Shown here: positions 1 through 64,000 of the stretch, in pieces | Position numbering within the stretch: position 1 is the stretch's first letter | Layout of the letters: each line of letters starts with the position of its first letter | Source of the DNA: a virus | Length of the DNA stretch: 64,000 nt | IMG/VR virus record: IMGVR_UViG_3300021077_000115 | Location: 110,064 to 174,063 of that record | Direction: 5' to 3' (one strand) | The notes under the pieces: generated by a model | What the model was told of the DNA's origin: nothing | Seen by the model: the letters and a program-made list of their open reading frames with translations, nothing else | Databases searched by the model: none | Program-made: the position numbers and the translations under genes

Positions 1-211
1 CCACTGAATGAGACCATGCGTCAAATCATACGGTGAAACTCCAACCCGAACCTTATCACCAGGCATTACCTGGATGTGCATTTGCCTCATCTTTCCGCAG
101 AGAGTAGCTCTTATAGGAGTTCCACCACCAGCAGGTTCGATTGCGTATTGGCCACCACCCAATGCATCGGTTACCTTGCCCTCAACCTCAACCAAACTTT
201 CCTTCGGCATT
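1..211 (-). CDS. infA: Translation initiation factor IF-1 homologue (3' end runs off window; not in ORF track)
   Basis: Reverse-strand translation from ATG at 209-211: MPKESLVEVEGKVTDALGGGQYAIEPAGGGTPIRATLCGKMRQMHIQVMPGDKVRVGVSPYDLTHGLIQW. GKMR, GDKV and SPYDL motifs of the S1-like IF-1 fold, about 70 of about 72 aa. AAAGGA RBS lies 8 nt upstream. Confidence 0.7.
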
Positions 212-221
212 ATCAAATCCT

Positions 222-479
222 TTACTTCAAATCTTCTAACATTCTCAACTCACCACTCTCAACTACGTTTCCTCTTCGTAGTTGATGAGCTACCTCAGCG
301 AAGCAATTGGCCCTATCAAACTCACCCTCCCTCCTGGCATGCATTGCATCGGCATCAAGCATCGATGCAAAGGCATTGAGGATCTGCTGTCGCTCTTCAG
401 GAGGGCAATCGTCACCAACCAATGTTCGTTCAGCTTTACCAATCATGACCGTCTCGATTGCTTCCGGGCCAACGACCAA
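222..479 (-). CDS. hypothetical protein (start may be ATG at ~443, MIGKAERTL)
   Basis: 85-aa ORF with protein-like composition, directly upstream of the infA-like gene. Confidence 0.4.
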   Translation of the reverse strand: MVVGPEAIETVMIGKAERTLVGDDCPPEERQQILNAFASMLDADAMHARREGEFDRANCFAEVAHQLRRGNVVESGELRMLEDLK

Positions 480-561
480 TACTCACGCTGCCATATGTAA
501 ACATTACCGACAGATAAAAACCGCACCCAACCAATTATGTTTCTAATTTCCTTGAAAATAT

Positions 562-753
562 TCATGATCTTCCTCCATACACCAAATAATGGGCTGGTTG
601 TTTTCCAGTTGTGACATTTGTTATGGCCGCATCAATCACTGATCGATTAGCCCTGATGAATTTGCGCTTTGAACTTCGGCTGGAACTCCACATCCTATAG
701 AGGCCTTCATCATTGTCAATCCAATTCTCTCGCTCTCTATCGTTCATATCCAA
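562..753 (-). CDS. hypothetical small protein
   Basis: 63-aa ORF, same strand as its neighbours. Confidence 0.3.
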   Translation of the reverse strand: MDMNDRERENWIDNDEGLYRMWSSSRSSKRKFIRANRSVIDAAITNVTTGKQPAHYLVYGGRS

Positions 754-840
754 GTCCTCGGTTTCACTTGTTTATCTGTAATACGAATAAACCAGTTTTA
801 TCTGTATGGCAAATAATTTGCGAATGTAGTTAGATGTAGG

Positions 841-1098
841 TTACTGAGCGCAGGTCTTTGTATCGCGGCAGTATATAGCGGAGGGACAGATCGTGTAGCT
901 GACCTCCATCATGGTTTGGCAATCGGCTTTGGCGACGGTCGGCCCATCGCAAAGTGAAATGACCTGGCCGTTGTCGTCAGTATAGTCTGTGCATTCGGTT
1001 GACGAATCCTTGACGGGCGTACTCTGTCCAGAAGGTGCTGAGCTGCAAGCCAGGATTATCAAAAATACAAACCCTAAACGTAATCGAATTGATGTCAT
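841..1098 (-). CDS. small lipoprotein, Cys-containing
   Basis: N-terminus MTSIRLRLGFVFLIILACSS carries an ILAC lipobox. Confidence 0.5.
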   Translation of the reverse strand: MTSIRLRLGFVFLIILACSSAPSGQSTPVKDSSTECTDYTDDNGQVISLCDGPTVAKADCQTMMEVSYTICPSAIYCRDTKTCAQ

Positions 1099-1373
1099 GT
1101 GCTATCACCGATTTTGATTGAGGTCTCATGAGTCAACAATTCAATTGCATCGAGCAATTGTCCTGGTCTCCGAAGGGCACATCCCCTTCTTAGAAGAACT
1201 AGGTTGGTTGGATTGTCTCCACCCATCATCATTAGCGCTTCCAGTAAGTACCTGGCCGCGTAGGAACCTTTTAACTCATCTAGGATGGCACATAGCCTGA
1301 CTGATTTATCAGTCCACGTCTTGGACTCATCCCTCAGCAGTTCCACAATCTTTACTTTGGCAACATCACTCAT
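1095..1373 (-). CDS. hypothetical protein
   Basis: 92-aa ORF; its start overlaps the next gene's stop. Confidence 0.45.
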   Translation of the reverse strand: MSDVAKVKIVELLRDESKTWTDKSVRLCAILDELKGSYAARYLLEALMMMGGDNPTNLVLLRRGCALRRPGQLLDAIELLTHETSIKIGDST

Positions 1374-1385
1374 TTGGTATGATCC

Positions 1386-2066
1386 TTAGGTGCAGGTTCC
1401 AGCGGTAAGTGCCGTGTGCCCAGTACATGTCCCCGCGTTGCAAGTTCCGTTACTAAAACAAGAACAACCAACCGTGCCAGAAGGACATGGCTTTGCGCTG
1501 CACATTGCCAAATTGCCAACCGGAACTTGTGTGTTGCAGATGTTCGTACCATTGCATATGTTATCAAGACAACATGGTTGATTTACGCCGCCACAAGCCA
1601 AGCAGACATTGAAGTTAGCCGAACCAATCACCGTGTTGCAAATGGTTGTTTTGATATCTTGGCATTCCCCAAGACAACATGGCTGCCCAAGCGTTGCATA
1701 AGCAATAGAACAGTCAGTTGTTATCGAGGTAGAGTTGCTACCACCACCTATATTTGCAGATCCGCCATTGGGGACTGCTCCGCCGGTACTGACACTGCCG
1801 CCAGTTGCCGAGATACCCACAGTGCCGCCAGTGCTGCCAGTAGGCTGATCCCCTCCAGTAGCTGAGCTAGCAACAGAGGTTCCTTTCGAACCTCCTGTAA
1901 CATTAGAGGCGGTCGTTGTTGTGTCGCTTCCGCCTGCACTCACGCTTGTTCCTACTCCTGAACTGCCACCAGTTTCTGTTACATCAGAACTGGTTACCGT
2001 TGTGCTGCTGCAAGCAGCAATGATTGCTAAAATAATCAATGAAAATAATCTTTGTATCGTTGTCAT
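1386..2066 (-). CDS. Cys-rich secreted lipoprotein with S/T/G-rich linker
   Basis: Lipobox IAAC in MTTIQRLFSLIILAIIAAC. Long Ser/Thr/Gly-rich region, then a repeated QPCC...C...C cysteine module. Confidence 0.6.
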   Translation of the reverse strand: MTTIQRLFSLIILAIIAACSSTTVTSSDVTETGGSSGVGTSVSAGGSDTTTTASNVTGGSKGTSVASSATGGDQPTGSTGGTVGISATGGSVSTGGAVPNGGSANIGGGSNSTSITTDCSIAYATLGQPCCLGECQDIKTTICNTVIGSANFNVCLACGGVNQPCCLDNICNGTNICNTQVPVGNLAMCSAKPCPSGTVGCSCFSNGTCNAGTCTGHTALTAGTCT

Positions 2067-2070
2067 TTGT

Positions 2071-2535
2071 TCACCAGGGATTTGCTAGGTAATATTCACG
2101 AACTTCATCAATGGTCACGTCGTTATCGCAACCAACGAATTGGCGAATTGGTTTAGATCTTGCCGGAATCTTGACACCTTTATTGGTGCGCTCATCAATT
2201 GTACTGCAGTGATGATATTGAACATCATCGCTACCAGCATCAGCGATACCTTGTCGTATCTTTTCTTCAATCTCCTCGACCTCAGCTGAAGATAGATCGC
2301 TAGAGGTTACGAAATTAGTTGCTGCAAGGTGAAGCGCGTATGATGGCGTAATCTCGCAACAATTAGTTACCGAATTATGATCGAATACGTAGGTAGAAAT
2401 GATCTTTGCATCCGGCCCAATCGAAGCTAAGAATTCCTTGTTCCAATGCTCCGTTTCGTCAATCTTAATCAAGTGATAATCAGGCTTTACCACAAGCCCT
2501 CCTGTTTTGTTTGCGCCATTTAAGGTATTCAGCAT
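2071..2535 (-). CDS. hypothetical protein
   Basis: 154-aa ORF; its 5' end overlaps 2480..2755 by 56 nt, so the start is uncertain. Confidence 0.45.
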   Translation of the reverse strand: MLNTLNGANKTGGLVVKPDYHLIKIDETEHWNKEFLASIGPDAKIISTYVFDHNSVTNCCEITPSYALHLAATNFVTSSDLSSAEVEEIEEKIRQGIADAGSDDVQYHHCSTIDERTNKGVKIPARSKPIRQFVGCDNDVTIDEVREYYLANPW

Positions 2536-2755
2536 TCAATTCGGCCGCGTTTTCTAACACCGTAATCTGCTTGTAACCTCTATTGATAAGACCCCGCCAA
2601 AGTTCGAGCCAACCAGAGCCAGATAACTCAATACTTTGGCCTTCAACAGAAACACCAACAACATCATCTCTGACGATTGATGACTCCAAACACCGCTCAC
2701 CAAGTTGGTATTTACCCAACGTAGTGAATGGGTTTATAGGTTTGATGTTTTTCAT
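2480..2755 (-). CDS. hypothetical protein
   Basis: 91-aa ORF. Confidence 0.4.
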   Translation of the reverse strand: MKNIKPINPFTTLGKYQLGERCLESSIVRDDVVGVSVEGQSIELSGSGWLELWRGLINRGYKQITVLENAAELNAEYLKWRKQNRRACGKA

Positions 2756-2958
2756 TTGCTAACCACCGTACAAGCCATCATACAATCAGAATCTATTTTC
2801 ATACAGCCAGGGTCTGTGCCGTACTTCGATACACAATTGTTCAATTGCTTGCTACAACTGTCATGACAGGAGACAACCGCACTCAGCTCTGGTCGGCTAC
2901 TACAGCTTATTGTTGTTACCAAAAGAGTTATACAAAACAATGTGGATTTCATTCCCAT
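2752..2958 (-). CDS. small Cys-rich lipoprotein
   Basis: MGMKSTLFCITLLVTTISCSS with a TISC lipobox; six Cys in the mature part. Confidence 0.5.
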   Translation of the reverse strand: MGMKSTLFCITLLVTTISCSSRPELSAVVSCHDSCSKQLNNCVSKYGTDPGCMKIDSDCMMACTVVSK

Positions 2959-3172
2959 CGCCTTTCCAAATAGCTACATACCTTGAGAACCATACCACGC
3001 AAGTCTTGAACTAACATCACTAGCGCAGCGTTCTCTTGTTTGAGAAGGGTATTCTCCTTTTTTAGACTCTCAAGCTCTTCTCTTGAACCGCCAATATTTC
3101 TATACATATAAATCCCCTAGAGGTTAGGGCTGGGGAGCAACACCACGAAAACTCCCCAGCCCTTTCCAAGTC

Positions 3173-3670
3173 TTAGCCACAGCCAGTAGTGAGGCCGTCC
3201 CAACAGTTGGCAAGTTCCTTGCCAACATAGACGCGGATTGTCCAACCTCGCGGGTCGCCTTGACGTTCTGCCTTCAGCCCAAGCTCTACTCCAATTTCCG
3301 CAACTCGCGCATCCATCTCGTTATCACGCTTGGTCTCGCGTTCACTCAACTCGCGATTGCAAGTATGTTCAGCCAGCAGCGAAGAGTATGGTCCCATGGC
3401 CCAGAGTTCCCGAGCCAATATCAAGGACTTTCCTCTTGGTATCTTGCTTGCAAGCTGAATTCTTCGAATGAAATCCTGGCGTGCAGTTAGCTTCTTTGTA
3501 GCCATTATCTCATTTTCCTTACTAAATACTGCTTTCTTACCGTCCAACTTAGCGTCTCGCTGACACTCTAGTTTTCTCATCCACGGATATTCTTTTGCCC
3601 TTGAATAAACAGGACTTCCCTCTTGCAACCCTCTGTAATAGTACGTAACTGGAACTCTTGCAATTGTCAT
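3173..3670 (-). CDS. hypothetical protein
   Basis: 165-aa ORF preceded by TTTTACCAAAGAAGATATATATC-ATG initiation motif. Confidence 0.55.
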   Translation of the reverse strand: MTIARVPVTYYYRGLQEGSPVYSRAKEYPWMRKLECQRDAKLDGKKAVFSKENEIMATKKLTARQDFIRRIQLASKIPRGKSLILARELWAMGPYSSLLAEHTCNRELSERETKRDNEMDARVAEIGVELGLKAERQGDPRGWTIRVYVGKELANCWDGLTTGCG

Positions 3671-3759
3671 GATATATATCTTCTTTGGTAAAAGAAAGAA
3701 GGTCGGAGAGTCAACACCACTAAAACTCTCCGACCTTCCAAGTCCATATCAATCGCAGC

Positions 3760-4020
3760 TTACCTTCGTTCTCTGCGGAACGTTACGCCAAGCTCTCTCT
3801 CAAGTATCTCACGAACCCTATAAAAGCAAACTCCGCAGCTATCAAGCACATCAGCTACTAGGTGCGGCTCATCGCTCATGCCATCTTCTTCGGATACAAG
3901 TTCAATCGTAGCCACGCCGCAGTTTGATTGATCTTCTATTGGGTCAATCTTACTTCCGCAGACGTCACAACTATGCGTGTGAATGCTGTGATCAACTTTG
4001 ATAATTTCTGTAGTCTTCAT
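3760..4020 (-). CDS. small zinc-ribbon protein
   Basis: CDVCGS...CGVC pairs; a GC-rich hairpin (4040-4070) sits upstream. Confidence 0.45.
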   Translation of the reverse strand: MKTTEIIKVDHSIHTHSCDVCGSKIDPIEDQSNCGVATIELVSEEDGMSDEPHLVADVLDSCGVCFYRVREILERELGVTFRRERR

Positions 4021-4075
4021 AACATAACCTATTAATTGCCGAAAGGGGCCGCCCTTTCAGGCAGCCCCCTCAGCA

Positions 4076-4327
4076 TCACTCATACATCGGCATCTCTTCA
4101 TCATCCCACTCGGGGATCTTGTCGTACACCAGCAAGTCAATGATCTGTTGCTCTTCCCAATGATCTGGGTGAATGTCCCATGCGCAGACCATATAGCCCT
4201 GGGCTAGCTTCAACAGCTGGTGTATATCGAAACGCTCAGCGAATGACTCACTGCCTGTACTGAATAAATTGTCCGCACGACGAAGTAATTCAATTCCCGT
4301 TACCTTCTGTGCATCTTTTAGTTTCAT
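4076..4327 (-). CDS. hypothetical protein
   Basis: 83-aa ORF. Confidence 0.4.
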   Translation of the reverse strand: MKLKDAQKVTGIELLRRADNLFSTGSESFAERFDIHQLLKLAQGYMVCAWDIHPDHWEEQQIIDLLVYDKIPEWDDEEMPMYE

Positions 4328-4908
4328 ACAATCTCCACAACCACCTCATCGTGGCCCAAGTCATAACCGGCCGCCTTGGCTAGAGAATTCTGCAAGCCCT
4401 TGCGCATCACGAATTTTCTTGACCGTAGCTCTTCCAAGCATCGCTCGTCACTAATTTCGCTGTAGTAGTCGGCCTCCAATAGCTTGTAGAATTCCTCGCA
4501 CAACCCAGAGCGCAAACGCTCAATATCATCACCGACACTGGCATTGTTGCCAGTATACGAAACCCTCCGTGTCATTGAGTGAACGTAGTGACGATCGTAG
4601 ACCTCTATCGAGCACTCCCACTTGTTCCTGGAGCGATATGTAATTCCAAGATGCCTGCAAACCTTCTTGAGGTCCACCTTGGCATCGAAGCAAGCACCAT
4701 CGCCTTGACTTGAGAACCCAGAGTACAAAACCTCAGGTTCCATGAACCCAATCTTCTCTAACTTCTCCTTGAACTCATCAACTAAAGGATCCGGTCGCCA
4801 TATCTCGGCAAGCGCTTCGCACTCTTCGCGAAGCAACTTCTCCTGGTAGGCTGTGGATAAATTATCGTAATCCAGAACCTCACAATCAATTATTACTCTC
4901 ATGTTCAC
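4324..4908 (-). CDS. hypothetical protein with YSGFSSQGDGACFDAKVD motif
   Basis: 194-aa ORF; the conserved-looking motif is not assignable to a family by eye. Confidence 0.5.
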   Translation of the reverse strand: MNMRVIIDCEVLDYDNLSTAYQEKLLREECEALAEIWRPDPLVDEFKEKLEKIGFMEPEVLYSGFSSQGDGACFDAKVDLKKVCRHLGITYRSRNKWECSIEVYDRHYVHSMTRRVSYTGNNASVGDDIERLRSGLCEEFYKLLEADYYSEISDERCLEELRSRKFVMRKGLQNSLAKAAGYDLGHDEVVVEIV

Positions 4909-5202
4909 TCATTTCAAATTGAAAAGAATTGCCGCACACACGCGAACCTTTTCTTCATGCTTCGGCTCAAAAGAAACAATAATTGCTTTTAACATAGCAA
5001 TGCCACGCGATTGATATTCTTTATCAATACCCCCACCAACAGGAATCTTTCCACCATTGAAAAATAAACCATTGACAATATCTGAATATTCTTTTTCATC
5101 AGCATAGCTCGGAAACTCAAAGCTCAACGCCTCTTTGAAAAAATCCTTTGGATATTCAAATAGACCACCAGATATTTTGGGAATGTTTAATTTGTTTGAC
5201 AT
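4909..5202 (-). CDS. hypothetical protein (weak SUKH/SMI1-KNR4-like pattern)
   Basis: Likely starts at MSNKLNIPK inside ORF 4909..5250; the NGG motif region resembles immunity-protein folds only weakly. Confidence 0.4.
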   Translation of the reverse strand: MSNKLNIPKISGGLFEYPKDFFKEALSFEFPSYADEKEYSDIVNGLFFNGGKIPVGGGIDKEYQSRGIAMLKAIIVSFEPKHEEKVRVCAAILFNLK

Positions 5203-5447
5203 AATCCACGCCTCATGTTCGCTTCCTTCTTCCAATGCGCAGCGGATCAAAGTACCACATCACTGCGCAAACAATGAATGCGAATACTAAATTCCTAATG
5301 TCCTCACCCGCCATCATCAACGGACTAGATCGTGTTGACAACTCCAAGGGGCATTCGGCTGATAACGTTATCCCTTGTTGCTATCGCTGCAATTCAGCAC
5401 CTTGAAATATCTATTGATGTTTTTATATTGAGGGGAGGTCGAGGGGC

Positions 5448-5726
5448 TCAGGCTGCGTATACTCGACGACCATTGATCTTGATTACCCCGGGCTCGTTGC
5501 CGCAGCGGATCGACTCGTACAGCCCCTCGACGTATTGGGTAGTGTCACACCCGAGATCGGAGCTGTCCACGGTATCAGCAGTGTCGTAGTCCATCAGCAA
5601 GCAGCTATTGAGCTCAGCGCGGCAAGTGTCGATCATCTCCACGATGCCATCGTCGCCCGCTTGGATCGCGTCGGCCTTGAGTGCGGAGATTTTGGATTCC
5701 ATTGAGTTTACCATTGAGTTTACCAT
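5448..5726 (-). CDS. hypothetical protein
   Basis: 92-aa ORF; its N-terminus lies in a 12-nt tandem duplication (MVNSMVNSM). Confidence 0.4.
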   Translation of the reverse strand: MVNSMVNSMESKISALKADAIQAGDDGIVEMIDTCRAELNSCLLMDYDTADTVDSSDLGCDTTQYVEGLYESIRCGNEPGVIKINGRRVYAA

Positions 5727-5760
5727 TGTCGCTTTCCGTCAGCTCGTTGCTGACACCCCT

Positions 5761-6006
5761 TTAGCCGGCCCCGACTTGACTCGGGTTCCGGCATTGGGTC
5801 CAGGACGACTTACCTGGCTTGAGTTTGGCAAACAAGTCCTGATCAACGTAGTCATCATCTTCAGGATGTTCATGGCCAGATACAATGTTGGTTTGATACC
5901 CTACCGCATGACACTTGCTGCATATCCACTCGAAGTTATGCGGCCTCGGTGGCTGCTGATAGTTTGGCTTTCCACTGAATACCTTGTGATGTAAACATGG
6001 TTCCAT
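5761..6006 (-). CDS. small Cys/His-rich protein
   Basis: 81 aa with C...C...H...H spacing. Confidence 0.35.
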   Translation of the reverse strand: MEPCLHHKVFSGKPNYQQPPRPHNFEWICSKCHAVGYQTNIVSGHEHPEDDDYVDQDLFAKLKPGKSSWTQCRNPSQVGAG

Positions 6007-6094
6007 AAAATTCTTCTTTCTGATTTTTGATTTATCGGCCGGCCTAATGCTTGTGAAAAATTAAGGGCAGCATGAAGCTGCCCTTCCCTCGGCA

Positions 6095-6760
6095 ACAGGA
6101 AAAGAAACCGACACAAAAATTTCTTCACCCGAGGTACGGGATCTGTACCTTACCCTGAGCCGTCGCGAGACGTGAGTCAACTAACGGGCTATGCCAGAGT
6201 CTTTGAAAAGAAAATGGCAGCACAACCAGGCGAGTTTTACCTCGGGTCTTCCTTTCGGATGCCATTCCTGATTGTGCCGCCAAACCCGCTTGAGTTATCA
6301 TTAGGCCGCCGAGCGCTATTTGGCGGGCTAGAGCAACAAAGCTCAACTCAAACTTGCTAAGGGTAGATTACGTTTCCGCCTTAGCCTCGCTCGGTTGGCC
6401 TCACCAACGCTGATCCTTTCGGGGTGACGTTGTGCTGTTCAACCGGAAGCTCCGCCTGGTCTGACGAAGCATTCTTAGCGACGGGCCAAGTTTTGAGAAA
6501 TACCCTTTGCACAAAGCTCAGAGCATCCCCGACCCACTTGGCTTAGCCGGACTTGGCAGTACATCCCAGTTAAGGGTAACCTCCTACGCACCAACGCGCA
6601 ACCGCTGTGGGAAACTAAGCACACGTATATTGCGGTACGTGGCTTATGGTGGATCTTTCACGATTCGAACGTGCCTCTCTGTTACGAGCGCTCACCAAGA
6701 ACCCTGACAGGTGCACGTGTCACCCTTGCAGATTCTCATCCTTTCGGATTGAGCTTAAGA
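6095..6760 (-). ncRNA. Unassigned large structured non-coding region (~650 nt) with tRNA-like 3' element and terminator
   Basis: No ORF of 60 codons or more is consistent with the neighbouring genes. Many short GC-rich helices (e.g. GTGGCGAAAGCCAC-type). On the minus strand a canonical T-loop lies near plus 6645-6675 (CACG-TTCGAAT-CGTG) followed by AAGATCC-A-CCA. A GGGCAGC-loop-GCTGCCC hairpin plus T-run at 6065-6095 sits at the minus-strand 3' side. Confidence 0.35.
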
Positions 6761-6770
6761 CCCTAAAATA

Positions 6771-7052
6771 TTATAATTGAGTATCTGGAAAACAATTATC
6801 ATTGATACAGTCAATGACAAGTTTTTGAATGCCTTTGAGTGCGTCATCACGATTCTTGTCTAGAAAGCTCAAGCTTGGGAGCTCAGCGCAGATTCCTACA
6901 AATTCCTGATCCTCTTCTGACCATGATACTTGATAGCTATAAACTGGTTCCGCTCCCAGAGCCTTCGCTACTAGTTGTGGGTCAACCAAACGCTCTGATT
7001 TAGACTCAGTAAAAACCTCTCGCTCGCTTGGCCCGGTTGTGACAATTTTCAT
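6771..7052 (-). CDS. HicB-like (UPF0150) antitoxin-family protein
   Basis: YSYQVSWSEEDQEFVGICAELPSLSFLDKNRDDALKGIQKLV matches the HicB N-terminal pattern (acidic residues, then hydrophobic-ELPG/S-x-S/T...EA/AL). No HicA partner was seen. Confidence 0.45.
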   Translation of the reverse strand: MKIVTTGPSEREVFTESKSERLVDPQLVAKALGAEPVYSYQVSWSEEDQEFVGICAELPSLSFLDKNRDDALKGIQKLVIDCINDNCFPDTQL

Positions 7053-7179
7053 TATAGCCTCTGTATAAAATTACAGTGTAGGTGGACCCGTTACAACTCG
7101 AACGTAACTCTCATTCGGTAGCTAACCGAAAGCGCTCTTCCCTGAGCCGAGGCCCGAAACATTCATGTAGGTAAGTGTG

Positions 7180-7527
7180 GGTGGAAGTGTTCGGAATCGA
7201 ACCGAAGTCTTGCGATCCTCTCTTATTTCCATCATTCACGTGCGTAGCCACTGTATCCCCAATGGCTGAGTTCGTCAATTCGGTGGACGACCTATTCACC
7301 TGTTTGTCTCGTAAGCAACTTCGGTAACCCAAGTTACTTACCAGCCTTTGTGGTTGGCAATCCTGACCGCTACCAAGACAATCTTGCGGAGGACCGGCCG
7401 TGCTACTTATTAGGCAGCTGCGGCGTATGCATTATCATTCGCATTTAGAACGCCTAATGTTTGGGTGTATTAGGACCACCTACACGCAGGAAATATTTCA
7501 GATCCCAATCGAAAACCTTTCACTCCC
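7180..7527 (-). ncRNA. ssrA: tmRNA (ssrA)
   Basis: Minus-strand 5' end GGGAGTGAAAGGTTTTCGATTGGGATCTG resembles E. coli GGGGCUGAUUCUGGAUUCGACGGGAU. Tag frame at revcomp 7442..7407 reads GCG AAT GAT AAT GCA TAC GCC GCA GCT GCC TAA TAA = ANDNAYAAAA** (cf. ANDENYALAA). 3' end has T-arm TTCGG-TTCGATT-CCGAA, then CACTTCC-A-CC, which pairs with the 5' GGGAGTG. Confidence 0.8.
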
Positions 7528-7699
7528 ATATTTAGAAACATAAGATAGCATAAGAAATTAAGATTCGCAAGGAGCCCCAGGTAAGTACCGGAATGGCTCG
7601 GAAGCCATTCGTGGCTTTCGCCACAGCCGCGTCAGTTCAGCCGTCCGCTGGGGAACATCCTTGCTTTGGGGGCGACCACCAGGAACCTTTCGGTTCCAG

Positions 7700-7772
7700 A
7701 GCTACTGAAAGGAATTGAACCTTCAACATCTTGATTACAGGTCAAGTGCTCTGCCAATTGAGCTACAGTAGC
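7700..7772 (-). tRNA. tRNA-Thr (anticodon UGU)
   Basis: Cloverleaf read by eye: acceptor GCTACTG/CAGTAGC, D-arm GCTC-AATTGGCA-GAGC, anticodon arm CTTGA-CCTGTAA-TCAAG (C33 unusual), 5-nt variable loop, T-arm GAAGG-TTCAATT-CCTTT, discriminator T, CCA not encoded. Confidence 0.75.
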
Positions 7773-7855
7773 ATGCGGAAGTCACCGGACTCACTACGAA
7801 GTGCAATGACTCCCAAGTCTATATTTAGTTATGCATTGACATATCTCGACACAAT

Positions 7856-8065
7856 TCAGTATCCTCCACCATCTCCAACCGGCAGGCCAACCGCCAACCT
7901 CAATGGATCAGGATAGAGCTGCTTGTGAGTTACAAGATCCTCAAGCGATAATGGATTGCGCTTCATCCGCCGCGTATCGCTGAACGCGTGCAGATACGCC
8001 CGATGCTCGGGCCCCAACTGGGGCGTTACCATGAACGCCCCATCAAACTTCGTGTCGTATCCCAT
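7856..8065 (-). CDS. hypothetical small protein
   Basis: 69-aa ORF; weak. Confidence 0.3.
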   Translation of the reverse strand: MGYDTKFDGAFMVTPQLGPEHRAYLHAFSDTRRMKRNPLSLEDLVTHKQLYPDPLRLAVGLPVGDGGGY

Positions 8066-8213
8066 CGAATTTATTCAGTTGTCAATGAGCGGAGGCCCAT
8101 GTTCAAGCCCCAGCAATTCCAAGACAGTATCAGGCTTTCGCCGGGCCGTCAAGAACGGCACCACAACCTCCGCTCAAAAACAACACCTTTCTTTGGTAAA
8201 AAGAAGTAGGGAA

Positions 8214-8456
8214 TTATCCTACATTGAACACTGGCTCGGTGCTCTTCATGCTCAGGGTCACTTCAGTTGGGATGGTAAGCCCGGTAGACCTAGAATAAGT
8301 GTAGTCGATTCTTCGACCTATGACAGTGCCGCGAAGCTTACCGCCATTGGCCGCCCACACTACCTCGTCACCAATGCCCGGAACAATCTCATCTCGACTG
8401 GAAGTTAATATTGTGTTGCATTCCTGACGATAATTGGAGTTGATTATGATTTTCAT
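8214..8456 (-). CDS. hypothetical protein
   Basis: 80-aa ORF. Confidence 0.4.
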   Translation of the reverse strand: MKIIINSNYRQECNTILTSSRDEIVPGIGDEVVWAANGGKLRGTVIGRRIDYTYSRSTGLTIPTEVTLSMKSTEPVFNVG

Positions 8457-8788
8457 AACTCCTTTATACTCCTTCCAATGAATCCAGCAGCACTTGCGCT
8501 TGCCAATTCTTTTATTACGTTTTCTCTTAGTACACGTAATGCTTCAACATACGCCGTGACATCCTCTTCGTATGATGTATCAGGGTCACACCAACTAAAT
8601 GATATATCCAACTCATCGATTAGACCCCGAATGCCACGGCTCATACCGAAGATGCGGTCGTACTTATATTCCCAGGTCGCTCCGGATCCTAAAATAAGTT
8701 CGACCATTTCAATCTCACACAACAATCGCTGTGGCTTTGATGGCTCAATTGAAGTTATCGTCTGCCCACAATGCGGACACGTTATCAT
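8453..8788 (-). CDS. hypothetical protein
   Basis: 111-aa ORF with N-terminal CPHCG motif. Confidence 0.45.
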   Translation of the reverse strand: MITCPHCGQTITSIEPSKPQRLLCEIEMVELILGSGATWEYKYDRIFGMSRGIRGLIDELDISFSWCDPDTSYEEDVTAYVEALRVLRENVIKELASASAAGFIGRSIKEL

Positions 8789-8789
8789 C

Positions 8790-9362
8790 TCAACTCTCCC
8801 AACTTGGCTTCTTCACAACCTGCGGCTTGAGAACCAAGTTAGCACCAGAAGCAATTGCGTTTATCCCAATGAGAATACCGAGACACATCCATTCCAACCA
8901 GAGAATCTTGGAAAATACCATTGACCCTTCGCAGAGTAAAACAAATGCCCCAGCCTTCCACGAATCTCGGAATGCAGCCTTGCCCCATTGGTACACATTT
9001 TTGAAACTGAATCCCAGACCGCCGATGATCAGCAGTGTATGAATTGACCACCACTCTTGCCACTCAAAGTGAGAGATCATAAATGTTGTTAGTGGAATTG
9101 AGCTGCCTAAAAGGATCCCAATTACAGCCCCAATTGCACTCACACTAAAAGCTATCCGCGCTTGGTCAATTACCGAATTGGCTTCCCGCGCAGAGACAAG
9201 CTGAACCCGCTTGCTCTTGTGTGCAACCGCCTTTGGAGCAGCCTTCTTTGCAACCGGCTTCTTAACCGCTGGCTTCTTCTTGCGAATCGCTGCTGCCATC
9301 TCCGGATGAATTCTCGGAGCCGGCGCAGATGTCATCTTCTTTGCTGTTGCTGTATTTGCCAT
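8790..9362 (-). CDS. membrane protein with lysine-rich (H1-like) N-terminus
   Basis: KKPAVKKPVAKKAAPKAVAHKSKR followed by 3-4 predicted TM helices. Confidence 0.5.
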   Translation of the reverse strand: MANTATAKKMTSAPAPRIHPEMAAAIRKKKPAVKKPVAKKAAPKAVAHKSKRVQLVSAREANSVIDQARIAFSVSAIGAVIGILLGSSIPLTTFMISHFEWQEWWSIHTLLIIGGLGFSFKNVYQWGKAAFRDSWKAGAFVLLCEGSMVFSKILWLEWMCLGILIGINAIASGANLVLKPQVVKKPSWES

Positions 9363-9365
9363 TAT

Positions 9366-9596
9366 CTATCGCTTTCTTGCGCTGACCTTATAGATCAGCT
9401 CTTCAAACTCCAGATGTGACCGAGCTATCTGAAGTTCATCAATCAACTTATCAATCGCCTCAATGGTAAGCTTGACAGATACGGTACGCAAATGATTATC
9501 ACGTACCGTTATCCCAGCCAGACCACTACCAAAATCAGCAGAAACCGTGTTTCGCTGAGATTTAATCTCCTGCGTTTTTCTTTCAGCTTCTGTCAT
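9366..9596 (-). CDS. hypothetical protein
   Basis: 76-aa ORF. Confidence 0.4.
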   Translation of the reverse strand: MTEAERKTQEIKSQRNTVSADFGSGLAGITVRDNHLRTVSVKLTIEAIDKLIDELQIARSHLEFEELIYKVSARKR

Positions 9597-9840
9597 CTAG
9601 CTCTTTCAATTCCAACTTTGAAAAGTGCCAACCAGTGATTTTATTCGAACCCTCTGAACTTCTCATGGCCCATCTTTCTGCTGGCTCATCAAAGATTACG
9701 TAGCAACTACTATATACTGAAAATGATTCGACCTCGCCACACTTGCCCTCAAAAGCTTCCATGGCATCTCTATGCCATTTATCTTCACCGTCAGTGCCTT
9801 TGATTGCAACCTGCACACGTGACCCAATTTCTATTGCCAT
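9583..9840 (-). CDS. hypothetical protein
   Basis: 85-aa ORF. Confidence 0.4.
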   Translation of the reverse strand: MAIEIGSRVQVAIKGTDGEDKWHRDAMEAFEGKCGEVESFSVYSSCYVIFDEPAERWAMRSSEGSNKITGWHFSKLELKELDDRS

Positions 9841-9841
9841 G

Positions 9842-10036
9842 TTATTGGTGCCTCTCGACTGTTAGGGTGACATCGCCGCTTTCCCAGAAGTGACGATGAA
9901 TGACAGTGCCCCTGTTAGCCTTCATTTGTTCGTTGATTCCTTTATATTGCCATGACACCGTGTCACCAACGTTAGGAACCGTTTCCCAAAGAACCTTCGC
10001 TCCCTTGCCGACGTTCGGTTCAATTGTTATGCTCAT
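9842..10036 (-). CDS. hypothetical protein
   Basis: 64-aa ORF. Confidence 0.4.
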   Translation of the reverse strand: MSITIEPNVGKGAKVLWETVPNVGDTVSWQYKGINEQMKANRGTVIHRHFWESGDVTLTVERHQ

Positions 10037-10246
10037 CCAGCAGTCAACTCGGTGCCCTCTACGATATGGTCATATCCGTCCTCGTCTGCTTCGACAATTT
10101 CTTCGGCCTCGTCAAGGTCTAGACACTCACGGGTTGCGCCGTTGACCGGATAGCTACCCCAGCCCGGTGTGATGAGCGGAGATGCCCTGACGCGGCTCTT
10201 TGACACAACCTCCGGCCCATTGGTTCTAGGTGTTGATTAGCCTAGG

Positions 10247-10537
10247 CTAATCAACACCTAGCCTAGGGGATGTGAGTGGCTCAGGGTCACTGGGCTCGAT
10301 ACGGCCCATGAGGAAGGCCTCTTCGATGCCATAGACCTGGTGCTCTTCACAGGCCTCGCACTTGTACTCGCGGGCGTCGGGCTCGCAGCAGTCCCGAATC
10401 TCTCCACAGGCAAGGCACAACCCTTGATACTCGTTCATCATGTGATGAATTTCCTCGGTGGTGAACGTGAAGACCTTGGGTGCCTCGGGGGTTGCGTCTG
10501 GCATGGTTTCGACGATTACGGTGGTGGTTTTGGTCAT
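10247..10537 (-). CDS. small Cys-rich (zinc-binding) protein
   Basis: CLACGEIRDCCEPDAREYKCEACEEH. Confidence 0.45.
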   Translation of the reverse strand: MTKTTTVIVETMPDATPEAPKVFTFTTEEIHHMMNEYQGLCLACGEIRDCCEPDAREYKCEACEEHQVYGIEEAFLMGRIEPSDPEPLTSPRLGVD

Positions 10538-10604
10538 TGTAGTGTCCTTTTTCTGTGGCCTTTCTTGGCCACGTCTAGAGAATAGCAGACAAGCGGATAA
10601 TACG

Positions 10605-10787
10605 TCACCGCCTGATCATTTCGCGATGCTTGTTCGATACCTTTGCAGCTTCAATCGCAAAGAATATGTCCCAATCGCTATGATAATTTGAATCCGCCTT
10701 CAGACGTTTGACTACCTCAGCCTCTGGAACTCCCATCCCTAAAGCCAGGGCGGCTCTCTTGATTAGTTCTTCCATAGCCTTCTCCAA
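10605..10787 (-). CDS. hypothetical protein
   Basis: 60-aa ORF. Confidence 0.35.
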   Translation of the reverse strand: MEKAMEELIKRAALALGMGVPEAEVVKRLKADSNYHSDWDIFFAIEAAKVSNKHREMIRR

Positions 10788-10802
10788 AGTGCTAGTGCGA
10801 AG

Positions 10803-11138
10803 CTAGCCGGAACGCCCTTGGCGTTCAAAGTATGCCCGCAGAACTTCCATGCGGTAACGGAAAATGCACTGACGTATCATATCAGCGATATGATAAGTAA
10901 GCTTTTGCTTTATGCACAACGTTAACGCCAGCCTACGCTGGACGGCCTCAACCTCTTCGATAGTCCAAGTAAGCGAAGAGTCTTCTCCAAGCAGCTTCTC
11001 AATCTCTGGCCCAGGATTAATCTGCTTGATGCGAACCATCTCTAAGTAAGTTATTGCACGGGCCAATTGCACATCGGAACACCACACTGCCAACTCTCTT
11101 GCCGTACTATGCTCGGTTGCTGGGAGGTCGATTGACAT
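10803..11138 (-). CDS. hypothetical protein
   Basis: 111-aa ORF. Confidence 0.45.
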   Translation of the reverse strand: MSIDLPATEHSTARELAVWCSDVQLARAITYLEMVRIKQINPGPEIEKLLGEDSSLTWTIEEVEAVQRRLALTLCIKQKLTYHIADMIRQCIFRYRMEVLRAYFERQGRSG

Positions 11139-11224
11139 CGAACACTTCCGCCTTTCTTGCTAGCGCGCCAGCTCTGCTGGCCCTGCATCCTTTGGATGCG
11201 AACATGCGGATACGTTAAGAAACC

Positions 11225-11620
11225 TCAATGTGACGCCGACCAACCGGAACACTCATTAACAAACACACGGATTTCATATCCAATATCTTTGTTGAGGTCT
11301 TTCGTCAAACAGATATCACCAAGTCGGCTCGCACCAGTTACTCGATATAGTTCGCCTTGATATGTGCAGAACAACTTGTAATGCCCAATCTGATCGGTGA
11401 ACGCACTCTGCATAATTGCCGGCAACCGATGCAACATCATAAACCATCGAGCGTACTTCTCGTTTGGGTCTCGCTGATCATTCGGCTTGTTGCTTCCAAA
11501 TGATACAAAATCATCAACGTGTTGCCCTGGAGGCGGTAAGCATACCGGACACGTTAGACCTTCGTTGGTATCATAAAAATCTTGATAACCATGATCATAA
11601 CACCACTCTCTAGTAGTCAT
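11225..11620 (-). CDS. hypothetical protein
   Basis: 131-aa ORF. Confidence 0.45.
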   Translation of the reverse strand: MTTREWCYDHGYQDFYDTNEGLTCPVCLPPPGQHVDDFVSFGSNKPNDQRDPNEKYARWFMMLHRLPAIMQSAFTDQIGHYKLFCTYQGELYRVTGASRLGDICLTKDLNKDIGYEIRVFVNECSGWSASH

Positions 11621-11874
11621 GACTTTTCATCCTTTCGACATCTCGTGCACTCCGGCAAATTGCAGTGCTCTCCAACTTGCGTCCCAACTCGGTAATGATG
11701 ACCGTTCGTCAAGAACCCAACCCCATCGCCGGGACTGATTGAGAACATGTCACTTGCAAAGCTATGCGCCGAGACAGGCCGCCCCGTAGCATCCAACTCA
11801 TGGTACACAACCTTGTTAGATTGGTGCATAACCAAAACCATCTCAACAACTCTGTTATCAACTTGAACTTTCAT
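11617..11874 (-). CDS. hypothetical protein
   Basis: 85-aa ORF. Confidence 0.4.
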   Translation of the reverse strand: MKVQVDNRVVEMVLVMHQSNKVVYHELDATGRPVSAHSFASDMFSISPGDGVGFLTNGHHYRVGTQVGEHCNLPECTRCRKDEKS

Positions 11875-11875
11875 T

Positions 11876-12124
11876 TCAAACCCCAGCTTTCCCGCATAGC
11901 ACTTTCATGTGATATTTAGGAACAACCTGTAATGTGTTGGTTCGATAACTTCCTAAAATCACAAAACCATCATATTTACATTCTTCATTTGCCGCAGCTT
12001 CGCATCTTGAAAGACTCCAATTGCAAGTTATTTCAATTGGTTTTGGTCTTACATCATTAGCTCCATTGTGACGACATCCGAAAGTAAATAAAACCAATCC
12101 AGTGAGAACCAATCCTCTATTCAT
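11876..12124 (-). CDS. small lipoprotein
   Basis: Internal start MNRGLVLTGLVLFTFGC (lipobox TFGC) inside ORF 11876..12343; the upstream part of that ORF overlaps the QueC-like gene and is rejected. Confidence 0.35.
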   Translation of the reverse strand: MNRGLVLTGLVLFTFGCRHNGANDVRPKPIEITCNWSLSRCEAAANEECKYDGFVILGSYRTNTLQVVPKYHMKVLCGKAGV

Positions 12125-12176
12125 AGCGCGTTCTTTCCAGCAGTCGTAATTGCCATCGCGCCAGCCTTGTTGCGAC

Positions 12177-12845
12177 TCAACAACCCACGAACCAATGTTT
12201 ATGCAAATGATCAGCGATATCAATGAGCAATTTGCTGCGACAATCATAAACGATTTTTTTAATCTTACACTTATCACAAGAATCGCAGGGCACGATTCCG
12301 ATGGGTGTGTTACAACAAAACATACAGTCCATTGGAATTTCAAAAGACATTAGCATTTTTATAAGCTGAACATTATCAATGTTCTTCAAAGGAAAGGCAT
12401 ACCGAATAGGCCCTCTCCGCGCACCTTCTAAGTTGTCTGCAAATGAATTGAAACTATTTAGAAGCTTCAAAAAATCCTTCTCTTGATAAGGTTCTCCCTT
12501 TTTATATCCCCATGAAACAATATCTTCAGGCTGAAAATATATTTGGAATAAGCTTGGCCACAGATGATGTTGCCTAAGCATGAGATCCCCTACTGCATTG
12601 CCACTCACCGATATCTCTTGCGCCTGAATGAAATGCCCAATCGACTTCGCAAAACGCAAATACTTGTGCCTTGCAATGGATTGAGCCCGCATCTGTCCAG
12701 CATTGCAACGATGATGTTCCTTTACCGACAATGTTATTACAGGGTTTTCCTTGGTGGAAAGCATACCCGCCATGTAAAGTATCGCCGTTGAATCCAAACC
12801 GCCTGACCAGATCACCACGTTGCGAGCCATTAGCTCACCCCGCAA
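12177..12845 (-). CDS. queC: QueC-like PP-loop ATPase (7-cyano-7-deazaguanine synthase family)
   Basis: N-terminal NVVIWSGGLDSTAILYMA PP-loop (SGGxDS) and C-terminal Cys cluster CCNTPIGIVPCDSCDKC, ~220 aa as for QueC; the middle region is divergent. Confidence 0.5.
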   Translation of the reverse strand: MRGELMARNVVIWSGGLDSTAILYMAGMLSTKENPVITLSVKEHHRCNAGQMRAQSIARHKYLRFAKSIGHFIQAQEISVSGNAVGDLMLRQHHLWPSLFQIYFQPEDIVSWGYKKGEPYQEKDFLKLLNSFNSFADNLEGARRGPIRYAFPLKNIDNVQLIKMLMSFEIPMDCMFCCNTPIGIVPCDSCDKCKIKKIVYDCRSKLLIDIADHLHKHWFVGC

Positions 12846-12879
12846 TCTTCGATTACAACATTACGAGCCATGACTCACC

Positions 12880-13071
12880 TCACTTAATCCTTATCCACTC
12901 GCCATTCCAAAGATACTCTTCGGGATGTAGCGTGTGCTCAGCACAGATTTGACCATTCACATCAATAAAAAACTTGAGCGACTGATCGTTCTTGTAACAA
13001 TCAGGTAATGCTTCGTACGCAAACTCGTCATACTCAAGTAGAACCAACGGATCAGTTCCTAACTCTTTCAT
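12880..13071 (-). CDS. hypothetical protein
   Basis: 63-aa ORF. Confidence 0.35.
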   Translation of the reverse strand: MKELGTDPLVLLEYDEFAYEALPDCYKNDQSLKFFIDVNGQICAEHTLHPEEYLWNGEWIRIK

Positions 13072-13152
13072 ATCAAAACCTTTCTTATGACTTGCCTCAT
13101 CAGATGCGAGGTTGTCACCCTTCGCATGACCGCCTTGCGGCGGTTTCGGCTT

Positions 13153-13977
13153 TTATTTAGAAAGCTCCTCAATTCGAATGCGAATTATCTCGCGATCTAG
13201 CTCAAGAGATTTGATCTCAATCGAGCCTGTTCCTTCATTGTTAGCTCCCGGCCACTGGCCATCTCTCTGAATTAGCGCCGGAAGATCAAGGGATATCGCC
13301 TGCTTCCCAACCCTAATGCACCCATCAACCAGATCTTTCCTAGCTGCGAAAGCTAAGGCTGACTTTAGGGCGTTGTTGCAATCATTGTATCTTGAACGAT
13401 GACGCCGGTAATAGGCAACTGACTGTTCCCAGCTGAAGCGCTCATACTCTTTGTTGTAACTTCCGCCGGAGATTACATTCCTGTTTGGGTTCGGATCATC
13501 GCTGCGATGATATGTGACTTGCTTTCCCTTCGGTTTCCCGAATTCGATTACCGGCCGTCCGCGTTCATCAACAACTCCTTCATTTCTGGAAATGTAGTCG
13601 GAAGCAATGATATGGTTGGCCGTGAACGCATGCTTGCTAAATGCCGGCGAGCACTCAGTACACTCGCACAGTGATAACAGATTGATGTGAGCCGCCGCAT
13701 CTTCTTCTGTTGTTCCAAACGGAGGCCTTAGCCATCTGAGATACCAATCAATTGAGTCCTTGCGACCAAGCGCTCGGTACTCACCGAGCCCATGAACTCT
13801 AAAGAGAAAAACTAACTCAGACATTCGCTGCCATAGCCTCTCGGGTACGCAACTCCACAGCACGATCTTCCACCAAATCACGTACGCGGCGAATGCTATC
13901 GCCGTCAAATGATAGCAGAAGTATCCGAATGGCCTGAAGCGTATTGTCAGAGTCCGCTCCGCCTCGAAGCTGAACAA
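13153..13977 (-). CDS. hypothetical protein
   Basis: 274-aa ORF; N-terminal part hydrophobic, start uncertain. Confidence 0.4.
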   Translation of the reverse strand: MFSFEAERTLTIRFRPFGYFCYHLTAIAFAAYVIWWKIVLWSCVPERLWQRMSELVFLFRVHGLGEYRALGRKDSIDWYLRWLRPPFGTTEEDAAAHINLLSLCECTECSPAFSKHAFTANHIIASDYISRNEGVVDERGRPVIEFGKPKGKQVTYHRSDDPNPNRNVISGGSYNKEYERFSWEQSVAYYRRHRSRYNDCNNALKSALAFAARKDLVDGCIRVGKQAISLDLPALIQRDGQWPGANNEGTGSIEIKSLELDREIIRIRIEELSK

Positions 13978-14079
13978 CTTTTCCGCAACATGAGCCGGAT
14001 GATTTCCGGTTTTCAGTGACGTGCTTGCCTGCCGAGCGAACTGAGTATTCAGGTTTCAGGATTCTATCGAGCGTACGTA

Positions 14080-14310
14080 TCAAAGAACTTCTCGGCAGCC
14101 GCACCCGTTTGCGCGTCCGCCGCTCTGATGGCAACAAACCTTGAACCGAAAGTCATCTGCGCATTCCTCAGGCTCACTGCCAGCGGCTACGCATTGAAGA
14201 CACATCGTTTCACATTGCTCTTGCGCTTCGGCGCTATACCGAACCGGATGTTTTGGTTGCTCCCCCAATTCGGAGGAGCTTATGAATAAGATGACTAATA
14301 AGAATTTCAT
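14080..14310 (-). CDS. secreted Cys-rich small protein
   Basis: MKFLLVILFISSS signal peptide; nine Cys in the mature part. Confidence 0.4.
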   Translation of the reverse strand: MKFLLVILFISSSELGEQPKHPVRYSAEAQEQCETMCLQCVAAGSEPEECADDFRFKVCCHQSGGRANGCGCREVL

Positions 14311-14630
14311 AAACTCCTCCTTGCTTGGTAGCATTTTACTGCCGCAGTTCGATGCCCTTGAAGTGAGACTCAGTGTAGCCCCACTTCTTGATCATCATCT
14401 TACGATACTCTGCATCATCGCACTTGCATGAGCCATCATCCCGATAATGATCTGGATCCAAAATGAATAATGATCTGGATCCAAAATGAAATGCCGACAT
14501 TTCTGTATGTCCGAATGCTTAATCATTCTAACGTTCGTCAAAATTCCGTTAGATTGCAGATTCCCAAATATCGTCACGAATACATATCGCTGGATTCTCA
14601 CCACTCTTGTCAAGCTCAATGTGAAACATA

Positions 14631-15017
14631 TCAATCCTCAATTTCCTTGGTCAACGCCTCGTGGAAAACATCGTGGAGATAATCCTTGATGTCGTTACGA
14701 TTGCGCCCGCTAATCCGAATGTTGATTCCAAAAATCAACGATGCCGTGACCGTTATCGTATGATCGGTCCAACAACCAACGTAGTAACCGGTTCCATTCA
14801 TGTGATGAAAACTAGTGGTAAATACCAATTTCTCACTGGTACTCTTATCCAGATCAAGCTTGACACCATCATCTATCCCAGAACCGCTAGGCATCTGCTC
14901 TTTCACAAGCTTAATCAACCGTTCCTCGTGCCTCAACTTCCACTCAGTATTTTTATCTATACCGCAGTTGAAATAAGCCCATGTTGTCTGAGCGAGTACA
15001 ACGTATAGCTTCTTCAT
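14631..15017 (-). CDS. hypothetical protein
   Basis: ATG 17 nt downstream of TTTTTACCAAAGGA motif (tool start was TTG at 15029). Confidence 0.5.
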   Translation of the reverse strand: MKKLYVVLAQTTWAYFNCGIDKNTEWKLRHEERLIKLVKEQMPSGSGIDDGVKLDLDKSTSEKLVFTTSFHHMNGTGYYVGCWTDHTITVTASLIFGINIRISGRNRNDIKDYLHDVFHEALTKEIED

Positions 15018-15205
15018 GACTTGCTCCAATCCTTTGGTAAAAAGCCTCCGGACTTAAGCCAAACGTCCAAGGCTTCGAATTGCTCAGCCATTTCAATTGC
15101 TTGATCAGGCATCAGAGGGGAACCTAAAGTATGGTTCTCTTCTTCGTTTGACAGAATCCCTTTGGCCAATTCTCTCATCAGCCTCAATGCTTCTTCTGGG
15201 TCCAT
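15014..15205 (-). CDS. hypothetical protein
   Basis: 63-aa ORF. Confidence 0.4.
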   Translation of the reverse strand: MDPEEALRLMRELAKGILSNEEENHTLGSPLMPDQAIEMAEQFEALDVWLKSGGFLPKDWSKS

Positions 15206-15207
15206 TA

Positions 15208-15783
15208 TTACCCTTCCTTTCGGGGAAACAGCCCATAATAGACTGCTTCAGCCCTTTTATAGTTGGCAATGATTGCCAATTCCTCGGCAGTGAACATCCT
15301 GGAGTTTGCAACGAAGTATTCATTCAACTCCCGGAAACACATACCACGATACTGCGTTTCAATAATCCGTTGAATCTCATCCCACTTAGGATCATCAACA
15401 AGATTGGAAAGGCCCCATGATTCGACTAGCTCTTCGTATGTTCGAACAACTATCGAGTGACGTCCGTCACCATTATCCACAAGAAGAGCACCAGCCGCCA
15501 ACAACTCAGCAACCTTGGCTTTCAGAATCGTGTCATCTATATCTTCACTAACCGCTTCAGACACGACGTACAGTTCCCGAGTGGGCGATACCCGATGAAC
15601 CACCATCCCTTCTCGGAGTGTGGCATAGTCAATGGCTTCCTCGCGAGTTACAAGATGCTGGTACACCTTCCCGGGCACGAATTCGCCATCGGTTGCGTTC
15701 CAGAAGTGCTCCACATAATCAGAGCATCCATGGAAATTTAGCGCCAAAGGCGGCCCAGGTCTGACCTGGCTTACCTCTTTCAC
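15208..15783 (-). CDS. hypothetical protein
   Basis: 191-aa ORF. Confidence 0.5.
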   Translation of the reverse strand: MKEVSQVRPGPPLALNFHGCSDYVEHFWNATDGEFVPGKVYQHLVTREEAIDYATLREGMVVHRVSPTRELYVVSEAVSEDIDDTILKAKVAELLAAGALLVDNGDGRHSIVVRTYEELVESWGLSNLVDDPKWDEIQRIIETQYRGMCFRELNEYFVANSRMFTAEELAIIANYKRAEAVYYGLFPRKEG

Positions 15784-15784
15784 C

Positions 15785-16012
15785 TTACCCTGCCTTGCGA
15801 AGAGCTGGCAGATCGGAGTTGTGAAGAACTTCGTACAGACTCATGAAGCTGTTCGCCTCATGGCTTGGCAATTCATCCCAAGCTACAGCCATCGAGATTG
15901 GCCTGCCAGCGTCGTCAGTTGTATCAACCCATATCCCTGCTTCAGAGATGTTGATGGTCTTGCCATCAAACTCAACTGTAACCTCTTTGATATTGTTTGC
16001 CATAGTACACAT
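15785..16012 (-). CDS. hypothetical protein
   Basis: 75 aa; terminator plus GGCATTTAAGAG cassette lies upstream. Confidence 0.45.
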   Translation of the reverse strand: MCTMANNIKEVTVEFDGKTINISEAGIWVDTTDDAGRPISMAVAWDELPSHEANSFMSLYEVLHNSDLPALRKAG

Positions 16013-16040
16013 TTTCCTTTAGAGATAGCGAATTGCCATC

Positions 16041-16085
16041 TCTTAAATGCCGAAAGCCCACGCCCTGTTACAGGAGTGAGCTATC
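16041..16085 (-). promoter_or_regulatory. terminator hairpin + CTTTYGGCATTTAAGAG cassette (copy 1 of 7)
   Basis: Minus strand reads hairpin-CUUUCGGCAUUUAAGAG, then a 6-codon mini-ORF, then the RBS of gene 15785..16012. Confidence 0.45.
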
Positions 16086-16089
16086 AGCT

Positions 16090-16533
16090 TTAGGTATGTA
16101 TCTGACCGTCCAATTCTACTCCGTGGTAAACACCACTACGTTCGAAGTAGAAATGATCTACATTCCATTTCAGTTGCCTAGCTAGCTCAGTAGCTGACGG
16201 ACAACCATGATCATCACCCTCATGCTGCCTGGCATATCGCATAAGCGCTGCCAGTACAAGAGCTGGTAGGCGTCCCGTTCCACCACATGCCTTGCACGAA
16301 CCTTTACTTGACAATGACAACCCAATGCCCATGCAGCAAGGACAGGCTACCTTCATACACCGAGCTACGATATGATCTCGATACTCTGCCCATCGCCAAT
16401 CATCCATCGTCAAAACCCGGCTTCCAATGTACGGTACCCAACCAGCTTCTGTTGGTTGATGAGTAATTACGTTACCCTCTCTCAACTTTACATCCTCTGG
16501 CTTCTCAGCTAACGGAATTGTATTCTCATTCAT
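16090..16533 (-). CDS. hypothetical protein with CxxCxGxG zinc-finger motif
   Basis: Start MNENTIPL sits 8 nt after TTTAAGGAG; CPCC...CKACGGTGR motif. Confidence 0.5.
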   Translation of the reverse strand: MNENTIPLAEKPEDVKLREGNVITHQPTEAGWVPYIGSRVLTMDDWRWAEYRDHIVARCMKVACPCCMGIGLSLSSKGSCKACGGTGRLPALVLAALMRYARQHEGDDHGCPSATELARQLKWNVDHFYFERSGVYHGVELDGQIHT

Positions 16534-16541
16534 TGCTAACT

Positions 16542-16581
16542 CCTTAAATGCCAAAAGCTCTCGCCCATCTAAGAGCGAGAG
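16542..16581 (-). promoter_or_regulatory. terminator hairpin + CTTTTGGCATTTAAGGAG cassette (copy 2)
   Basis: Perfect hairpin CTCTCGC-loop-GCGAGAG adjacent to the motif; the motif doubles as the SD for gene 16090..16533. Confidence 0.45.
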
Positions 16582-16687
16582 CCTTCGGTTTGACAATCAC
16601 GGAATGTTCATAAGAACATATACCGCGAATGCTACCAGGAACCCTGCAGCACCTATCAGTTCCTGAATTCTGCCGCTGTTGTTACCG

Positions 16688-17098
16688 CTATTTGCTGCAA
16701 AGCGGACATGCTGGCGTGACGTACTGAACATTGGGCACCTTTGAATAATGCTTGGCTGGATTGAATTCGCGTGCTTTCGCCGTACTGAACAGCCCACCAC
16801 TCGGTGACCCAACCGGGCCATCGGCAACGAGATCTGAACTCTGCGCCGAGCTTTCGGAATCTGCATCAGCATGACGTTTGTGAGCTTTGCCTGTTATTGG
16901 AGCCCTGCCAGTGATTGCTACGGTGGCAAGACCCAATGCGTTGTTTGTCATGACGTTGGCATTCGGCGCATCATAGTTAACATTGATTGCCGAGTCTTCG
17001 GTTGTACGCAGAATGGGTGGGCTGTTGTTCACGGCGATTCCTGTTATGAATACAGCCAAGCCTAGAACCAAACTTGCGATTGCGACGATCTTGTTCAT
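16688..17098 (-). CDS. membrane-anchored protein
   Basis: N-terminal TM helix, preceded by TTTACCAAAAAAGAAAGAAG initiation motif. Confidence 0.45.
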   Translation of the reverse strand: MNKIVAIASLVLGLAVFITGIAVNNSPPILRTTEDSAINVNYDAPNANVMTNNALGLATVAITGRAPITGKAHKRHADADSESSAQSSDLVADGPVGSPSGGLFSTAKAREFNPAKHYSKVPNVQYVTPACPLCSK

Positions 17099-17143
17099 GG
17101 TGTTTCTTCTTTCTTTTTTGGTAAAGTGACAGAGTTAGATAAA

Positions 17144-17362
17144 TCAAGGAAGAGCAACGAACGTTAGAATGAATGAGCTGATTGTTATGACTGCCAACCA
17201 GCCAGTACCAATACCCATCCAATGGAAGTTCCATGCGCACCAGCAAAAGACCTGCCGGAATACGATTGCGTTGATACATGCTGCGATGAATACGCCAACC
17301 ATTCCCAGAAGCCACTTGCCAGGAACTCCGAGAACCTTGAACGGTAGTAGAAATAGTGTCAT
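17144..17362 (-). CDS. small two-TM membrane protein (holin-like topology)
   Basis: 72 aa, two hydrophobic helices; GGAGGAAAGACC-ATG RBS. Confidence 0.4.
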   Translation of the reverse strand: MTLFLLPFKVLGVPGKWLLGMVGVFIAACINAIVFRQVFCWCAWNFHWMGIGTGWLAVITISSFILTFVALP

Positions 17363-17403
17363 GGTCTTTCCTCCAGAATTTTAAGAGGTCAATTTTACCT
17401 CTT

Positions 17404-17442
17404 CTTAAATCCCGAAAGCTCAGCTCCAACTAAGGAGCCGAG
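17404..17442 (-). promoter_or_regulatory. terminator hairpin + CTTTCGGGATTTAAGAAG cassette (copy 3)
   Basis: Same cassette architecture. Confidence 0.4.
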
Positions 17443-17651
17443 CCGGGATGATTTGGCCTTCTCGATAAGGCACTTCACCTTGTCACCATTACAGTGAGCT
17501 ATCCTTTACCAGAAGAAAGGATTGTTTAATGCCCACATGCCCTGATGCAAGCACAGATTACTACGCACCAGAATACGAACTTCAGCAGCTTGACGAAACC
17601 ACTCTCGCCAGGTTCAGGTTCGAGATCAACAATGAACCTTGCCATCGCTGA

Positions 17652-18206
17652 CTACGCTGCCTTCGTCGTCTTCATTGCCTGCGCTGACTCGCCATCCACA
17701 ATGCTCATTGCGAATTGCAGAGCTTCCAACTCAGCAGCCTCAAGCTCCTTGGCTTCGGTCTCACGAGCCTTGAGAATCTGCTCGTTGATCCGAAAATGGA
17801 CTGACATATACCATTCGACGATTTCACCGATTGCTCGGACATGACCGTCACGGCAGTTGATACGAATCGAACCAATTGCCCTGTAGTTGCCCTTCTTGCT
17901 GTTGGTGCGATCCTTGTTCAGAATCCAAAGCACCGTGCCAGCTTTCTTCGCTGCCGCTTCGTGATTCCCCAGCAACGAGAGCTGAACCGTAGCTTCCAAC
18001 CCCATGGCAACGTTGCCAGCAATCCGCAACGATGTTCCACGGAAGGCCGACCTGCCATCGCTGGTCACTTCATTCTCGCACCACTTGAGCGATAGACCAG
18101 CTTGCGCCATGTCTTCACTGCCAACCTTGCGCCCACGAAGATCAATCATTGTTGATTCGGGAAGCTCAGGGCGATTGTAGGATTTGCGTGAATTGTAGTT
18201 TGACAT
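17652..18206 (-). CDS. hypothetical protein
   Basis: 184-aa ORF. Confidence 0.5.
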   Translation of the reverse strand: MSNYNSRKSYNRPELPESTMIDLRGRKVGSEDMAQAGLSLKWCENEVTSDGRSAFRGTSLRIAGNVAMGLEATVQLSLLGNHEAAAKKAGTVLWILNKDRTNSKKGNYRAIGSIRINCRDGHVRAIGEIVEWYMSVHFRINEQILKARETEAKELEAAELEALQFAMSIVDGESAQAMKTTKAA

Positions 18207-18331
18207 GATGATGTCTCCAATCGTTTACTTGATTTTACCAAAGAAGGTAGAAAGTTTATTGAACAACGATAGTGATAAGTGCGTTCGACTAGCGGCATGA
18301 GAACCGTTGATCACGTACTGTATGAATCCTC

Positions 18332-18706
18332 TCAATACAACCCAGCTCGAACTAGGCGAGCAATCGCCGCCATTTGGCGGGCTCGATACAGAGCGACCGC
18401 GCTGGGGTGTAGGCTACAGCCGCGAGGTTGGCCCGGGTGAGGATCTTTCCACCAGGGATGCGCGTGCGTCCCTGTTCTCCGCTGGATTGCCCTCGCCCGA
18501 CGACAGCCTGGCCTATTGGGATTTGCGGCATCGCGAGCCGCGCGTATGTCTGACACTGAGTAGGTAGTCATTGGTTCGCTTTCAGAAACCCGTATGGTCT
18601 CTCGTACGTCAGTGATCCTCAATGAGGTTTTACCTACAGTCAGGAAAACCTCTCCGCTGCCGTTGGTTTCAATTGTGAAATTGCCTACTTGAGCTATGTG
18701 TCTCAT
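18332..18706 (-). CDS. hypothetical protein
   Basis: 124-aa ORF. Confidence 0.35.
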   Translation of the reverse strand: MRHIAQVGNFTIETNGSGEVFLTVGKTSLRITDVRETIRVSESEPMTTYSVSDIRAARDAANPNRPGCRRARAIQRRTGTHAHPWWKDPHPGQPRGCSLHPSAVALYRARQMAAIARLVRAGLY

Positions 18707-18716
18707 TGCAAACTCC

Positions 18717-18941
18717 TTATGCAGCCAACTTGATCGTATCTTCGGTTGGAGTGATGTGATGCTTGTGCCCGTCCCAATGCGTTAGCACCAGTCCGTTATT
18801 TACAGCATCAGTTATGAACTTCACAAATGTTTCAGATGGAAATGTTTCCGTAACATACTCGCCGTTCGTTAGCGGCAATGTTATGTACATTCCATCATCC
18901 TTCATGATGACTAGCCCAACTCGATTGATATAGCTTTTCAT
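18717..18941 (-). CDS. hypothetical protein
   Basis: Starts at MKSYINR; cassette copy 4 lies upstream. Confidence 0.4.
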   Translation of the reverse strand: MKSYINRVGLVIMKDDGMYITLPLTNGEYVTETFPSETFVKFITDAVNNGLVLTHWDGHKHHITPTEDTIKLAA

Positions 18942-18973
18942 TTTCAAAATCTCCAAGAGTTGCGAAATGCAGC

Positions 18974-19018
18974 CTCTTAAATGCCAAAAGATCGCGCCTC
19001 TCCATAAGGAACGATCTT
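18974..19018 (-). promoter_or_regulatory. terminator hairpin + CTTTTGGCATTTAAGAG cassette (copy 4)
   Basis: AGATCG-loop-CGATCT hairpin adjacent to the motif. Confidence 0.45.
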
Positions 19019-19037
19019 CTGGTCTTAGAGTTTCCCC

Positions 19038-19232
19038 TCAATCTTTCTTGACCCTCAGTACACCATCAACTCCTTTGATGAGAATTACGGATGGTGTTGG
19101 TTTCGAACTGACGCGGATACGTGCAACTGATTTGCGAAGATTGGCAGTCTGTTCTAGTAGACTTGCCGCTCGTTGTAGCGAATCGCTTGCACGTTCGCAT
19201 CGTTCATGTGCTGTCTTCGTTTTGTCTGACAT
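19038..19232 (-). CDS. hypothetical protein
   Basis: 64-aa ORF. Confidence 0.35.
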   Translation of the reverse strand: MSDKTKTAHERCERASDSLQRAASLLEQTANLRKSVARIRVSSKPTPSVILIKGVDGVLRVKKD

Positions 19233-19299
19233 GATTCCCCCTTTGGGTTGTGCTTAGGGATACGTGGATAAGCTGTCCATGAAAAGCTCTTGCAACTCA

Positions 19300-19716
19300 T
19301 CAACATCTGATCCCCAAATGTCGTTTTGTATCAGCTCTGACCAAGTCAGCGTACTGATCGATGTTCTTGTAGTGATGAGCATTAGTGATCTGAGTCACTG
19401 CGTCATCAAGATCACGCTTACTTGCGAACTGAGCGATCATACCTTCGAAGTGGCATCGCTCAGCATTCAGAATCGTTGTTCCTTCGATTGCGAGATGGTA
19501 ACAACCGAACAGCTCAGGATTGGTTGTATGGAACTTCCATTGGGCTTCGTGCCTCACAACCTCGAATGCCCATGGTGTGCCTTCTTGGCAATCCTTCACC
19601 AGCCCCTTGCGCTGCATTTGATTGCAGATATTTTTTGGAACCGATGAGGCGTATGCACTGAACATCACATCTAACATTAGAAGCGCCAGTAGCACCGGCA
19701 AAACAATCTTTCGCAT
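19300..19716 (-). CDS. secreted protein
   Basis: Signal peptide MRKIVLPVLLALLMLDVMFSAYA; conserved C-rich leader element lies upstream. Confidence 0.5.
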   Translation of the reverse strand: MRKIVLPVLLALLMLDVMFSAYASSVPKNICNQMQRKGLVKDCQEGTPWAFEVVRHEAQWKFHTTNPELFGCYHLAIEGTTILNAERCHFEGMIAQFASKRDLDDAVTQITNAHHYKNIDQYADLVRADTKRHLGIRC

Positions 19717-19754
19717 ACATCCCTCCTGGATAGGGGTTTAAGCGTTGGGGTTCT

Positions 19755-19967
19755 CTAGTGAGGTACCCGGGAATTTTCTGGGGGACTTGAAGGTGTTTCC
19801 TTTTCGTCTTTGAGAAGCCTCTCTCGGAACTTGGCCATGGCCACAAGAGCACATGCATGTGCCATGTTCTCTGAAAGTGCTGGATTCTCTGCCATGATTG
19901 CGTCAACTACGGATTGAATTGAGTAGCTGGCAGCTAAGGGCTGCCCTGCAAGCTTTGCTTGATACAT
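19755..19967 (-). CDS. hypothetical protein
   Basis: 70-aa ORF. Confidence 0.35.
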   Translation of the reverse strand: MYQAKLAGQPLAASYSIQSVVDAIMAENPALSENMAHACALVAMAKFRERLLKDEKETPSSPPENSRVPH

Positions 19968-19985
19968 GTTACGCTCCCGTCACAT

Positions 19986-20426
19986 TCATGTGACGATATG
20001 TAGCGCTCGAAGAATTCTTGCGAGCAGCGTGTTGTGAGTAAGAACAACAGAAGATTGACTAGTGACGTGCTTGCAATAAATACGTTTCATTGCCTGCTCT
20101 TCCAACTGTTGCTCAATCGTGCTTTCTTCCACCCAACCCATCTCGCCCTTCGTGCCCAGTAAGCCTAGGCTCAACAACATGGAGCGACAGATCAGTAGGT
20201 CCGCCCAGATGCCCATGCGCCTGTCTAGGGTCACACGTTGACGGCTCAACGAGAATCGAATCTGCCTTGAGATGCGCGCTAGCTCTTGCTCAAGTCGAAA
20301 AATCTCGTCGCACAATGCAACCCGGCTGCGGTGCGTAGCGTCAAACCATGAAAGAGTCTTTTCAGGTTTTGGACATGGAATTGTTGGACAGCGAGATTCG
20401 TCTCGCACGTTGATGGATGATTGCAT
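19986..20426 (-). CDS. hypothetical protein
   Basis: GGGAGGAAATC-ATG RBS; conserved C-rich leader element lies upstream. Confidence 0.5.
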   Translation of the reverse strand: MQSSINVRDESRCPTIPCPKPEKTLSWFDATHRSRVALCDEIFRLEQELARISRQIRFSLSRQRVTLDRRMGIWADLLICRSMLLSLGLLGTKGEMGWVEESTIEQQLEEQAMKRIYCKHVTSQSSVVLTHNTLLARILRALHIVT

Positions 20427-20600
20427 GATTTCCTCCCTGTGTTTTTACCTACATCTACCCTCATAGTGGATATGGGGTTTAAGGTTTGGGGTGCCCGCTG
20501 TAGGTACCTGGGATCTACGGGGCAAAAAACGAAACTTTTCCTTTCGTTCACCCACACTCAGCCCTAGCACCGGAGTTTCTATCTCCGGCCCAGCACTCTC

Positions 20601-20637
20601 TCTTAAATGCCAAAAGCCCATCCAATCAAGGAGTGGG
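20601..20637 (-). promoter_or_regulatory. terminator hairpin + CTTTTGGCATTTAAGAG cassette (copy 5)
   Basis: Same architecture. Confidence 0.4.
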
Positions 20638-20884
20638 CGAGTTAGGTTTGACTAAAACAATCTGGTGAGTGCGTCCAATCAAGAGCAGTGGCCCATGCCT
20701 CAACTACCTTTGGTAAAAACCAACTGTTCAGTATTGACAGCCGCACGTGATTGTGTTTGTTCGACAAACGTTAGTGGATGAAGAGCCGGATATCTGTTCA
20801 GTATCACAACACGCTAAGTGTTTGATATCTGGTAGATTGAAGTTCGCATAACACACGTTATGTAAACTCCGGCCACTCAGTCTT

Positions 20885-20925
20885 CTTAAATGCCAAAAGC
20901 CCACACTCCGAAAAGTGCAGGCTCA
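20885..20925 (-). promoter_or_regulatory. terminator hairpin + CTTTTGGCATTTAAGAAG cassette (copy 6)
   Basis: Same architecture. Confidence 0.4.
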
Positions 20926-20953
20926 GGCATCACTCAACTCAGGACGAAAAATT

Positions 20954-22114
20954 TCAGGCGCTCTCAACTGCTTTATTTTGCTCGTTGCAATACCAAATGA
21001 TGTCAGCCTCTGTCACACCCGCGTCAACAAGCTGGCGTTCGTACTCGGCATGAACCTCGCCTAGGTTCCGATAAGTTGCACAGTAAGCCCACTTGTAATC
21101 GCGCTCAGCCGTTGTTTCGTTCTCGCCATTCTTGATGGCAATCTGCTTGGCAGCTTTACCAGCCGCATGCGCTTGCCCGCGCTTGACTTCGCGCTCGGTC
21201 TTCTGGCCAACCGTCTTGGCTGTGCCGTTGGTTCCAACGAAACGGCGCGCTGCCTTACGCTCACGCCATGCTACCAATCGTTCGGCATCATCAGGAAAGG
21301 CCGGCAAACCTGATAGAGTCTTGTAGTGAGCCTTGCGTGACTCTCCAAGCCCAGCACGGAATGGAGGAGTTGTAGGATCAGGTAGGTGGATTGCTCGAAT
21401 CCACGGCATCTCGGTTGCGCCATTCGTACCCAAGGCCCATGGATCAACCGCGCAAGCTGGAATGCCAACTGCTGCGCCGGCTTCGCCGCTCATCATAACG
21501 GCTGCAATGTCCTTCCGAAGGTCACGGCCAGCTGGGCCGTGCAAGTTCTTGTCAACCGTGTAGGCACTCATGTGCGTGGTTGCGACTGCGAAGGCTGCGA
21601 GATACACAGCCCGGTATGCATCAGGGTCACTGACCGGCGTGAGCCAAGACTTGTCCAGCTTCGGGAGATAGACAGTCAGCCCATGGATCGGAGCTTCGTG
21701 CTCACCCGGTTCTTCGACCGCATCATCAGGCTCATCGGCCGCATCATCCAGCTCGTTGAGCGGAAGGGGCAACTGCTCCGGTTCATCGTCCGGATGTGAT
21801 TCAAGTACGGTGTTGAATGCTGTCCAGATTGGCTCGTAGCCGAGCATTCGAACCTGCTCCTGTAGGCTGTTGTGAGCAGCAAACTGTGTTCCCGCTACTG
21901 CTGAAACATTTCGGCCGAGCAGTTCGGTCGAGCAGATAAACCGGCGCGGGATGACAACTCCGCTTGCATCGGTTGCGCGTTGCACAGTCAAAGCTAAGTG
22001 TGCCGATGTGAGTTCCTTGGTAACTTCGGCCTCTGTGTCGGCGATTAGAGCTAAAGTCTCTGGGGAAAGAGCTATGTTTTGGTTGACGTTCTGGTGAGCG
22101 AACGGTCTTGCCAT
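20954..22114 (-). CDS. hypothetical protein (386 aa, higher GC than surroundings)
   Basis: Long ORF, acidic central linker, composition noticeably more GC-rich than neighbours. Confidence 0.55.
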   Translation of the reverse strand: MARPFAHQNVNQNIALSPETLALIADTEAEVTKELTSAHLALTVQRATDASGVVIPRRFICSTELLGRNVSAVAGTQFAAHNSLQEQVRMLGYEPIWTAFNTVLESHPDDEPEQLPLPLNELDDAADEPDDAVEEPGEHEAPIHGLTVYLPKLDKSWLTPVSDPDAYRAVYLAAFAVATTHMSAYTVDKNLHGPAGRDLRKDIAAVMMSGEAGAAVGIPACAVDPWALGTNGATEMPWIRAIHLPDPTTPPFRAGLGESRKAHYKTLSGLPAFPDDAERLVAWRERKAARRFVGTNGTAKTVGQKTEREVKRGQAHAAGKAAKQIAIKNGENETTAERDYKWAYCATYRNLGEVHAEYERQLVDAGVTEADIIWYCNEQNKAVESA

Positions 22115-22148
22115 GTGAGTTCTCCTGAGCGAATGGGCGAGTGAGGCC

Positions 22149-22187
22149 CTTTAAACGCCAAAAGCCCCACGGCTTGTGACCGTGGGG
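22149..22187 (-). promoter_or_regulatory. terminator hairpin + CTTTTGGCGTTTAAAG cassette (copy 7)
   Basis: CCCCACGG-loop-CCGTGGGG hairpin adjacent to the motif. Confidence 0.4.
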
Positions 22188-22204
22188 TTCCTAGCGTGCG
22201 TTAC

Positions 22205-22660
22205 TTACTCGGCTGACTTGCGGGTTCGGACTGGGAGGCCGATCTCGGTGGCCTTCGCATTGAAGCCGGCCCAGAACGCGGAGTAGTATGCTTCGCGGTT
22301 CAAGCCGAACTTACCACCGGTCTTGGTCTGCGGGTCGTATGCCAGGCCAGCAGCCTTAGTAGCAGCGCGGGCTGCCTTGAAACACTCGGTCTCCTTGGCT
22401 TTGGCCACGAAGTCAATGGGTTCCGACTTGGTAGCCGGAGCAGTAACCACTGGGGCCGCCTTGGCCTTGACGACTGCCGGCTTGGTAGCCGCAGCGGGCT
22501 TGACTTCTGAGCCGGCCAAGATATCCAGGATCATCTGGCGCGATCCAGAAACAACCTTGCCGTTGATTGTGACGCTAACCACGTCAGAAACTGGAGCGGT
22601 CAGGGTGGGGACGATGCTGTTGGCGAACGTGTTACGAGCGGTAGCTTTGCGAGTTGTCAT
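22205..22660 (-). CDS. hypothetical protein with Ala/Lys/Pro-rich linker
   Basis: 151 aa; last gene of the minus block. Confidence 0.5.
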   Translation of the reverse strand: MTTRKATARNTFANSIVPTLTAPVSDVVSVTINGKVVSGSRQMILDILAGSEVKPAAATKPAVVKAKAAPVVTAPATKSEPIDFVAKAKETECFKAARAATKAAGLAYDPQTKTGGKFGLNREAYYSAFWAGFNAKATEIGLPVRTRKSAE

Positions 22661-23150
22661 GGTGTTTTCTCCTAACGAAACGTGATGTTATTGAGCGAAA
22701 CGATTCAGGTAATTAGTAAAAACGAATCAAACGAACCGTCGTCTCACCAATTCAAATCCCTCGGAATCTCCGGTCGAAGAATCGGATATAGTGTCTCCGG
22801 CTGGCTAGGCGGATTGTAGGGGGTATGGGCTGGTTGGGTCAGGCGGCCGGCCGGGCCACCTCAAAAGGTACATCTGGCAGATTCAGCTCTGGCAGATTCA
22901 GATATGCACGCCCTGGCAGGCTTTTTAGTTACGCGCCGCCAATGTTCAAGCATACCACACCTGATTCATGTAGATTCTCATCCCCTAGTCTATCTTCTAT
23001 CTTCTTGTTCTGGTTTATGATAGAGTTCATTTCTATCCCTTCTATTCTTTATTCGGCCTCTTGGCTGATTTTTTCTAGGCTGAATTGGGATAGTTTGATT
23101 ATGACGATGGTGTGATTTATCTCACCTATTTTTACCAAAGAGTAAATATT
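22661..23150. promoter_or_regulatory. divergent-transcription switch region (candidate divergent promoters/origin)
   Basis: About 490 bp without credible ORFs between the minus and plus blocks. Direct repeat CTGGCAGATTCAG x2 (22873-22905), AT-rich pyrimidine tract 22960-23060, ends with TTTTTACCAAAGAGTAAATATTTT motif. Confidence 0.4.
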
Positions 23151-23486
23151 TTATGTTGAAAAGGAACTCGGTGAGTTGAGTACTCGATTGGTTAGTGGAG
23201 CTAAATGGTTCAAAGTGGAAGGAAGTGGTGTGAAATTCCAGGAAGAACTAACTCTTTTTTCTTAAAAGAGCTGGGTAATTTGATTTGTACAATATCTCCC
23301 AATAGATAATTTATCACCTATAACTACGTTATGAGGGAGATCTTAGAAATTAGATCTGATATAGAAAAATCCAATGATTTCGCGTAGTTGAATGTGGGTA
23401 TTGACTGAAAGCGGTGTAGAGGGGTAAGATGGGCAGATTTTTGATTGGAGAAATAGTTTAGATGAAATATTACAAGCGATTGAAGA

Positions 23487-23708
23487 ATGAGTATGCTTTC
23501 TTGCTTGGGGAAGAGGGTAAGGATTGCCGGAGTGGTACGGGTATTGGGATGTTTGATAGCGTTGCTAAAGGGGATACGTGAAATCGAGGGAGTAACGGAT
23601 GATTGGAGTGAGAAGGAGGCGTGCAAGTGGCACGATTACTTGTTGGCGTTTGAGGGATGGGTGGAGGCGATGCCGCGGATGGAGTTTTTTATAGGGAAGG
23701 GGAGATAA
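23487..23708 (+). CDS. hypothetical protein
   Basis: 73 aa within a purine-rich stretch. Confidence 0.3.
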   Translation: MSMLSCLGKRVRIAGVVRVLGCLIALLKGIREIEGVTDDWSEKEACKWHDYLLAFEGWVEAMPRMEFFIGKGR

Positions 23709-23712
23709 TTCG

Positions 23713-24054
23713 GTGTACTTACCATGTAAGCTACCGATTATATCATTGCTTGAGTGGAGTCCATTCGAGAATTCGGTATGGAGTTTCAGGCGGCCGATTA
23801 CGCGGTTGGGGGTGACGGAGAGTATTGAGCGTGGTGAATTGGAAGGGCGGCCGTACAGTTGGAAGGGTAAATGGAAGCGGATCGATCATATTCGGCGGAT
23901 AGCGTATTTGGTAGTGGATGATAATCATGAACTGCGTGGTTTATGTGTAGGTTTGAAGATGGCTTTGCGTAGAAGTAGGGATGTATTATCGGAACAAGAC
24001 TCTGTAATTAAGAAGTTGGCAATGTCTGGTGGGAAGTCCCAAATATCTTGTTGA
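23713..24054 (+). CDS. paralog family member 1 (C-terminal LSEQDSVIKKL...SGGKSQISC)
   Basis: Shares its C-terminal coiled-coil module with the next three ORFs. Confidence 0.5.
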   Translation: MYLPCKLPIISLLEWSPFENSVWSFRRPITRLGVTESIERGELEGRPYSWKGKWKRIDHIRRIAYLVVDDNHELRGLCVGLKMALRRSRDVLSEQDSVIKKLAMSGGKSQISC

Positions 24055-24352
24055 TATGTATACATCGATTGGTTTCATTATTCTGGGTATCTTTTTGGGC
24101 AATGTGTTCAAGAGATCTAAGAAGACCAAGCTAGAAGATATAGAAGAAGAGAAGAATAATTATTACGCAGAGTTAATTTCAGCTAAAAATGATATTTCTG
24201 AACTGAGAAATCAGAATTTAAATCTTCGCAAGATGATTCGTATCATGAAGATAGCTTTACTTCGTAGCAAATCTACGTTATCAGAGCAGGATGTAGTTAT
24301 TAGGAAATTGGTATCTGGTAGTTCTTCATCTGGAAAGACTCCATCATGTTGA
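24029..24352 (+). CDS. paralog family member 2 (N-terminal TM helix)
   Basis: C-terminus LSEQDVVIRKLVSGSSSSGKTPSC. Confidence 0.5.
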   Translation: MGSPKYLVDMYTSIGFIILGIFLGNVFKRSKKTKLEDIEEEKNNYYAELISAKNDISELRNQNLNLRKMIRIMKIALLRSKSTLSEQDVVIRKLVSGSSSSGKTPSC

Positions 24353-24837
24353 ATAGGAAGAAGAATTTAGGTTTACCTGAAGAACAAAGGATGGCCATTC
24401 TTGATCGGGCCATTGGGCGTGTCAACCATGGCGGCCATGTGGTGACCGCCATTCAGCAAGCGTTGGAGATACTAGCGAGGGGTGAGGCTGAGTTTTTACA
24501 TAAGCCAGCTTTACCTACGATAGAGTTAGAGATAAATGAGGCTAGGGCACAGCGTATTGGGTGGAGGCAAGAGGCCCGCCTTGAGGCGGAGATGAATAAG
24601 GCTGGTTGGGTTAGGAAATACAAAGCCGATAATGATGTTAGGTATTTCCAAGAACAAGTTAATGTTCTGAATCAAAATAGACATCTTATGCTCAAAGATA
24701 TTGGCACTCTGCAAGACTTGAATGATCAATTGCGGGAAGTTGTAGAGAAGCTGCGTTCTAAACTGGTTGAACAAGATGAAGTAATCGGGAAGTTGGCAAT
24801 TCTTCTGGCAAGAAGACTTCATTATGTTGAAGTTTGA
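24346..24837 (+). CDS. paralog family member 3
   Basis: C-terminus LRSKLVEQDEVIGKLAILLARRL. Confidence 0.5.
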   Translation: MLNRKKNLGLPEEQRMAILDRAIGRVNHGGHVVTAIQQALEILARGEAEFLHKPALPTIELEINEARAQRIGWRQEARLEAEMNKAGWVRKYKADNDVRYFQEQVNVLNQNRHLMLKDIGTLQDLNDQLREVVEKLRSKLVEQDEVIGKLAILLARRLHYVEV

Positions 24838-25285
24838 GAAGAGGAAGTTTGGAGTTCCGATTTATGGAAGGCCTATTTCATCTGGGATAGAGCCAACGCC
24901 GGCATTGACTTACATTAGGAGAACTCAGAGGATAAGAGAGAAAGATGAAATTGAGGCCAAGGAATTAGATAAAAGGCTGGCCAGAGTATTCGGAGAAGAA
25001 TCTTCTTGGGAGCAGCGTTTCAACTTCAAATATCCTCAAGATTCAATTATGATGAGTGATGATACTACCTTTTATAGTAGGTCTCCTACCCGTCGCGCGT
25101 TGGATGAGAGTTGGAGTGAAAGGGAAAGAGTTCGCCTTATAGGTTACTCTAATGATCTTGAATCTTTGAATATTGAATTGCGCTCTATGATAGATAAGCT
25201 TCGTGCCAAACTGGTTGAACAAGACGAAGTAATAGGAAAGTTGATTAGTGGTAATTCTTCTGGAAAGAAGGTATCTATATGTTGA
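24824..25285 (+). CDS. paralog family member 4
   Basis: C-terminus LRAKLVEQDEVIGKLISGNSSGKKVSIC. Confidence 0.5.
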   Translation: MLKFEKRKFGVPIYGRPISSGIEPTPALTYIRRTQRIREKDEIEAKELDKRLARVFGEESSWEQRFNFKYPQDSIMMSDDTTFYSRSPTRRALDESWSERERVRLIGYSNDLESLNIELRSMIDKLRAKLVEQDEVIGKLISGNSSGKKVSIC

Positions 25286-25593
25286 ATATATTTGATTTGG
25301 TTGCCAAGAGATTTAGGAGACCCAATAAAGAATCTTCTATTAAGGCATCTTCTAGTGTTCCTATTAGGGCGTCTTCTAATGTACCTATTAAGGAACCATC
25401 GCAATTGGAATTATTACGATGGATTATTGGGATACGGTTAGATACTGTATCAGTCAATCTTCGTTTAATTGACATGTTGCTTGAGAAGTTACCTGAGAAA
25501 CCTGACAATATGGATTCTGCGAGATCTAATATTGACAGTGCAATTGAGACATTGGAGTTGGTACTGGAAGATTTGAAGAATTACGGGTCCTAA
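25279..25593 (+). CDS. hypothetical protein
   Basis: 104 aa; internal repeat ASSSVPIRASSNVPIK. Confidence 0.45.
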   Translation: MLNIFDLVAKRFRRPNKESSIKASSSVPIRASSNVPIKEPSQLELLRWIIGIRLDTVSVNLRLIDMLLEKLPEKPDNMDSARSNIDSAIETLELVLEDLKNYGS

Positions 25594-25603
25594 GGAAGGT
25601 ATT

Positions 25604-25801
25604 ATGATGTCACCGCAACAAGAAGAGATACGTGAACGCCGAAGGACTCCGCACAATCCTATTCATATAGTTCCGCCGATTCCAACGCCGAGTATTCCTA
25701 CACCTGAGATACGGGCACCGAAGATAGATGATCTATTGGAAGAGATAGATGATTTACTGCGCAAGAAGTTGCCTGACAGGTATGATCCATGTAAGTGTTG
25801 A
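25604..25801 (+). CDS. hypothetical protein
   Basis: 65 aa, Pro-rich, DDLLEEIDDLL repeat. Confidence 0.4.
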   Translation: MMSPQQEEIRERRRTPHNPIHIVPPIPTPSIPTPEIRAPKIDDLLEEIDDLLRKKLPDRYDPCKC

Positions 25802-25987
25802 GGTTGAGTAATGGAACCTGTAAAAATCATCTTGAGCCATGATGAATTTGTTATAATCATGGGTAATATTGCATGCGGTAGGCTTGGGATTCCAGATAAA
25901 AGGGTTCATGCTGAATTGAATATCGTAAACAAGAGTGGTCGTGTTGAGGTTGTTGAGATTACGATATCGGATTGGGAAGGATGAATT

Positions 25988-26170
25988 ATGATAAAGCATT
26001 TACCTATCCACATTGGTGTAACAACATGTGCGGCAAATGATGGTAGTGGTAAGGAATGTCCTTGTTTCGTAAATGATCAAGGGTGGAAATGCCAGAATTA
26101 TTATACAGACCTTACGGTTGGCTCTAATGGAGTTGAGCGTTGTGAGGAATGTCTTAAAGAATTAGGTTGA
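25988..26170 (+). CDS. small Cys-rich protein
   Basis: 60 aa, 7 Cys. Confidence 0.35.
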   Translation: MIKHLPIHIGVTTCAANDGSGKECPCFVNDQGWKCQNYYTDLTVGSNGVERCEECLKELG

Positions 26171-26208
26171 TACATTATCTGAGTTATTTTTACCAAAGAG
26201 TATATTTT

Positions 26209-26436
26209 ATGAAAATTCAAGTTTTGACATTTCAGCGGTTAGAGACAACGATAGACGTACCTGATCCATGGGTGGCGATTGCTCTTGATATGCCATGGCC
26301 GGTTCCAGTGCAATGGAAGCGTTATTACGGTAATACACCTGAGGCGGCCAAGGCTAGTTTGATAAGTGATATCAGGCGATGGCTAGCTGAGCACATTAAT
26401 CCTAGTATTACTGAAGTTGAGATAACTAAAGGATAG
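26209..26436 (+). CDS. hypothetical protein
   Basis: ATG directly after TTTTTACCAAAGAGTATATTTT motif. Confidence 0.5.
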   Translation: MKIQVLTFQRLETTIDVPDPWVAIALDMPWPVPVQWKRYYGNTPEAAKASLISDIRRWLAEHINPSITEVEITKG

Positions 26437-26439
26437 AGA

Positions 26440-26802
26440 ATGTCATTTGAGAATATAGGTAAAGATGTGCTTAGTGATGCTTTCGAGGAGAAGGTGAAGG
26501 AGGCTCATGATTCCATCCTTAAGGCATTGAAGTTGGCGGCGGCGCGTAAAGAAGATTTGGCCAAAACATATTTGGTATGTGATTTCGCCAACGCCAGAAT
26601 AATGACAATCACCAAGGAGAACTTGGAGGGTTTGTTTGATAAGCTTGAAGAGATGTTGGAGGCAGCGAAAGATCTGGCAGCTATGCAGGGAGTTGATGGA
26701 TTTATGCGGATCTTATATTTCGATAATGATGAATGGGCAACGGCGTATTTTGCATTGCCAGTGCTGTATCTATCTGGTTCGCAGACGATAGGGAGCGCCT
26801 GA
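26440..26802 (+). CDS. hypothetical protein
   Basis: 120-aa ORF. Confidence 0.5.
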   Translation: MSFENIGKDVLSDAFEEKVKEAHDSILKALKLAAARKEDLAKTYLVCDFANARIMTITKENLEGLFDKLEEMLEAAKDLAAMQGVDGFMRILYFDNDEWATAYFALPVLYLSGSQTIGSA

Positions 26803-26886
26803 TATGTTTTGGTTTTTTTGTTCCCTTTTACTTGTTTGGGTAGTTCTGATGTTTAATGCCACTGAGGGCAACTACGGGGATCCATT

Positions 26887-27276
26887 TTGATGTTGAAGTT
26901 ACTAGAACTCGGGTTAGTGGTTGGAGTGATTACGGTGACAATCACGCGCGGGAGTATCTTCTCATTTTTTCGTAACTGGATGTCTTCGTATGGGGAATGG
27001 ATAGGTAATCTATTCTCCTGTCCATATTGTTTGGCGCATTGGTTGGCGCTGGTGATGGTTCTCTGGGGAAATCCTGGATTGATACATCATCCTTATGAAT
27101 TAGTGATCTCGGTATTCTCGGTGATTGGGATATCGATGGTATGTGGGTGGGTTGTCTACAAGAGCTACAAGGGGATAGTTGATGCGCCGGATTTGAGTGG
27201 GGAGAATGTGGTATTGAGGGAAGCGTTGGGGAAGGCGCGGGCGATGTTGGAGGAGATGAGGGGGAAGGTAGAATGA
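26887..27276 (+). CDS. membrane protein
   Basis: 3-4 TM helices. Confidence 0.5.
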   Translation: MMLKLLELGLVVGVITVTITRGSIFSFFRNWMSSYGEWIGNLFSCPYCLAHWLALVMVLWGNPGLIHHPYELVISVFSVIGISMVCGWVVYKSYKGIVDAPDLSGENVVLREALGKARAMLEEMRGKVE

Positions 27277-27618
27277 TTACGCGGCTTCTTTTGGTGGCAG
27301 TTCTTACATTGTTGTCCTGTGCATTGATTGGGGCAACTAGGAGTCAGGCAACATCTGCTTTATGGGTAAGCTTGGCCATTACATTGGTGTTGCCGAGATT
27401 TTCTAGTTCTGAGAAGCCGAGTGAATAATGGCTCAGTGGCAATTCAGGACAGACGTACACATTCCGATGTATTTGAAGGCATTGGATTGTCTTCGGGTAA
27501 TTACTCAGCGCCCAATAGGGAAGCGTCAGTTACCTTTACATGGGGTGATAGTTGATCTTGAGATTTGGTTGATTCAGAGGAATGGATTGATTTAGGGTTT
27601 TTACCAAAGGAATAGATT

Positions 27619-27873
27619 ATGTATTATGAGAGACGTCCATCGGCAATCAAGCGTGCGGCCATGGCTGTTTGGGGCTTCATTACTGGAGTCTTGGCGGTCG
27701 TAATCGTGCTGGTGGTAAATGCCATTGGGTTTGGGTTGGCGGTGGCCTTGCCGGTACAGTGGTTATGGAACCTGTGTTTTGCGGAAATCTTTACTAGTAT
27801 GCCGCAGGTAGGTTTTGTATCTGTTTTTGGGACGATAGTTATGTTGAAGATATTGAAGGGAGCGATATCGTAG
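27619..27873 (+). CDS. small membrane protein
   Basis: ATG directly after GGTTTTTACCAAAGGAATAGATT motif. Confidence 0.45.
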   Translation: MYYERRPSAIKRAAMAVWGFITGVLAVVIVLVVNAIGFGLAVALPVQWLWNLCFAEIFTSMPQVGFVSVFGTIVMLKILKGAIS

Positions 27874-27876
27874 TTT

Positions 27877-28131
27877 ATGGTAACTTGGTATCGTGACTTA
27901 ACTACACTGAAGGCGGATTTGATATCCGGCGGTATAGTTGGGTTGTTCTACGATTCACACAGCAAATTACGGCATATCGCTCACTACGAACCTTACAAGA
28001 AGTGCCCAACAAAGTCATTATGTGGGGAAGCTATCAACTTTAGTTCTACGGGAAGTCAAGATAGGATGTGTCCAAAGTGTCTATTATTGGTACATGGATT
28101 AGTTACAGAGAAGAGAAGCGGAAAAAGGTAG
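27877..28131 (+). CDS. hypothetical protein
   Basis: 84-aa ORF. Confidence 0.4.
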   Translation: MVTWYRDLTTLKADLISGGIVGLFYDSHSKLRHIAHYEPYKKCPTKSLCGEAINFSSTGSQDRMCPKCLLLVHGLVTEKRSGKR

Positions 28132-28183
28132 TCTTAATCATCTTTGGCATTTTCGTCTTTGGGTCTATCGTGGCAAAGTTTCT

Positions 28184-28408
28184 GTGAGATCGCTCATGAT
28201 TATTTCAATATGTGATTGGTGTGCATGTGGTGGCCTTCAGGGAACTGAGTGGGAATACATGCACAACAAGCCATTCGAGGGCACTCTCGATCAGGCCAAA
28301 GCAATAGCGCACAAGCTCTTTGATGAGCACAAGCTGAATGTGATGATGTTGCACAGGACTGATGGTATCATTATTGCGATTGACACTCGAAGCTTTGGGC
28401 AGAGGTAG
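28184..28408 (+). CDS. hypothetical protein
   Basis: 74-aa ORF. Confidence 0.4.
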   Translation: MRSLMIISICDWCACGGLQGTEWEYMHNKPFEGTLDQAKAIAHKLFDEHKLNVMMLHRTDGIIIAIDTRSFGQR

Positions 28409-28410
28409 TT

Positions 28411-28653
28411 ATGAAGCATTTGTTGATTGGGTTGATGTTGTTTGGGTGCCAGCGATTGACGCCCGATCAACAAATTGCGCAGAAGGATCATTTAACCAAG
28501 TGGAGTAGGTACTTGATAGACTGTCCGACGGCGCAAGTAACGATGACGTCCAAGAGTGATGAAGGGTTTACATTCTTCATTACAGGATGTGGGTTGAAGG
28601 TTTGTTGTGCTGGGACTTCTTGTTTTTCATGTCTCAAGAAGGATTGGTATTAA
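28411..28653 (+). CDS. small lipoprotein
   Basis: MKHLLIGLMLFGCQ with an LFGC lipobox. Confidence 0.45.
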   Translation: MKHLLIGLMLFGCQRLTPDQQIAQKDHLTKWSRYLIDCPTAQVTMTSKSDEGFTFFITGCGLKVCCAGTSCFSCLKKDWY

Positions 28654-29258
28654 TGTCTACCAAACCAAAAGCTATAGGATACATTCGCAATCTAACCGAT
28701 GGAAGTATGGTTCATCTGGTTTATCCTGGTGCTCAACTATCATTCGCATTTCCTATTGGTCATGTGTACGAGATGGTAGCTGATGGTAATGTTCCGCTGA
28801 AGGAATTCGAGGAGAAGGATTTAGAGGGGCTAATGCCGAAGGAAACTGTGAAGTTTTCTACTGGGGATTTGGTGAAGGTCGTGAAGCAACCTCCGAATCA
28901 ACACGTACATCTTGTTGGTGAGGTTGGTTTCATAGATGAGATTGCAGATTGTAAAGAAGGAGATATTCCATACGCCCAAATTCAGACATTACGTTTGGAA
29001 AGACCATCCTTTGCCGGCGGTCATAGTTCTCTTGGTGGTTGCGGAGCCGTACCACTTGATTGTTTAAAACCGGAGACTCAACAGTGCTGGATTGATGCTA
29101 AGAGAAAGCACGATGAGCACATTGCCGAGGTACGAGCCGAAGGTGAAGCGTTTAGCAGACATGTGAATGAGGGCATCGCAAAAATCGCCGAGAAACACGG
29201 ACTTAGTGTAGAGGAAGTTGAAACAATCAGTTCGGAAGTTAGGGGCTTGTATCCATGA
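28653..29258 (+). CDS. hypothetical protein
   Basis: Start MSTKPK with TAATG overlap to the previous gene. Confidence 0.5.
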   Translation: MSTKPKAIGYIRNLTDGSMVHLVYPGAQLSFAFPIGHVYEMVADGNVPLKEFEEKDLEGLMPKETVKFSTGDLVKVVKQPPNQHVHLVGEVGFIDEIADCKEGDIPYAQIQTLRLERPSFAGGHSSLGGCGAVPLDCLKPETQQCWIDAKRKHDEHIAEVRAEGEAFSRHVNEGIAKIAEKHGLSVEEVETISSEVRGLYP

Positions 29259-29449
29259 TCAAGATATTCCAAGTAGTTAAGTTTTCGATGCGAGATGAGT
29301 GGTCTGTTGTTGCTACACATTCGACGCACGAGAAAGCGGAGAAGGTGATTGAGAGGGCAATTCAACCTGACTTGATGTCTACGGTCTACTACACCATCAT
29401 CGAGTCTTATACGAATGCAACGCCCAAACCTGAATGGGATGAGGATTGA
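29255..29449 (+). CDS. hypothetical protein
   Basis: 64-aa ORF. Confidence 0.4.
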   Translation: MIKIFQVVKFSMRDEWSVVATHSTHEKAEKVIERAIQPDLMSTVYYTIIESYTNATPKPEWDED

Positions 29450-29499
29450 TATGACCGATAGCGCTCCGCCCCCAGATCGTCACTCTCCTGGATGCGTCA

Positions 29500-30012
29500 A
29501 TGAAGCCTCTGGTTGAGAAATGGTCATCTCCGGCGAAGGCCATCGAGATCCTGGAGGTCTTGGATTGGTGCATTAACGGATCGTTGGCATCGGGTTTGGT
29601 AGTCACGTTGCTCCAAAAGCTGTATGATGCCGCCTTAGAAACCGAGGGCGTGACTCATGCCGATATGGAGAAGTTGGCTACTTGGCGTGGGCCTCCACCG
29701 GCCGATAAAGGGCCTGTGCCCGAAGCTCCACCGTCTCCTCCAGAAGAGCTGTGCGCATTGCCGGAAGGCAGCGGCTTGTCCTGGGTTGCCGGCGATTTTC
29801 TTGGCATCGGCCTTCCGGCTCTCCACCTGAACGGCAAGAAGGTTGGTTGGCTAACTCCTGGAATGTATGGTGACAATGACGAGATTTTGTGGACGGCATT
29901 TGATAACCGAACACAAGAGAATGGGTGCAATCCAATTGTGAAGATTGGTGATAAGGCACGAGCCCCATTGCTAGAGGCGTCTAGGGCGCTGGTTGAGGCA
30001 ATACTACAATGA
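29500..30012 (+). CDS. hypothetical protein
   Basis: 170-aa ORF. Confidence 0.5.
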   Translation: MKPLVEKWSSPAKAIEILEVLDWCINGSLASGLVVTLLQKLYDAALETEGVTHADMEKLATWRGPPPADKGPVPEAPPSPPEELCALPEGSGLSWVAGDFLGIGLPALHLNGKKVGWLTPGMYGDNDEILWTAFDNRTQENGCNPIVKIGDKARAPLLEASRALVEAILQ

Positions 30013-30070
30013 AGGCATTTATTTGGTTATTGGTTCTTTCTAGTTTTGCCATTGCAGGTCTGGTAATCCT

Positions 30071-30508
30071 TTGGTGTATTGGTCCATAATGAACACCGTA
30101 GCTCTCACAACCCCGGCGATGCTATTCCCGGCAATCTCTTTGCTGTTCCTGGCGTACACCCAACGCTTCTTGGCGTTAGCTAATTTGATTAGGAATCTTC
30201 GCAAGGTAGAGCTTGGGGTACGCTTCGGGGAAACTACCTGTCCCAGCGATCATTCCATCAACAATCGTCAGATAGCCAGTTTGCGTCGAAGACTTCATCT
30301 AATGAAGAGGATGCAGTTGTTTGGTGTGATTGCCTTCATTCTTTGTAGCATGTCGATGATGTCAATGTTCCTTGAGTGGAATATTGCTGGGCGGATTATC
30401 TTTGGTGCAAGTATTTGTAGTTTGATAGTATCATTACTCATATCTCTGTACGAGGTATGGTTGTCAACTGGGGCTATTGATATAGCTCTGTCTGACATGG
30501 AGCGATGA
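30071..30508 (+). CDS. membrane protein
   Basis: 4 TM helices. Confidence 0.5.
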   Translation: MVYWSIMNTVALTTPAMLFPAISLLFLAYTQRFLALANLIRNLRKVELGVRFGETTCPSDHSINNRQIASLRRRLHLMKRMQLFGVIAFILCSMSMMSMFLEWNIAGRIIFGASICSLIVSLLISLYEVWLSTGAIDIALSDMER

Positions 30509-31251
30509 TGAATGTACTTATAGTTCCAGTTTATATTAAGAAGATAAAGGAAATTGCGATGCTAAGGAAGTTGGTTTCCTTGGTGGAGAATGATCCTGGA
30601 ATTGACCATGTGATTATAGTGGATGACTGCAGTCCGCTTAAGTACGACCTACACCCATACGTTAAAATTGGAAGAGAGCAGATTAAGTTACGAAGCAATC
30701 GTGGCCCAGCACACGCTCGCAACATTGGAATAGAGCGGTCATTTGAGCTTGGGGCAACCAATTTGTTCTTTACAGATCATGATTGTGAATTGATGCCTGG
30801 GTGGGGAATGGCATTTGAGAATTTCCTGGCTAATAATCCATATTCGATAGCTGGTGGAATAACTTTATCAGCAGGCAATACTATACTTGATCGTTACCAC
30901 AATATAAATGGTACATTGAATGGGCGTTTGGTTATTGGGAAAGATGAGCTTTTGTACGCTCCATCTTGCAATTTAGCCATGCGTGCTTGTGTATCTATGG
31001 ACTTTAGGTTTGATGAGTCATTTCCAAACGCAGCAGGAGAGGATGTTGATTTCTGTTTGCGCGCTAGGAATATGTACAATATAGGATTGTGTCGAGAGGC
31101 AGTTGTACATCATAACTGGGGATACAGATCAACTATTAGTGGGCTACCAAAGTTCGTTCAGACGTTTAGTAAGTATAAAGCGGCTAACTCTTTACTTCGC
31201 AGTAAGCATAGTCGTATCAAATGGGGATCTGAAGCGATTCCATCCATATAA
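30505..31251 (+). CDS. family-2 (GT-A fold) glycosyltransferase
   Basis: VIIVDDCSP...RSNRGPAHARNIGI...FFTDHDCEL pattern (DxD-type); start may be M at 30562. Confidence 0.6.
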   Translation: MMNVLIVPVYIKKIKEIAMLRKLVSLVENDPGIDHVIIVDDCSPLKYDLHPYVKIGREQIKLRSNRGPAHARNIGIERSFELGATNLFFTDHDCELMPGWGMAFENFLANNPYSIAGGITLSAGNTILDRYHNINGTLNGRLVIGKDELLYAPSCNLAMRACVSMDFRFDESFPNAAGEDVDFCLRARNMYNIGLCREAVVHHNWGYRSTISGLPKFVQTFSKYKAANSLLRSKHSRIKWGSEAIPSI

Positions 31252-31389
31252 TTATGACCCTTCTAGATACATTGCAACATCATCCTTACCTTGGTGGTTT
31301 GGTGAGTGACTACAAGAAAGCCGTACTTCCATTTGCTTGGAGGGTACATCCTTGGTACTTGATCCCGGCGATGGTTGCTTTGAAGACCA

Positions 31390-31596
31390 TTGAGTTTTCA
31401 ATTTACCGTTGGGGGAGAGAAGATGGATCCTCTTGAGCCGCAGAAATGTGCGAAGTGTAAGGAACCTCTATCTGGTTTTGTAACTGGGAAGAATCCGAGC
31501 CCAGATGGGTTGGTGTGCGATGACTGCCATTACGAAGCCATTGGAGAAGAACTTGATCAGTTCCCAATCGGCCCTTCAACAAGAACTAACAGATGA
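31390..31596 (+). CDS. small zinc-ribbon protein
   Basis: CAKC...CDDC. Confidence 0.35.
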   Translation: MSFQFTVGGEKMDPLEPQKCAKCKEPLSGFVTGKNPSPDGLVCDDCHYEAIGEELDQFPIGPSTRTNR

Positions 31597-31732
31597 AGAT
31601 TGGACCTGTATGTCGTGCCCGTTTTGTACACCATCTCTATGCAGCATTTACGAACTTCAAGTGAGTCGCGCTAGAGAAGAGCGAGCACGAAACGCTCCAC
31701 CTTACGTAGATCCTAACGAGTTTTGGTGATAT

Positions 31733-31915
31733 ATGTCTAGAAAGATTATTGTAGAACACAGATACATAACCCCAGAGTCTGGAACTGGGATAGGTGTTGG
31801 TAGTGTGCTTGCTGCGCTGCTATCATGGACAGTGAATCACTCGTTTGTATGGGCAATAATTCACGGAATCCTTAATTGGTTTTATGTAGTATATTGGGTA
31901 TTATTCAAATGGTAG
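31733..31915 (+). CDS. small membrane protein
   Basis: 60 aa, 2 TM helices. Confidence 0.35.
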   Translation: MSRKIIVEHRYITPESGTGIGVGSVLAALLSWTVNHSFVWAIIHGILNWFYVVYWVLFKW

Positions 31916-32247
31916 ATCTTTCACCAGAAGATAGAAACGCGATAATGAGGCTTTGGGATCACGCCACTCCAAAACTAACCAAGAAGGAGAGGGAGGAAGG
32001 TAATATCCGCATCGATAATCAATTGCATATGAAGTATGCTAAGAAGGATGTTGAGACAACCCTTGCTTTATATACAAGGAACTCCAGATTCGAAGCGCTT
32101 GATGATACTTGTGGGATTGCTATAGGTGCCTTCCTCGATCCTGCGCGGCGTCATGACAATCCGATGTTTGATGTCCAGCCAATTACTCTTGAGTTTCTAG
32201 ATCGATTGGAGTTAGAACATAGAAAGAATTCAGTATGGTCGATGTGA
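31876..32247 (+). CDS. hypothetical protein
   Basis: 123-aa ORF. Confidence 0.45.
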   Translation: MVLCSILGIIQMVDLSPEDRNAIMRLWDHATPKLTKKEREEGNIRIDNQLHMKYAKKDVETTLALYTRNSRFEALDDTCGIAIGAFLDPARRHDNPMFDVQPITLEFLDRLELEHRKNSVWSM

Positions 32248-32861
32248 AGAGGATTAGCTACGACTTAGAACTTAGCGGTTCTAAGAAACGCCTATCTGTA
32301 GCCATCAGCACAATTGTAACTGCATTTGATCAGGTTACAATTGGTACTAAAGTAACCAGTGCCGGCAAGTTCATGGACTGCGTAACTCTGGCCATGTTGG
32401 ATCATGACTTTGGGGCAGAGCGTATTCCTGGGCAAGCATTAATTCATGTGCCAAAAGCCGTTCCGTTTGTATCTGGAGGAATGGGGCGCAATCGAAATAA
32501 CCCTGGTGATTACGTACTGTGTTCATATCGAGGAAAGGTTCATGCGTATCTAAAGCGTGAGTTTGCAGAACCTGTGACTGATTGTCATGTGGTGGTGTAT
32601 ACTCGGGATGCGTACTTGGCAGATCCGGACATTGATGAAGATCCTGATGAGGCCGAGCGAATACGGAGCGGTTCATGCACTCACGTTTTGGTGGCTGTGT
32701 TGGCAGATTCTGGAGTGCCTTCCACTTTATCGCCGTACCGATTCGTGAAGAACTTGGCCGGCGGAAACTACGAGGCTTTAGCCTGGAGTGTGGATGAGAT
32801 TCGAACTAAGGCGCGAGAGATCGCGGCCAACGTAGATGATTGGAATGTAGTAGCAGATTGA
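32235..32861 (+). CDS. hypothetical protein
   Basis: 208-aa ORF. Confidence 0.5.
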   Translation: MVDVKRISYDLELSGSKKRLSVAISTIVTAFDQVTIGTKVTSAGKFMDCVTLAMLDHDFGAERIPGQALIHVPKAVPFVSGGMGRNRNNPGDYVLCSYRGKVHAYLKREFAEPVTDCHVVVYTRDAYLADPDIDEDPDEAERIRSGSCTHVLVAVLADSGVPSTLSPYRFVKNLAGGNYEALAWSVDEIRTKAREIAANVDDWNVVAD

Positions 32862-33237
32862 AGGAGAAGATATGGCAATAGCAAAGACTGTAAAGAAGAA
32901 GAGTGTTGTAAGGAAAGCAGTGGATATGGTTCTTGGTAAGGATGTCAGGCTTGGCGTTTTGTGCCGAGATATCGTTACTGGATTCGAAGGAATTGCCATT
33001 GCTCGTACGGACTGGTTGAACGGAAGGTACTCCTAAGGAGTCAACCTCCTTTGATGTCGAGCAGCTTGTGGTGGTTGGCAAGGGCGTGCAGATCAAGAAG
33101 CAAGAAACCGGCGGACCCAAACCTGAGGTTTGCAGAGCCAAGGATCCTTCTCGTTAGGATGTATTCGAAGGTGATATTTGGGTGGTAGTAGCTCGTCACC
33201 CAAATATCACCCCTGTATGAAGAAAGTCTAAGTTGAT

Positions 33238-33618
33238 ATGAAAGATTTATCTAATTCAATAGCAGAGTTGGTGGATTCTATTAATCATGGAGCGAAGGCT
33301 ATAGGCACTTCGATTCAGAACATTTCACCAGCAGCTTGGAAGATTGCTGTTTATCAAGCTAAATTGACAGCATGGATACATATGGGTATTTGGGTGTTCA
33401 TTGCCAGTATTGTTGCATATGTAGCTTATAAGATGCATCTTTATGGCAAGAAGAACCCAAATGTATCTGATATTTTCGAGTCATGGTGCTGGATATTGTT
33501 GTGCGTAGCTTTTCTTGTTGCTATAATTGCAATTGGTGAAGGTGCTATTGTTATCCTGAATCCAGAATATACAGCGGGTACTGAAATATTACAGATGTTA
33601 GTAAAACACGATAATTGA
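33238..33618 (+). CDS. membrane protein
   Basis: 3 TM helices. Confidence 0.5.
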   Translation: MKDLSNSIAELVDSINHGAKAIGTSIQNISPAAWKIAVYQAKLTAWIHMGIWVFIASIVAYVAYKMHLYGKKNPNVSDIFESWCWILLCVAFLVAIIAIGEGAIVILNPEYTAGTEILQMLVKHDN

Positions 33619-33637
33619 TTACCAAAGGAGTAGATTT

Positions 33638-34117
33638 ATGTCTTTGATTTCGTTGGCTCGTGAAGCTGCTAATAAGAGAGATTTGGAATTGGCTGAGAAG
33701 AATAAAGCTGATATTCAATATGATCTTGATCTACAATCTCGCCTTGCTAAATTGAGAGATGTTGTCTCGGCAGAGATTCTTCAAATGGATCGGGAGATGT
33801 CTAAGTTCGGCAGGCTGTTAGTTAGCGGCGGGCATGAAATACGTTTTGCTACTGTCGGTCAAACATTTATGACTGTCACCATACCAAGTTCTGATGAGAA
33901 CAAAGTGGTATTGGAACTAAGCTTGGGGATAGATGTTGGTGAACATAAATACAGTGACGAAAGTGACCCTGTAAAATACAGAGACCCAACAGTATGGGCA
34001 AGGATGTACTTACCTAATGGTAGGTTTTATGGTCTTACATTATCTTGCGATGATGGTAAGAAATCTATAAAAAAATTCTTTGATGACTTAGGCAAACAAC
34101 TATCTGTATGGTTTTGA
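33638..34117 (+). CDS. hypothetical protein
   Basis: ATG after ATTACCAAAGGAGTAGATTT motif. Confidence 0.55.
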   Translation: MSLISLAREAANKRDLELAEKNKADIQYDLDLQSRLAKLRDVVSAEILQMDREMSKFGRLLVSGGHEIRFATVGQTFMTVTIPSSDENKVVLELSLGIDVGEHKYSDESDPVKYRDPTVWARMYLPNGRFYGLTLSCDDGKKSIKKFFDDLGKQLSVWF

Positions 34118-34123
34118 GAAATT

Positions 34124-34369
34124 ATGTCTTGCGATAAATTTGATCCACAATGTAAAGGTTGCCGTCCAGCATTAGTCGATGCTAATACCGGGGAGGTATT
34201 TTCTAGTACTCATCCATTAATGATGATTGTCAATTCTGTTTGGGATGCCGCTTCAATCGAAGAGCAAGAGGCTTTTTGGAAAGTAACTGTAAAGAACAGC
34301 CGCGATCCGGAAGACTTAGCTCTGACAGAGGTTCTCAATACACGCATTCAAGATAAGATGAGGAACTGA
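34124..34369 (+). CDS. hypothetical protein
   Basis: 81-aa ORF. Confidence 0.45.
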   Translation: MSCDKFDPQCKGCRPALVDANTGEVFSSTHPLMMIVNSVWDAASIEEQEAFWKVTVKNSRDPEDLALTEVLNTRIQDKMRN

Positions 34370-34372
34370 ATT

Positions 34373-34660
34373 ATGATGGTCAATGCGCATTGCACAAAGT
34401 GCGGAGGCGGTTGGGATCGTCGTGGTGTTCATATCTGCCCAAATCATCAGGAACTACAACCCATTAACGAAGTTAGGCCAGCTATCTTTGCTCAAATTAC
34501 AAGGGGTAATGAAGAAGAAGTTAGAGAGAGTGTAAGACGCATCTTGCAAGATATGGTTTGCACGATCGTTGAACATGTACCGGTTCGTATTGATGATAGA
34601 GTCGAAGAGATAATGATTGCTTGTGGATTCAAATATCCAAATTACCGAAGGCAAGGATAA
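34373..34660 (+). CDS. hypothetical protein
   Basis: 95 aa; N-terminal CTKCGGGW...HICPNH. Confidence 0.45.
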   Translation: MMVNAHCTKCGGGWDRRGVHICPNHQELQPINEVRPAIFAQITRGNEEEVRESVRRILQDMVCTIVEHVPVRIDDRVEEIMIACGFKYPNYRRQG

Positions 34661-34845
34661 TGGGATTTTTATATCACGTCAAAAATGATACTAGCACTCC
34701 AATTGATCCGGATGCGAAATATCTTCTTGATTCTGATTCTCACTGGTCTGATGTTGATGACGACTCATTTAAGATGTTCATATGCATCTCTGGACTTATT
34801 GTTTCTTTGGGTGTAGCGGCACTTGTTTACTGGTTAGCAAAATGA
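34660..34845 (+). CDS. small membrane protein
   Basis: TAATG overlap; C-terminal TM helix. Confidence 0.4.
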   Translation: MGFLYHVKNDTSTPIDPDAKYLLDSDSHWSDVDDDSFKMFICISGLIVSLGVAALVYWLAK

Positions 34846-35168
34846 ATCTTTGGCTAGATGATGAACGCAATCCTCCCGATGGATGGGTATTGGTAAAGAC
34901 AGCCCTTGAGGCTATTGCTGCGTTGCGACGAAATGAATACGAAGCGATCTCTTTAGATCACGATCTTGGAGATGGCGGAACTGGTTACGATGTGCTTTTG
35001 TATATCGAAGCCGAAGTACATCGAAATCCAGACTACAAGTGCCCAAGGATATGGATTCACTCGGCGAACCCTGTTGGTCGTCAGAGAATGCAGCGAGCAA
35101 TAGATAGTATCTTCAGATATGTTGAAGATACGGCTGCTGATAATAGGACATTTGGTAAACAAGACTGA
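34842..35168 (+). CDS. receiver (REC)-like domain protein
   Basis: MNLWLDDERNPPDGWVLVKTALEAIAAL...ISLDHDLGDG pattern. Confidence 0.4.
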   Translation: MNLWLDDERNPPDGWVLVKTALEAIAALRRNEYEAISLDHDLGDGGTGYDVLLYIEAEVHRNPDYKCPRIWIHSANPVGRQRMQRAIDSIFRYVEDTAADNRTFGKQD

Positions 35169-35505
35169 ATACTTACACTTGACATCGGTGAATAGAATGT
35201 GGTAGGCTGGCCCTACGGTCAGAGATCATCCATCTTGACATCGTCCTTGCCTGCTGGTAGATTGTCTTCGCTGTCCCCAACTTGTGTCCAACACGAGCGG
35301 GCGGCAAGCGGTCGAGAACTTACCCCTGAGATTCCCGTTCTTCACCAGGGACTTTCGGCCGCGCCCAAAAGCTCATTCCGGGATTGAGTAAGTAGGGAAT
35401 CCGGGCAAGTCCGGTAAATTACCGGGTCGGAAGGGCATCAATCGCATTGCAAGGTGGTTGGTGCCCCTTGCACTTTAATGGGGTTTGGTGTAGCCTGTTT
35501 CGGCT

Positions 35506-35736
35506 ATGGACACAGTTCTATTCATCATAATTGCTGTTCTGTTATCGATCATTGGGCTTTTGCTCCACGCCGCAGAGTCATTAGGGAAAGGCTTTGATGG
35601 CATGTTGTCGTGGCTCACACAAAATATGGGCCCCGGTGTATCTTACAAAGCAAAGAAGTCATTCCCCACTACTCCTGTAGTATTCTACGGGCTATCTTTG
35701 TTTGCTATTATATTGGCCTTTGTAAGTGTAAGATGA
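35506..35736 (+). CDS. small membrane protein
   Basis: 2 TM helices. Confidence 0.4.
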   Translation: MDTVLFIIIAVLLSIIGLLLHAAESLGKGFDGMLSWLTQNMGPGVSYKAKKSFPTTPVVFYGLSLFAIILAFVSVR

Positions 35737-36038
35737 AACCAGCTGATGTATATGCCTTAGTTCAGGCAAAGGTTGGAGATTCGTTTGTTAGTTTCCAATC
35801 CATTGTCACAGATGGTAAGAAGTCAGTAGATATCAAGACTCATAGTGTAGTTAAGGTTTTTACTGATATTATCAAACTAGATAATGGAATTGCGATCTCT
35901 AGGACTAGTGGGAAAGTATTAGGTTTGCATTATAAGAGACATAAGGCAACTCTTCCAACTTACTTTCCAGCTACAAAAGCAAACCTAGAGCGAGCAAAGA
36001 TAGCAAAGGCAAAATACACAGAGATGAATATACCATGA
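35733..36038 (+). CDS. hypothetical protein
   Basis: Starts at MKPADVYAL with ATGA overlap. Confidence 0.45.
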   Translation: MKPADVYALVQAKVGDSFVSFQSIVTDGKKSVDIKTHSVVKVFTDIIKLDNGIAISRTSGKVLGLHYKRHKATLPTYFPATKANLERAKIAKAKYTEMNIP

Positions 36039-36187
36039 AGTTTGCATGTGTTATCTGTTTCATGTTATTTGGTTGCAACAGAATATATGAGAAAGTGCGC
36101 TTCAAATACGATTGTCCAGAGAATCAGTTGAAATGCGTGCACATCATGATGGCAGTTCAATGTGAGTGTCTTGATGGTGGTAAGTAA
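36035..36187 (+). CDS. small lipoprotein (50 aa; below ORF-track cutoff)
   Basis: MKFACVICFMLFGC lipobox. Confidence 0.35.
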   Translation: MKFACVICFMLFGCNRIYEKVRFKYDCPENQLKCVHIMMAVQCECLDGGK

Positions 36188-36891
36188 TGTTCAAAGCATT
36201 CTACTCAGATCCCCATATTGGGCACGCCAACATCATAGAATATTGTTCGCGCCCATTCCAAGATGTTGATGAAATGACCAATACCTTGGTAACAAACTAC
36301 AATCGACTCATCAATTCAGATGACTGCGTATTGTGGTTGGGTGACTGTTTCTTCAAAGGCAACTTTGCTCGACACCAGAAGCTCTTGAGTCAGATGAAGG
36401 GCCGTAAGGTTTTGATTGTTGGCAACCACGATCAGGGCGATGGACGCATGGCGGCAATGGGCTTTGAGCTTGTGATGAAAGAGGCTGTGCTCAACATCGG
36501 GGGAATCACGTGCCGCCTCAATCACTACCCATACATCGGCCCAAGCGGACATGATAAATACGCATCGCGTAGACCTCGGAAAAATCCAGGTGAGATTCTA
36601 CTTCATGGCCACAGCCACAGCTTTGAAAAGGTGACTGGTAGAGACTCGATTAGTGTTGGTGTGGACGCTTGGGATTTTGGTCCAGCACTGTATGGCGAAG
36701 TTGCCAAACTTGTATGGGAGTTATCAAAAGTTGAAGGTGCTGGCATTCAGAAAGCTGGGCCATATGAAGATAGCGAAGCAGAACTGCAGCTAAAAGATAT
36801 TGCTGGATACGAAGGTGTTAGTAATGTTTATTTAGTTGAGGCAACTGATGATGCTGAGCCTGCGATGTTTAATCCAATAGGATTTATTTGA
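36187..36891 (+). CDS. calcineurin-like metallophosphoesterase
   Basis: YSDPHIGH, LWLGDCF, VGNHD and HGHSH motifs of the MPP superfamily. Confidence 0.7.
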   Translation: MFKAFYSDPHIGHANIIEYCSRPFQDVDEMTNTLVTNYNRLINSDDCVLWLGDCFFKGNFARHQKLLSQMKGRKVLIVGNHDQGDGRMAAMGFELVMKEAVLNIGGITCRLNHYPYIGPSGHDKYASRRPRKNPGEILLHGHSHSFEKVTGRDSISVGVDAWDFGPALYGEVAKLVWELSKVEGAGIQKAGPYEDSEAELQLKDIAGYEGVSNVYLVEATDDAEPAMFNPIGFI

Positions 36892-36892
36892 T

Positions 36893-37495
36893 ATGGAAAA
36901 CATAGATAGCCGGTGGGATCAACAAACTCTTGGGGATATAATAGGAGCTTTCAATCATATAGATGAGATAGGTGATAGCCAGTGGGAAGATAGATGTAGG
37001 AAGTGCGAGCAATTATTCACGTCCGGAGTTGCGACTCTGCGTATGATGAAGATTCTTCCAGTAATTAGCGATCTAATGGCTAATGTTTGGGATATTTACC
37101 ATTATCGACATGTTGTATTGGGAATGGGCCCAAATGTTCCAACTCTTTGCTTCGCAATCGTAGAGAAGAATAAAATGCTTCAGGCTCTAACTTTCGCTCC
37201 ATATGTTTGGCCCGAAATGATTGAAGCAGATTCTTCACATGAGCTTGGGTCTATTATAACCGTAGGATCTCAGGCAGTTGATTTCTATAACAACAAGATA
37301 CTATCATTTGATGATAGCAAAGTATCCAAAGAGAGATCTCTGTCATACGAAGCCGAGTTTATTCACATGTTGGCGCGTAATGGACATACTCTAAACGAAT
37401 ACCAGAAGGGTGTCCTTTCCAAGTATCCAAATGGATTTGATAGTTCTTTTGCCTATCCAAAGAAAGCTGTGGCTGTGCCCAGCAATGCAAGTTGA
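36893..37495 (+). CDS. hypothetical protein
   Basis: 200-aa ORF. Confidence 0.5.
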   Translation: MENIDSRWDQQTLGDIIGAFNHIDEIGDSQWEDRCRKCEQLFTSGVATLRMMKILPVISDLMANVWDIYHYRHVVLGMGPNVPTLCFAIVEKNKMLQALTFAPYVWPEMIEADSSHELGSIITVGSQAVDFYNNKILSFDDSKVSKERSLSYEAEFIHMLARNGHTLNEYQKGVLSKYPNGFDSSFAYPKKAVAVPSNAS

Positions 37496-37501
37496 GGAAA
37501 A

Positions 37502-37726
37502 ATGAAAGCTCTCTATATAATGGGTGTTCTGCTTGTGATTCTTTGTTGCATTGTGGCTGCAGTGAGGCTTGATCTTCGTTCGCAGTTTACCAAATGTCAG
37601 GAATCTGTTCTTGGACAAGAGTCAGTTGCTGGGCACTGTGGCTATCCGGCGCGTATTATGAGAATCAAAGGCGTTTGGGTTTGTAGCTGCCGAAGCGAAG
37701 AAGAGACTAAGAAAGGCATCGAATGA
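37502..37726 (+). CDS. small secreted/membrane protein
   Basis: Signal/TM helix; 5 Cys. Confidence 0.4.
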   Translation: MKALYIMGVLLVILCCIVAAVRLDLRSQFTKCQESVLGQESVAGHCGYPARIMRIKGVWVCSCRSEEETKKGIE

Positions 37727-38478
37727 AAAAGCTATTGATATGTGCTCTCATCTTTTGCGGATGTGATGATAGATCATCTGTCAAAAAAGTTCATATGGAA
37801 TCAACAAATACCATTCAGGCAGAAGACTTTGCCTTGAATGCCGTGGGCGGTCTGATCAAGGGAGGTATGGCAGACTCTGATGCGCTGCAGAATGAGATCA
37901 ACAAACCTGGCGATGACAATCCCTATACTCGCGTTGATATTGATGACGATGGCAAGCGGGACATTATCCTAATCAATGAGGTTGAGCCGCATTCGAAGTT
38001 CGAATTCATTGCTCATCCTGGTAATGATGTTCCTGATCAATCGATTGCAGTAGCCACATTCACAACTGGTGATGATGGTGGTATTCAATATCGCGCCAAC
38101 TACACAAGCTACGTGAATGGCTACGACAATCCAGATTATAGGTACTACGATAACTTCACACGTGATGTATTGTGGACGGCATGGTTGCTATCCCCCTCTC
38201 GGCCGTTGTACCTTGGTGTGCCTCGATACGGATACTATCGCTCCGTTCCGCGCCAGCAATTCATCATCAAGCAGACAACGGTATTTCGCACAACGAATAT
38301 CCGAGTAACTCCGCCGGCACCTCGAAGCGTGGCATTTAGCTCCTCCAGCTTCTCTTCGAAATCTACCCCACGGGCTCAAACGCAAACGCAATCTCGCTCT
38401 GTATCAACCCCACCATCGCGACCTGCACCAGTCTCTAGGCCTACGGTTAGCAGGTCGTATTCTTCTAAGCGGCGATGA
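37723..38478 (+). CDS. lipoprotein with C-terminal Ser/Pro/Thr-rich tail
   Basis: MKKLLICALIFCGC N-terminus; low-complexity C-terminus. Confidence 0.5.
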   Translation: MKKLLICALIFCGCDDRSSVKKVHMESTNTIQAEDFALNAVGGLIKGGMADSDALQNEINKPGDDNPYTRVDIDDDGKRDIILINEVEPHSKFEFIAHPGNDVPDQSIAVATFTTGDDGGIQYRANYTSYVNGYDNPDYRYYDNFTRDVLWTAWLLSPSRPLYLGVPRYGYYRSVPRQQFIIKQTTVFRTTNIRVTPPAPRSVAFSSSSFSSKSTPRAQTQTQSRSVSTPPSRPAPVSRPTVSRSYSSKRR

Positions 38479-38936
38479 AAAAGGTCACTCCCATCAGTAT
38501 AAATGGTATTTGCACTGGCTCTGAGAGAACAATTCCATTTGGAATGTTTGGAAGAATCGAGGCTAAGGCTACGCATGGGGGCGTGGGCCAGCGTGCAGTA
38601 TCATGGATAGCTAATGAAGAGACAGATGAGAATGGAAATACTACACACAGCATAACGGTTACTTTGTTCACTTTTAGAGGTAAAGGTCGTGGCAAGATTT
38701 TATCTGATGAAGTAACTTTAGTAGCACGCCGCAATACATATGATAAGTGCAACTCGGCAATGTTACAAATGTTGTATGAACGTAATATTGCTATAAGAAA
38801 CTCCGCAACACATGGGTTATTGGGCTGGCGCTTGGGATGTGGGTTGGTGCTGCTTTTCGACCTTTCAGTCTTTGCCTTTGATATGGCAATTGGATTTAGC
38901 ATTATCTGCTTTATATTTTGCGTAAATAGAAAATGA
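38475..38936 (+). CDS. hypothetical protein
   Basis: 153 aa; C-terminal TM helix. Confidence 0.45.
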   Translation: MKKVTPISINGICTGSERTIPFGMFGRIEAKATHGGVGQRAVSWIANEETDENGNTTHSITVTLFTFRGKGRGKILSDEVTLVARRNTYDKCNSAMLQMLYERNIAIRNSATHGLLGWRLGCGLVLLFDLSVFAFDMAIGFSIICFIFCVNRK

Positions 38937-39313
38937 CTATATTTGGACTTACTGGTGGGATAGCATGCGGCAAGAGTTCGGTAGCTGAAATCTTTCGTAA
39001 TGCCGGAGTTCCCATGGTGGGTGCCGATGAGGTTGCCCGTTCGCTGGTCTATCCTGGATCTCCTGTGCTGCAGGAGATTGTGCGGCACTTCGGGGCAGAC
39101 CTCTTGTTGGAAGATGGCAACTTGAATCGTCACAAGCTTGGGGCGTTGGTGTTCGGCGATCCTAAGAAGATGGATTTGTTGAATGACATCAATCGCAAGC
39201 CTGTTTTGGCGGCGATTGATTCTACCCTCAAGGAAGCTAATAAGACTGCTAGCTTGGTTGGGTACGATTGCGCACTGATCGTTGAGACGGGGCAGCAGGG
39301 AGCAGGTTATTGA
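38933..39313 (+). CDS. coaE: dephospho-CoA kinase-like P-loop protein (N-terminal ~60% only)
   Basis: MTIFGLTGGIACGKSS Walker A typical of CoaE; alignable with E. coli CoaE to about residue 125, then a stop, so lid and C-terminal part are absent. Confidence 0.5.
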   Translation: MTIFGLTGGIACGKSSVAEIFRNAGVPMVGADEVARSLVYPGSPVLQEIVRHFGADLLLEDGNLNRHKLGALVFGDPKKMDLLNDINRKPVLAAIDSTLKEANKTASLVGYDCALIVETGQQGAGY

Positions 39314-39457
39314 GGAATAATGCTCACTCGTAAACGTTATTTTATTAATAGATCTATGGGCTCTAAAAGATCGAGTTACCAAACTTGAATCTTTGATTGA
39401 AGAGCTTCGTAAGAAATAGAATTTCCCAGGTCGAGAGAGCTTGTGTGTGCGCCATAA

Positions 39458-40045
39458 TTGCGCATGGGCGATATAGTAACTGGAAACGGTTTGTGTTTAT
39501 TTTGGACATCATGGCCATCTAATTGGCAATCTTCACCGATGACAATTGATAGCGTTCGCTATAGTTGCGTTGAACAATACATGATGTCTATGAAGGCTAG
39601 GTTATTTGGGGATCTGTTTAATCTGAAAAGGATTATGTCAACCCAAATTCCCAAATTGCAAAAACAATACGGAAGAGAAGTAAAGGGATTCAATCCGGAG
39701 ATATGGGGTGATGTTGCATATGAAGTTGTTCTTCGTGCAACAGTAGAGAAATACAGGCAGAATCCTAAGCTTCTAATTCTCCTTCAAAAAGCTGGTGACT
39801 TGGAATTTGTTGAGGCAAGTCCTGAAGATGTAATTTGGGGAATTGGATTGGGGACTGGTGATCCTGACGCACTCGATAAGTCCAAGTGGCGCGGACAGAA
39901 TCTGCTTGGGAAAGCAATCACCGAAGCCAAGAAGCTGATCGAAGATCTGGAGGCTACCGGCGTAACGCCTGGTGGCGGCGTCAACAAGATCTGGCGGCCA
40001 GGAACAATTGGAAAGTTCCTGATTGGGCTTGAAGAGGCTGGGTGA
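39458..40045 (+). CDS. NADAR-domain protein (YbiA/DUF1768 family)
   Basis: FWTSWPSNWQSSPMTIDSVRYSCVEQYMMSMKARLFGD...EASPEDVIWGIGLG pattern of the NADAR fold. Confidence 0.6.
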   Translation: MRMGDIVTGNGLCLFWTSWPSNWQSSPMTIDSVRYSCVEQYMMSMKARLFGDLFNLKRIMSTQIPKLQKQYGREVKGFNPEIWGDVAYEVVLRATVEKYRQNPKLLILLQKAGDLEFVEASPEDVIWGIGLGTGDPDALDKSKWRGQNLLGKAITEAKKLIEDLEATGVTPGGGVNKIWRPGTIGKFLIGLEEAG

Positions 40046-40248
40046 TGACGCCGGAGCAAGCCGAAGAGCTGCGCACGAAAGCGGAGCGTGCTGTCCTGGC
40101 CTATTCGCGGGTTGACTGGGGAGGGTCGCACCATTCCCTTGAGCGAAGCCACAACGCATTCAAGGCGGCTATGCGAGATCTTGAGGCCTTTTCGAAGAAG
40201 ATAAAGGAACCAGAAAAAGATGTTGTGGTCCTTGATTTTGTGATATGA
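40042..40248 (+). CDS. hypothetical protein
   Basis: 68-aa ORF. Confidence 0.4.
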   Translation: MMTPEQAEELRTKAERAVLAYSRVDWGGSHHSLERSHNAFKAAMRDLEAFSKKIKEPEKDVVVLDFVI

Positions 40249-40374
40249 TTGACTCCTCGTCTGGTTTCCATTTCCCTTGAGTACCTCCTGGAAGCAATTT
40301 CAATTGGACCAAAGGGGAAATGAGGATCAGCCTGCCATCATCAGTCGCTAGGGAAGCCTTGCGAGATAACCGGC

Positions 40375-41058
40375 TTGAGCGGACCGTCAAAAGCGGTCCG
40401 TTCGCTTTTAAGTGTTGACGAATTTGGCGTGTTTAGGTACAGTGGCCTGTTCATTGCTATTTTATGGGTTTGTATGTCTGAATTATTACCTGGCAATGCT
40501 AAATTAGTAAAAATGGAATTTGCATTTATAGATGCGATAGTTCACATGTCGCAATCTTGGATGGACACATTCAAGAAGATAGCTTCTGATTGTGGTATTC
40601 CTTATTTGGAGAACCGTCAAGGTAGAAGTAAACACGGTCCTCCAATTATAGAGAAGTGGAAAGGCGGTTCAATTTCAAGACCCGGCGAACTCTTGCCGGG
40701 AGAAACTGAAAATTCACCATCTCACTGTTTTGATGTACCAAAAGCACTTGATAAACTAAAGGGGCAAAGATTAAGGGCGATGTATTTCCATGGTCCAAGT
40801 CTTTGCCTTGTATTGGTTACAGATTACGATTCAATTGGTATTCGATCAACAACGTTGAGAAGTGGCATTATCCCTTTGATGACTGAGCTTTATCAAAGGA
40901 AACGACTGAGGGATTCAATCTGTGTTCGCGCCTACGAGATCTGGCAAGAGAATGGATGTCCAGAAGGCGCAGATGAGCAGAATTGGATTGAAGCTGAGCA
41001 ACAGCTTGATCCACAACCAAGCTTTGATGAGTGGTGTATCAAAGAGAATTTGCAATGA
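40375..41058 (+). CDS. protein with C-terminal DUF2934-like motif
   Basis: C-terminus RAYEIWQENGCPEGADEQNWIEAEQQL. Confidence 0.45.
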   Translation: MSGPSKAVRSLLSVDEFGVFRYSGLFIAILWVCMSELLPGNAKLVKMEFAFIDAIVHMSQSWMDTFKKIASDCGIPYLENRQGRSKHGPPIIEKWKGGSISRPGELLPGETENSPSHCFDVPKALDKLKGQRLRAMYFHGPSLCLVLVTDYDSIGIRSTTLRSGIIPLMTELYQRKRLRDSICVRAYEIWQENGCPEGADEQNWIEAEQQLDPQPSFDEWCIKENLQ

Positions 41059-41405
41059 TCAAGTTTAAGATCCTAGACACTACTACCGGTCTGTATTCTG
41101 ATGGAGAATATACTCCAACTTGGAGTGACCGAGGAAAGAGCTGGGACTCTTGGAAGAATGTAATTTCTCATTTAAATAAGTATAGAATTCGTCTTAAGCG
41201 CGGTAATAAGATTCCTACTTCTTGGGCAGTAGTTGAACTAAAGGTAACACTAACTGAAATCAACCGCACTTCTGTTAAAGATTTGCCTGTAAAACCTGAA
41301 CTTCCTATAGCTCTACATGTAAGTGGAAAAGACATATGTCGAAAAAATCTAAAAAGGTCAAAATACAAATCTCAAAAGAAGACTGGAAAGCGATCAAAGG
41401 AATAA
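41055..41405 (+). CDS. hypothetical protein
   Basis: Starts at MIKFKILD with ATGA overlap. Confidence 0.45.
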   Translation: MIKFKILDTTTGLYSDGEYTPTWSDRGKSWDSWKNVISHLNKYRIRLKRGNKIPTSWAVVELKVTLTEINRTSVKDLPVKPELPIALHVSGKDICRKNLKRSKYKSQKKTGKRSKE

Positions 41406-41557
41406 CCAAGGCGCACAACCACTCCATCTTTGATTTTTTGGATTGGATTAATCCGCGCGAAGTAACTGCGATAATTTTGCACTTATCACTGAGTAAACTT
41501 ACTGTCAGCGATATTAGAGAAGAAATTAATAGCAAAATAAAAGTAGGTGTTTTGTAA
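41336..41557 (+). CDS. hypothetical protein
   Basis: 73-aa ORF. Confidence 0.4.
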   Translation: MSKKSKKVKIQISKEDWKAIKGITKAHNHSIFDFLDWINPREVTAIILHLSLSKLTVSDIREEINSKIKVGVL

Positions 41558-41559
41558 AT

Positions 41560-41828
41560 CATGAGAGCATTAGCGCTGTTTCTTTTGATTGGCATTGTTT
41601 CATGTACAGATGATTCTGGGACTCGAAAAGAGTTGCAGAAAAAAGGATACACCAATATTCAGATTGTTGGCCCCAGGAAGTCCGTTTGATTGCTGGGACG
41701 AAGATGATGTTGTTACTGAGTTCATCGCCGAAAGGGATAATGCCAAATGGACCGGGACAACTTGTTGTGATCTGTTTAGGTGTAGTGTAAACAAGGTTAA
41801 GCGGTTTGTGCCAAAGAAGGGCTTATGA
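41560..41828 (+). pseudogene. lipoprotein gene split over two frames (possible frameshift at A6 run)
   Basis: MRALALFLLIGIVSC...(stop 41688) and a +1 frame continuing ...LLAPGSPFDCWDEDDVV... to 41828; both frames span aaaaaa at 41638-41643. Confidence 0.3.
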
Positions 41829-42070
41829 ATTTTCTATTTAATTTCCTTTACAAATGTAAAACGTTTGTAATTCCCACTCTTCTGGTAATGATATTAACAA
41901 CTGTTATTTACGTCAAGTACGGATACAATACAGCATGGTGGTTTAGTAATCTTGGAATGTTTTTGGTTTGTGTTGGTAATGTAATATACATTATCGGTTG
42001 GTATACACAAGATTCCAAGTTACCTTGGGAGCGCAAATTGGTCAATTTGCTGACTTTCAAGAGATGGTAA
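41825..42070 (+). CDS. membrane protein
   Basis: 3 TM helices. Confidence 0.45.
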   Translation: MNFLFNFLYKCKTFVIPTLLVMILTTVIYVKYGYNTAWWFSNLGMFLVCVGNVIYIIGWYTQDSKLPWERKLVNLLTFKRW

Positions 42071-42189
42071 TAGTCAGATATTAAATTTGAACGAGAAATC
42101 AGATAACAACATAGAGAGCACCAGTTGCTGCTGTTGGATGGTTTCTCAATAAAGACGGTATCTTGTTTTGATACCGAAGGCAGATTTAT

Positions 42190-42465
42190 ATGAGAACGTT
42201 AAAGGAGATGATTGTTAACAATCAGAAGGTTAGGTTTTTGCATTACCAGGATAAGGAACTTTGGTATGTAACAGAGTGCGGCTTTGAATTTCCTGTTCCA
42301 ATAAGTGATACTGGTAGTGGCATCTTTTTACCTGAAGATAAGGCCATTGCATTTATGCGATGGATCCGAAAACACATCGCTCTCATAGAGAAGAGCAAGA
42401 CTCAAGCGAACAGTTTGGAGGCCGCGCCCGAGCGCGTTCAAACGACAGTCATCGGCAGTCAATGA
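42190..42465 (+). CDS. hypothetical protein
   Basis: 91-aa ORF. Confidence 0.45.
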   Translation: MRTLKEMIVNNQKVRFLHYQDKELWYVTECGFEFPVPISDTGSGIFLPEDKAIAFMRWIRKHIALIEKSKTQANSLEAAPERVQTTVIGSQ

Positions 42466-42963
42466 TTGACTCTGCTGGCTAATCTTGCTAGATTCTCATC
42501 AGGCCATGGTGACGCGGGAGAGCCGCGTACGGTGTTTTTTCGGGCCTGCTTGACCATTTAGCAGCCTGTTGTGTCACTTCATGAAACAGCCTAGCTAGTA
42601 GGCCGGTGAAATATCCGGCCTATTGACTTTAAGTTCAAAATAGTAATTGATGAGCACGGATCTGTAAGGCTTGTTGCGGCAGATATTCGTATTTCACGCA
42701 CCACATCAGAAGATGGCCAGTACAGAGTATATGATAATGTCGTTACCCTAACAGAACGTGGACAAGAGGATCATGATAAACTAGTCAAGGCTGGATTGGA
42801 GAAAATCCAAAATGGTTTTGACTGGAACGTTAATCTGCGAACAACCATGCTGTTTTTCTAGAAATAGATTCTTTCCAGTTCCTCGGGATCAGGTAAAAGA
42901 AACTGTTCCGGGTTACGCCGGAGACCCTCCTTAATAGTTGATATATTGTATTGAGGAGTTTTT

Positions 42964-43314
42964 ATGAATGATTCGAATTCTTCTTGGACATGTACGACTA
43001 CAGTAGCTTACGGCTGCCTTCCTTTTGATCGGCAATTTCCTGACTTTGTTCCTCCATGGTATCCAAATCTGGAACCAAATCCTTTTCTACCAAATCCACT
43101 TGATCCTAATCCATATGATCCGAATCGCGTAGTAATTGGCCCATATACATGGCCTCCCAAAACTACCGAGCAGATAATTTTCGAACTCGAACAACGATGT
43201 GCAATGTTTGAGAGGCGCTTGGCAGCCTTGGAAGCACATGGCCGGCCTGAGGTAAGCGGGCCAACTGAGTTGAGTGTCGAAGACAAGCCGTACGAGCCGG
43301 CGCGTCTACCATGA
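42964..43314 (+). CDS. hypothetical protein (Pro-rich repeats PNLEPNPFLPNPLDPNPYDPN)
   Basis: 116-aa ORF. Confidence 0.45.
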   Translation: MNDSNSSWTCTTTVAYGCLPFDRQFPDFVPPWYPNLEPNPFLPNPLDPNPYDPNRVVIGPYTWPPKTTEQIIFELEQRCAMFERRLAALEAHGRPEVSGPTELSVEDKPYEPARLP

Positions 43315-43456
43315 GAAGCCATGATGATGGATTGGAATTTCTCCGGGTATGGATAGATGGACACTTTGATAATCTTGAACTTGATTCTCCAACACTTTCC
43401 AAGATCAAGCAAATGATAGATGTTATTGGAACTAAGATGAGAAGGCGCAAAGCAAA

Positions 43457-43741
43457 ATGAAGAAACATCCAGTACAAGCGCTTCTAGAATCAGAAGGCAT
43501 CAGAACATTCTCATACAACAAGTCTGGTGATAAATGCTTAGGTGCATATTGTACGTTAGGAGGTTTGTTAAGAGCGGTTAGTGCGGCTTCATCAAATTTC
43601 AAAAATAGTGATTCTGATCTGAGTTTGTTTATAACAGAAATATCTGGGGCAACAACAAACTCAGGAAGATTATTCTATTGGCCCAATGTAAGGTTTACTG
43701 AACCAGAAGTGGTAGTAATGTCAAATGCACTTACTACATAA
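43457..43741 (+). CDS. hypothetical protein
   Basis: 94-aa ORF. Confidence 0.4.
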   Translation: MKKHPVQALLESEGIRTFSYNKSGDKCLGAYCTLGGLLRAVSAASSNFKNSDSDLSLFITEISGATTNSGRLFYWPNVRFTEPEVVVMSNALTT

Positions 43742-44393
43742 TCCAAGATCTGCCAAAATAAGACTGCTTATAGCGATAGCATTATCCATCACAGCTTACT
43801 TCATAACCCCAAATATGAAGAGCGATATTCTGCGAGCATTGATCGCTTGGAATGTTGGTACTTGGTCAGAAATCATAATGACCTGGACCATTATTCTAAC
43901 GTCTAATTCTAGGACTACAAAGGTTCGAGCAGCCGGCAATGACCCTGGGCGGTTCTTCGTTCATCTGATCGTATTGTTGTCGGCAGCAATCTCGTTGCTA
44001 GCTTCGATTGTTTTGATGCGTGAACATGAAGCCAAAGCTGCGCACCAGATTTTGTGGTGGATTGTTTGCTTGGCCGGAGTTGGTGGTTCTTGGATTTTGA
44101 ATCATACTAGCTGGACATTACGCTACGCTCGGATGTATTATCGCCGGACACGCCGAAATGGCGAGGAGCGTATCGTTGGCGGTCTGGCATTTCCAGGCGA
44201 TCAAGAACCAGACGATTTAGATTTCGCGTATTTCGCATTCACAATTGGCTCTTGTTTCCAAACTTCTGACATTGCTATTACCAGCAGATCAATTAGACGA
44301 GTTGCTCTAATTCACGCAATACAATCATTCGCATACAACACAACGGTAATAGCATTTATGTTGAATGCAATATTCAGTTTGATGAGTGGATAA
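43725..44393 (+). CDS. integral membrane protein (DUF1345-like)
   Basis: 5-6 TM helices; LDFAYFAFTIGSCFQTSDI motif. Confidence 0.45.
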   Translation: MHLLHNPRSAKIRLLIAIALSITAYFITPNMKSDILRALIAWNVGTWSEIIMTWTIILTSNSRTTKVRAAGNDPGRFFVHLIVLLSAAISLLASIVLMREHEAKAAHQILWWIVCLAGVGGSWILNHTSWTLRYARMYYRRTRRNGEERIVGGLAFPGDQEPDDLDFAYFAFTIGSCFQTSDIAITSRSIRRVALIHAIQSFAYNTTVIAFMLNAIFSLMSG

Positions 44394-45348
44394 TATGGAT
44401 ATTTCATTACTAAAAAGTGTTACTAAGATTTGCGTTCATGATAATTGCCCAGATGGAACTGCATCTGCAATAATCTTGAAGGAAGCGCTAAACCTAGATC
44501 CAGAACAGATTGTGTTTGCCCAATACCAAAGCTCTGAGTACAAGGAGATGAAGGCGGAAGCAGGACTTCTGTTCTGCGATTGCACTCCGCCATTCGATCG
44601 CATTCAAGAGTTCGTGGATGCCGGAACTATTGTGCTCGATCACCACAAGGAAGCGCGTGATATTGTGGCCGCTTTCGGAGAGCGTGGAGTCTTTGCTGAC
44701 AAGAAAACTGAACCAACGGTCAGCGGCGCAGGCCTGGCGTATCGTGAAGCGTGGCAGCCAATGCTTGGTAAGCTGACTTGTTTTTCTCGTTCATTTGCCG
44801 AAGAGTTCTCATTGCTAGCTGGGGTTAGAGATAATTGGCAACTGGAAAATCCCTTGTGGAAAAAAGCCCGTGAACATGCAGCCATCCTAATGTTCTTTTC
44901 AAATGAAATGTGGAAGGGTATTTGGCTGTCTCAGTTGGCGTCTCAATGGGATGATAAATATGGTTGGCTTGGAAAGATCTTGGTAGATAAAGATAATGAG
45001 AGAGCCGCTAGTATCGCAGAGAAGCGATGGACTTATCGAACAGATAGCGGGCTTGTCATTGCAATTGTCCCAAGCAGATTCATTTCTGATGTGTCCGATC
45101 GTCTAGAAGATGAATGTGAATTAGTGATTGGGTTCTCTTACACAAAGAACGATCCTGGTTGCTATCCTGGATTGCTGTTGTCATTGAGAAGTTTCGGCAA
45201 CTCATTTGATTGTGGTAAATTCTGCAAGTCCTATGGCGGAGGTGGACACTTGAATGCCGCTGGCTGTAAGCTTGAAACTACTGATACAACTTTGAATCCG
45301 TACAAATTACTGTGCGAGAAATTTGATGAATACCTATCCAAAGGATAA
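44386..45348 (+). CDS. DHH-DHHA1 family phosphoesterase (NrnA/RecJ-like)
   Basis: N-terminal VHDNCPDGTASAIIL...VLDHH; C-terminal SYGGGGHLNAAGCKL DHHA1 GGGH motif. Confidence 0.7.
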   Translation: MDNMDISLLKSVTKICVHDNCPDGTASAIILKEALNLDPEQIVFAQYQSSEYKEMKAEAGLLFCDCTPPFDRIQEFVDAGTIVLDHHKEARDIVAAFGERGVFADKKTEPTVSGAGLAYREAWQPMLGKLTCFSRSFAEEFSLLAGVRDNWQLENPLWKKAREHAAILMFFSNEMWKGIWLSQLASQWDDKYGWLGKILVDKDNERAASIAEKRWTYRTDSGLVIAIVPSRFISDVSDRLEDECELVIGFSYTKNDPGCYPGLLLSLRSFGNSFDCGKFCKSYGGGGHLNAAGCKLETTDTTLNPYKLLCEKFDEYLSKG

Positions 45349-45493
45349 TAATAAACTGGAGATTGATCCAGATCTTGAATTAGATCCTGAAGCACTGGGT
45401 GAGGACGAAGATCTAGATGAGAATGAATTGGTAACTCCATCTGGATCTTAGGTAATAAGAAGAATAGAAATTTTTGGTAATTGGAGAATTAAT

Positions 45494-45718
45494 ATGACTA
45501 CAGAAAAAAAGTATGACAAACCATTATTGACACTAAACTGTGCTGATCATAAGTGGATAGTCCACGAGGGTCATTGGGTATCAGATAATGGAGAAATGAT
45601 ACTGATGACTGATGGAAATCCATCTCGTCAGATAGTTGGAAGTGGTAGAGTTGTGTTTGCTGTGCATTTGCTAGATATGTATCTAGCTATGGAAAAAGAG
45701 CTAAGAGCGCTAAAATGA
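45494..45718 (+). CDS. hypothetical protein
   Basis: 74-aa ORF. Confidence 0.4.
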   Translation: MTTEKKYDKPLLTLNCADHKWIVHEGHWVSDNGEMILMTDGNPSRQIVGSGRVVFAVHLLDMYLAMEKELRALK

Positions 45719-46626
45719 TTACTCGCGATGGAAAGCTTGAGATTTTTGAAAACTTCATTGTAGATGCTAGTCTACCAAAACATTTTGGAAAGAAACGCTC
45801 AGAGCTTTCCAAAATGGTAAATGCTTGGGTTGATTATCACAGAGATAGCGACAGCGAGTCCAAGAATGATGGTGATGTTGGGTTTATCCAGGCATGGAGA
45901 GAACCCGAAGAAATGGATATTCCTGGTCTTGTTAAGACCGAAGGTGACGGATTTATAATTGGGAATAGAAAATATCGCAATAAGAAGGTTTGGTCTTTCT
46001 TATTATTCCCGATATTATGGATGGTTGGATTATTCAGAAAAAAGAAGATGGCAAAGATTGAAGCAGCAAGAATGTCCGTAAAGGACTTCTTCGCCTCAAT
46101 AAAAAACTCTGCCAGAGAGCTTGAGATTGTTGCCGAGCGCGCTGCCGGATACGAGAAAGCCTTGATCAACGCCACCAAAGCCGGACAGGTTGCCCTTAAG
46201 GAGCGTCTGTTGAGTGGCTTGGATGCGCACCGCTCTGAGACCCAACTATTTGCTTCAGATCATAAGAAATACGTCACTGAAGAAGATGTGGTGAAATTTG
46301 TCAAGCAAGCCAAACGTGGATTGCGGCTTGATTGGATTAAGAACTTTACTAGAATTATTCCTAATGAAGTAATTTTTACCAAAGTAAGTCTTGATGAATT
46401 GACTGTGTTTGATAACTACGTTGTCATGCACTACGATCCAAACAAGAATTCTTGGGCGGAAACTCAAGAGGAAGCAAATAGGAGAAGAGACCCTATATTG
46501 TTTGGTGTAATTCTTGGTAGTAGAAAACTGTATTTCGTTGGTGATTGGGTTGATGATCTATGCGACCTGACACTTGAGCAGATAGCCGCTGAGCTTGGGC
46601 AGCAAGCCATAAAGGAAATTGTATAA
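45715..46626 (+). CDS. hypothetical protein
   Basis: 303 aa; internal TM segment. Confidence 0.5.
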   Translation: MITRDGKLEIFENFIVDASLPKHFGKKRSELSKMVNAWVDYHRDSDSESKNDGDVGFIQAWREPEEMDIPGLVKTEGDGFIIGNRKYRNKKVWSFLLFPILWMVGLFRKKKMAKIEAARMSVKDFFASIKNSARELEIVAERAAGYEKALINATKAGQVALKERLLSGLDAHRSETQLFASDHKKYVTEEDVVKFVKQAKRGLRLDWIKNFTRIIPNEVIFTKVSLDELTVFDNYVVMHYDPNKNSWAETQEEANRRRDPILFGVILGSRKLYFVGDWVDDLCDLTLEQIAAELGQQAIKEIV

Positions 46627-46958
46627 TGAAAACTAGGGAGCTTGATGATTGTGTCTCTGGTTTAGTGCCAGCCTTAATGGATCATCTTACTGATGACAAA
46701 CTTAGCGATCGAGACACTCATTTATTAAGAAGGCTATCTGATAAAATTCACGAAGTCCTTGGCGATGATTGTGGGGAGGATAGCGAAACCGAAAATGAAG
46801 ATAGCGGAGACGAACAGGAAGAAAAGTTTTCTATCAGGAGCGGTTGTCATGTATTGACGAGAGAACTTCAAAGACACAGTGGGGAACTTACTTCTTACGA
46901 AAGAACCTGTCTTCTTGAATTAATCGAATCTGCAGCAAAAGTAATGAGATTTTACTGA
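46626..46958 (+). CDS. acidic small protein
   Basis: 110 aa; DSETENEDSGDEQEE acidic run. Confidence 0.45.
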   Translation: MKTRELDDCVSGLVPALMDHLTDDKLSDRDTHLLRRLSDKIHEVLGDDCGEDSETENEDSGDEQEEKFSIRSGCHVLTRELQRHSGELTSYERTCLLELIESAAKVMRFY

Positions 46959-46970
46959 AAGGAAGCCAAA

Positions 46971-47482
46971 ATGTTATGTATTGGTCTGTTTGGTACGTGT
47001 GATAAAAATAGATGGAGAGATCCGTTTATGGCCAAGTATGATGAGCTTGGTATTTCATACTTTAATCCGATGGTGGATGATTGGAATCCAGGAATGGTCC
47101 CCCTCCAGAACCAGTGCTAGGCGATCCTAAATTCGAGCTGCGGCTCACAGAGTTCAAGTCTGATGTGGGTTCTATTCCAATCACCTGGTGCGTTGATCGT
47201 GATTGGCTGTTCAAGAACAGTGATTCGGAACAATACGTTCTACTTAGTGTAGCTCCCCCAGAGAAGGGTGGAGACAAAGCTGAATGGCGCGGCTGGGCCA
47301 AGTTGTCAGATATGATGGCCTACGTCACCTTCTATCGTCCTGGTAAAAATAGGATCCTTGCGCGCGTCACACCAACCAAGAAGCAGATTGGATGGAGCGC
47401 ACCCGTGACGGTGGTAACTGGCAAGGGCGTGCTATGGATTTTCCAGAGTCATACTATGAAGAAAATTGCAAGTATCTATTAG
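46971..47482 (+). pseudogene. gene split over two frames at a C5 run (possible frameshift)
   Basis: MLCIGLFGTCDKNRWRDPF...GMVPLQNQC* (46971-47120) and the overlapping ORF 47081..47482; both frames span ccccc at 47098-47102. Confidence 0.3.
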
Positions 47483-48222
47483 CAAAGCACTGGATGTTCG
47501 AAGATAGGCTGTGGAACTACATTGACATTGATATGCCTAGTGGATGCTTTGCCAAAGAACCATCTGATTGGGAAAAGAATTGGGTAAATTTCTTCTTCAA
47601 GAACAAAGCTGTTGATCAGTGTGAATTCCGACGAAGAAGAATGTTGGCGTACCCGGTACAGCCGTTTGTATTCGCGGTCATCTTCTTGTTCTTCGCTTTG
47701 ATAATTTCATTAGTTCAGATATTCAACCTAATGATTGGGCGTTGGACAATTTGGGAAGAGGTTTCAGCGTTTAAGATTGATAGAAAAGTTGACTTCTTGA
47801 CCATTGAAAAATTTGGCAACCTTAAATGGTTATTGTTGCCAATGCCATGGTTAATTACAGTCGCATTCGTTCTTTTGAAAATCACCCATTTGAAGGTATG
47901 GATGCTGATACCTCCAGCATTCCTATTACTTATTCCAATTGCTTACTTGATTTTAGCTATAGTCATAATTGGTTGTGAAGCTTTTGGTAAATGGATAACG
48001 CGGAGAAGTCCCAGAATACAAGAGGCGCGTAAGAAGAAGCTTGAGAAAGAGCGTCAACGCCAATTAGCCCTCCGCAAAGCAGAGCTTGAAGCGCTCGATC
48101 TACTACTGTGTTCTTCTGGTAAAAGAATAACCAAGATCAAAGATCTGCCAAAGAATAAGCGAACTATCAAATTGAAGTTTAATGCTGTAAAGAGCCGTGT
48201 ATGTAGGCCATTTGCCAGATAA
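47392..48222 (+). CDS. membrane protein with C-terminal basic coiled coil
   Basis: 4-5 TM helices; start uncertain. Confidence 0.45.
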   Translation: MERTRDGGNWQGRAMDFPESYYEENCKYLLAKHWMFEDRLWNYIDIDMPSGCFAKEPSDWEKNWVNFFFKNKAVDQCEFRRRRMLAYPVQPFVFAVIFLFFALIISLVQIFNLMIGRWTIWEEVSAFKIDRKVDFLTIEKFGNLKWLLLPMPWLITVAFVLLKITHLKVWMLIPPAFLLLIPIAYLILAIVIIGCEAFGKWITRRSPRIQEARKKKLEKERQRQLALRKAELEALDLLLCSSGKRITKIKDLPKNKRTIKLKFNAVKSRVCRPFAR

Positions 48223-48313
48223 GTAACACAACAGCGCACATCTATATTACCAAAGAAATGTATTGATTTTTTTTATAGATCGTGCATGAATATCCTCCAC
48301 ACTGAGGTGGCGG

Positions 48314-48595
48314 ATGTTAGTAAAATCAGCGAACTTATTTGGTAGTCCCGTAGAACTTGATGACGCTTGGATAGCAGATCATAAAGATCATTCTTTGTGC
48401 TGGATGAATCATACTGTATTCGATAAGAAAAAGAATATTAGCCATATATTCAAAGAATGCATATGTTACTCTTGCACAAAGATAGCTCGGAAGTTGATTG
48501 GAGATATTGGTCAGATTAAAGCTCCAGTAACTTCCGATAAGAAGGCGAAAGTAATAAAGGGTAGGCGAAGTAAAATTGAGAGTGTATTCTTTTAG
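48314..48595 (+). CDS. hypothetical protein
   Basis: 93-aa ORF. Confidence 0.4.
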   Translation: MLVKSANLFGSPVELDDAWIADHKDHSLCWMNHTVFDKKKNISHIFKECICYSCTKIARKLIGDIGQIKAPVTSDKKAKVIKGRRSKIESVFF

Positions 48596-48683
48596 GTCGA
48601 GAGTCTTAGCCAGAAAAACTTAATAACCCAGTCCTAGTTTGCCTTCCCGTAGTTCTAGGACTGGGTTAATTTATTGGGACAAA

Positions 48684-49022
48684 ATGAAACGCCAAATATT
48701 CAAGTCAAAGATCCATCGAGCAACCGTAACTGGATCAAATATAGACTACGAAGGTAGTGTTACGATTGACTCTAATTTAATGCGAGCGGCTGATATTGTT
48801 CCATATGAGGCAGTTCATATTTGGAACATAACTAACGGTTCACGCCTTTTCACATACGCCATTCAGGGTGATAATGACAGCGGAGAAATTTGTATCAATG
48901 GCGCTGGGGCAAAGCTGTGCAATGTTGGAGATCTAGTTATTATCGCAACATTTACCGAGATGACAAACAAAGTAGCCCGCAAGTGGATACCAAGGGTTGC
49001 CAGCAGTTCAACGGAAACTTGA
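48684..49022 (+). CDS. panD: aspartate 1-decarboxylase (pyruvoyl-dependent)
   Basis: [78 protein letters not shown]; the [10 protein letters not shown]...YEGS(pyruvoyl Ser)...ICINGAAA pattern is diagnostic. Confidence 0.7.
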
Positions 49023-49032
49023 CTAAAGTTAC

Positions 49033-49269
49033 TTGACTCCGCTCAACCCGTGGGTAATCCTTTTATCAGATCGGATGTACATGAAGATGAAAGTGGTTCG
49101 AGTTTCGGCCACTGAGTTCGAATTGGAAGACGGTAGGGTATTTCCCCACGTCACCCCACTCGAACCGGTTCCGACTCCCGAAGAGTTTCAAGTACATTAC
49201 GACCTGTGGTCAGATCGGTTGAAGTCCAAGGATGTCCAGTGGCCTCGTTTCGCTCAAAAAAGCGGCTGA
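49033..49269 (+). CDS. hypothetical protein (overlaps tnpA start)
   Basis: 78 aa; weak. Confidence 0.3.
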   Translation: MTPLNPWVILLSDRMYMKMKVVRVSATEFELEDGRVFPHVTPLEPVPTPEEFQVHYDLWSDRLKSKDVQWPRFAQKSG

Positions 49270-49855
49270 AATCCTTGGTTGTGGTACCTCGACGCTTCGG
49301 ACTTGGGACAAGAACAAGAGCCTCGTAGCCGTTAGAACCCCAGGTGGTCAGCGCCGGTACCGCACTGAAGACCTAGACCGCTTCCAAGGGATCATCAAAA
49401 AGACCTCCAAGATGTCGGAAAATGTCGCTGTCTACGCTCGGGTTTCGAGCCATGAGCAGAAGGCTAAGGGCGACCTTGACCGTCAAAAGGGAAGGCTTCT
49501 AGAGCATTGCGTCAAGCAGAGCTACTCGGTGACGCATGTCATGGAGGAAGTCGGATCTGGGATGACGGACACTCGGCCGAAGATGCTCCGCCTTCTTGAG
49601 TTGGCCACGAGGGGCGAGATTGGGCGGGTGGTTATCGAGCACAAGGATCGACTCGCGAGGTTCAACTTCAACATATTCCAAAAGTTCTTCGAGAGTCATG
49701 GTGTACAGGTTGAGTGGCTGGAAAACGTGCTCCCAAAGTCCTACGAGGCCGAACTAGTCGAGGATATGGTCAGCCTCATGTCCAGCTTCTCAGCCAAAGT
49801 TTACGGAAAACGGAGCGCTGAGAACCGCCGAAAGAAGAAGCAAGAGGCCGCCTGA
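49232..49855 (+). CDS. tnpA: IS607-type serine recombinase/transposase TnpA (MerR-like HTH + resolvase catalytic domain)
   Basis: LKKAAEILGCGTSTLRTWDKNKSLVAVRTPGGQRRYRTEDL HTH, then VAVYARVSSHEQK catalytic-Ser motif. Confidence 0.8.
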   Translation: MSSGLVSLKKAAEILGCGTSTLRTWDKNKSLVAVRTPGGQRRYRTEDLDRFQGIIKKTSKMSENVAVYARVSSHEQKAKGDLDRQKGRLLEHCVKQSYSVTHVMEEVGSGMTDTRPKMLRLLELATRGEIGRVVIEHKDRLARFNFNIFQKFFESHGVQVEWLENVLPKSYEAELVEDMVSLMSSFSAKVYGKRSAENRRKKKQEAA

Positions 49856-50190
49856 TGGAACCTAATGAGTCAAAGATTGAGGTTTTCGCAAGGTGGTACG
49901 GGTATCCGTCTGTCTACTGTCAAGCGAGCACACCAGATTACCGATATGTCGTAGCTATCCCTAGACTCCCCTACAACATACTGGAAGAATTCAAGAAGGA
50001 ACTGGACTCTCACTCCTCCGATGGTGATCCATACTTCGTGTTTGAATACTCAGATCAGTTCCTCAGTATAGCCGGTACCTTTGATATTCCGCGTAACCAC
50101 TGTGAGAGTTGGGTGCAATGCTACTTGACTGCCCGCCCTGAGGGTGGGCTCAGATTCAAAAACGAGCCATGGTCAGAAAGGAACCCATGA
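49855..50190 (+). CDS. hypothetical protein between tnpA and tnpB
   Basis: 111-aa ORF. Confidence 0.4.
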   Translation: MEPNESKIEVFARWYGYPSVYCQASTPDYRYVVAIPRLPYNILEEFKKELDSHSSDGDPYFVFEYSDQFLSIAGTFDIPRNHCESWVQCYLTARPEGGLRFKNEPWSERNP

Positions 50191-50603
50191 CAAGTTACTC
50201 CAACTTCTTTGAGATGCTGGACGCTATTGAAGCGAAGATGCAAGACCCACGTTGTAAGGAGGCTGGACTCACCCCTTACACAGGGGAGCCTCTACTAACG
50301 AGTATGGATCTTGGGTGGATCGTTGCGCTTCCCCTAAGCGAACGGGACGAAACATTCCAGTTCAGTGTGAGTCTACGTCAGATAAAGATTGACCGGCAAG
50401 ATCCTAGATGGGCCGATGCTTATGCCAGGCTCCAATCATTTACGACCCACTTCATTACATGTCCAAAGCATGGGGTGGTTAAAGGCATCCCGATACACAA
50501 GCTTCAAGGCAAGAAAGAGGGATCTGAGACGCTGGTATGCATACCTTGTGTGGCTGAGCGCATGGTGAATCCTGTTCGAACTTCAGCCAATCTCTCGATA
50601 TGA
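50169..50603 (+). CDS. hypothetical protein between tnpA and tnpB (C..H...C..C)
   Basis: 144-aa ORF. Confidence 0.4.
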   Translation: MVRKEPMTSYSNFFEMLDAIEAKMQDPRCKEAGLTPYTGEPLLTSMDLGWIVALPLSERDETFQFSVSLRQIKIDRQDPRWADAYARLQSFTTHFITCPKHGVVKGIPIHKLQGKKEGSETLVCIPCVAERMVNPVRTSANLSI

Positions 50604-52027
50604 AGAAATGTCGGTTCTTCATGCTGCATCCTGAGTGCAACCCTGGGAAGATTCAATCCCTGGAAGCTCTTCACGTCGAGTACATAGCTTATGTCCGGAT
50701 CTGCGTTCAGACGATGCTCAAAGCCCATAGGCTGACTTTGCCCCGCTCGGAGAAGCAGGACTTCTTCCCCAGGGCTGAGAAGCTTACGTCTCAGATTGAG
50801 AAAAACGCCCGCGACCATGCCATCCAGATTGTGAGCACTTGGGCTAAGTCGGTTTATGCCAGGAAGATCAAGACTTTCATCAGGTTATCTTTCAAAGAGG
50901 GGAACTTTGACGAGGACTTCTGTAAGCAGCTTTACACGGTGGGTAAGTACTTGATTCATGAGCCGAAGGAAACCGTGTCCCAGGAAGCAATTGATCTGTA
51001 TTGGTCTTGGCTCTCTGACCCAGAAGTAGTGGGGAACCCGCCTTCCATATCCAGTCGGATTCCAATGAGGATGTCGGAGAACACCTGCTCATTGGAAGAC
51101 CCAGAAGAGGCTACCCACGCGGATCTTTGGCTCAAGATCTCAACTTTGATTTCTCGGAAGCTTGCTTGGCTACCACTGGTTGGGAACCCATACGTCAAGA
51201 AGTCATCTGACGTAAGTAAGGGAATCCACGCTAGAAAAGACCGAAAGGGCCGTTGGCGGTTCGAAGCCGTTGATACCAAAGAGTGGTTGGTCTGCGAGGC
51301 CGAACCTGACTTACCCAGGATTGGAGTCGATGTAGGACTAAACGTGGTAGCGGCTACTTCGAGCGGACACGTGTTTGGGGCCTACCTAAAACCCAAGTTC
51401 AACAGGCTCTACGACAAGGTCAGGGAAGTCAGGGCGAACCGCCAAAGGCAGGATCTCAAGGAGAACAGTCCTAGGCTAGACCGACTAGAATCACGCCTCT
51501 CTGGCTTGACCAAGAGCTTCACGGGACGGGTATCCAATGAACTGATCCGAACGTACTCTGAGTCCGTCTTCGTCTTAGAAGACCTAGATCTTCGTGGTTG
51601 TCGTGGGCAAAAACGCTTCTGTTACAGGGAATTAGCTCATGCCCTTGAATCAAAGGCTCCAACTGAAAAGGTGAATCCGGCCTACAGTTCTCAGACATGC
51701 CCTTCGTGTGGGCATGTCTCTAGATACAATCGGGCTGGAATAGATTTCATCTGTCGCCAGTGCGGCAGGATTTCACATGCCGACGTGGTAGGAGGGATCA
51801 ATTTGCTCGGACGTTCCGAGAGCAAACAGATTGGCCTCGATGATCATCCGTCGGAAGTGAAGGGAGTGCTTGTGAGGCTATACTGGTCTAGGAGGAATCC
51901 GGATCAGGACTGTCCACAAGACTTCTTGAATAAATACGCGCCATTACCGTATGGCCGAAGGCTTACTACCAGGGGACTCTCTCGAAAGAGAAGCACTGGC
52001 ATAGCTTTTAATCAGGTAGCTGCTTGA
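50600..52027 (+). CDS. tnpB: TnpB (OrfB_IS605/RuvC-like RNA-guided nuclease family)
   Basis: RuvC-I IGVDVGLN, RuvC-II VFVLEDLDL, zinc finger CPSCGH...CRQCG, RuvC-III HADVVGGINLL. Confidence 0.8.
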   Translation: MKKCRFFMLHPECNPGKIQSLEALHVEYIAYVRICVQTMLKAHRLTLPRSEKQDFFPRAEKLTSQIEKNARDHAIQIVSTWAKSVYARKIKTFIRLSFKEGNFDEDFCKQLYTVGKYLIHEPKETVSQEAIDLYWSWLSDPEVVGNPPSISSRIPMRMSENTCSLEDPEEATHADLWLKISTLISRKLAWLPLVGNPYVKKSSDVSKGIHARKDRKGRWRFEAVDTKEWLVCEAEPDLPRIGVDVGLNVVAATSSGHVFGAYLKPKFNRLYDKVREVRANRQRQDLKENSPRLDRLESRLSGLTKSFTGRVSNELIRTYSESVFVLEDLDLRGCRGQKRFCYRELAHALESKAPTEKVNPAYSSQTCPSCGHVSRYNRAGIDFICRQCGRISHADVVGGINLLGRSESKQIGLDDHPSEVKGVLVRLYWSRRNPDQDCPQDFLNKYAPLPYGRRLTTRGLSRKRSTGIAFNQVAA

Positions 52028-52221
52028 CTACACGTAAGTTTGAGCAACTTCTTGAGTACGGTAATCCTGGTTGATGAAAAAAACAAGATAACACCCATTG
52101 TTGGTATTGCTATCGATCTGGAAACCGCACCCATTAGGCCTGATGAAAAAAAACCAACTACAATAATGGTGAACACTAATTACTGGCAGAACCCTATCGG
52201 AACTAATAGCACAGGTATCGG

Positions 52222-52506
52222 ATGAAATCTTTCATACCTCAAGCCTGGGCAATTCCGCCAGGTAGACATAGATCACAATTCAGAGTTGTAACTAAGTTCT
52301 TTGTATTCAAATATGTTTTACCAACTATTGTTGATGGATATTATCTTCAACAACGGCGATGGAAGCAAAATATTATACAGGAATATAAGGTAATTGGTGA
52401 TTTGTATTGCGGATGTAGAGAAGTTCATAAATGGATTGATGTTTCTTGGTACGATAACTGCCTAGAAGCATGTGGTGATACCTGCGACCTGCGACCCAGG
52501 CCATAG
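52222..52506 (+). CDS. hypothetical protein
   Basis: 94-aa ORF. Confidence 0.35.
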   Translation: MKSFIPQAWAIPPGRHRSQFRVVTKFFVFKYVLPTIVDGYYLQQRRWKQNIIQEYKVIGDLYCGCREVHKWIDVSWYDNCLEACGDTCDLRPRP

Positions 52507-52884
52507 ATGAGAAGTATCGTAAAAGTACGCTGTGATTTTTGTAACGCAAAGATGGCCACGTGGGAATATATGCCACGTGATTTCGAATACTATTGCGATG
52601 ATTGCGTACCGCGCGGATGCTCTTGTAATCTAATCGGCGATGTAGATGATGAGTCTGGAATTGAGGCTACCGATGAGCTCGGTAGACTTCTTCCATGCTG
52701 TGAGTTTTTATATTCTAAGAATGGATGGACGGCTAATTACCTTCTGAAAAAAGGATGTCAATTTCCATTCAAACACAATTACCAACACCCTAAGTGGGTC
52801 AATATTGTAGATCAAAAATACATGTTAGCTTTCATGAGGAGGCTATATGCTACGAGAAGCAAGAGAAGCATTTCTGAAACATGA
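52507..52884 (+). CDS. Cys-rich hypothetical protein
   Basis: CDFC...CDDC...CSC. Confidence 0.4.
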   Translation: MRSIVKVRCDFCNAKMATWEYMPRDFEYYCDDCVPRGCSCNLIGDVDDESGIEATDELGRLLPCCEFLYSKNGWTANYLLKKGCQFPFKHNYQHPKWVNIVDQKYMLAFMRRLYATRSKRSISET

Positions 52885-53164
52885 TCTTTATAGAATAATA
52901 TTGCCACCTGAGGCTTGGGATGGGGCATACAAACTTGAAGATCTTCCAGTTCCAACACACAAAAAGGTTGCATCTAAAGGTGCTCGCTTTGTATATTGCG
53001 AGACCGATAGAAAAGACGCTGGAATGGGTTGGTTCGCAGATGCCGGTAATGGTAATTACAGAGCTGGTAATTGCGGGTTTGGAAAGATGGGTGGTGCTTG
53101 GGCCAAAGAACATCTAACTGAACCAGTCGATATTGTAGGCACCAGGTTTAGGAATCAGTGGTAA
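52847..53164 (+). CDS. hypothetical protein
   Basis: 105-aa ORF. Confidence 0.4.
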   Translation: MLREAREAFLKHDLYRIILPPEAWDGAYKLEDLPVPTHKKVASKGARFVYCETDRKDAGMGWFADAGNGNYRAGNCGFGKMGGAWAKEHLTEPVDIVGTRFRNQW

Positions 53165-53208
53165 ATCCTCCTGAGTAAAGAGATTATGACTACTATCACG
53201 AGTTTATA

Positions 53209-53754
53209 TTGATACATAGCAACACCTCTAAAAGAGACAAGGTTTATAAATCCCTTGGTAAAATCATGACTAATCTATTCCCAACTCCAAGTGATTTGAA
53301 ATATGGACACTCCAAAACTCTATGCCCTCATGACGATGTCTTATCATTATTCAATAATGAAGCCCAACATAAATCCGAATGCATAAACAAGGCTGTGGTA
53401 GATTGGATTGAATCAGAAGCTTCGAGGCGTGGGTGGAGTAGCGTTGAGTGGTTTAATGATTCTTTCACTGGTCGTGGTTGTTGGTTATCATTAACTCCAC
53501 ATCCAATTCCGTCAATTGGAGAGGCACTTTCAAGAGCATTCACTCGCATTGCTCATCATGCTTGCCGGCAAGGTGAATCTAACAATAGATGCTGGCCAGA
53601 TATTTCGGAGCTTCCAGAACCAGAAGATTGGAAGATGGTTGGAAATAAATACTCAAAAGAATTCGCAATAGAATTAATGACTATATATTTCTCAAAGGAA
53701 AACTTCTTACAAGACTTAGTCATGATTGGTCATTTTCGAGAAAGCGGATTCTAG
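53209..53754 (+). CDS. hypothetical protein
   Basis: 181-aa ORF. Confidence 0.45.
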   Translation: MIHSNTSKRDKVYKSLGKIMTNLFPTPSDLKYGHSKTLCPHDDVLSLFNNEAQHKSECINKAVVDWIESEASRRGWSSVEWFNDSFTGRGCWLSLTPHPIPSIGEALSRAFTRIAHHACRQGESNNRCWPDISELPEPEDWKMVGNKYSKEFAIELMTIYFSKENFLQDLVMIGHFRESGF

Positions 53755-53763
53755 GAGTATACA

Positions 53764-54027
53764 ATGCGAACATATACATTGTCACGAATTTATATTGATA
53801 CAGAACACCAGAGAGATTGCTGTGGGGATATAAATTATACAAATAGTGAGCCATTTCTTATTATAAAGTGCAATGATGTCCCAATTAGATTTGCATCTGT
53901 TAAGAGCATTGAATCTAGTAGAGATATTTTTGAGAAACTAGACACTAACATCTTTACAGTTGAAGATATATTAGATGTTTTGTGTAAAAGTAAATTAACT
54001 ATCTCACACGATATGGAAACATTATGA
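53764..54027 (+). CDS. hypothetical protein
   Basis: 87-aa ORF. Confidence 0.4.
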   Translation: MRTYTLSRIYIDTEHQRDCCGDINYTNSEPFLIIKCNDVPIRFASVKSIESSRDIFEKLDTNIFTVEDILDVLCKSKLTISHDMETL

Positions 54028-55286
54028 CTAGAACATTTGAATTAGGCGGCGAAGTAAACACTAGCAAAATAAGTTCTACTGTTAGTGTTCGTGACCAAAT
54101 CATACAAAAAGTTGGTGGGGATATTGAACAGGTTTGCGAGCTTGGTCATCCTCTAATCGGCGGAAAACCAGGATATCGTGATGAATCGTATATATCAAAT
54201 CTAGTTGGTCTAGCCCACCTTTCATTCTCTAGTCACCGCCATATGATATTGGATCCAGATGCAGTCTGGATTACAATCGAACATGGGCTGGCAACTCACA
54301 TCAAAGAGAATGCCGAAGCTCTTCGTGACAAGTTCGTTTCATTCAAGGGCAAACGAACAATCGATATCAGGCGAGACGAATTTAGGCGCGGCTCAATCAA
54401 TAATTGGGAGGGATGCTTTGATGAGTTCTCGGAGAAGATTGGGGAATTTATCGGCCCAAAGAAAGATTTGATTGTCGGAAATTTCTCGACCACAGGACAG
54501 CTACAAAGAGTATCCTCCGAAATTGTTCTGATGGATGCTATGAGTAAATACTTCGATTACTCAGTCAAAACATGTTGTCACATTCCTGTGATAACCCTCA
54601 CTGGTACTGTGGAAGATTGGGAACGCATCCGTGATAAGGTGAATTCATTTGATGAATTTGGTTTGTCTTGGTGGGCAGATCACCTGAAGCCAGTCCTTGA
54701 TCAATTAGTTCTAGCCGCTAAGGGAGAGGTTGATATTGACTTCTGGAAGAGCTGGTATAAAGAGGGCGGCGGTAGTGGTGGCCCATTTATCTCAGGACAT
54801 GTCAACGCATTCTTTCCATATTTAGGAAGAGATAATAGTAAAAACAAGTATATGGGTACTTGTCCGTCTCATCACGGGAATACTCTATCCTCTTTCAACC
54901 AATCTATTTCTAAGGTTCCATTCATTTGGGATTACTATAACCAGGAATATCCTATGGAGTTTGTTGGTGGATTGATTGGGCTAACACAAGATGACTCTGG
55001 CCGTGTTCAATGTTCCTTTGGCTGGGCTGTTCGAGATGAGTCAGTTCCACTCTCTAATTACCCAATCGAGAAGCTTGTGAAGGATATGGTCATCCACAAC
55101 AAAGATGGAGAGGCCGGATTATTGAAGAGAGCTGAGGCAGAGCATTGGGATAATGCTCCAGATGACAAGCAGCTTTACGAAGTTCAAATCGAATGGAAAG
55201 ACGGTTTGAAGACTTATAAGCAATGGGATTTTAATAATTTGTTCGTCAAAGAACCTGCTAATGGAGAGCAGATGGTGGTAGAGTAA
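54024..55286 (+). CDS. hypothetical 420-aa protein (no family assignable by eye)
   Basis: Long ORF; GGGSGGPFISGHVNAFFPY glycine-rich motif; stops and starts overlap across 54024-57292. Confidence 0.55.
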   Translation: MTRTFELGGEVNTSKISSTVSVRDQIIQKVGGDIEQVCELGHPLIGGKPGYRDESYISNLVGLAHLSFSSHRHMILDPDAVWITIEHGLATHIKENAEALRDKFVSFKGKRTIDIRRDEFRRGSINNWEGCFDEFSEKIGEFIGPKKDLIVGNFSTTGQLQRVSSEIVLMDAMSKYFDYSVKTCCHIPVITLTGTVEDWERIRDKVNSFDEFGLSWWADHLKPVLDQLVLAAKGEVDIDFWKSWYKEGGGSGGPFISGHVNAFFPYLGRDNSKNKYMGTCPSHHGNTLSSFNQSISKVPFIWDYYNQEYPMEFVGGLIGLTQDDSGRVQCSFGWAVRDESVPLSNYPIEKLVKDMVIHNKDGEAGLLKRAEAEHWDNAPDDKQLYEVQIEWKDGLKTYKQWDFNNLFVKEPANGEQMVVE

Positions 55287-55287
55287 T

Positions 55288-56166
55288 ATGCCAACAAGAA
55301 TCATTGCATTAGGTACAGGCTCTGCCTTCACAATGAACAACTACCAAACTAACTTTGTCATCAAAAGAAATGGCAAGTATCTTTTGGTAGATTGTGGTGG
55401 CGATGTCAGATTTAGCCTTAGAGATCAGGGCCTGTCTGCCAAGGATATAGATGCTGTCTATATTTCACATGCTCACGCAGATCATGTGGGCGGCATGGAG
55501 TTCTTGGCATTCACACGCTACTTTACAAAGAGATCAATGGAAAATGCTAGGGCCCTCGCGCGAACTGTCGATCCTGAGCATTCCCCAGAGCCACTTCAAT
55601 TACCAGTGCTATTCTGTGAGCATGGGATGATTCGAACACTTTGGGATCACTCATTACGAGGAGGTCTCGAAGGACTTGAGGGAATCGACGCCAACATCGA
55701 CACCTATTTCAGGGTACATCCAGTGCCAAAAAACGGATCGTTCGAGTGGGAGGGCTTGAAGTTCGATATCGTTCAAAGCCTTCATGTCTCTGCTAAATAT
55801 AGTATTGTTGATTCATTCGGGCTGATGTTTACTGATGATATTGGGTATCGAATATTCATCACTACAGATGTTCAGTTCGCCCCAGAGACATCTATGAAAG
55901 CCTATTACAAAGAGGCTGATGTCATAATTCATGACTGCGAAACAGGATTCAAAAGCGGAGTTCACGCCCATTACGATCAGCTAAGGACATTGGATAATAG
56001 CATTAAGAATAAGATGCTTTTGGTTCACTACCAAGACAATGTCTTGGAAGATTGGAATGCGTGGGTGGACAAGGCCAACCAGGACGGCTTCGACGGATTC
56101 GTCAAGCCTGGGCCGATTTGGTCTGATGAACCACCTGACGTAATCGCAGCAACAACGAATGTTTGA
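55288..56166 (+). CDS. metallo-beta-lactamase-fold hydrolase (RNase Z / cyclic-nucleotide phosphodiesterase-like)
   Basis: ISHAHADHVGG (HxHxDH), downstream ITTDVQ and IIHDCE, then HAHYD metal-ligand-like residues. Confidence 0.6.
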   Translation: MPTRIIALGTGSAFTMNNYQTNFVIKRNGKYLLVDCGGDVRFSLRDQGLSAKDIDAVYISHAHADHVGGMEFLAFTRYFTKRSMENARALARTVDPEHSPEPLQLPVLFCEHGMIRTLWDHSLRGGLEGLEGIDANIDTYFRVHPVPKNGSFEWEGLKFDIVQSLHVSAKYSIVDSFGLMFTDDIGYRIFITTDVQFAPETSMKAYYKEADVIIHDCETGFKSGVHAHYDQLRTLDNSIKNKMLLVHYQDNVLEDWNAWVDKANQDGFDGFVKPGPIWSDEPPDVIAATTNV

Positions 56167-56242
56167 CATCGGGCGGACAGCCTGATACGATGTCGGCAAC
56201 CTTCTCACGGAGAGAAGAAGTCGGTACAACACGGAGAGTGTT

Positions 56243-57292
56243 ATGAAGAAAATGAAGATTGGTGTTTTCATTGCTCGGCTACAACCGTTTCATCTTGCCC
56301 ACGTTGATATTGTAAAGTTGGCAATGAAAGATAACGATCATGTGGTTATAATTCTTGGCTCTGCATGTCAGGCTAAGACAATCAAGAATCCATGGACTAC
56401 TGACGAGCGCGAATTGATGATTCGCAAATGTCTTACGTCAGAAGGAAATACCCACATAAGTGTTGTTGCTGCTAAAGACTATTTCTATAATGACAACATG
56501 TGGCTATCTTCATTGCAGTCTGCATTGGGGTCTGTAAAGGTCAATGGCGTTGAAGTTGACCTTGATGATTGTGACGTAACGCTTTATGGTCATGATAAGG
56601 ATAGGTCAACATTCTATCTCCACTTATTTCCTAAGTGGAAGCTCAATGATGTTGGAAACTTACGCACAGAGTTTCCTAGGCTAGATGCAACGTTGGTCAG
56701 ATCATTTTTCTTCAAAGGTAATACGGCTGAGTTAAGAAAGTTTATACCACAACCTGTATATGATATGTTGCTATCAGAAATGGGAACTAGTACATACCAA
56801 AATCTTGTTGCAGAATTCGACCACATTACTGAGTATAGAGCGCTATGGGCCTCATCTCCGTATCCAGTTCAATTTGTGACAACCGATGCTCTTGTGATAA
56901 AGTCCGGACACGTACTAATGACGGTGCGTGGCGGATATCCAGGCAAAGGTCTAATCGCGCTACCTGGCGGATACTTGAATCCAGATGAGCGTATAGTTGA
57001 CGGATGCCTTCGTGAGTTAAAAGAAGAAACGCAAATCGCTGTTAGCAAAGATGAGTTGAGGAAGGCAATTGTTGATCAGAGGGTCTTCGATCATCCAGAA
57101 CGTTCTTTGCGCGGACGAACTATTACACATGGTTATTGCATAAATCTCGGTGCCGGAGACCTTCCAAAAGTAAAGCGCGGTGACGATGCCGCTGAAGCGT
57201 TTTGGATGCCACTTCGAGATGTTTATCGTAGAGAAGAAGATTTCTTCGAGGATCACTTCCACATCATATTCTTTTTTACTTCGAAATTTTAG
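56243..57292 (+). CDS. nadM: bifunctional NMN adenylyltransferase (NadM-type) / Nudix ADP-ribose pyrophosphatase
   Basis: N-terminal MKIGVFIARLQPFHLAHVDIV (archaeal-type NMNAT (H/T)xGH); C-terminal GGYLNPDERIVDGCLRELKEETQI Nudix box. Confidence 0.8.
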   Translation: MKKMKIGVFIARLQPFHLAHVDIVKLAMKDNDHVVIILGSACQAKTIKNPWTTDERELMIRKCLTSEGNTHISVVAAKDYFYNDNMWLSSLQSALGSVKVNGVEVDLDDCDVTLYGHDKDRSTFYLHLFPKWKLNDVGNLRTEFPRLDATLVRSFFFKGNTAELRKFIPQPVYDMLLSEMGTSTYQNLVAEFDHITEYRALWASSPYPVQFVTTDALVIKSGHVLMTVRGGYPGKGLIALPGGYLNPDERIVDGCLRELKEETQIAVSKDELRKAIVDQRVFDHPERSLRGRTITHGYCINLGAGDLPKVKRGDDAAEAFWMPLRDVYRREEDFFEDHFHIIFFFTSKF

Positions 57293-57345
57293 AATAACTA
57301 AAGTTCGGCGTCGAGAACGCCAAGGGGCGTGGCGTTCTCTACGCT

Positions 57346-58680
57346 ATGAATCGCGTTCAAGAAGTAAAAAAAGCCTTTCCTGAATTTGCCAGTTTAGCTA
57401 TCGAGACGGCAGACCCAAAACATAAGAACAAATACCTTATGTGGATTGCCTCTCAATTGGCTAAGAAATACAGCCCGGAAGATATCCGATCAACGATATC
57501 GTCCTTTCATAAAGACTCAAGGCGTCTTCGAAAATCTGACATATATTCATATCCAGATTTGAAAGTTCTTGATAACGAGATCAAAGACCTAGCGATGAGC
57601 AAGCGGCAGGTTGAGATCTTCTCTAAAGAAATGGGCGCTGTGAAGATATTCGGCGATGAGTCTTGCACACTCGTGAGGATAAATAGCAAGACCGCCATGC
57701 TGTACTACGGTAAAGCATCTAAGTGGTGTATTGCCATGGAATCTGAAGAGTATTGGGAAGACTATAGCTCTAGCGGGAATGTCTTCTATGTCCTTTTGGA
57801 TAAAGAAAATCAGCGCAAGTATGCCATCCAGAAAAAAGGACTGATGGATGTTACAATCTGGGAAGAGGATGACGACGAAGTAGATGATATTGATGATTGG
57901 GTTAAGCGCAACGACAAGTTCGAATCTGCAGTATTTGCATGTCTTCACGATCGTGAAGAACCAATGCTTTACCGTATAAAGAGAGGTCTCACCACTCGCC
58001 AAGAAGTATCTGAATGGATAAAGTACCAGAATCAAAACACCATTAAGTTCTTGCATAATATGACTGGTGTTGGGTATTATCTCTTTGATCCTGCATCGGT
58101 AACTAGAAAAACAATCAAGTTATTATCCACACTCAATATTAAGTACCTTGAAGCTATCAGTGCAGAGTATCCTAACTTCATTACTGATGTTGCTAATTTC
58201 TTGGCAGCAAATCCCAAGGTAGTTTTTAAAAGCTTTAGATTTAGATTGGCCCATCTACTTCCAGATCCAGATCTCATTCTAAATGAAGAAGATGCAAACT
58301 TCATTAAGATGAATACAGATCCTTCAATAGCGTCTAAACTTCTTACAAGTAAAAAGCAAGAAGTGTGGAGTAAGGCGCTTCTGGTTGCAAAGCCATCAAC
58401 AATCGTCTCTATATTACCCTCAGTAAAGAGAACTCAAAAGAGAGAGTTCATTCGCAGATTGAAAATGCGAACAGATTATGCCAAATTAATAGAATGGCTG
58501 GCTGCTACAAATCTTCAAATACCCAATGAAGTTTGGCTGAGTAAAGCAAAGGGACAATACGGCGAATACGCCGAAGAAGACAAGTGCACTGAAGAAGATG
58601 AAGAGTGTGATGAGGAAGAAGACTCGGAAGTAATCGTTGGTGTCACCGGTTCCCAACCGATGACCGATGCCTTCCACTGA
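57346..58680 (+). CDS. hypothetical 444-aa protein with acidic C-terminus
   Basis: C-terminus EEDKCTEEDEECDEEEDSE. Confidence 0.5.
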   Translation: MNRVQEVKKAFPEFASLAIETADPKHKNKYLMWIASQLAKKYSPEDIRSTISSFHKDSRRLRKSDIYSYPDLKVLDNEIKDLAMSKRQVEIFSKEMGAVKIFGDESCTLVRINSKTAMLYYGKASKWCIAMESEEYWEDYSSSGNVFYVLLDKENQRKYAIQKKGLMDVTIWEEDDDEVDDIDDWVKRNDKFESAVFACLHDREEPMLYRIKRGLTTRQEVSEWIKYQNQNTIKFLHNMTGVGYYLFDPASVTRKTIKLLSTLNIKYLEAISAEYPNFITDVANFLAANPKVVFKSFRFRLAHLLPDPDLILNEEDANFIKMNTDPSIASKLLTSKKQEVWSKALLVAKPSTIVSILPSVKRTQKREFIRRLKMRTDYAKLIEWLAATNLQIPNEVWLSKAKGQYGEYAEEDKCTEEDEECDEEEDSEVIVGVTGSQPMTDAFH

Positions 58681-58875
58681 TCATTGGTCGAACATACGGC
58701 CGCAACGGCATAAATGCTGGACAATTCCTGACGACGATGTTATCGTGGCGGGCTGGTGACAGTGGCATGAAGTTTGGTTTAGAACAACAGGTGAACAATG
58801 AGATAGTGTTTGCAAAATTAAATTAGCAGGTGGATATTCCGCCATATTAATTTGTCCAATTGAAACGGAAGAAAC

Positions 58876-59700
58876 ATGATTCTACAGGCTTTATTGTTGC
58901 AAACAATATTGAAAGTCGCACCTCCTGGATATACAAAATTTTCAGTTACTCCGATAGAGTGTCATGGAGATGCGTGCTCAGATTACCAATGGTCAACCTT
59001 CTATGGTGCCTATGTCACAAAGGAATCGAAGGAAGATGGAAAGGAAAGGTATTCAGTTATCACGGAAGAAATTGTCACATTAGCACAAAACAAACTGTGC
59101 ATTGATGATAATTTGAGTACCGTAAAAGACTGCAAGAGAAGTCCTTTGTTCAAAGGATTTACGTTCATTGAACTTGTATCTCTTGAAAGCGCTGCTGCAA
59201 TTGCAGAAAGCGGACTTCGAGAAGATGTGGAGGTTGGTCGAGGGCGTTCAGGACGCACTAAGCCAACAGATCCATTAGCAGATGATGCTGGAGGCGAAGG
59301 AATTGGTCCGGGCGGTGAAGTGTGCTTGGTACAGGTTCATCCAGCTGTTCTCGTGAAGTTCAAAATTGATCCACAGACATTCTTGGGTGCAAATAGCGAA
59401 GCATTAGAAAACTGTTTTGGCTTTGGTATGGATATGTTTGGCCGCGCCAGAAACATGTGCGCGTACCAAGCAACTAAAACTCCAGACCTTGAACATGATT
59501 GGGTTTTTGAAACATTCTCAGCTTATGGAACTGGCAGCACTTGTGCCAGTGCTAATAATGGAAAGACGGCTTATAGGAGATCCTTGTATACAGCGATATC
59601 TTCAGACTTCGGTGCTAGAATAAAGAAGGAGAAAAAAAGAGAAGCTAAAGAAGCAAAAAACTCTCCAACACTTCCTCTTCCTCCTCCATCTAAAATATAA
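58876..59700 (+). CDS. secreted protein
   Basis: Signal-peptide-like N-terminus; basic KKEKKREAKEAK then PLPPPSKI tail. Confidence 0.5.
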   Translation: MILQALLLQTILKVAPPGYTKFSVTPIECHGDACSDYQWSTFYGAYVTKESKEDGKERYSVITEEIVTLAQNKLCIDDNLSTVKDCKRSPLFKGFTFIELVSLESAAAIAESGLREDVEVGRGRSGRTKPTDPLADDAGGEGIGPGGEVCLVQVHPAVLVKFKIDPQTFLGANSEALENCFGFGMDMFGRARNMCAYQATKTPDLEHDWVFETFSAYGTGSTCASANNGKTAYRRSLYTAISSDFGARIKKEKKREAKEAKNSPTLPLPPPSKI

Positions 59701-59715
59701 TCAGAAAGATAATTT

Positions 59716-60315
59716 ATGTCAAAAGAATCTGGTGTTGACCGTTATGGAAGGGCAAAGATTAGGTCTGCTCCGCCAGAAAATCCACTTGTTCAAAGGATAA
59801 AGATGGCAGCTGATGACTGCCCTCCAATAGATTCTTTGAAACGTGTTACGAATGATTTCCCAACGGGCTGCCCGTCAACAGCAATATCATTGAAGTTCGA
59901 AGAGAAACATCCAGATGTGCTTGTCATCCAGTGCAGTGATGGCAGGTACACCTCGATAGTCTCCGAGCTCATGCAGAGCAACGGGATCACGCGCTATGAT
60001 GTGATGGCAATGCCAGGAGGCCCAGCGCTGGCGAACGCTTCCATTCTACAATCAGAGGCTTGCAAGACTGGTACGTCTTTCTTAATCAAAGGCCATAACA
60101 CAAGAAAAGTATGGCTGTTAACTCACTCTGAATGTGGGTACTATAAGTATAATCTCAATGGTATGCCAAGAGAGACAATTACTAATAGACAGATTAGAGA
60201 TCTTCAAATGGCAGCCATCTGGCTTCGTAATGTAAATAAAAGCCTTGAGGTTTACGCATCATACATTATCAACAATAATGGTATTGCGTCTTTCAAAACC
60301 ATAGAGATTGAATAG
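59716..60315 (+). CDS. hypothetical protein with beta-carbonic-anhydrase-like motifs
   Basis: VLVIQCSDGR and LTHSECGY resemble the beta-CA C(S/A)DSR and HxxCG zinc-ligand motifs. Confidence 0.4.
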   Translation: MSKESGVDRYGRAKIRSAPPENPLVQRIKMAADDCPPIDSLKRVTNDFPTGCPSTAISLKFEEKHPDVLVIQCSDGRYTSIVSELMQSNGITRYDVMAMPGGPALANASILQSEACKTGTSFLIKGHNTRKVWLLTHSECGYYKYNLNGMPRETITNRQIRDLQMAAIWLRNVNKSLEVYASYIINNNGIASFKTIEIE

Positions 60316-60317
60316 TC

Positions 60318-60770
60318 ATGCCTATCGAACCAAATCCTTTTGATGACGAACGCCTTGCAAAGATTAGAGCTGAGCAAGGAGACCCTCTAATTCAATACTA
60401 CATCGTAAGAACTGACTTGAACATGAGCGCAGGAAAGATGGGAGCCCAAATAGCTCACGGCGCTCAGATGTTCGTTATACGATCTGGAACTCTGGCAGAA
60501 CGTCACAAAAACGATATGACTCCACTGAAGCCAGAGTATGAAGAGATCTTGGGGGTTGTGGCAGAGTGGATGAATGGAAGTTTCCGCAAGGTTGTGCTCG
60601 GCGGCAAGAAGAAGGACTTCGAGAAGATCATTGCTGAGCTGCGGGTCTTCCTCGTGCGCGATGCCGGCCTGACCGAAGTGGAGCCCAACTCCGAGACAGT
60701 GTTGGTGACATGGCCAATTAGGCGATCTGAATGTCCTAAAATATTGAAAAGACTTCAAACTCTAAAGTAA
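60318..60770 (+). CDS. pth2: peptidyl-tRNA hydrolase, PTH2 family
   Basis: QYYIVRTDLNMSAGKMGAQIAHGA and the C-terminal ETVLVTWP...ILKRLQTL match PTH2 ([21 protein letters not shown]...TVLGIGP...HLKL). Confidence 0.65.
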   Translation: MPIEPNPFDDERLAKIRAEQGDPLIQYYIVRTDLNMSAGKMGAQIAHGAQMFVIRSGTLAERHKNDMTPLKPEYEEILGVVAEWMNGSFRKVVLGGKKKDFEKIIAELRVFLVRDAGLTEVEPNSETVLVTWPIRRSECPKILKRLQTLK

Positions 60771-60836
60771 GTTTTTAAATGATTGCTCATCCATATGCAT
60801 TTTGGTTTGCAATAGGAGTATTCGTAGGTCTGCTTA

Positions 60837-61202
60837 TTGGTTGGGTGTCACGCGGCCTGCAAGAAGCGTCACTACGCCGAGCCTATTTACGCGGACTACA
60901 AGACAGATGACAATATGATAATGAAAAACCTGCCACTCAAGAAGATGTCCCTAGACATTCGAACTGGTCGATGCTCTGGCATCCACTGGTGTTGCATCGC
61001 CTTTTACGTTATCGTCTGGCAACCGCTCTGTCATTGTTCAAAATTCAGCAAAGCCTATATCAACTTTGTACTCAAACACGGCAATGGAAATCTTCCGGGT
61101 TATGTTCCATGCCCTCGTTGCATTAAACATCCCATCCACGTCAAACGATGTACTACCTGCGGTCACACCCTTGAATGGGATCAGCTTACTAAGGGTAGTT
61201 GA
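60837..61202 (+). CDS. Cys-rich hypothetical protein
   Basis: 121 aa; CPRC...CTTCGH. Confidence 0.35.
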   Translation: MVGCHAACKKRHYAEPIYADYKTDDNMIMKNLPLKKMSLDIRTGRCSGIHWCCIAFYVIVWQPLCHCSKFSKAYINFVLKHGNGNLPGYVPCPRCIKHPIHVKRCTTCGHTLEWDQLTKGS

Positions 61203-61437
61203 AGTAAGTTTTGACAGAAGCCTCTAAGCTATGCCAACCATCAGGTCTGATGGTTTCGTGCGCACATAACATCAAATGGTAGTCCTTCACTTCTCTATGG
61301 TGAAGGTATGGCCAACAGCATTGTCCATTGTAGCAGCTGAATTTGCCACTCGCTAATACTGGTAAATTGTTCTTCGTCGTAATTGTTGGGGTGCAACACG
61401 ACAAGCACAACAATAGGATAGCTAAATACTTTTTCAT
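61189..61437 (-). CDS. secreted/lipoprotein-like small protein
   Basis: MKKYLAILLLCLSCC N-terminus. Confidence 0.4.
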   Translation of the reverse strand: MKKYLAILLLCLSCCTPTITTKNNLPVLASGKFSCYNGQCCWPYLHHREVKDYHLMLCAHETIRPDGWHSLEASVKTYFNYP

Positions 61438-61919
61438 TTATTACCTAGCTGCTGATAGCTTGGAAGACTTTCTATTCTCTGCATACCACCGGACTTCAAC
61501 CAATTTTCAAAATCTTGTTCCTGGCCTTTGGCTGGAGTTTCTCCGCCGACAAATCCTTGCTGTGGATTGAACGAAGCCACATGACCTTTCTCATGTGCAA
61601 TGACCTTGGCTGTTGCTAAGGCCGCTTCTTGTCCACCTTGTTTCCCGCCGGCTTCGGCAACAATTCTATCTGCATTCAGATAGATGACAGTTGGATCTTT
61701 ATCTGGTCCGGATTCTACATGGCCATAGTCAGCAGATGGTCCAATCACCACCGATCTAACTCCTATAAAATAGTTTGGCTGCCATAACTTAAGAATCTCC
61801 AAAGCACAATTTGCTTCAGGTTTACCAGGCTGAATAGTTATATTTGGAGTATTGATTGTATTATCCTGAGCACGCCTAAAAAATACATCAGCGTACATAG
61901 CTAACTTCTTAAGATTCAT
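61434..61919 (-). CDS. putative zinc metallopeptidase-like protein (HExxH)
   Basis: VIAHEKGH motif. Confidence 0.4.
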   Translation of the reverse strand: MNLKKLAMYADVFFRRAQDNTINTPNITIQPGKPEANCALEILKLWQPNYFIGVRSVVIGPSADYGHVESGPDKDPTVIYLNADRIVAEAGGKQGGQEAALATAKVIAHEKGHVASFNPQQGFVGGETPAKGQEQDFENWLKSGGMQRIESLPSYQQLGNK

Positions 61920-61977
61920 AATTCAATACCAAATAATTGTAAGATGTGGATATATCAGTATAAACGTAGAGGTTTAG

Positions 61978-63276
61978 GTGAAGAAAAACTACATTCTTGA
62001 TACTAACGTGCTGATTCATGACCCACAATCGATATTCAAATTTGAGGACAACAACCTATACATTCCAATTTACGTATTAGAAGAACTAGATAAATTGAAG
62101 AGCGAGCTTTCCCTTCGTGGACGAAATTCACGCGAAGTTTGCCGATTGCTCGATGACCTGCGCTGCCAAGGCTCATTACCAGAAGGGGTTCCGGTAGGAG
62201 ATGGTAAGCTAATCATTTACGTCCCCCAAGAGCGGAAGGTCATCAAGGTTGCTCTCGATTCAAAAAGCATGGACAACGCAATACTTCAGTGCGCTGTTGA
62301 AATCAAGGAATCTTCCGAACTTATATCCATCATGGTAACCATGGATGTTAACCTTCGCATCCGCGCTGAATGCATAGGAGTTCAAACAGCTTCATACGAA
62401 TTCCAATCAGTAGACACTTCGCATATGATTACTGGTCACACCAATATGAATGTGGATCTTGAAGACATTGATAGGCTATTCAGTGAAGGATCTATTTTAC
62501 CAAAAGAATCTGATGAGGAGTTGTTTGATAACATCTGCATCATGCTAAAAGATCCAAGTGGCAAAACTGCTATTGGAAGATACAATAAGAAAAAGAACAT
62601 CGTAACTCCAATTCGTCCACATGGCGATGTGATGGGTATCAAGCCAAGGAACGTAGAACAGAAATTCGCATTGGATTTGCTACTCGATGATAATGTCAAA
62701 ATCGTAACCCTATCTGGTACCGCTGGTGGTGGTAAAACACTACTTGCTTTGTGTGTTGGTTTACAAAAGACGCTTGACGGCAAATATTCAAGACTACTTG
62801 TCAGTAGACCAATCATGCCTCTAGGTAAAGATATTGGATATCTAAAGGGAACTCTTGAAGAGAAGATGAATCCTTGGATGCAACCAATTTATGACAATCT
62901 AGAATTGCTCATGATGCAGGGCGGCGGAAAACGCAAAGGTCTCAAGTATGATGATTTGTTTGAACAAGACATTATTCGCGTAGAGCCTCTGACGTATATC
63001 CGAGGAAGAAGCTTACCTGGCCAATTCATTATTATTGATGAGGCACAGAACCTAACTAGTCATGAAATTAAAACAATCATTACAAGATGCGGTGAAGGCT
63101 CGAAGATAGTATTAACTGGTGATCCTGAACAGATTGATAGCCCGTACATGGATAAGGGATCTTGTGGATTAAGTGTTGCGGTCGAGAAACTTCATGATAA
63201 TCCTATTGTAGGTCATCTCACCTTATCTAAGGGCGAGCGTTCTGAGCTGGCAAATCTAGCAGCTAATCTGATGTAG
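61978..63276 (+). CDS. phoH: PhoH2 (N-terminal PIN domain + PhoH-like ATPase)
   Basis: PIN ILDTNVLIHD; Walker A LSGTAGGGKTLLA; Walker B/DEAQ IIIDEAQN. Confidence 0.8.
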   Translation: MKKNYILDTNVLIHDPQSIFKFEDNNLYIPIYVLEELDKLKSELSLRGRNSREVCRLLDDLRCQGSLPEGVPVGDGKLIIYVPQERKVIKVALDSKSMDNAILQCAVEIKESSELISIMVTMDVNLRIRAECIGVQTASYEFQSVDTSHMITGHTNMNVDLEDIDRLFSEGSILPKESDEELFDNICIMLKDPSGKTAIGRYNKKKNIVTPIRPHGDVMGIKPRNVEQKFALDLLLDDNVKIVTLSGTAGGGKTLLALCVGLQKTLDGKYSRLLVSRPIMPLGKDIGYLKGTLEEKMNPWMQPIYDNLELLMMQGGGKRKGLKYDDLFEQDIIRVEPLTYIRGRSLPGQFIIIDEAQNLTSHEIKTIITRCGEGSKIVLTGDPEQIDSPYMDKGSCGLSVAVEKLHDNPIVGHLTLSKGERSELANLAANLM

Positions 63277-63326
63277 GAAGTAGAACATAAAAACTCAACA
63301 TTATATGAATACCTTCCCATTACTAT

Positions 63327-63989
63327 ATGGGTATATGTGGATTTTGTAATGGTGAAAATCATAGGGTAAGATCTGAGTTTTGTTCGCGGACATGTGATAA
63401 AGGGGCTAAGTATGAGAAGTATAAGTTATTGTGTTTGTGCGTAAATTGTGGAGAGAATAACACTTCTGACTTTTATACTTGTGCTAAGTGCAGAACTAAA
63501 AGAAAATCTCACGATGATAGCTGTAAAGAACAACGTCAAAATTATCAAAAGCAAAAGCGACAAGACGCTAGACAAAATGGATTTTGCATTATATGTTGTA
63601 AAGTGAGACCGAAAGAAAATAGATTGGTTTGCGATGTGTGTAATGAACGAGCCAAACAAACAGCCAAGAGATTTACTGATAGTCCTCACTATCCACAACA
63701 GCTTCTTTTGAGAAACGCCAAGGCACGTGCAAAAAAGTTTAATCTTCCATTTAATCTAACCATAAATGATATAGTGATCCCAAAGGAATGCCCGATTCTT
63801 GGAATTACATTAGTGCCCGGCAAAGGTAAGCCGCTGCCATCATCCCCATCTCTTGATAGAATTATTCCAGCTCTTGGGTATGTTCCTGGTAATGTTTGTG
63901 TTATCTCTTATAAAGCTAACTCTATAAAATCAAACCTTACCAAAGATATGCTTATTAAATTGACGGAATATGTCAGTAAAGAGAGATAA
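63327..63989 (+). CDS. Cys-rich protein with HNH-like C-terminal region
   Basis: N-terminal CxxC clusters; C-terminal PSLDRIIPALGYVPGNVCVISYKANSIKSN resembles HNH_3-type endonuclease cores but lacks the catalytic His. Confidence 0.4.
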   Translation: MGICGFCNGENHRVRSEFCSRTCDKGAKYEKYKLLCLCVNCGENNTSDFYTCAKCRTKRKSHDDSCKEQRQNYQKQKRQDARQNGFCIICCKVRPKENRLVCDVCNERAKQTAKRFTDSPHYPQQLLLRNAKARAKKFNLPFNLTINDIVIPKECPILGITLVPGKGKPLPSSPSLDRIIPALGYVPGNVCVISYKANSIKSNLTKDMLIKLTEYVSKER

Positions 63990-64000
63990 TATGACTTATG

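Follow-up and report, generated by a model that had tools for sequence, protein, structure and literature searches.

IF-1, tmRNA and SmpB have already been reported in huge phages, where they are proposed to redirect or maintain host translation (Al-Shayeb et al. 2020, Nature 578:425, PMC7162821), and for PTH2, described together with PIN-PhoH in a range of jumbo phages, a rationale has been put forward in which peptidyl-tRNA would be recycled when ribosomes are rescued following cleavage of tRNA or mRNA (Iyer et al. 2021, Viruses 13:63, PMC7824862). Both the presence of IF-1, tmRNA and PTH2 in huge and jumbo phages and the idea of ribosome rescue are therefore already published, and the rescue or counter-defence role suggested in the original prediction for the locus described here agrees with published hypotheses. 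The locus lies in a stretch of 64,000 nucleotides (the window) of the IMG/VR record IMGVR_UViG_3300021077_000115, probably an accessory-gene region, from an uncultured, phage-like genome of about 392 kb. The features related to translation are the following:

1-210, minus strand: infA-like IF-1 gene, codons 1-70 of 74 inside the window (Pfam, NCBIfam, PDB alignment)
7179-7527, minus strand: one-piece tmRNA (ssrA-like), tag (A)ANDNAYAAAA and then UAAUAA (ARAGORN, Rfam RF00023, hand check)
7528-7698, minus strand: spacer between tRNA and tmRNA with several GNRA-capped hairpins (read from the sequence)
7699-7772, minus strand: tRNA-Thr, anticodon UGU, CCA not encoded (ARAGORN; Rfam RF00005, 69.3 bits; cloverleaf fold)
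60318-60770, plus strand: divergent PTH2-fold hydrolase of 150 aa, putative peptidyl-tRNA hydrolase (Pfam, phrog_1866, structure model)

IF-1, tmRNA, tRNA-Thr and PTH2, all with scores far above chance, are present and intact, are conserved in relatives and stand in a non-cellular context. The locus resembles the huge-phage repertoires (PMC7162821; Lak megaphages, LR756xxx) in a genome size above 200 kb, in the presence of tRNA, tmRNA and IF-1, and in the role that can be proposed for them. By tblastn, IF-1 was detected in Lak phages (540-550 kb), LR756511 (595 kb) and Sinorhizobium phage Phosso (469 kb), but the window IF-1 is only 38-45% identical to these copies, and only two tRNAs were found in about 82 kb (window and flanks), whereas many huge phages carry arrays rich in tRNAs. 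The view of IF-1 and PTH2 as unusual cargo was right in that they are rare overall (among 50,697 deposited phage records, 36 have IF-1 and 47 have PTH2), but overstated, given their concentration in jumbo phages and megaphages, where they have already been described. The genes do not form the toolkit that had been proposed, as no conserved unit was detected: in the leftward arm the tRNA-Thr(UGU) and the complete tmRNA are adjacent and IF-1 is located 7 kb further downstream, PTH2 is 53 kb away in an oppositely transcribed block, and no tRNA or tmRNA exists within 10 kb of the IF-1 or PTH2 loci of the relatives.

We consider it likely that the window is an accessory region of an uncultured huge phage of about 392 kb, or at least of a phage-like extrachromosomal element, with its own translation components, apparently acquired separately. 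A contig of 391,957 bp is recorded as the longest one for both the exact IF-1 and the exact PTH2 proteins, a size above the 200 kb that defines huge or jumbo phages. The region contains 142 ORFs, most of them orphan, with a median of 96 aa and none larger than 475 aa, organized in two divergent blocks (53 of 54 and 87 of 88 ORFs co-oriented), and Pfam matches were obtained in only 5 of 108 small ORFs. To the left of IF-1 there are at least 8.5 kb of further small orphan ORFs plus a Phage_ProQ_C_like domain. The same sequence recurs in several samples, with 99.8-100% identity of the region in contigs from other samples, and the viral relatives are IMG/VR contigs of 63-323 kb, among them two syntenic contigs of 62.7 and 169 kb and a 322.6-kb UViG with an IF-1 relative. 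The cargo is also typical of phages, including HNH and EndoVII endonucleases and QueC-like, NADAR, Apyc1, phrog_395 NadR-like and phrog_2765 PIN-PhoH proteins. With orphan ORFs on both sides, no integrase and a contig of 392 kb, the context is phage-like and not that of a bacterial chromosome, as originally claimed.

At the DNA level the lineage shows no similarity to deposited phages, and neither the window nor the roughly 18 kb of flanking sequence (about 82 kb in all) revealed capsid, portal, terminase or tail genes. The phage identity of the genome is strongly indicated, by indirect evidence, but not proven in the absence of a gene for a capsid or a terminase. The lack of structural and packaging genes in these 82 kb would also fit a non-viral extrachromosomal element, such as a very large plasmid-like one, in which the translation genes would serve the element or the host in general; large putative plasmids with analogous suites of translation genes exist (Al-Shayeb et al. 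2020, PMC7162821), PTH2 homologues are found on 10 megaplasmids or chromids, and ABC-transporter genes in the right flank and several transposase genes point in the same direction. We regard such an element as unlikely, since the relatives are viral according to IMG/VR, many families are PHROG-specific and the homing endonucleases are of phage type, Apyc1 and NADAR are anti-defence genes typical of phages, the gene sizes and the orphan fraction are typical of accessory arms of jumbo phages, and no replication, partition or conjugation genes appear in the same 82 kb.

The infA homologue that had been placed at 1-211, with no strand named, is real and runs off the left edge, but its coordinates should be 1-210 on the minus strand, with an ATG start at 210-208 and the last four codons and the stop beyond the edge after 70 codons. 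The complete 74-aa gene is present in the loci L001, L008 and L014. The 70-aa fragment matches Pfam PF01176 (eIF-1a) with 52.8 bits (cut-off 30.2), the full protein passes narrowly the NCBIfam infA equivalog TIGR00008 (65.5 vs 61.15), and over its residues 1-73 it aligns with IF-1 chains in the PDB (their residues 1-72 or 2-73; E 3e-15). The protein is similar to bacterial IF-1 (infA, TIGR00008; PDB 4QL5, 2N8N, 1HR0) in length and OB fold family, is colinear with it over 72-74 residues, and shares the core GKxR...PGDKVxV..SPYDLTxG..xxR. By contrast, the LPNAMF segment of the solved bacterial IF-1 structures is substituted in the clade of the window IF-1 by a conserved ALGGGQY motif, with a one-residue insertion in the loop after GGGQY, in such a way that normal IF-1 function, meaning binding to the A-site of 30S and support of initiation, is not assured. 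This GGGQY subtype was found in phage-context copies and in a small cellular cluster. One cellular copy (P0017, 57% identical) has a clearly cellular neighbourhood on a 232-kb contig with 62% GC, and a distant relative with 58% identity is encoded beside a tail-fibre-domain protein on the 322.6-kb IMG/VR contig; no ribosomal or secY neighbourhood was found beside the window IF-1. The presence of the subtype in both huge phages and some bacteria hints at a host origin.

The assignment of the protein at 60318-60770 to the PTH2 type was corroborated by its match to Pfam PF01981 (65.4 bits, cut-off 23), which covers positions 2-114 of the 115 of the profile, and by its AlphaFold model (pLDDT 90.5), for which all 14 significant PDB matches are Pth2/Bit1 structures, with target TM values of 0.64-0.79 against crystal chains and of 0.49 against the NMR model 1rzw. 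The motifs GK..AQ..H and DAGLT both align to PDB Pth2, and 50 relatives all keep K40, Q44, H47 and D115-AGL-T119 unchanged. The scores are nevertheless well below both curated equivalog cut-offs (NF003314, 52.6 vs 126 bits; TIGR00283, 38.9 vs 82 bits), so the substrate may differ; these models represent characterised archaeal Pth2. As in jumbo phages (Bacillus phage G gp325, Klebsiella RaK2/K64-1, Xanthomonas XacN1), this is a PTH2 of archaeo-eukaryotic type in a very large genome, associated with PIN-PhoH and RNA-repair genes (PMC7824862), and the same role in peptidyl-tRNA recycling can be proposed for it. However, its identity to those proteins is no more than 28-35%, and it differs from them by 24 additional residues at the N-terminus and by a longer helical insert. 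It falls in a distinct environmental clade with at least 130 members, several of them on contigs of 233-463 kb, and with a conserved Pro_CA_2-like partner gene. Within the syntenic viral relatives, a PTH2 with 75% identity and six-gene synteny is found on the 62.7-kb contig and another with 59% identity on the 169-kb one. The neighbouring genes are:

55288-56166, plus strand: Apyc1-like MBL hydrolase (Pfam, PHROG; synteny in L011, L012, L015)
56243-57292, plus strand: NadR-like NMN adenylyltransferase-Nudix protein (phrog_395, 1e-69; Pfam; synteny in L011, L012, L015)
59716-60315, plus strand: Pro_CA_2-like protein (Pfam, 30.1 bits), its stop 2 nt before the PTH2 start
61978-63276, plus strand: PIN-PhoH protein, putative RNA nuclease/helicase (Pfam PIN_4 and PhoH; phrog_2765, 1e-101)

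The pair of Pro_CA_2-like protein and PTH2 is kept in relatives (L011, L015, L016 and L017), and the PIN-PhoH protein, whose best full-length matches are in jumbo phages, is a conserved neighbour of PTH2 by synteny. A 2H phosphoesterase gene of the same cluster lies just beyond the window. This conserved RNA-repair, NAD-salvage and anti-defence cluster, with PTH2 inside it, belongs to the rightward arm, and 53 kb separate PTH2 from the tRNA and tmRNA.

The predicted full tmRNA with an ANDNAYAAAA tag was recovered by ARAGORN at 7180-7527 on the minus strand, the tag being followed by two stops, and by Rfam RF00023 at 7179-7527 on the same strand, with 96 bits (gathering score 47) and the model complete from 1 to 374. 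Inspection by hand showed an acceptor stem GGGAGUG/CACUUCC with G3.U70, a 3' end ACC, the resume codon GCG at nt 86 and the double stop UAAUAA. The tRNA-Thr(UGU) that had been noticed nearby was equally found; ACA represents only 28% of the Thr codons, and the tRNA therefore has no rationale in codon usage. The adjacent tRNA-Thr and tmRNA are probably made from one precursor, the stretch at 7528-7698 probably being its processed spacer. No SmpB family match was found in the ORFs of the window and annotated flanks (about 82 kb of the 392-kb genome), a difference with the huge phages of PMC7162821. Host SmpB could serve the tmRNA.

Two further features are located immediately downstream of the RNA genes and co-oriented with them:

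6771-7052, minus strand: orphan HicB-family domain protein of 93 aa, lying after the tmRNA and before the ORF-free stretch (assigned through its relatives)
6040-6770, minus strand: ORF-free, hairpin-rich stretch, candidate structured RNA (ORF gap, folding, terminator)

The 93-aa protein has no direct match in Pfam, NCBIfam or PHROG, but its relatives carry PF05534 (HicB) over residues 38-85, around 48 residues; neither a HicA partner nor a DNA-binding tail was seen. The stretch at 6040-6770 is the second-largest ORF gap in the window, and its minus strand folds with an MFE of -281.5 (z -4.5), compared with -242.4 (z -3.2) for the plus strand and z values of -0.56 and -0.25 for coding controls, although another intergenic gap folds about equally (z -4.2). 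A terminator-like hairpin at 6085-6063, the sole strong terminator in the region, closes the stretch, and a sister contig shows an 11-nt indel within it. It resembles ROOL (RF03087) and GOLLD (RF01998), the large ornate RNAs known from phages and prophages (Kretsch et al., bioRxiv 10.1101/2024.12.08.627333), in directly adjoining tRNA-type genes within a genome of phage type, in its length of several hundred nt without ORFs and in its many GNRA-capped hairpins, but it matches neither Rfam model even at E<=10. No Rfam family at all was found at E<=10 on 781 nt or at E<=1 on 2.3 kb, and no homologues in INPHARED, in IMG/VR 20-mer scans or in the loci of relatives that were compared, so there is no covariation support for the structure. 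That this stretch represents a novel class of large, structured RNAs in phages, tied to translation or ribosome rescue, in a lineage modifying ribosome function in undescribed ways, is a tentative and rather doubtful proposal.

Neither the GTDB species genomes nor the JGI collection contain a match to the tag ANDNAYAAAA, from which the Leu found in the canonical ...ALAA end is missing. The relevance of this Leu for ClpX comes from established work in E. coli. These properties, and the HicB-family ORF placed directly after the tmRNA without a HicA partner, could suggest that the tmRNA competes with that of the host, in such a way that rescued proteins would receive a different tag, ending in AAAA and not LAA, which would alter or avoid ClpXP-type degradation, or that it acts as a sensor or decoy, the HicB-like protein neutralising host HicA-type RNases that cut mRNA and tmRNA. 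We find this improbable, as tag ends vary naturally among bacteria and the HicB assignment covers around 48 residues with no match to a curated model.

It is very improbable that the left end is ordinary bacterial chromosome with core infA and ssrA and a phage or island integrated beside ssrA, since, although ssrA is a classic integration site where many prophages sit and P0017 shows that a GGGQY-type IF-1 can be cellular, here a single tmRNA, full-length and not an att fragment, and IF-1 are flanked on either side by short orphan ORFs of the same strand, GC content and skew are unbroken across the region, the tag is absent from species-representative genomes, and the region around them contains no smpB, ribosomal, secY, adk or map genes, no integrase, att-like junction or duplicated tmRNA 3' end, the only recombinase being an IS607-type gene 42 kb distant. 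A prophage or island at a bacterial ssrA is thus largely refuted, and the core infA-ssrA neighbourhood that the original prediction had opposed to its own reading was looked for and not found in the window or the roughly 18 kb that flank it.

Under the preferred reading of a huge phage, we infer that expression, ribosome binding and enzymatic activity of IF-1, tmRNA and PTH2 would benefit the phage by keeping the host ribosome pool working for it, late in infection or under attack. On the 30S subunit, the phage IF-1 would supplement or replace its host counterpart; the tmRNA, which carries G3.U70, would be charged by host AlaRS and delivered by host SmpB, releasing ribosomes stalled on broken mRNAs and tagging their products; and the PTH2-like enzyme would free tRNAs trapped as peptidyl-tRNA, its cluster neighbours repairing or counteracting the effects of RNA- and NAD-targeting host defences.

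The details that are new are the GGGQY subtype of IF-1, a PTH2 too divergent for the equivalog models, the unmatched tag and the unexplained 0.7-kb stretch. The window adds an uncultured and very divergent lineage, with genomes of about 390-460 kb, to the huge phages that encode parts of the translation apparatus, and contributes specifically an IF-1 subtype with a rebuilt loop common to huge phages and some bacteria, an environmental PTH2 clade always accompanied by a Pro_CA_2-like partner in its RNA-repair, NAD-salvage and anti-defence cluster, and a tmRNA tag absent from the reference genomes searched. The current picture of phage translational takeover is supported and not changed by these data; if the 0.7-kb stretch were indeed a new RNA class, then together with the GGGQY IF-1 and the unmatched AAAA-ending tag it would point to modification of the ribosome, and not to a mere topping-up of host factors.

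The four features of the original prediction, IF-1, tmRNA, tRNA-Thr and PTH2, were all borne out by ARAGORN, Rfam, Pfam and translation, and these translation genes are intact and conserved, in a genome that is non-cellular and phage-like. The features considered here are the following, in window positions:

210-208, minus strand: ATG start codon of the IF-1 (infA) ORF, which has 70 codons inside the window and runs past its edge (ORF translation)
6040-6770, minus strand: ORF-free stretch, second in size among the ORF gaps of the window
6771-7052, minus strand: HicB-like ORF of 93 aa, with residues 38-85 (~48 aa) related to HicB-family PF05534 proteins
7180-7527, minus strand: tmRNA with the tag ANDNAYAAAA and two stops (ARAGORN)
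7699-7772, minus strand: tRNA-Thr(UGU) (ARAGORN; RF00005, 69.3 bits, Rfam)
42466-42963, plus strand: third-largest ORF gap, 498 nt long and containing several strong hairpins (folding z -4.2)
60318-60770, plus strand: PTH2-fold protein (Pfam PTH2, 65.4 bits, cut-off 23)

The proposed phage-like context was checked against the case of an ordinary bacterial infA-ssrA neighbourhood, and short orphan ORFs were found instead. A simple gene call gave 142 ORFs with a median of 96 aa, none longer than 475 aa, at a density of 89%. They form two divergent blocks, with 53 of 54 on the minus strand to the left of ~22.7 kb and 87 of 88 on the plus strand to the right, and the GC skew reverses at the same place as the strand switch. 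In a joint screen of the small ORFs, 5 of 108 matched Pfam and 5 of 108 matched PHROGs. The annotated minority is cargo typical of large phages, and includes PIN-PhoH (phrog_2765, 1e-101), a NadR-like NMNAT-Nudix protein (phrog_395, 1e-69), an Apyc1-like MBL hydrolase, NADAR, a QueC-like protein, DHH and metallophosphoesterases, HNH and EndoVII endonucleases, cREC_REC, PanD, a CoaE fragment and an IS607-type recombinase/TnpB pair. Past IF-1, short orphan ORFs continue for another 8.5 kb in the left flank, one of them with a Phage_ProQ_C_like domain, and the right flank carries genes for a Zn-ribbon protein, a 2H phosphoesterase, tRNA-Ala(CGC), an ABC transporter and an AAA protein.

For IF-1, PTH2 and the HicB-like protein, the records of the exact sequences each give 391,957 bp as the length of the longest contig. 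A viral contig of 62.7 kb in IMG/VR is syntenic over six genes (53-75% amino-acid identity), a second IMG/VR relative is 169 kb long, and in a third IMG/VR contig, of 322.6 kb, an IF-1 58% identical to that of the window adjoins a tail-fibre-domain protein. No DNA-level match emerged when 49 kb of the window was compared by megablast with 50,697 phage records, and the best matches of PIN-PhoH are jumbo phages at 30-40% identity. Given that no capsid, portal, terminase or tail gene was seen in the window or in its ~18-kb flanks, a giant plasmid-like element instead of a phage has to be considered, though we regard it as improbable.

The mobile elements include the IS607-type pair, formed by a MerR-HTH serine recombinase (49232-49855, plus strand) and a 475-aa TnpB (50600-52027, plus strand) with a Cas12f1-like TNB domain, in a GC-richer segment (0.51 vs ~0.43); another transposase-like ORF lies upstream (45715-46626, plus strand). 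No close relatives of this TnpB were found in the GTDB species genomes searched for host inference. Candidates for counter-defence or RNA repair are concentrated at 55288-57292 (plus strand), where the Apyc1-like hydrolase (anti-Pycsar family) and the NadR-like protein are encoded, and others are NADAR (39458-40045, plus strand), the cREC_REC cyclic-phosphate-processing domain (34782-35168, plus strand) and the 2H phosphoesterase (LigT, faint Acb1) at 12205-12810 of L004, a locus reaching right of the window. PanD aspartate decarboxylase (48639-49022, plus strand; Pfam 6e-43) and CoaE dephospho-CoA kinase (38933-39313, plus strand) are related to coenzyme A, the CoaE ORF being short (126 aa) and possibly truncated. 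The QueC-like protein (12177-12845, minus strand; Pfam QueC 3e-9, phrog_1550) scores far under the QueC equivalog cut-off; its possible role is 7-deazaguanine modification, either of DNA or of tRNA. The tRNA-Ala(CGC) is a second tRNA (L004 13257-13328, minus strand), and it is followed by a three-gene ABC-transporter set (L004 16054-19232, plus strand) for an NMT1/OmpA-fused substrate-binding protein, a permease and an ATPase; both are kept in the relative represented by loci L015 and L016, and constitute metabolic cargo unusual for a phage-like genome.

The original prediction treated the translation genes as one toolkit, and this did not hold: PTH2 lies 53 kb off in an oppositely transcribed block, and tRNA-Thr directly neighbours the tmRNA. 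IF-1 is found 7 kb downstream of them on the same strand, and no tRNA or tmRNA was detected within 10 kb of the IF-1 and PTH2 loci of the relatives.

The complete IF-1 gene, read from overlapping metagenome contigs, encodes 74 aa. Its product matches Pfam eIF-1a at 52.8 bits (cut-off 30.2), passes narrowly the NCBI infA equivalog model (65.5 against 61.15) and aligns colinearly over its full length with bacterial IF-1s of solved structure. A conserved subfamily motif, ALGGGQY, replaces the LPNAMF of those proteins, in a loop region which presumably contacts helix 44 in the 30S-IF1 structure. A 57% identical IF-1 (P0017) is encoded in a 232-kb contig (L039, GC 62%) amid large cellular-type genes, and, since this neighbourhood is clearly cellular, the GGGQY subtype also exists in some bacteria; it is not phage-specific, and this copy may point to the host lineage of these huge phages. 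Around it (L039 10001-10228) are genes for alpha-2-macroglobulin, glutathione synthetase, hemerythrin, a PAS/histidine kinase and RCC1 repeats. Another IF-1, P0155, is in a phage-like setting in a 297-kb contig (L041), directly adjoined by cREC_REC and BubE, and also with TnpB. In a rough neighbour-joining tree of 74 columns, the phage-context IF-1s are sister to the cellular cluster, a topology that is weak but compatible with capture of the GGGQY IF-1 from a host lineage.

The tmRNA matches RF00023 with 96 bits (gathering score 47) over the whole 374-position model. Inspection by hand revealed an acceptor stem GGGAGUG/CACUUCC with G3.U70, the pair used by AlaRS, a GCG resume codon at nt 86, a tag frame closed by UAAUAA and a 3' end in ACC that needs CCA completion. 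The 171-nt spacer between it and tRNA-Thr contains many GNRA-capped hairpins, and both neighbours are plausibly co-transcribed; codon usage offers no rationale for tRNA-Thr(UGU). A tag ending in LAA is important for recognition by ClpX in E. coli, and the tag ANDNAYAAAA terminates in AAAA, not LAA. Searches aimed at host inference were unproductive, with 0 matches of the degenerate tag pattern in GTDB species genomes, only 6 unrelated, non-tmRNA matches of a relaxed ANDNAYAA(A) pattern in JGI metagenomes, and none of the tmRNA 5' and 3' ends in IMG/VR. Contigs from other samples carry the tmRNA region with 99.8-100% identity, so it is a stable part of the genome. Elsewhere in the small-ORF arm, ~290 extra bases in L020, a sister contig from another sample (2160-2449, at window position ~10036), are strain-level indel variation, and several assemblies break between window positions 5290 and 5792.

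Directly after the tmRNA comes the HicB-like ORF, with no adjacent HicA, no DNA-binding tail and no match to curated models; it could be an orphan antitoxin against host HicA-type RNases. The ORF-free stretch that follows, downstream of the tRNA, tmRNA and HicB-like genes, is rich in GNRA-type hairpins and closed by a terminator-like hairpin (6085-6063), the only strong one in the region. It folds with -281.5 kcal/mol (z -4.5) on the minus strand and -242.4 (z -3.2) on the plus strand, compared with z of -0.56 and -0.25 for two coding controls, and L020 has an 11-nt insertion within it, at ~6589. No family was found in Rfam at E<=1 or E<=10, blastn against phages matched the tRNA alone, three 20-22-mers gave nothing in IMG/VR, nhmmer found no homologues over the loci collected in this analysis, and no counterpart was present near the HicB-like relatives, including that in a 512-kb contig. 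RNase P RNA, a group I/II intron and an intron-split HicB gene were rejected, as they have no Rfam support and a terminator precedes the next ORF. Because the unrelated 498-nt gap, a possible site of terminators, regulatory elements or a small RNA, reaches z -4.2, the folding signal alone fails to establish one large RNA, and the stretch is a candidate structured RNA whose z-score is weaker evidence than at first sight. In phages, ROOL and GOLLD RNAs are similarly placed close to tRNA genes (bioRxiv 10.1101/2024.12.08.627333), and the likeness is one of setting and nothing further.

An AlphaFold model of PTH2 with 50 relatives as input reached pLDDT 90.5, and each of the 14 PDB structures that it matched significantly is a Pth2/Bit1. 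K40, Q44, H47 and D115-A-G-L-T119 fall on conserved archaeal Pth2 motifs in the alignment, and none of them varies in the 50 relatives. The protein falls far under both curated Pth2 equivalog cut-offs (52.6 vs 126 and 38.9 vs 82 bits), so it is classed as a putative, divergent PTH2-fold enzyme and no plain orthologue. The invariant PTH2 residues, together with the conserved IF-1 core, speak for apparent purifying selection on both. Pro_CA_2-like (its stop 2 nt ahead of the PTH2 start), PIN-PhoH, NadR-like, Apyc1-like and 2H-phosphoesterase genes accompany PTH2 in relatives, where NAMPT also joins the NadR-like gene; this RNA-repair, NAD-salvage and anti-defence neighbourhood fits rescue after RNA damage better than general takeover. 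PTH2 relatives occur on contigs of 446-463 kb, and the one 75% identical (P0028, 463 kb) is labelled by NCBI as 'Candidatus Pacearchaeota archaeon' (MCK9567360.1). We judge the label to be probably a binning artefact, as the lineage has bacterial-type tmRNA and IF-1 and the surroundings in L015 and L016 are syntenic with the phage-like genome of the window.

Tblastn against the 50,697 phage records detected IF-1 in 36, among them Lak megaphages, LR756511 (595 kb) and Phosso (469 kb), and PTH2 in 47, such as phage G gp325, RaK2/K64-1 and XacN1. To call this cargo unusual was therefore an overstatement, both genes being rare overall yet concentrated in very large phages, as already published. 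IF1, IF3, tmRNA and SmpB are among huge-phage genes for which interception of host translation was proposed (Al-Shayeb et al. 2020, PMC7162821), and Iyer et al. (PMC7824862), who likewise described PIN-PhoH, proposed that PTH2 hydrolyses peptidyl-tRNA as ribosomes jammed by cleaved tRNAs are rescued. The idea is thus essentially the published one; its context and direction stand, and phage identity is formally unproven.

Following these proposals, the phage IF-1 would add to or take over from that of the host, and the tmRNA would free ribosomes stalled on damaged mRNAs, with host AlaRS charging it and SmpB (the host's, unless the rest of the genome encodes one) delivering it. The PTH2-like enzyme would recover tRNA out of peptidyl-tRNA, while PIN-PhoH, the 2H phosphoesterase, NadR-like, Apyc1-like and NADAR proteins would counter RNA-, NAD- and cyclic-nucleotide-based defences. 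We consider this whole mechanism, from IF-1 supply through tmRNA rescue and PTH2 recycling to defence-countering neighbours, likely, its functional steps being those that we infer. The locus adds a very divergent example to the published translation genes of huge phages, and its interest lies mainly in the GGGQY type of IF-1, in a divergent clade of PTH2 accompanied by a partner gene, in a tag that found no match and in the RNA-like stretch, which is unexplained.

Follow-up and report, generated by a model that had tools for sequence, protein, structure and literature searches.

A huge-phage RNA gene next to tmRNA begins with an alanine-type tRNA-like domain that has no anticodon

A non-coding RNA gene of a huge phage, located on the minus strand from position 6763 to about 6205 of the 64,000-nucleotide stretch of DNA that we analysed (the window), begins with a conserved tRNA-like domain (TLD) that carries alanine identity elements and an encoded CCA, with a short stub in place of an anticodon arm. 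What had looked like a giant RNA of 650 nt is this 117-nt module together with conserved hairpins and a fast-evolving spacer. As the best explanation, to which we give an even chance of being right, we propose that the RNA is a processed, alanine-type, non-decoding mimic of tRNA-Ala and tmRNA with a variable 3′ trailer.

Locus and coding capacity

The gene follows a tmRNA gene and a tRNA gene, whose proximity had been pointed out in the initial annotation and which lie on the same strand. The features of the locus are the following.

7772–7699, minus strand: tRNA-Thr, on the same strand as the tmRNA and the TLD RNA
7180–7527, minus strand: one-piece phage tmRNA (ARAGORN, Rfam), tag ANDNAYAAAA, 3′ end ACCC
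7080–7155, minus strand: tRNA-Ala-like paralogous element of 76 nt, 24 nt after the tmRNA
6647–6763, minus strand: TLD, 117 nt, from sequence, minimum-free-energy fold and compensatory changes relative to the related lineages L050 and L053
6763–6757, minus strand: TLD acceptor 5′ strand GGGUCUU (sequence, fold)
6754–6751 and 6693–6690, minus strand: TLD D stem GCUC/GAGC, flanking an enlarged D loop of 56 nt
6749–6738 (GAAA loop) and 6737–6697, minus strand: two D-loop hairpins, followed by GG
6688–6677, minus strand: capped 3-bp stub CUC-GUAACA-GAG in the position of the anticodon arm
6674–6658, minus strand: TLD T arm GCACG-UUCGAAU-CGUGA, loop UUCGAAU
6657–6651, minus strand: TLD acceptor 3′ strand AAGAUCC, pairing with GGGUCUU
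6650–6647, minus strand: A73 and encoded CCA, directly 3′ of the acceptor strand
6616–6646, minus strand: hairpin HP1, UAAGC-CACGUA...UACGUG-U-GCUUA, beginning immediately 3′ of the CCA
6589–6611, minus strand: hairpin HP2, near-invariant core CACAGCRGUUGCRYGUUGGUG
6283–6588, minus strand: lineage-specific central segment with several predicted hairpin domains, some GAAA-capped
6205–6282, minus strand: conserved 3′ domain with a 16-bp stem (6282–6267/6230–6215), base-pair probabilities near 1.0
6214–6205, minus strand: U tract UUUUCUUUUC, directly after the 3′ domain stem
6086–6204, minus strand: extra tail between two terminators, in this lineage only, with no counterpart in the relatives
6063–6085, minus strand: second intrinsic-terminator-like hairpin of 9 bp (6 G-C), then AAUUUUU (terminator scan)

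The earlier view that the region lacks credible coding capacity held up well: no ORF longer than 73 aa occurs on either strand between a 93-aa ORF (7052–6771) and an 81-aa ORF (6006–5761), no gene is called in the region in two near-identical public copies (L007 and L008), and an 11-nt indel within it separates the strains (window versus L007), which we counted toward its non-coding status. Similarly, no short ORF is conserved downstream of the TLD in any frame, a tag-like frame included. The G·U pairs, the T loop and the CCA assign the RNA to the minus strand, and the original proposal of a non-coding, structured minus-strand RNA that includes a real tRNA-like module and sits in the tRNA/tmRNA island of a phage is supported. 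Folding of the whole region gave −274 kcal/mol on the minus strand (z −5.4) and −237 kcal/mol on the plus strand (z −3.0), with only 20 shuffles each. The scan listed no sigma-70 promoter on the minus strand upstream of 6763. A candidate TATAAT is visible 6 nt upstream of G1 (6763).

The paralogous element between the tmRNA and the TLD has G3·U70, A73, a 3′ end ACCU, the T loop UUCGAGU and the anticodon loop UUAGCUA (AGC), and is 75% identical to 6648–6679 with compensated T-stem changes (family D1). It is aberrant because of a C7×C66 mismatch and a compressed D arm; it scores 14 bits with our covariance model R1, and has neither an ARAGORN call nor an Rfam match.

Architecture of the tRNA-like domain and its 3′ sequence

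A canonical T-loop arm followed by AAGATCC-A-CCA had been noticed on the minus strand, and was located at 6674–6647; the module had been placed at the 3′ end, and is instead the 5′ end of the minus-strand element. Additionally, where neither a partner acceptor strand nor a complete cloverleaf had been found, a partner was identified in GGGUCUU at 6763–6757, and a full tRNA-like fold is the minimum-free-energy structure of 6763–6637. The TLD has the tRNA features of a 7-bp acceptor stem, including G1-C72, G2-C71 and a G3·U70 wobble, a D stem and a T arm with a canonical T loop, the T stem containing one G·A at pair 49-65 in the window. A 5-bp anticodon stem with a 7-nt loop is absent, and the D-loop hairpins lack a conserved 7-nt loop; codons therefore cannot be read. 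One single-sequence fold paired GGGUCUU with AAGACUC (6203–6197), which was dismissed since in the relatives it is the acceptor 3′ strand that covaries with this segment.

Compared with bacterial tRNA-Ala, the TLD shares the 7-bp acceptor stem with its first three pairs, followed by A73 and CCA, the 5-bp T stem with G53-C61 and a UUCGAAU loop, GG in the D loop, and a place in a tRNA island, here that of a phage. E. coli tRNA-Ala has the D stem GCUC/GAGC followed by GC, as does the TLD. In contrast to tRNA-Ala, the TLD carries the 3-bp stub (cap GUAA, GCAA or GUAACA) for an anticodon arm, holds a hairpin insert of 17–56 nt in its D loop, has a pair other than G-C at 4-69, has some 440 nt of RNA, part conserved and part variable, beyond its CCA, and escapes ARAGORN and the Rfam tRNA model (RF00005). 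In bacteria, the alanine identity set consists of A73, G2-C71, G3·U70 and G4-C69, with no anticodon determinant (PMC9976931); of this set, A73, G2-C71 and G3·U70 are invariant in the TLD, whereas pair 4-69 is U-A or A-U across the family, never G4-C69.

Downstream of the CCA, HP1 retains its outer UAAGC/GCUUA pairs while its inner pairs covary (helix 5, 4 pairs doubly changed), with GCAA within its loop in all three lineages. HP2 (helix 6, 3 pairs doubly changed) has the outer stem UCCCAC/GUGGGA in L007 versus GCUCAC/GUGAGC in L050 and L053, and the 11-nt deletion in the window relative to L007 takes out part of the 3′ strand of this stem. The 3′ domain stem encloses two small hairpins, UCC-GAAA-GGA and CGAG-GUAAAA-CUCG, and, together with the U tract, this domain probably serves as the primary terminator. 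Read-through as far as 6063 is possible, where the terminator hairpin that had been placed at 6065–6095 was recovered (6085–6063).

The description of the region as highly structured applies to its conserved ends and fails for the central 300 nt, which fold only marginally better than shuffled sequences: for 6585–6286 alone, the minus-strand z was −1.98 (9 of 200 shuffles did equally well) and the plus-strand z 0.0. This segment has no counterpart in L050 or L053, where the spacer measures about 45 nt and about 130 nt, respectively. An internal tandem duplication as the origin of the centre was rejected, the best local alignment scoring 24 against a shuffle mean of 22.2 (90 of 300 shuffles were as good); an nhmmer extension was carried by an identical 51-nt block.

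Searches and covariation in related lineages

Rfam 15 at gathering thresholds, run over the whole window, matched only the known tmRNA and tRNA-Thr, as did searches at E ≤ 10 on 5950–7200, 6630–6770, 7055–7178 and L053 5900–6740. The families suggested as checks at the outset thus all drew a blank, even on short sub-windows: no covariance model for RNase P or group I/II introns matched 5950–7200 at E ≤ 10, GOLLD (RF01998) and ROOL (RF03087) gave no match at the gathering threshold or at E ≤ 10, and the tmRNA model RF00023 and its permuted form RF04321 matched the neighbouring standard tmRNA and not the TLD RNA. The weak likeness to RNase P P4/CR-IV that had been mentioned dissolved likewise, the word AAGUCCGG (6554–6547) falling in the non-conserved centre and GGUAAAACUCGCC (6241–6229) inside the 3′ hairpin. 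ARAGORN did not call the TLD, and no Rfam model, that for tRNA included, matched it at E ≤ 10. Standard tRNA, tmRNA and Rfam scans miss the TLD entirely, which is a practical lesson.

Searching for homologues of the 194-aa protein encoded nearby led to two relatives with a syntenic locus, L050 and L053. The gene order in both is tRNA-Thr, tmRNA, TLD RNA, placing the TLD RNA (roughly 240 nt long in L050 and 330 nt in L053) downstream of a tmRNA gene in three of three lineages; in L053 only 19 nt separate the tmRNA from the TLD, suggesting co-transcription. Other searches brought in little more. BLASTN against 50,697 phage records gave no match for the window RNA (E up to 5) or for the tmRNA-plus-RNA region of L053. 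In IMG/VR, an exact 26-mer scan, the HP2 motif, the tmRNA anchor motif and the 190-aa neighbour returned nothing, the stub motif returned L209 alone plus coding matches, the 93-aa neighbour only unrelated HicB-like loci without TLD RNA, and the 194-aa neighbour only distant loci without TLD RNA. All 38 matches of the HP2 motif in GTDB genomes were chance or coding, a huge-phage locus with a HicB-like relative (P0005, L047–L049) held no homologous RNA, the 81-aa downstream ORF found no homologue, and further exact-protein look-ups yielded no new strains. A metagenome scan for the TLD pattern gave mostly chance or coding sequences among the matches listed, the sole family member among them being L133, which is identical to L053. 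Over 0.97 Mb of loci, model R1 found only the three known lineages; its other matches scored at most 27 bits, several of them overlapping ordinary tRNA genes.

A comparative alignment for covariation, which had also been proposed, was run against L050 and L053 and proved informative. In 16 of 43 pairs both sides have changed with pairing kept, a count reached by none of 500 shuffles, and 94.5% of cells are paired versus 37–50% with partners slid, these statistics resting on three sequences, as only three lineages were found. All six helices were independently predicted by RNAalifold. The acceptor stem is GGGUCUU/AAGAUCC in the window versus GGGAACC/GGUUUCC in L053, the T stems are GCACG/CGUGA, CCAUG/CAUGG and GACAG/CUGUC, and the stub is CUC-GUAACA-GAG in the window versus CCC-GUAA/GCAA-GGG in L050 and L053. 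G1-C72, G2-C71, G3·U70, A73 and CCA are invariant in the three lineages, while acceptor pairs 4–7 all vary; the canonical T loop and the encoded CCA are retained throughout.

Conservation within the RNA is limited to roughly 190 nt at its 5′ end and 80 nt at its 3′ end. In L053 the 3′ domain is built alike and followed by an identical U tract, and 51 nt of the window's 3′ domain (6257–6207) are 100% identical to L050 5464–5514, the rest being about 77% identical or unalignable. The L050 locus is a mosaic in which an HNH ORF separates a truncated copy from a full one, with a flanking 34-nt direct repeat, and its copy B has the 3′ hairpin without the 5′ strand, suggesting that functionality is not required of every copy.

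A non-decoding alanine mimic and its alternatives

On the favoured reading, the RNA would be transcribed together with, or right after, the phage tmRNA, and RNase P would cleave it at G1 (6763). The CCA being internal, acceptor function would depend on 3′ cleavage: an endonuclease and 3′ trimming, assisted by the conserved hairpins 3′ of the CCA, would expose it at 6647. Host AlaRS, reading the acceptor arm only, would load alanine onto the 117-nt product, which is probably chargeable in this way, and the GG after the D-loop hairpins would be available for a tRNA elbow. The product would then act on the alanine/tmRNA branch of translation without codon reading. Two roles are conceivable there: that of a competitor or decoy aimed at AlaRS, at EF-Tu/SmpB or at nucleases attacking tRNA-Ala or tmRNA, and that of a tag-less, tmRNA-like donor of alanine. 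The remaining 440 nt or so would form a 3′ trailer of the two conserved hairpins, a spacer grown to about 300 nt here and the conserved terminator domain. In favour of this reading, tmRNA too is charged with alanine and processed by RNase P (PMC3985003). The long D-loop insert (56 nt) and the stub might interfere with AlaRS, EF-Tu or SmpB, and pair 4-69 departs from the G4-C69 of bacterial tRNA-Ala; both observations speak against a mimic.

Bacterial tRNA 3′ external transcribed spacers and the stable RNAs of the T4 tRNA cluster exemplify tRNA-like processing handles and tRNA-linked small RNAs, and the TLD RNA resembles them in joining a tRNA-shaped unit and a second RNA in one transcript, from which RNase P and 3′ processing enzymes would presumably separate the two. 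It is conceivable, if unlikely, that the functional part is a regulatory or scaffold RNA 3′ of the CCA (HP1, HP2, spacer and the 3′ three-way hairpin), with the TLD a mere handle through which these enzymes would free a defined 5′ end. Invariance within the family is greatest 3′ of the CCA (UAAGC, the GCAA loop, the HP2 core, the 3′ hairpin interior AUYCGAAAGGA...CGAG and the identical U tract), HP1 and HP2 covary, and the 51-nt block is preserved between the window and L050; that UAAGC and the HP2 core are conserved as well as the TLD hints at a role of their own beyond a trailer. A handle, however, needs no aminoacylation identity set, and the TLD keeps a complete one under selection, with G3·U70, A73 and CCA unchanged despite variation in four of the acceptor pairs; moreover, the middle of the downstream part differs in length and sequence, and copy B of L050 lacks half of the 3′ hairpin. 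Improbable, to a greater degree, is a large ornate RNA of about 560–700 nt in the manner of GOLLD or ROOL, in which the tRNA-like unit, covalently linked, would fold together with the variable part and the conserved 3′ domain into a single, possibly multimeric particle. GOLLD and ROOL are likewise phage RNAs near tRNA islands, and in GOLLD the 3′ part is conserved, the 5′ part varies and the linker sometimes contains tRNAs (10.1101/2024.12.08.627333); the TLD RNA is similarly several hundred nucleotides long with many hairpins, carries a tRNA-type unit, and offers four GAAA-capped hairpins, several multi-branch domains, high predicted pair probabilities and the minus-strand z of −5.4. The initial assignment to this type nevertheless lacks any Rfam 15 match, and the central 300 nt are missing from both relatives and, taken alone, fold little better than shuffles.

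The TLD RNA shares with the tRNA-like domain of tmRNA, and with the acceptor piece of permuted tmRNA, alanine identity with G3·U70 and no anticodon, a position adjacent to a tmRNA gene (downstream of it in all three lineages) and an expected need for tRNA-processing enzymes, and its CCACCA-UAAGC-hairpin junction recurs in many phage permuted tmRNA genes. A new form of tmRNA gene without a coding part or in an unusual arrangement, whose TLD would join SmpB on stalled ribosomes and serve as an additional rescue RNA lacking a tag, would have precedents in the coding-sequence-less tmRNAs on record (9 standard and 72 permuted; PMC11915505), and a PTH2 peptidyl-tRNA hydrolase is also encoded in the window (60318–60770). 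This form is very improbable: unlike tmRNA, the TLD RNA has a true D stem, an acceptor stem closed by a contiguous upstream strand, and no P2 helix, pseudoknots or conserved tag-like reading frame, and it matches neither tmRNA model. Least probable of all is a decaying tRNA-Ala pseudogene with a recombination scar in a homing-endonuclease hotspot, itself functionless, to which the L050 mosaic, an HNH-like ORF upstream of tRNA-Thr in L053, the aberrant paralogue and an inserted HicB-like ORF in the window locus, and the deletion in HP2 would point. Against decay stand the sixteen doubly changed pairs with pairing preserved, the invariant identity nucleotides, and the fact that every lineage has preserved the canonical T loop and an encoded CCA, the latter missing from the neighbouring tmRNA genes.

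The TLD RNA, whose long remainder after the first 117 nt is mostly lineage-specific, does not belong with the giant RNAs of the GOLLD/ROOL kind. The usual explanations for tRNAs in phages are codon supply and escape from anticodon nucleases; the TLD keeps a selected alanine acceptor identity without an anticodon and so fits neither, which points to a role of the acceptor arm alone. Similar alanine-type, anticodon-less mini-tRNAs occur on other phage contigs (L110, L113 and L151 among them), another contig has the same architecture with G3-C70 (L209), and one such mini-tRNA sits inside the anticodon loop of a gene resembling tRNA-Gln (L057/L062 group), suggesting that the class is possibly broad. 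More tentatively, and with doubt outweighing confidence, we propose that huge phages carry a family of such RNAs, alanine-charged anticodon-less mimics expressed with tmRNA, which would serve either as a tmRNA-like unit that lacks a tag or to decoy the alanine/tmRNA machinery, be it AlaRS, EF-Tu/SmpB or host nucleases cutting tRNA-Ala or tmRNA. If true, they would constitute a new class of viral factors that manipulate translation or the rescue of ribosomes.

Gene order and anatomy of the minus-strand RNA

The window belongs to a huge phage genome; an identical 93-aa protein (7052-6771) lies on a 391,957-bp contig. Gene orientation switches from minus to plus at ~22.6 kb. Two public contigs, L007 (JGI 3300046484) and L008 (Logan SRR13557796), show 99.5-100% identity to the window at the locus. 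Over 2.4 kb the window differs from L007 solely by lacking 11 nt (GGAGAAGTCGG) that L007 has; the deletion, shared by L008, removes part of the outer stem of hairpin HP2 (6589-6611).

Elsewhere in the window, there is an IS607-like pair (49232-52027, plus strand): its serine recombinase (49232-49855) bears a MerR-type HTH domain, and its second member (50600-52027) is a TnpB/Cas12f-like protein. Among phages, the nearest relative of this TnpB (46.6% identity) belongs to LR745208.1, an uncultured phage of 485 kb. Auxiliary genes (60318-60770, 39458-40045, 55288-56166, 56243-57292, 61978-63276, 12177-12845) encode a PTH2-type peptidyl-tRNA hydrolase, NADAR, an Apyc1-like metallo-beta-lactamase (anti-Pycsar), a NadR-like nucleotidyltransferase fused to Nudix, a PIN-PhoH protein and a QueC-like protein.

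Features of the locus in minus-strand order
7772-7699 (-): tRNA-Thr, first in order
7527-7180 (-): one-piece tmRNA, after tRNA-Thr
7155-7080 (-): aberrant tRNA-like element, 76 nt, after the tmRNA
7052-6771 (-): 93-aa ORF, between the 76-nt element and the non-coding region
6763-6757 (-): acceptor 5' strand, GGGUCUU
6754-6751 / 6693-6690 (-): D stem GCUC / GAGC, 56-nt loop inside
6749-6738 and 6737-6697 (-): D-loop contents, a GAAA-capped hairpin and a long hairpin, then GG
6688-6677 (-): stub CUC-GUAACA-GAG, in anticodon-arm position
6674-6658 (-): T arm, loop UUCGAAU
6657-6651 (-): acceptor 3' strand, AAGAUCC
6650-6647 (-): A73 and CCA
6646-6616 (-): hairpin HP1
6611-6589 (-): hairpin HP2
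6588-6283 (-): central segment
6282-6215 (-): three-way hairpin on a 16-bp stem, then UUUUCUUUUC at 6214-6205
6204-6086 (-): tail
6085-6063 (-): second terminator
6006-5761 (-): 81-aa ORF, after the non-coding region

The initial annotation had described 6095-6760 as a highly structured non-coding region with a tRNA-like module at its 3' side, in a context fitting large RNAs such as GOLLD and ROOL. The lack of coding capacity was confirmed, with no ORF above 73 aa on either strand and empty gene calls in L007 and L008, and both the T arm with AAGAUCC-A-CCA (6674-6647) and the minus-strand terminator-like hairpin (6085-6063) were located. The tRNA-like module was correctly recognised; the acceptor partner reported as missing is present as GGGUCUU (6763-6757), beginning 10 nt beyond the stop codon that ends the preceding ORF, and the module, termed TLD (6763-6647, 117 nt), therefore forms the 5' end of the element instead. 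The minimum-free-energy structure of 6763-6637 consists of acceptor stem, D-like stem, stub and T arm. Folding of the whole region gave z -5.4 on the minus and -3.0 on the plus strand; the G.U pairs, T loop and CCA of the RNA place it on the minus strand.

Conservation and covariation in three phage lineages

Nucleotide searches for the window RNA gave zero matches in phage records or IMG/VR, and two syntenic lineages were reached through homologues of a neighbouring 194-aa protein. L053 (ENA ERZ27245388; JGI contig L133 is identical) carries tRNA-Thr, tmRNA (5994-6348) and the RNA (6368 to ~6700), which starts 19 nt past the tmRNA end and is followed by a homologue of the 81-aa ORF. L050 (ENA ERZ27254256) carries tRNA-Thr, tmRNA, a truncated 5' copy A (4766-4880), an HNH ORF (4879-5295) and a full copy B (5278 to ~5515). 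The RNA thus lies downstream of a phage tmRNA in all three lineages. An HNH-like ORF also occurs in L053, directly upstream of tRNA-Thr. The family was seen in these three uncultured huge-phage lineages only, and scans of IMG/VR, INPHARED and GTDB species genomes detected no further member at the sensitivity they offered.

Comparison with these related phages, a check proposed in the initial annotation, revealed compensatory changes. The window and L050 share the acceptor stem GGGUCUU/AAGAUCC, against GGGAACC/GGUUUCC in L053, so that pairs 4-7 all differ on both sides, while G1-C72, G2-C71, G3.U70, A73 and CCA are invariant. T stems are GCACG/CGUGA, CCAUG/CAUGG and GACAG/CUGUC, and the stub stem is CUC/GAG or CCC/GGG. 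In HP1 the outer UAAGC/GCUUA pairs are constant, whereas the inner ones show compensatory substitutions; HP2 reads UCCCAC/GUGGGA in L007 and GCUCAC/GUGAGC in L050 and L053, with an inner A-U to G-C exchange. From an alignment with the variable D-loop inserts removed and HP2 in its L007 form, RNAalifold unaided predicted all six helices. On this structure 94.5% of cells paired, versus 37-50% with partners slid by 1-3 columns, and 16/43 pairs changed on both sides (reached by 0/500 shuffles), figures that, being based on three sequences, are indicative and not a probability.

The hairpins after the CCA and the terminator domain are likewise conserved by sequence comparison: 51 nt of the 3' domain (6257-6207) are 100% identical to L050 5464-5514, and L053 has the same design (stem, AUUCGAAAGGA...CGAG, closing stem, UUUUCUUUUC). 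The central segment has no counterpart in L050 or L053, where ~45 nt (copy B) and ~130 nt of unrelated sequence take its place; folded alone it gave z = -1.98 on the minus strand, a value matched by 9/200 shuffles, versus 0.0 for the plus strand. An internal duplication as its origin was not significant.

Known families and neighbouring tRNA-like genes

Curated families, a tRNA finder and phage records gave zero matches to the TLD RNA: in Rfam 15 at E<=10, the region matched no tRNA, tmRNA, tmRNA_permuted (RF04321), GOLLD, ROOL, RNase P or intron model, so the RNase P resemblance noted initially was not upheld, and ARAGORN made no call. The TLD resembles bacterial tRNA-Ala in its D-stem 3' strand plus GC (GAGCGC), AGG linker and acceptor identity, judged against the E. 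coli tRNA-Ala sequence. Its predicted fold is anticodon-less with an invariant alanine identity set. In bacteria the alanine set is A73, G2-C71, G3.U70, G4-C69 and G20, with no anticodon element (PMC9976931); tmRNA has the same identity and is processed by RNase P (PMC3985003).

An IMG/VR scan with TTCGAAY-N9-TCCACCATAAGC returned 30 loci, mostly permuted tmRNA genes, where the two pieces are joined by a CCACCA-UAAGC-hairpin junction that is cut out. Circularly permuted (two-piece) tmRNA genes on many phage contigs (L058-L061, L064-L069, L071, L073, L075-L078 and L080-L085) have the conserved junction CCACCA-UAAGC...GCUUUUGAU-GGGG in common.

The 76-nt element (7080-7155, minus strand), 24 nt past the tmRNA, is tRNA-Ala-like (G3.U70, A73, anticodon loop UUAGCUA (AGC), T loop UUCGAGU, 3' end ACCU) and aberrant because of a C7xC66 mismatch and a compressed D arm; neither ARAGORN nor Rfam detects it. 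It is a TLD paralogue (75% identity over 32 nt, T-stem changes compensated). The C-terminal half of the 93-aa ORF (6771-7052, minus strand) is HicB-antitoxin-like (PF05534 in relatives), and the ORF is missing from the corresponding place in L050 and L053; since HicA of E. coli reportedly cleaves tmRNA (PMC11594946), the ORF may be an antitoxin gene set beside the phage tmRNA.

The tmRNA genes (window 7180-7527, L050 ~4250-4603, L053 5994-6348) do not encode CCA, ending in ACCC, ACUA and ACUA, whereas the TLD RNA encodes it in all lineages; their tags are ANDNAYAAAA, ANDNAFAAAA and ANDNGQLAFAA. The tRNA-Thr/tmRNA spacer (window 7528-7698, minus strand; L050 4116-4249; L053 5805-5993) holds a long hairpin whose core, GGUACUUACC-YRGG, is conserved and, directly upstream of the tmRNA 5' end, a conserved AUCUUAUGUU motif. 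These elements might be signals for termination, promotion of transcription or processing.

In tRNA arrays of L057, L062 (4047-4184), L063, L070, L072 and L079 (IMG/VR 3300045988, 94-121 kb), a tRNA-Gln(UUG)-like gene (GCGCCAG...CUGGCGC-ACCA, anticodon stem GCGGC/GCCGU), uncalled by ARAGORN, has its anticodon loop split by a mini alanine-type unit (GGGGAAG...GCAAG-UUCGAAU-CUUGC-CUUCUCC-ACCA, G3.U70); this might represent an intron shaped like a tRNA, or else a split tRNA. On metagenomic or viral contigs L110 (~10836-10909, minus strand), L113, L151 and L209 (10247-10343), tRNA-like genes have a stub or non-canonical loop for the anticodon arm; the first three are alanine-type (G3.U70, A73, CCA), and L209 has GAGCGCCCGGAAGGGAG and an enlarged D loop as in the TLD, yet G3-C70. 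The anticodon-arm-less architecture may extend beyond three lineages.

A putative alanine-type tRNA mimic

The comparison establishes a conserved, covarying, non-coding RNA on the minus strand, in kind a tRNA/tmRNA-like mimic. A GOLLD-like large RNA would suit the setting, as GOLLD and ROOL are found near tRNA islands and GOLLD can hold tRNAs in its linker (10.1101/2024.12.08.627333), but is improbable given that neither Rfam model matches and the large central part is not conserved. A tmRNA form without the coding part would account for the junction shared with permuted tmRNA; it is quite improbable, the window acceptor stem being closed by an upstream strand and the RNA lacking the P2 helix, pseudoknots and tag frame. 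The L050 locus (4766-5560) is a clearly rearranged mosaic: copy A has the window-type D-loop insert, in copy B the 3' hairpin is missing its 5' strand, and a 34-nt direct repeat (~4848-4881 and 5429-5463) flanks the inserted stretch, which looks like homing-endonuclease-driven rearrangement or gene conversion. That the RNA is a pseudogene decaying in such a hotspot is nevertheless very improbable in view of the compensatory changes in its helices. The strong sequence conservation past the CCA favours a functional part in tRNA-linked RNA downstream of it, which we consider unlikely.

Our main argument is that selection probably acts on the aminoacylation identity of the TLD rather than on processing alone, because G3.U70, A73 and CCA are invariant while other acceptor pairs turn over. 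Going by established tRNA biology, RNase P would cut at G1, 3' cleavage and trimming would expose the encoded CCA, and AlaRS, for which the acceptor arm suffices, would charge an RNA that could not decode. We give about even chances that the RNA functions as an alanine-type tRNA mimic carrying a variable trailer, and far lower ones to any single cellular target. Such an RNA may compete with or decoy for the ligands of AlaRS, EF-Tu/SmpB or nucleases directed at tRNA-Ala/tmRNA, or may serve as a tmRNA-like donor without a tag.

Follow-up and report, generated by a model that had tools for sequence, protein, structure and literature searches.

The gene at 12177-12845 of the window (the whole stretch of 64,000 nucleotides analyzed) is described here, with about an even chance of the description being right, as coding for a small enzyme of the QueC superfamily that stands alone, a member of a clade of phage singletons, and not for an orthologue of preQ0 synthase. 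The product is probably an adenylate-forming amidoligase distinct from preQ0 synthase. The last option left by the original prediction, a PP-loop enzyme acting on a different substrate (or yielding a different product), fits the data best. The SP-15-type group of singletons had already been noticed; the finding is modest, the window protein adding one more uncharacterised singleton to it.

Gene, start codon and family assignment

An uninterrupted ORF spans positions 12177-12845 on the minus strand (ORF list). The SGGLDS PP-loop and the C-terminal cysteine cluster reported at this place, with no strand given, are both present. The features are the following.

12177-12830, minus strand: QueC-like coding sequence, 217 residues plus stop, the protein beginning MARNVVIWSGGLDST
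12834-12841, minus strand: GGGGTGAG, a putative Shine-Dalgarno-like stretch with three bases between it and the ATG at 12830, read from the sequence
12789-12806, minus strand: PP-loop SGGLDS, residues 9-14, the ATP pyrophosphate-binding motif
12483-12509, minus strand: GYKKGEPYQ, residues 108-116, standing in for the YPDC motif in hhalign, MAFFT and HMM alignments
12267-12314, minus strand: zinc-binding motif C173-x8-C182-x2-C185-x2-C188, spaced as the C(x)8CxxCxxC of QueC
12180-12242, minus strand: C-terminal tail of 21 residues, 197-217, delimited by alignment and predicted model

The ATG at 12830 is probably the start, favoured because GGGGTGAG, which may act as a Shine-Dalgarno-like signal for it, precedes it, and because every database gene call uses it. 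The first possible in-frame alternative upstream, a TTG at 12845, is likely unused. No promoter or terminator was found by consensus scan on the strand of the gene. The identical 217-residue protein has been called on several metagenome contigs (JGI, Logan), the loci carrying it being only about 12 kb long, and orthologues 47-75% identical persist across several metagenomes; a megablast of the window against 50,697 phage records returned no match. The ORF is a real jumbo-phage gene under purifying selection, and is counted as functional because dN/dS is 0.22 over 196 codons, relative to an orthologue 73-75% identical. The tail is missing in the closest orthologues and is modelled at low confidence, with pLDDT values of 55 and 45 in the two final blocks of the prediction.

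The protein scores 37.1 bits with Pfam QueC (PF06508; gathering score 22, E 3e-9), a weak pass with the match in two pieces, and is also recognized by PHROG 1550 'QueC-like' (E 3.5e-10) and by the PADLOC QueC model (E 2e-9). The NCBIfam QueC equivalog TIGR00364 failed (23.2, cut-off 150.3), as did NF008317 (12.4, cut-off 378). Matches to other PP-loop families are confined to residues 6-56, the PP-loop, for PAPS reductase (PHROG 424, E 0.037) and TilS (E 0.03-1.7), and to the PP-loop for LarE, and these identities were rejected; QueC membership survives the comparison with PAPS reductase that the original prediction had set against it. When the single protein was searched against PDB sequences, only the PP-loop of TilS was matched (E 1.7); the clade profile matches 2PG3, 3BL5 and 9NTO by sequence.

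In 145 clade representatives D13, S14 and T15 of the PP-loop are invariant, S9, G10 and G11 nearly invariant. The four cysteines of the zinc motif, invariant or nearly so in the same set, align with the Zn cysteines of E. coli QueC, 2PG3, 3BL5 and 9NTO; two additional cysteines, 169 and 172, are found in the window protein. The AF2 model built from the deeper alignment (pLDDT 89.9) has Cap9 (9NTO_B, E 3.5e-8, TM 0.72 on the target) as best PDB match and QueC (3BL5) as the next, and also matches other PP-loop enzymes. QueC ranked first with an earlier, mediocre model from six sequences (pLDDT 72). The best BFVD folds are annotated as 'QueC' of the jumbo phages RSF1 and Noxifer and 'ATPase' of phage Muddy. 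Best HMM, zinc motif and the top matches among solved folds (Cap9, QueC) concur, and the superfamily is of the QueC type. The claim that the protein fits QueC holds at this level (Pfam, PHROG, PADLOC, fold, zinc motif), and does not extend to preQ0 synthase, as indicated by equivalogs and essential residues.

The window protein falls in a clade of stand-alone 'QueC-like' proteins that is restricted to phages and comprises about 880 clusters at 50% identity; 882 cluster representatives were retrieved by profile search. Pfam QueC is matched weakly (best 4e-15) by 138 of the 145 representatives analyzed. The clade resides mostly in large uncultured phages; members are also carried by two cultured phages, Bacillus phage SP-15 (gp114, the one named cultured member) and Erwinia phage pEa_SNUABM_54. 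The window protein is closer to gp114 (E 6e-11) than to E. coli QueC (5e-3), and scores 188 bits with the clade profile, the alignment of which includes it; gp114 matches viral loci of the clade at 1e-20 to 1e-48. Longer members carry domain fusions giving no functional hint, the sole case being one distant radical-SAM/SPASM fusion. SP-15 gp114 had been listed by Hutinet et al. (2019) as a singleton "QueC", probably of unrelated function (PMC6884629).

The window protein and the gp114 type share a length of about 200 residues, PP-loop, Cys4 motif and the lack of Que partners. Residues conserved in the clade are retained at AR 53-54, Q87, W91 and GY 108-109, and changed at D113E, W115Y, H116Q, K153N, W171F and E174N. 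Together with its close orthologues, the protein makes up an outlying branch lacking K153, W115, H116 and E174, and the 21 C-terminal residues are an addition relative to gp114. Four of these changes (K153N, W115Y, H116Q, E174N) and the lineage-specific, poorly modelled tail are what might be expected of a decaying or non-catalytic QueC remnant devoid of an enzymatic role. Such a remnant has next to no chance of being the answer, as PP-loop and zinc cysteines are intact, the fold is predicted at high confidence, and both the dN/dS value and the persistence of orthologues in metagenomes speak for a maintained gene.

Residues of the substrate site

Equivalences with E. coli QueC were drawn from hhalign, MAFFT and HMM alignments, and columns were counted in the 145 representatives. 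The published signature of canonical QueC includes the motifs YxQxHxxE, VPxRN and YPDC, K165, Y189 and the zinc motif C(x)8CxxCxxC; Y35, R99, Y131 and Y189 of the E. coli enzyme proved essential for Q-tRNA formation by mutagenesis (PMC13329287). The YPDC motif provides a stacking Tyr, and an Asp which reads the N1/N2 edge of the 7-deazaguanine (PMC13329287, PMC13279940). As aligned, the window protein departs from the signature everywhere beyond PP-loop and zinc motif, all four essential residues included.

The YxQxHxxE position is occupied by KEHHRCNAGQ, no Y/Q/H/E being matched with either hhalign or MAFFT, and Y35 faces H/R. Similarly, VPxRN is missing: R99 corresponds to Q87 in the hhalign alignment, a residue kept in 134 of 145 clade members, or the motif falls inside an 8-residue deletion in the MAFFT alignment. 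YPDC is replaced by E113-P114-Y115-Q116, Y131 and D133 aligning to P/Y115/Q116; the clade consensus opposite GYKKGEPYQ is GYIxxDDFWH, with DDFWH at the place of the motif. The position of the Asp that reads the base in QueC and Cap9 is taken by Gln here and mostly by His in the clade, and this loss argues against CDG as substrate. K165 corresponds to N153 (K153 in 134/145 clade members), and Y189 to N174 (E174 in 98/145).

Canonical QueC (EC 6.3.4.20; E. coli b0444, B. subtilis 3BL5) and the window protein are alike in fold, SGGxDS loop, length and zinc motif. They differ because identity is about 15-21%, with equivalog cut-offs failed, because conservation is lost at YxQxHxxE, VPxRN, YPDC, K165 and Y189, and because the window gene has no queD or queE linked to it in window and flanks. 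Cap9 (9NTO), which serves type IV CBASS as its QueC-family ligase, is the best match among solved structures and has the same minimal size. Its conserved motifs Y/FxQ(x)5E, RN and YxDC (H(x)4YxDC; PMC13329287) do not align as conserved in the window protein; the Glu of its CE motif, following the first zinc Cys, occurs in the clade as well, and is replaced by Asn here. Cap9 derives from a defence island, the window gene is phage-encoded and has no CD-NTase, Cap10 (TGT-like) or OGG neighbours.

The substrate site has been remodelled on a QueC-family core also in QatC of the QatABCD system, in which the Tyr/Asp pair is likewise replaced (PMC13279940). QatC is about 400 residues long, compared with 217, has N- and C-terminal extensions and motifs of its own, and requires QatA, QatB and QatD, whereas no ATPase or TatD neighbours flank the window gene. 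The PADLOC QatC model did not match the window protein, and matched 4 of 145 in the clade. Gat-QueC of phage 9g and QueC* of Campylobacter phage CP220 are phage-encoded members of the same family, yet retain the canonical motifs (as seen in the 9g Gat-QueC alignment) and cluster with folE, queD, queE and dpdA. The N-terminal class-II glutamine amidotransferase domain of Gat-QueC is missing in the window protein, which begins at the PP-loop; the match between the two is weak, and runs over the QueC half.

Neighbouring genes and pathway partners

Partners were searched in the window plus about 8.5 kb on the left and 10 kb on the right, in all about 82 kb of the roughly 392-kb contig. Seeds from E. 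coli, 9g, phiST and HVTV-1 were used in tblastn, phmmer and small HMM searches; Pfam annotation covered most ORFs of the window, the 38-54 kb interval having been scanned directly. Neither FolE, QueD, QueE, QueF, DpdA nor Tgt was found in the window or in the about 18 kb of flanks. The 9g DpdA1, phiST DpdA3, HVTV-1 DpdA4 and E. coli Tgt seeds (a set that does not include DpdA2) had no match in window and flanks, and no Pfam TGT or DUF6610 domain occurs in the available window annotation. That QueD, QueE, FolE and DpdA are missing from the window had been noted earlier, and tblastn, phmmer, seed HMMs and Pfam annotation were all empty in this respect. The 272.6-kb genome of pEa_SNUABM_54, which is complete, contains none of the same six proteins, and in the complete SP-15 genome the clade member is likewise a singleton (PMC6884629).

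The window gene lies amid small ORFs with no family matches, and not, as gp114, beside polymerase or replication genes. Genes for RecA, clamp loader, helicases, PD-(D/E)XK nucleases, NrdD, SHMT, dUTPase and DNA methylases were found near 19 homologues. In one case a homologue and a DnaE-type polymerase gene overlap at the end of the latter, one homologue is flanked by two DNA methyltransferases, and gp114 is located about 0.6 kb downstream of the SP-15 DNA polymerase gene, with two small ORFs in between. All-against-all clustering of the 19 loci revealed no conserved neighbour gene. The replication-module context belongs to the relatives, not to this window. A different arrangement was observed in one uncultured T4-like lineage only. 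In contig L016, PRTase, the clade member and queD are consecutive genes; in L016 and L017 together the clade member is accompanied by PRTase, queD, queE, Q_salvage and dGTP diphosphohydrolase genes, and no canonical QueC was found in these fragments. Given that the window protein departs from the clade consensus (at positions 115, 116, 153 and 174), transfer of function from L016, L017 or SP-15 may fail. A weak QueE-like match in a further contig, L023, may correspond to an NrdG-type activase, as NrdD is among the clade neighbours.

The L016/L017 lineage suggests that some clade members at least may fill the QueC step, the clade member there sitting with queD and near queE. A working preQ0 synthase for DNA or tRNA modification, with partners lying in other parts of the 392-kb genome or supplied by the host, would also agree with the Pfam QueC score and the canonical spacing of the zinc motif, and the search leaves about 310 kb of contig beyond its limits. 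We consider it improbable in the window protein, in which equivalog models fail and substitutions affect both the four residues essential for Q formation and the base-reading Asp (PMC13329287, PMC13279940). Moreover, the phages known to have deazaguanine DNA are all described as having DpdA for a signature protein (PMC10516641), and the about 82 kb searched contain no DpdA of types 1, 3 or 4, no Tgt and no partner gene; in SP-15 (PMC6884629) and pEa_SNUABM_54, both with complete genomes, the clade member is a singleton. The preQ0-synthase reading is unsupported because equivalogs fail, residues are lost, partners are lacking and the clade is typically a singleton one; the idea that the gene supplies preQ0 for 7-deazaguanine modification of DNA is likewise unsupported, given the changed essential residues and the lack of partners and DpdA within about 82 kb. 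The label that automatic annotation gives to such proteins, "7-cyano-7-deazaguanine synthase", applied by JGI to the window protein too, invites the wrong inference that the phage DNA is deazaguanine-modified.

The same data bear on the possibility that the protein is an ATP pyrophosphatase built on the QueC scaffold, with a substrate unrelated to 7-deazapurines, such as a pyrimidine or purine (deoxy)nucleotide, a DNA base in an undescribed modification, or a tRNA base. The loss of deazaguanine-recognition residues, the consistent location of the clade in replication and nucleotide-metabolism modules devoid of Que genes, and the homologue lying between two DNA methyltransferases are in line with it. 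So are the proposal that such singletons form a functionally unrelated subgroup (Hutinet 2019; PMC6884629) and the diversification of PF06508 to LarE, GMP synthase and sugar amidotransferases (PMC13329287). On the other hand, the characterised PF06508 members with the zinc motif (QueC, Cap9, probably QatC) are all linked to 7-deazaguanine chemistry, Cap9 and QueC are the closest among solved folds, and the L016/L017 clade member is placed between PRTase and queD. We regard this reading as possible, if doubtful.

Putative activity

The preferred reading, a stand-alone QueC-superfamily enzyme which is not an orthologue of preQ0 synthase, would combine a core of N-type (PP-loop) ATP pyrophosphatase with a C-terminal Cys4 zinc knuckle. 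SGGLDS would bind ATP, as in all characterised PP-loop enzymes. An oxygen of a small substrate, belonging either to a carboxylate (the case of QueC and Cap9) or to a ring carbonyl, would be adenylated, and an amine would displace AMP to give an amide or an amidine. The most likely class of substrate would be a purine-like base or nucleotide, possibly 7-carboxy-7-deazaguanine made by the host, and the product would be other than preQ0. As no DpdA is linked to the gene, the enzyme alone would be unable to place deazaguanine in DNA. Most relatives would act within the DNA-replication and nucleotide-metabolism programme of the phage. The assignment of substrate and product to the clade is drawn from homology and context.

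Use of a host metabolite alone would also account for a singleton gene in a counter-defence setting. The enzyme could consume or divert host CDG, or mimic Cap9 or QatC, so that type IV CBASS or QatABCD of the host would be unable to deazaguanylate partner proteins. Cap9 is the nearest solved structure, the PADLOC Cap9-type QueC model is matched in full length, and the phage has two anti-defence-like genes, one for an Apyc1-type hydrolase at 55288-56166 of the window, the other, 2H/Acb1-like, just beyond it. Both the counter-defence role and its effect on the host systems are pure conjecture and highly improbable: the Tyr/Asp pair recognizing CDG is not conserved, the two genes are more than 40 kb distant, and the clade is usually found among replication genes, not in anti-defence islands.

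There is, finally, a small chance that the SP-15-type clade, its outlying branch included, carries out a PF06508 chemistry so far undescribed. A carboxylated (deaza)purine might be ligated to an amine other than ammonia, serving genome replication; a metabolite, a nucleotide or, as with Cap9, a protein N-terminus might supply that amine. As another possibility, host CDG might be drained, disarming Cap9- or QatC-dependent immunity. If this undescribed chemistry were true, the T4-like contigs with PRTase, QueC-like, queD, queE and dGTP diphosphohydrolase genes would mark a nucleotide-level deazaguanine pathway featuring a non-canonical QueC. Two cultured phages have members of the clade, and together with the PRTase/queD/queE linkage in the T4-like lineage they make its function accessible to experiment.

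The QueC-like gene and its relatives

The original prediction was a lone QueC-like PP-loop ATPase, possibly a preQ0 synthase serving 7-deazaguanine modification of DNA or tRNA. The gene is defined by the following features:

12177-12845, minus strand: QueC-like ORF, first possible start TTG
12830, minus strand: probable ATG start of the gene, five codons 3' of the TTG, preceded by GGGGTGAG

The 217-aa protein read from the ATG at 12830 is the very one that gene calls give for several contigs of JGI and Logan, of which the longest recorded has 391,957 bp. As anticipated, it carries an SGGLDS PP-loop (residues 9-14) and, near the C-terminus, a zinc-type cluster (C173-x8-C182-x2-C185-x2-C188). 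Comparison with a 73-75% identical orthologue gave a dN/dS of ~0.22 over 196 codons. Since ORF, motifs, family-model matches and dN/dS agree, the gene is real and constrained. Adjacent genes are small ORFs with no family match. The ORF directly downstream (11876-12124, minus strand) begins with MNRGLVLTGLVLFTFGC, a signal of lipoprotein type that includes a lipobox Cys; in databases this ORF is called from an earlier start, which results in a 47-nt overlap with the QueC-like gene.

Close homologues are six. When 1.84 billion cluster representatives were searched with a profile, 882 proteins scored E <= 1e-3, of which 276 reached E <= 1e-10; almost all have lengths of 190-260 aa. Among the 145 aligned representatives of the clade, 138 match Pfam QueC, all weakly (best 4e-15), 117 the PADLOC QueC model, and four QatC. 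Gp114 of Bacillus phage SP-15 is a clade member also returned by the profile search; its E value against the window protein is 6e-11, vs. 5e-3 for E. coli QueC, and ranges from 1e-20 to 1e-48 against the viral loci. The protein kind is already known, as Hutinet et al. (2019, PMC6884629) noted singleton phage 'QueC' proteins (e.g. of SP-15, SFP10, ECML-4 and Muddy) unconnected to QueC and Gat-QueC in similarity networks, and suggested that they may belong to a subgroup of N-type ATP pyrophosphatases with an unrelated function. The window protein is a further member of this already noticed, uncharacterised kind. It is also an outlier in its own clade (K153N, W115Y, H116Q, E174N), and function transfer from the clade is thereby further weakened. 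A distant relative, P0216 (565 aa; 20 member sequences, 31 contigs), has a radical-SAM/SPASM domain fused to a QueC-like domain.

Signature residues and predicted structure

The window protein matches Pfam QueC above threshold (37.1 bits, E 3e-9; gathering score 22), PHROG 1550 'QueC-like' (3.5e-10) and the PADLOC QueC model (2e-9), but fails widely the NCBIfam equivalogs TIGR00364 (23.2 vs. a cut-off of 150.3) and NF008317 (12.4 vs. 378). The signature of canonical QueC, tested by mutagenesis, comprises SGGxDS, YxQxHxxE, L75, VPxRN, YPDC, K165 and C(x)8CxxCxxC; Y35A, R99A, Y131A and Y189A mutants are inactive (2026, PMC13329287). In both QueC and Cap9, the YPDC Tyr and Asp contact the 7-deazaguanine by stacking on it and by reading the N1/N2 edge (QatBC structure paper, PMC13279940). 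Residues were compared by profile-profile alignment of the clade to E. coli QueC, by MAFFT with canonical and clade sequences, and by HMM alignments to 2PG3, 3BL5 and 9NTO. By all three approaches, the window protein retains nothing of the signature but the PP-loop and the zinc motif, unlike phage 9g Gat-QueC and a canonical-type phage QueC (L024), in which all canonical motifs are present in the same MAFFT alignment.

Canonical QueC residues and their counterparts (E. coli QueC; window protein; clade)
Y35; His or Arg by alignment; not conserved
VPxRN (R99); deleted, or Q87 opposite R99; Q87 nearly invariant
YPDC; E113-P114-Y115-Q116; DDFWH
K165; N153; K153
Y189; N174; E174

The original prediction is thus partly supported: membership of the QueC superfamily stands, while identity as a preQ0 synthase does not, equivalogs being failed and essential residues lost. 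That the protein belongs to the SP-15-type singleton clade, and is no preQ0 synthase orthologue, is well supported. That the base-reading Asp and the essential canonical residues are lost argues for a different substrate or product.

The AF2 model built from a deep alignment (pLDDT 89.9, pTM 0.85) has Cap9 of the Cap9-CdnD complex as best solved match (9NTO_B, E 3.5e-8, TM 0.72) and B. subtilis QueC as the next. The predicted viral structures closest to it are those of proteins named 'QueC' in the jumbo phages RSF1 and Noxifer, of an 'adenine alpha hydrolase' from Vibrio phage YC and of the ATPase of Muddy. Retention of the zinc module with a Cap9/QueC-like fold favours a (deaza)purine carboxylate as substrate, such as host-made 7-carboxy-7-deazaguanine. 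By analogy with the mechanism established for PP-loop enzymes generally, and for QueC and Cap9 particularly, the SGGxDS loop would bind ATP, a substrate oxygen would then be adenylated, and an amine would displace AMP.

Pathway partners and genomic context

Partners were searched with seeds from E. coli K-12 (FolE, QueD, QueE, QueC, QueA, Tgt) and phages 9g (DpdA1, FolE, QueD, Gat-QueC, QueE), phiST (DpdA3, DpdL, FolE, QueD) and HVTV-1 (DpdA4, FolE, QueE, QueD, QueC, QueF). Against six frames of the window and its flanks, tblastn, phmmer and small multi-seed HMMs found the QueC-like ORF only. Pfam annotation of most window ORFs and of flanks of ~8.5 kb (left) and 10 kb (right) revealed no PTPS, radical-SAM/QueE, GTP cyclohydrolase I, TGT or DUF6610, and the originally noted lack of QueD, QueE, FolE and DpdA in the window is borne out. 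DpdA is encoded by every phage known to carry 7-deazaguanine DNA bases (PMC10516641) and none is seen in the ~82 kb covered of the ~392-kb contig; hence, whichever the substrate, the presence of the QueC-like gene is by itself no sign of 7-deazaguanine in the phage DNA.

The surroundings of relatives were inspected in 17 IMG/VR loci, in several metagenome contigs and in one MAG contig. Among the products encoded within 4 kb of homologues are RecA, clamp loader, helicases, PD-(D/E)XK nucleases, NrdD, SHMT, dUTPase and DNA methylases. One member overlaps the 3' end of a DnaE-type polymerase gene (L042, 7312-10591), one lies near dCTP deaminase/dUTPase and beta clamp genes, one is flanked by D12-class and Dam-class DNA methyltransferase genes (L008, 3204-5021), and SP-15 gp114 resides ~0.6 kb downstream of a DNA polymerase gene, two small ORFs lying between. 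No conserved partner gene was found among these loci. A clade member is also encoded by Erwinia phage pEa_SNUABM_54, in whose complete genome (272.6 kb) neither FolE, QueD, QueE, QueF, Tgt nor DpdA1, DpdA3 or DpdA4 were detected. The replication-module context is an argument for a different substrate or product, and so is the occurrence as a singleton in complete genomes.

The sole contextual link of the clade to deazapurine chemistry among the loci examined is found in two related uncultured T4-like contigs. In L016 (9206-11028 and 17177-20442), PRTase, QueC-like and QueD genes are consecutive, with Q_salvage (DUF2419), queE and dGTP diphosphohydrolase genes within 10 kb; in L017 the same PRTase and queD genes lie near the QueC-like gene (6381-10594). 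Canonical QueC is absent from the fragments examined of both, and the set may represent a nucleotide-level 7-deazaguanine pathway using a non-canonical QueC. This operon favours a (deaza)purine carboxylate substrate for the window protein; this reading and that of a different substrate or product are both uncertain. The importance of the locus is modest, and would be greater only if the clade has new chemistry or a counter-defence role.

The rest of the window

A comparison with 50,697 phage records gave no close relative of the window. Its phage origin is nonetheless clear from divergent blocks of small ORFs and by PIN-PhoH, NadR-like, transposase-like, Apyc1-type, PTH2, tmRNA and tRNA-Thr genes. 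The many small ORFs form two divergent blocks; at ~22.7-23 kb transcription switches from minus to plus strand and GC skew changes sign, marking either a region of divergent promoters or a boundary linked to replication.

7179-7527, minus strand: tmRNA (Rfam RF00023, 96 bits; tag peptide ANDNAYAAAA)
7699-7772, minus strand: tRNA-Thr(UGU)
30505-31251: family-2 glycosyltransferase
45715-46626 and 50600-52027, both plus strand: two transposase-like ORFs (PHROGs 10081, 12300, 506)
54024-55286: DUF4419 protein
55288-56166, plus strand: Apyc1-type metallo-beta-lactamase-fold hydrolase (PF23023 Anti-Pycsar_Apyc1)
56243-57292: NadR-like NMN adenylyltransferase with NUDIX domain
60318-60770: peptidyl-tRNA hydrolase PTH2
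61978-63276: PIN-PhoH protein
10856-11461 of L033, just right of the window: 2H/LigT/Acb1-like phosphoesterase

The tmRNA and tRNA-Thr(UGU) genes are ~4.5 kb from the QueC-like gene. The Apyc1-type hydrolase and the 2H/LigT/Acb1-like phosphoesterase are candidate anti-CBASS/Pycsar nucleases of this phage. The 18-22.7 kb and 38-54 kb regions, taken together, hold strong Pfam matches to DUF1345, serine resolvase, a MerR-type regulator, NADAR, PanD (aspartate decarboxylase) and CoaE (dephospho-CoA kinase), the last two together suggesting putative phage-encoded CoA-pathway genes.
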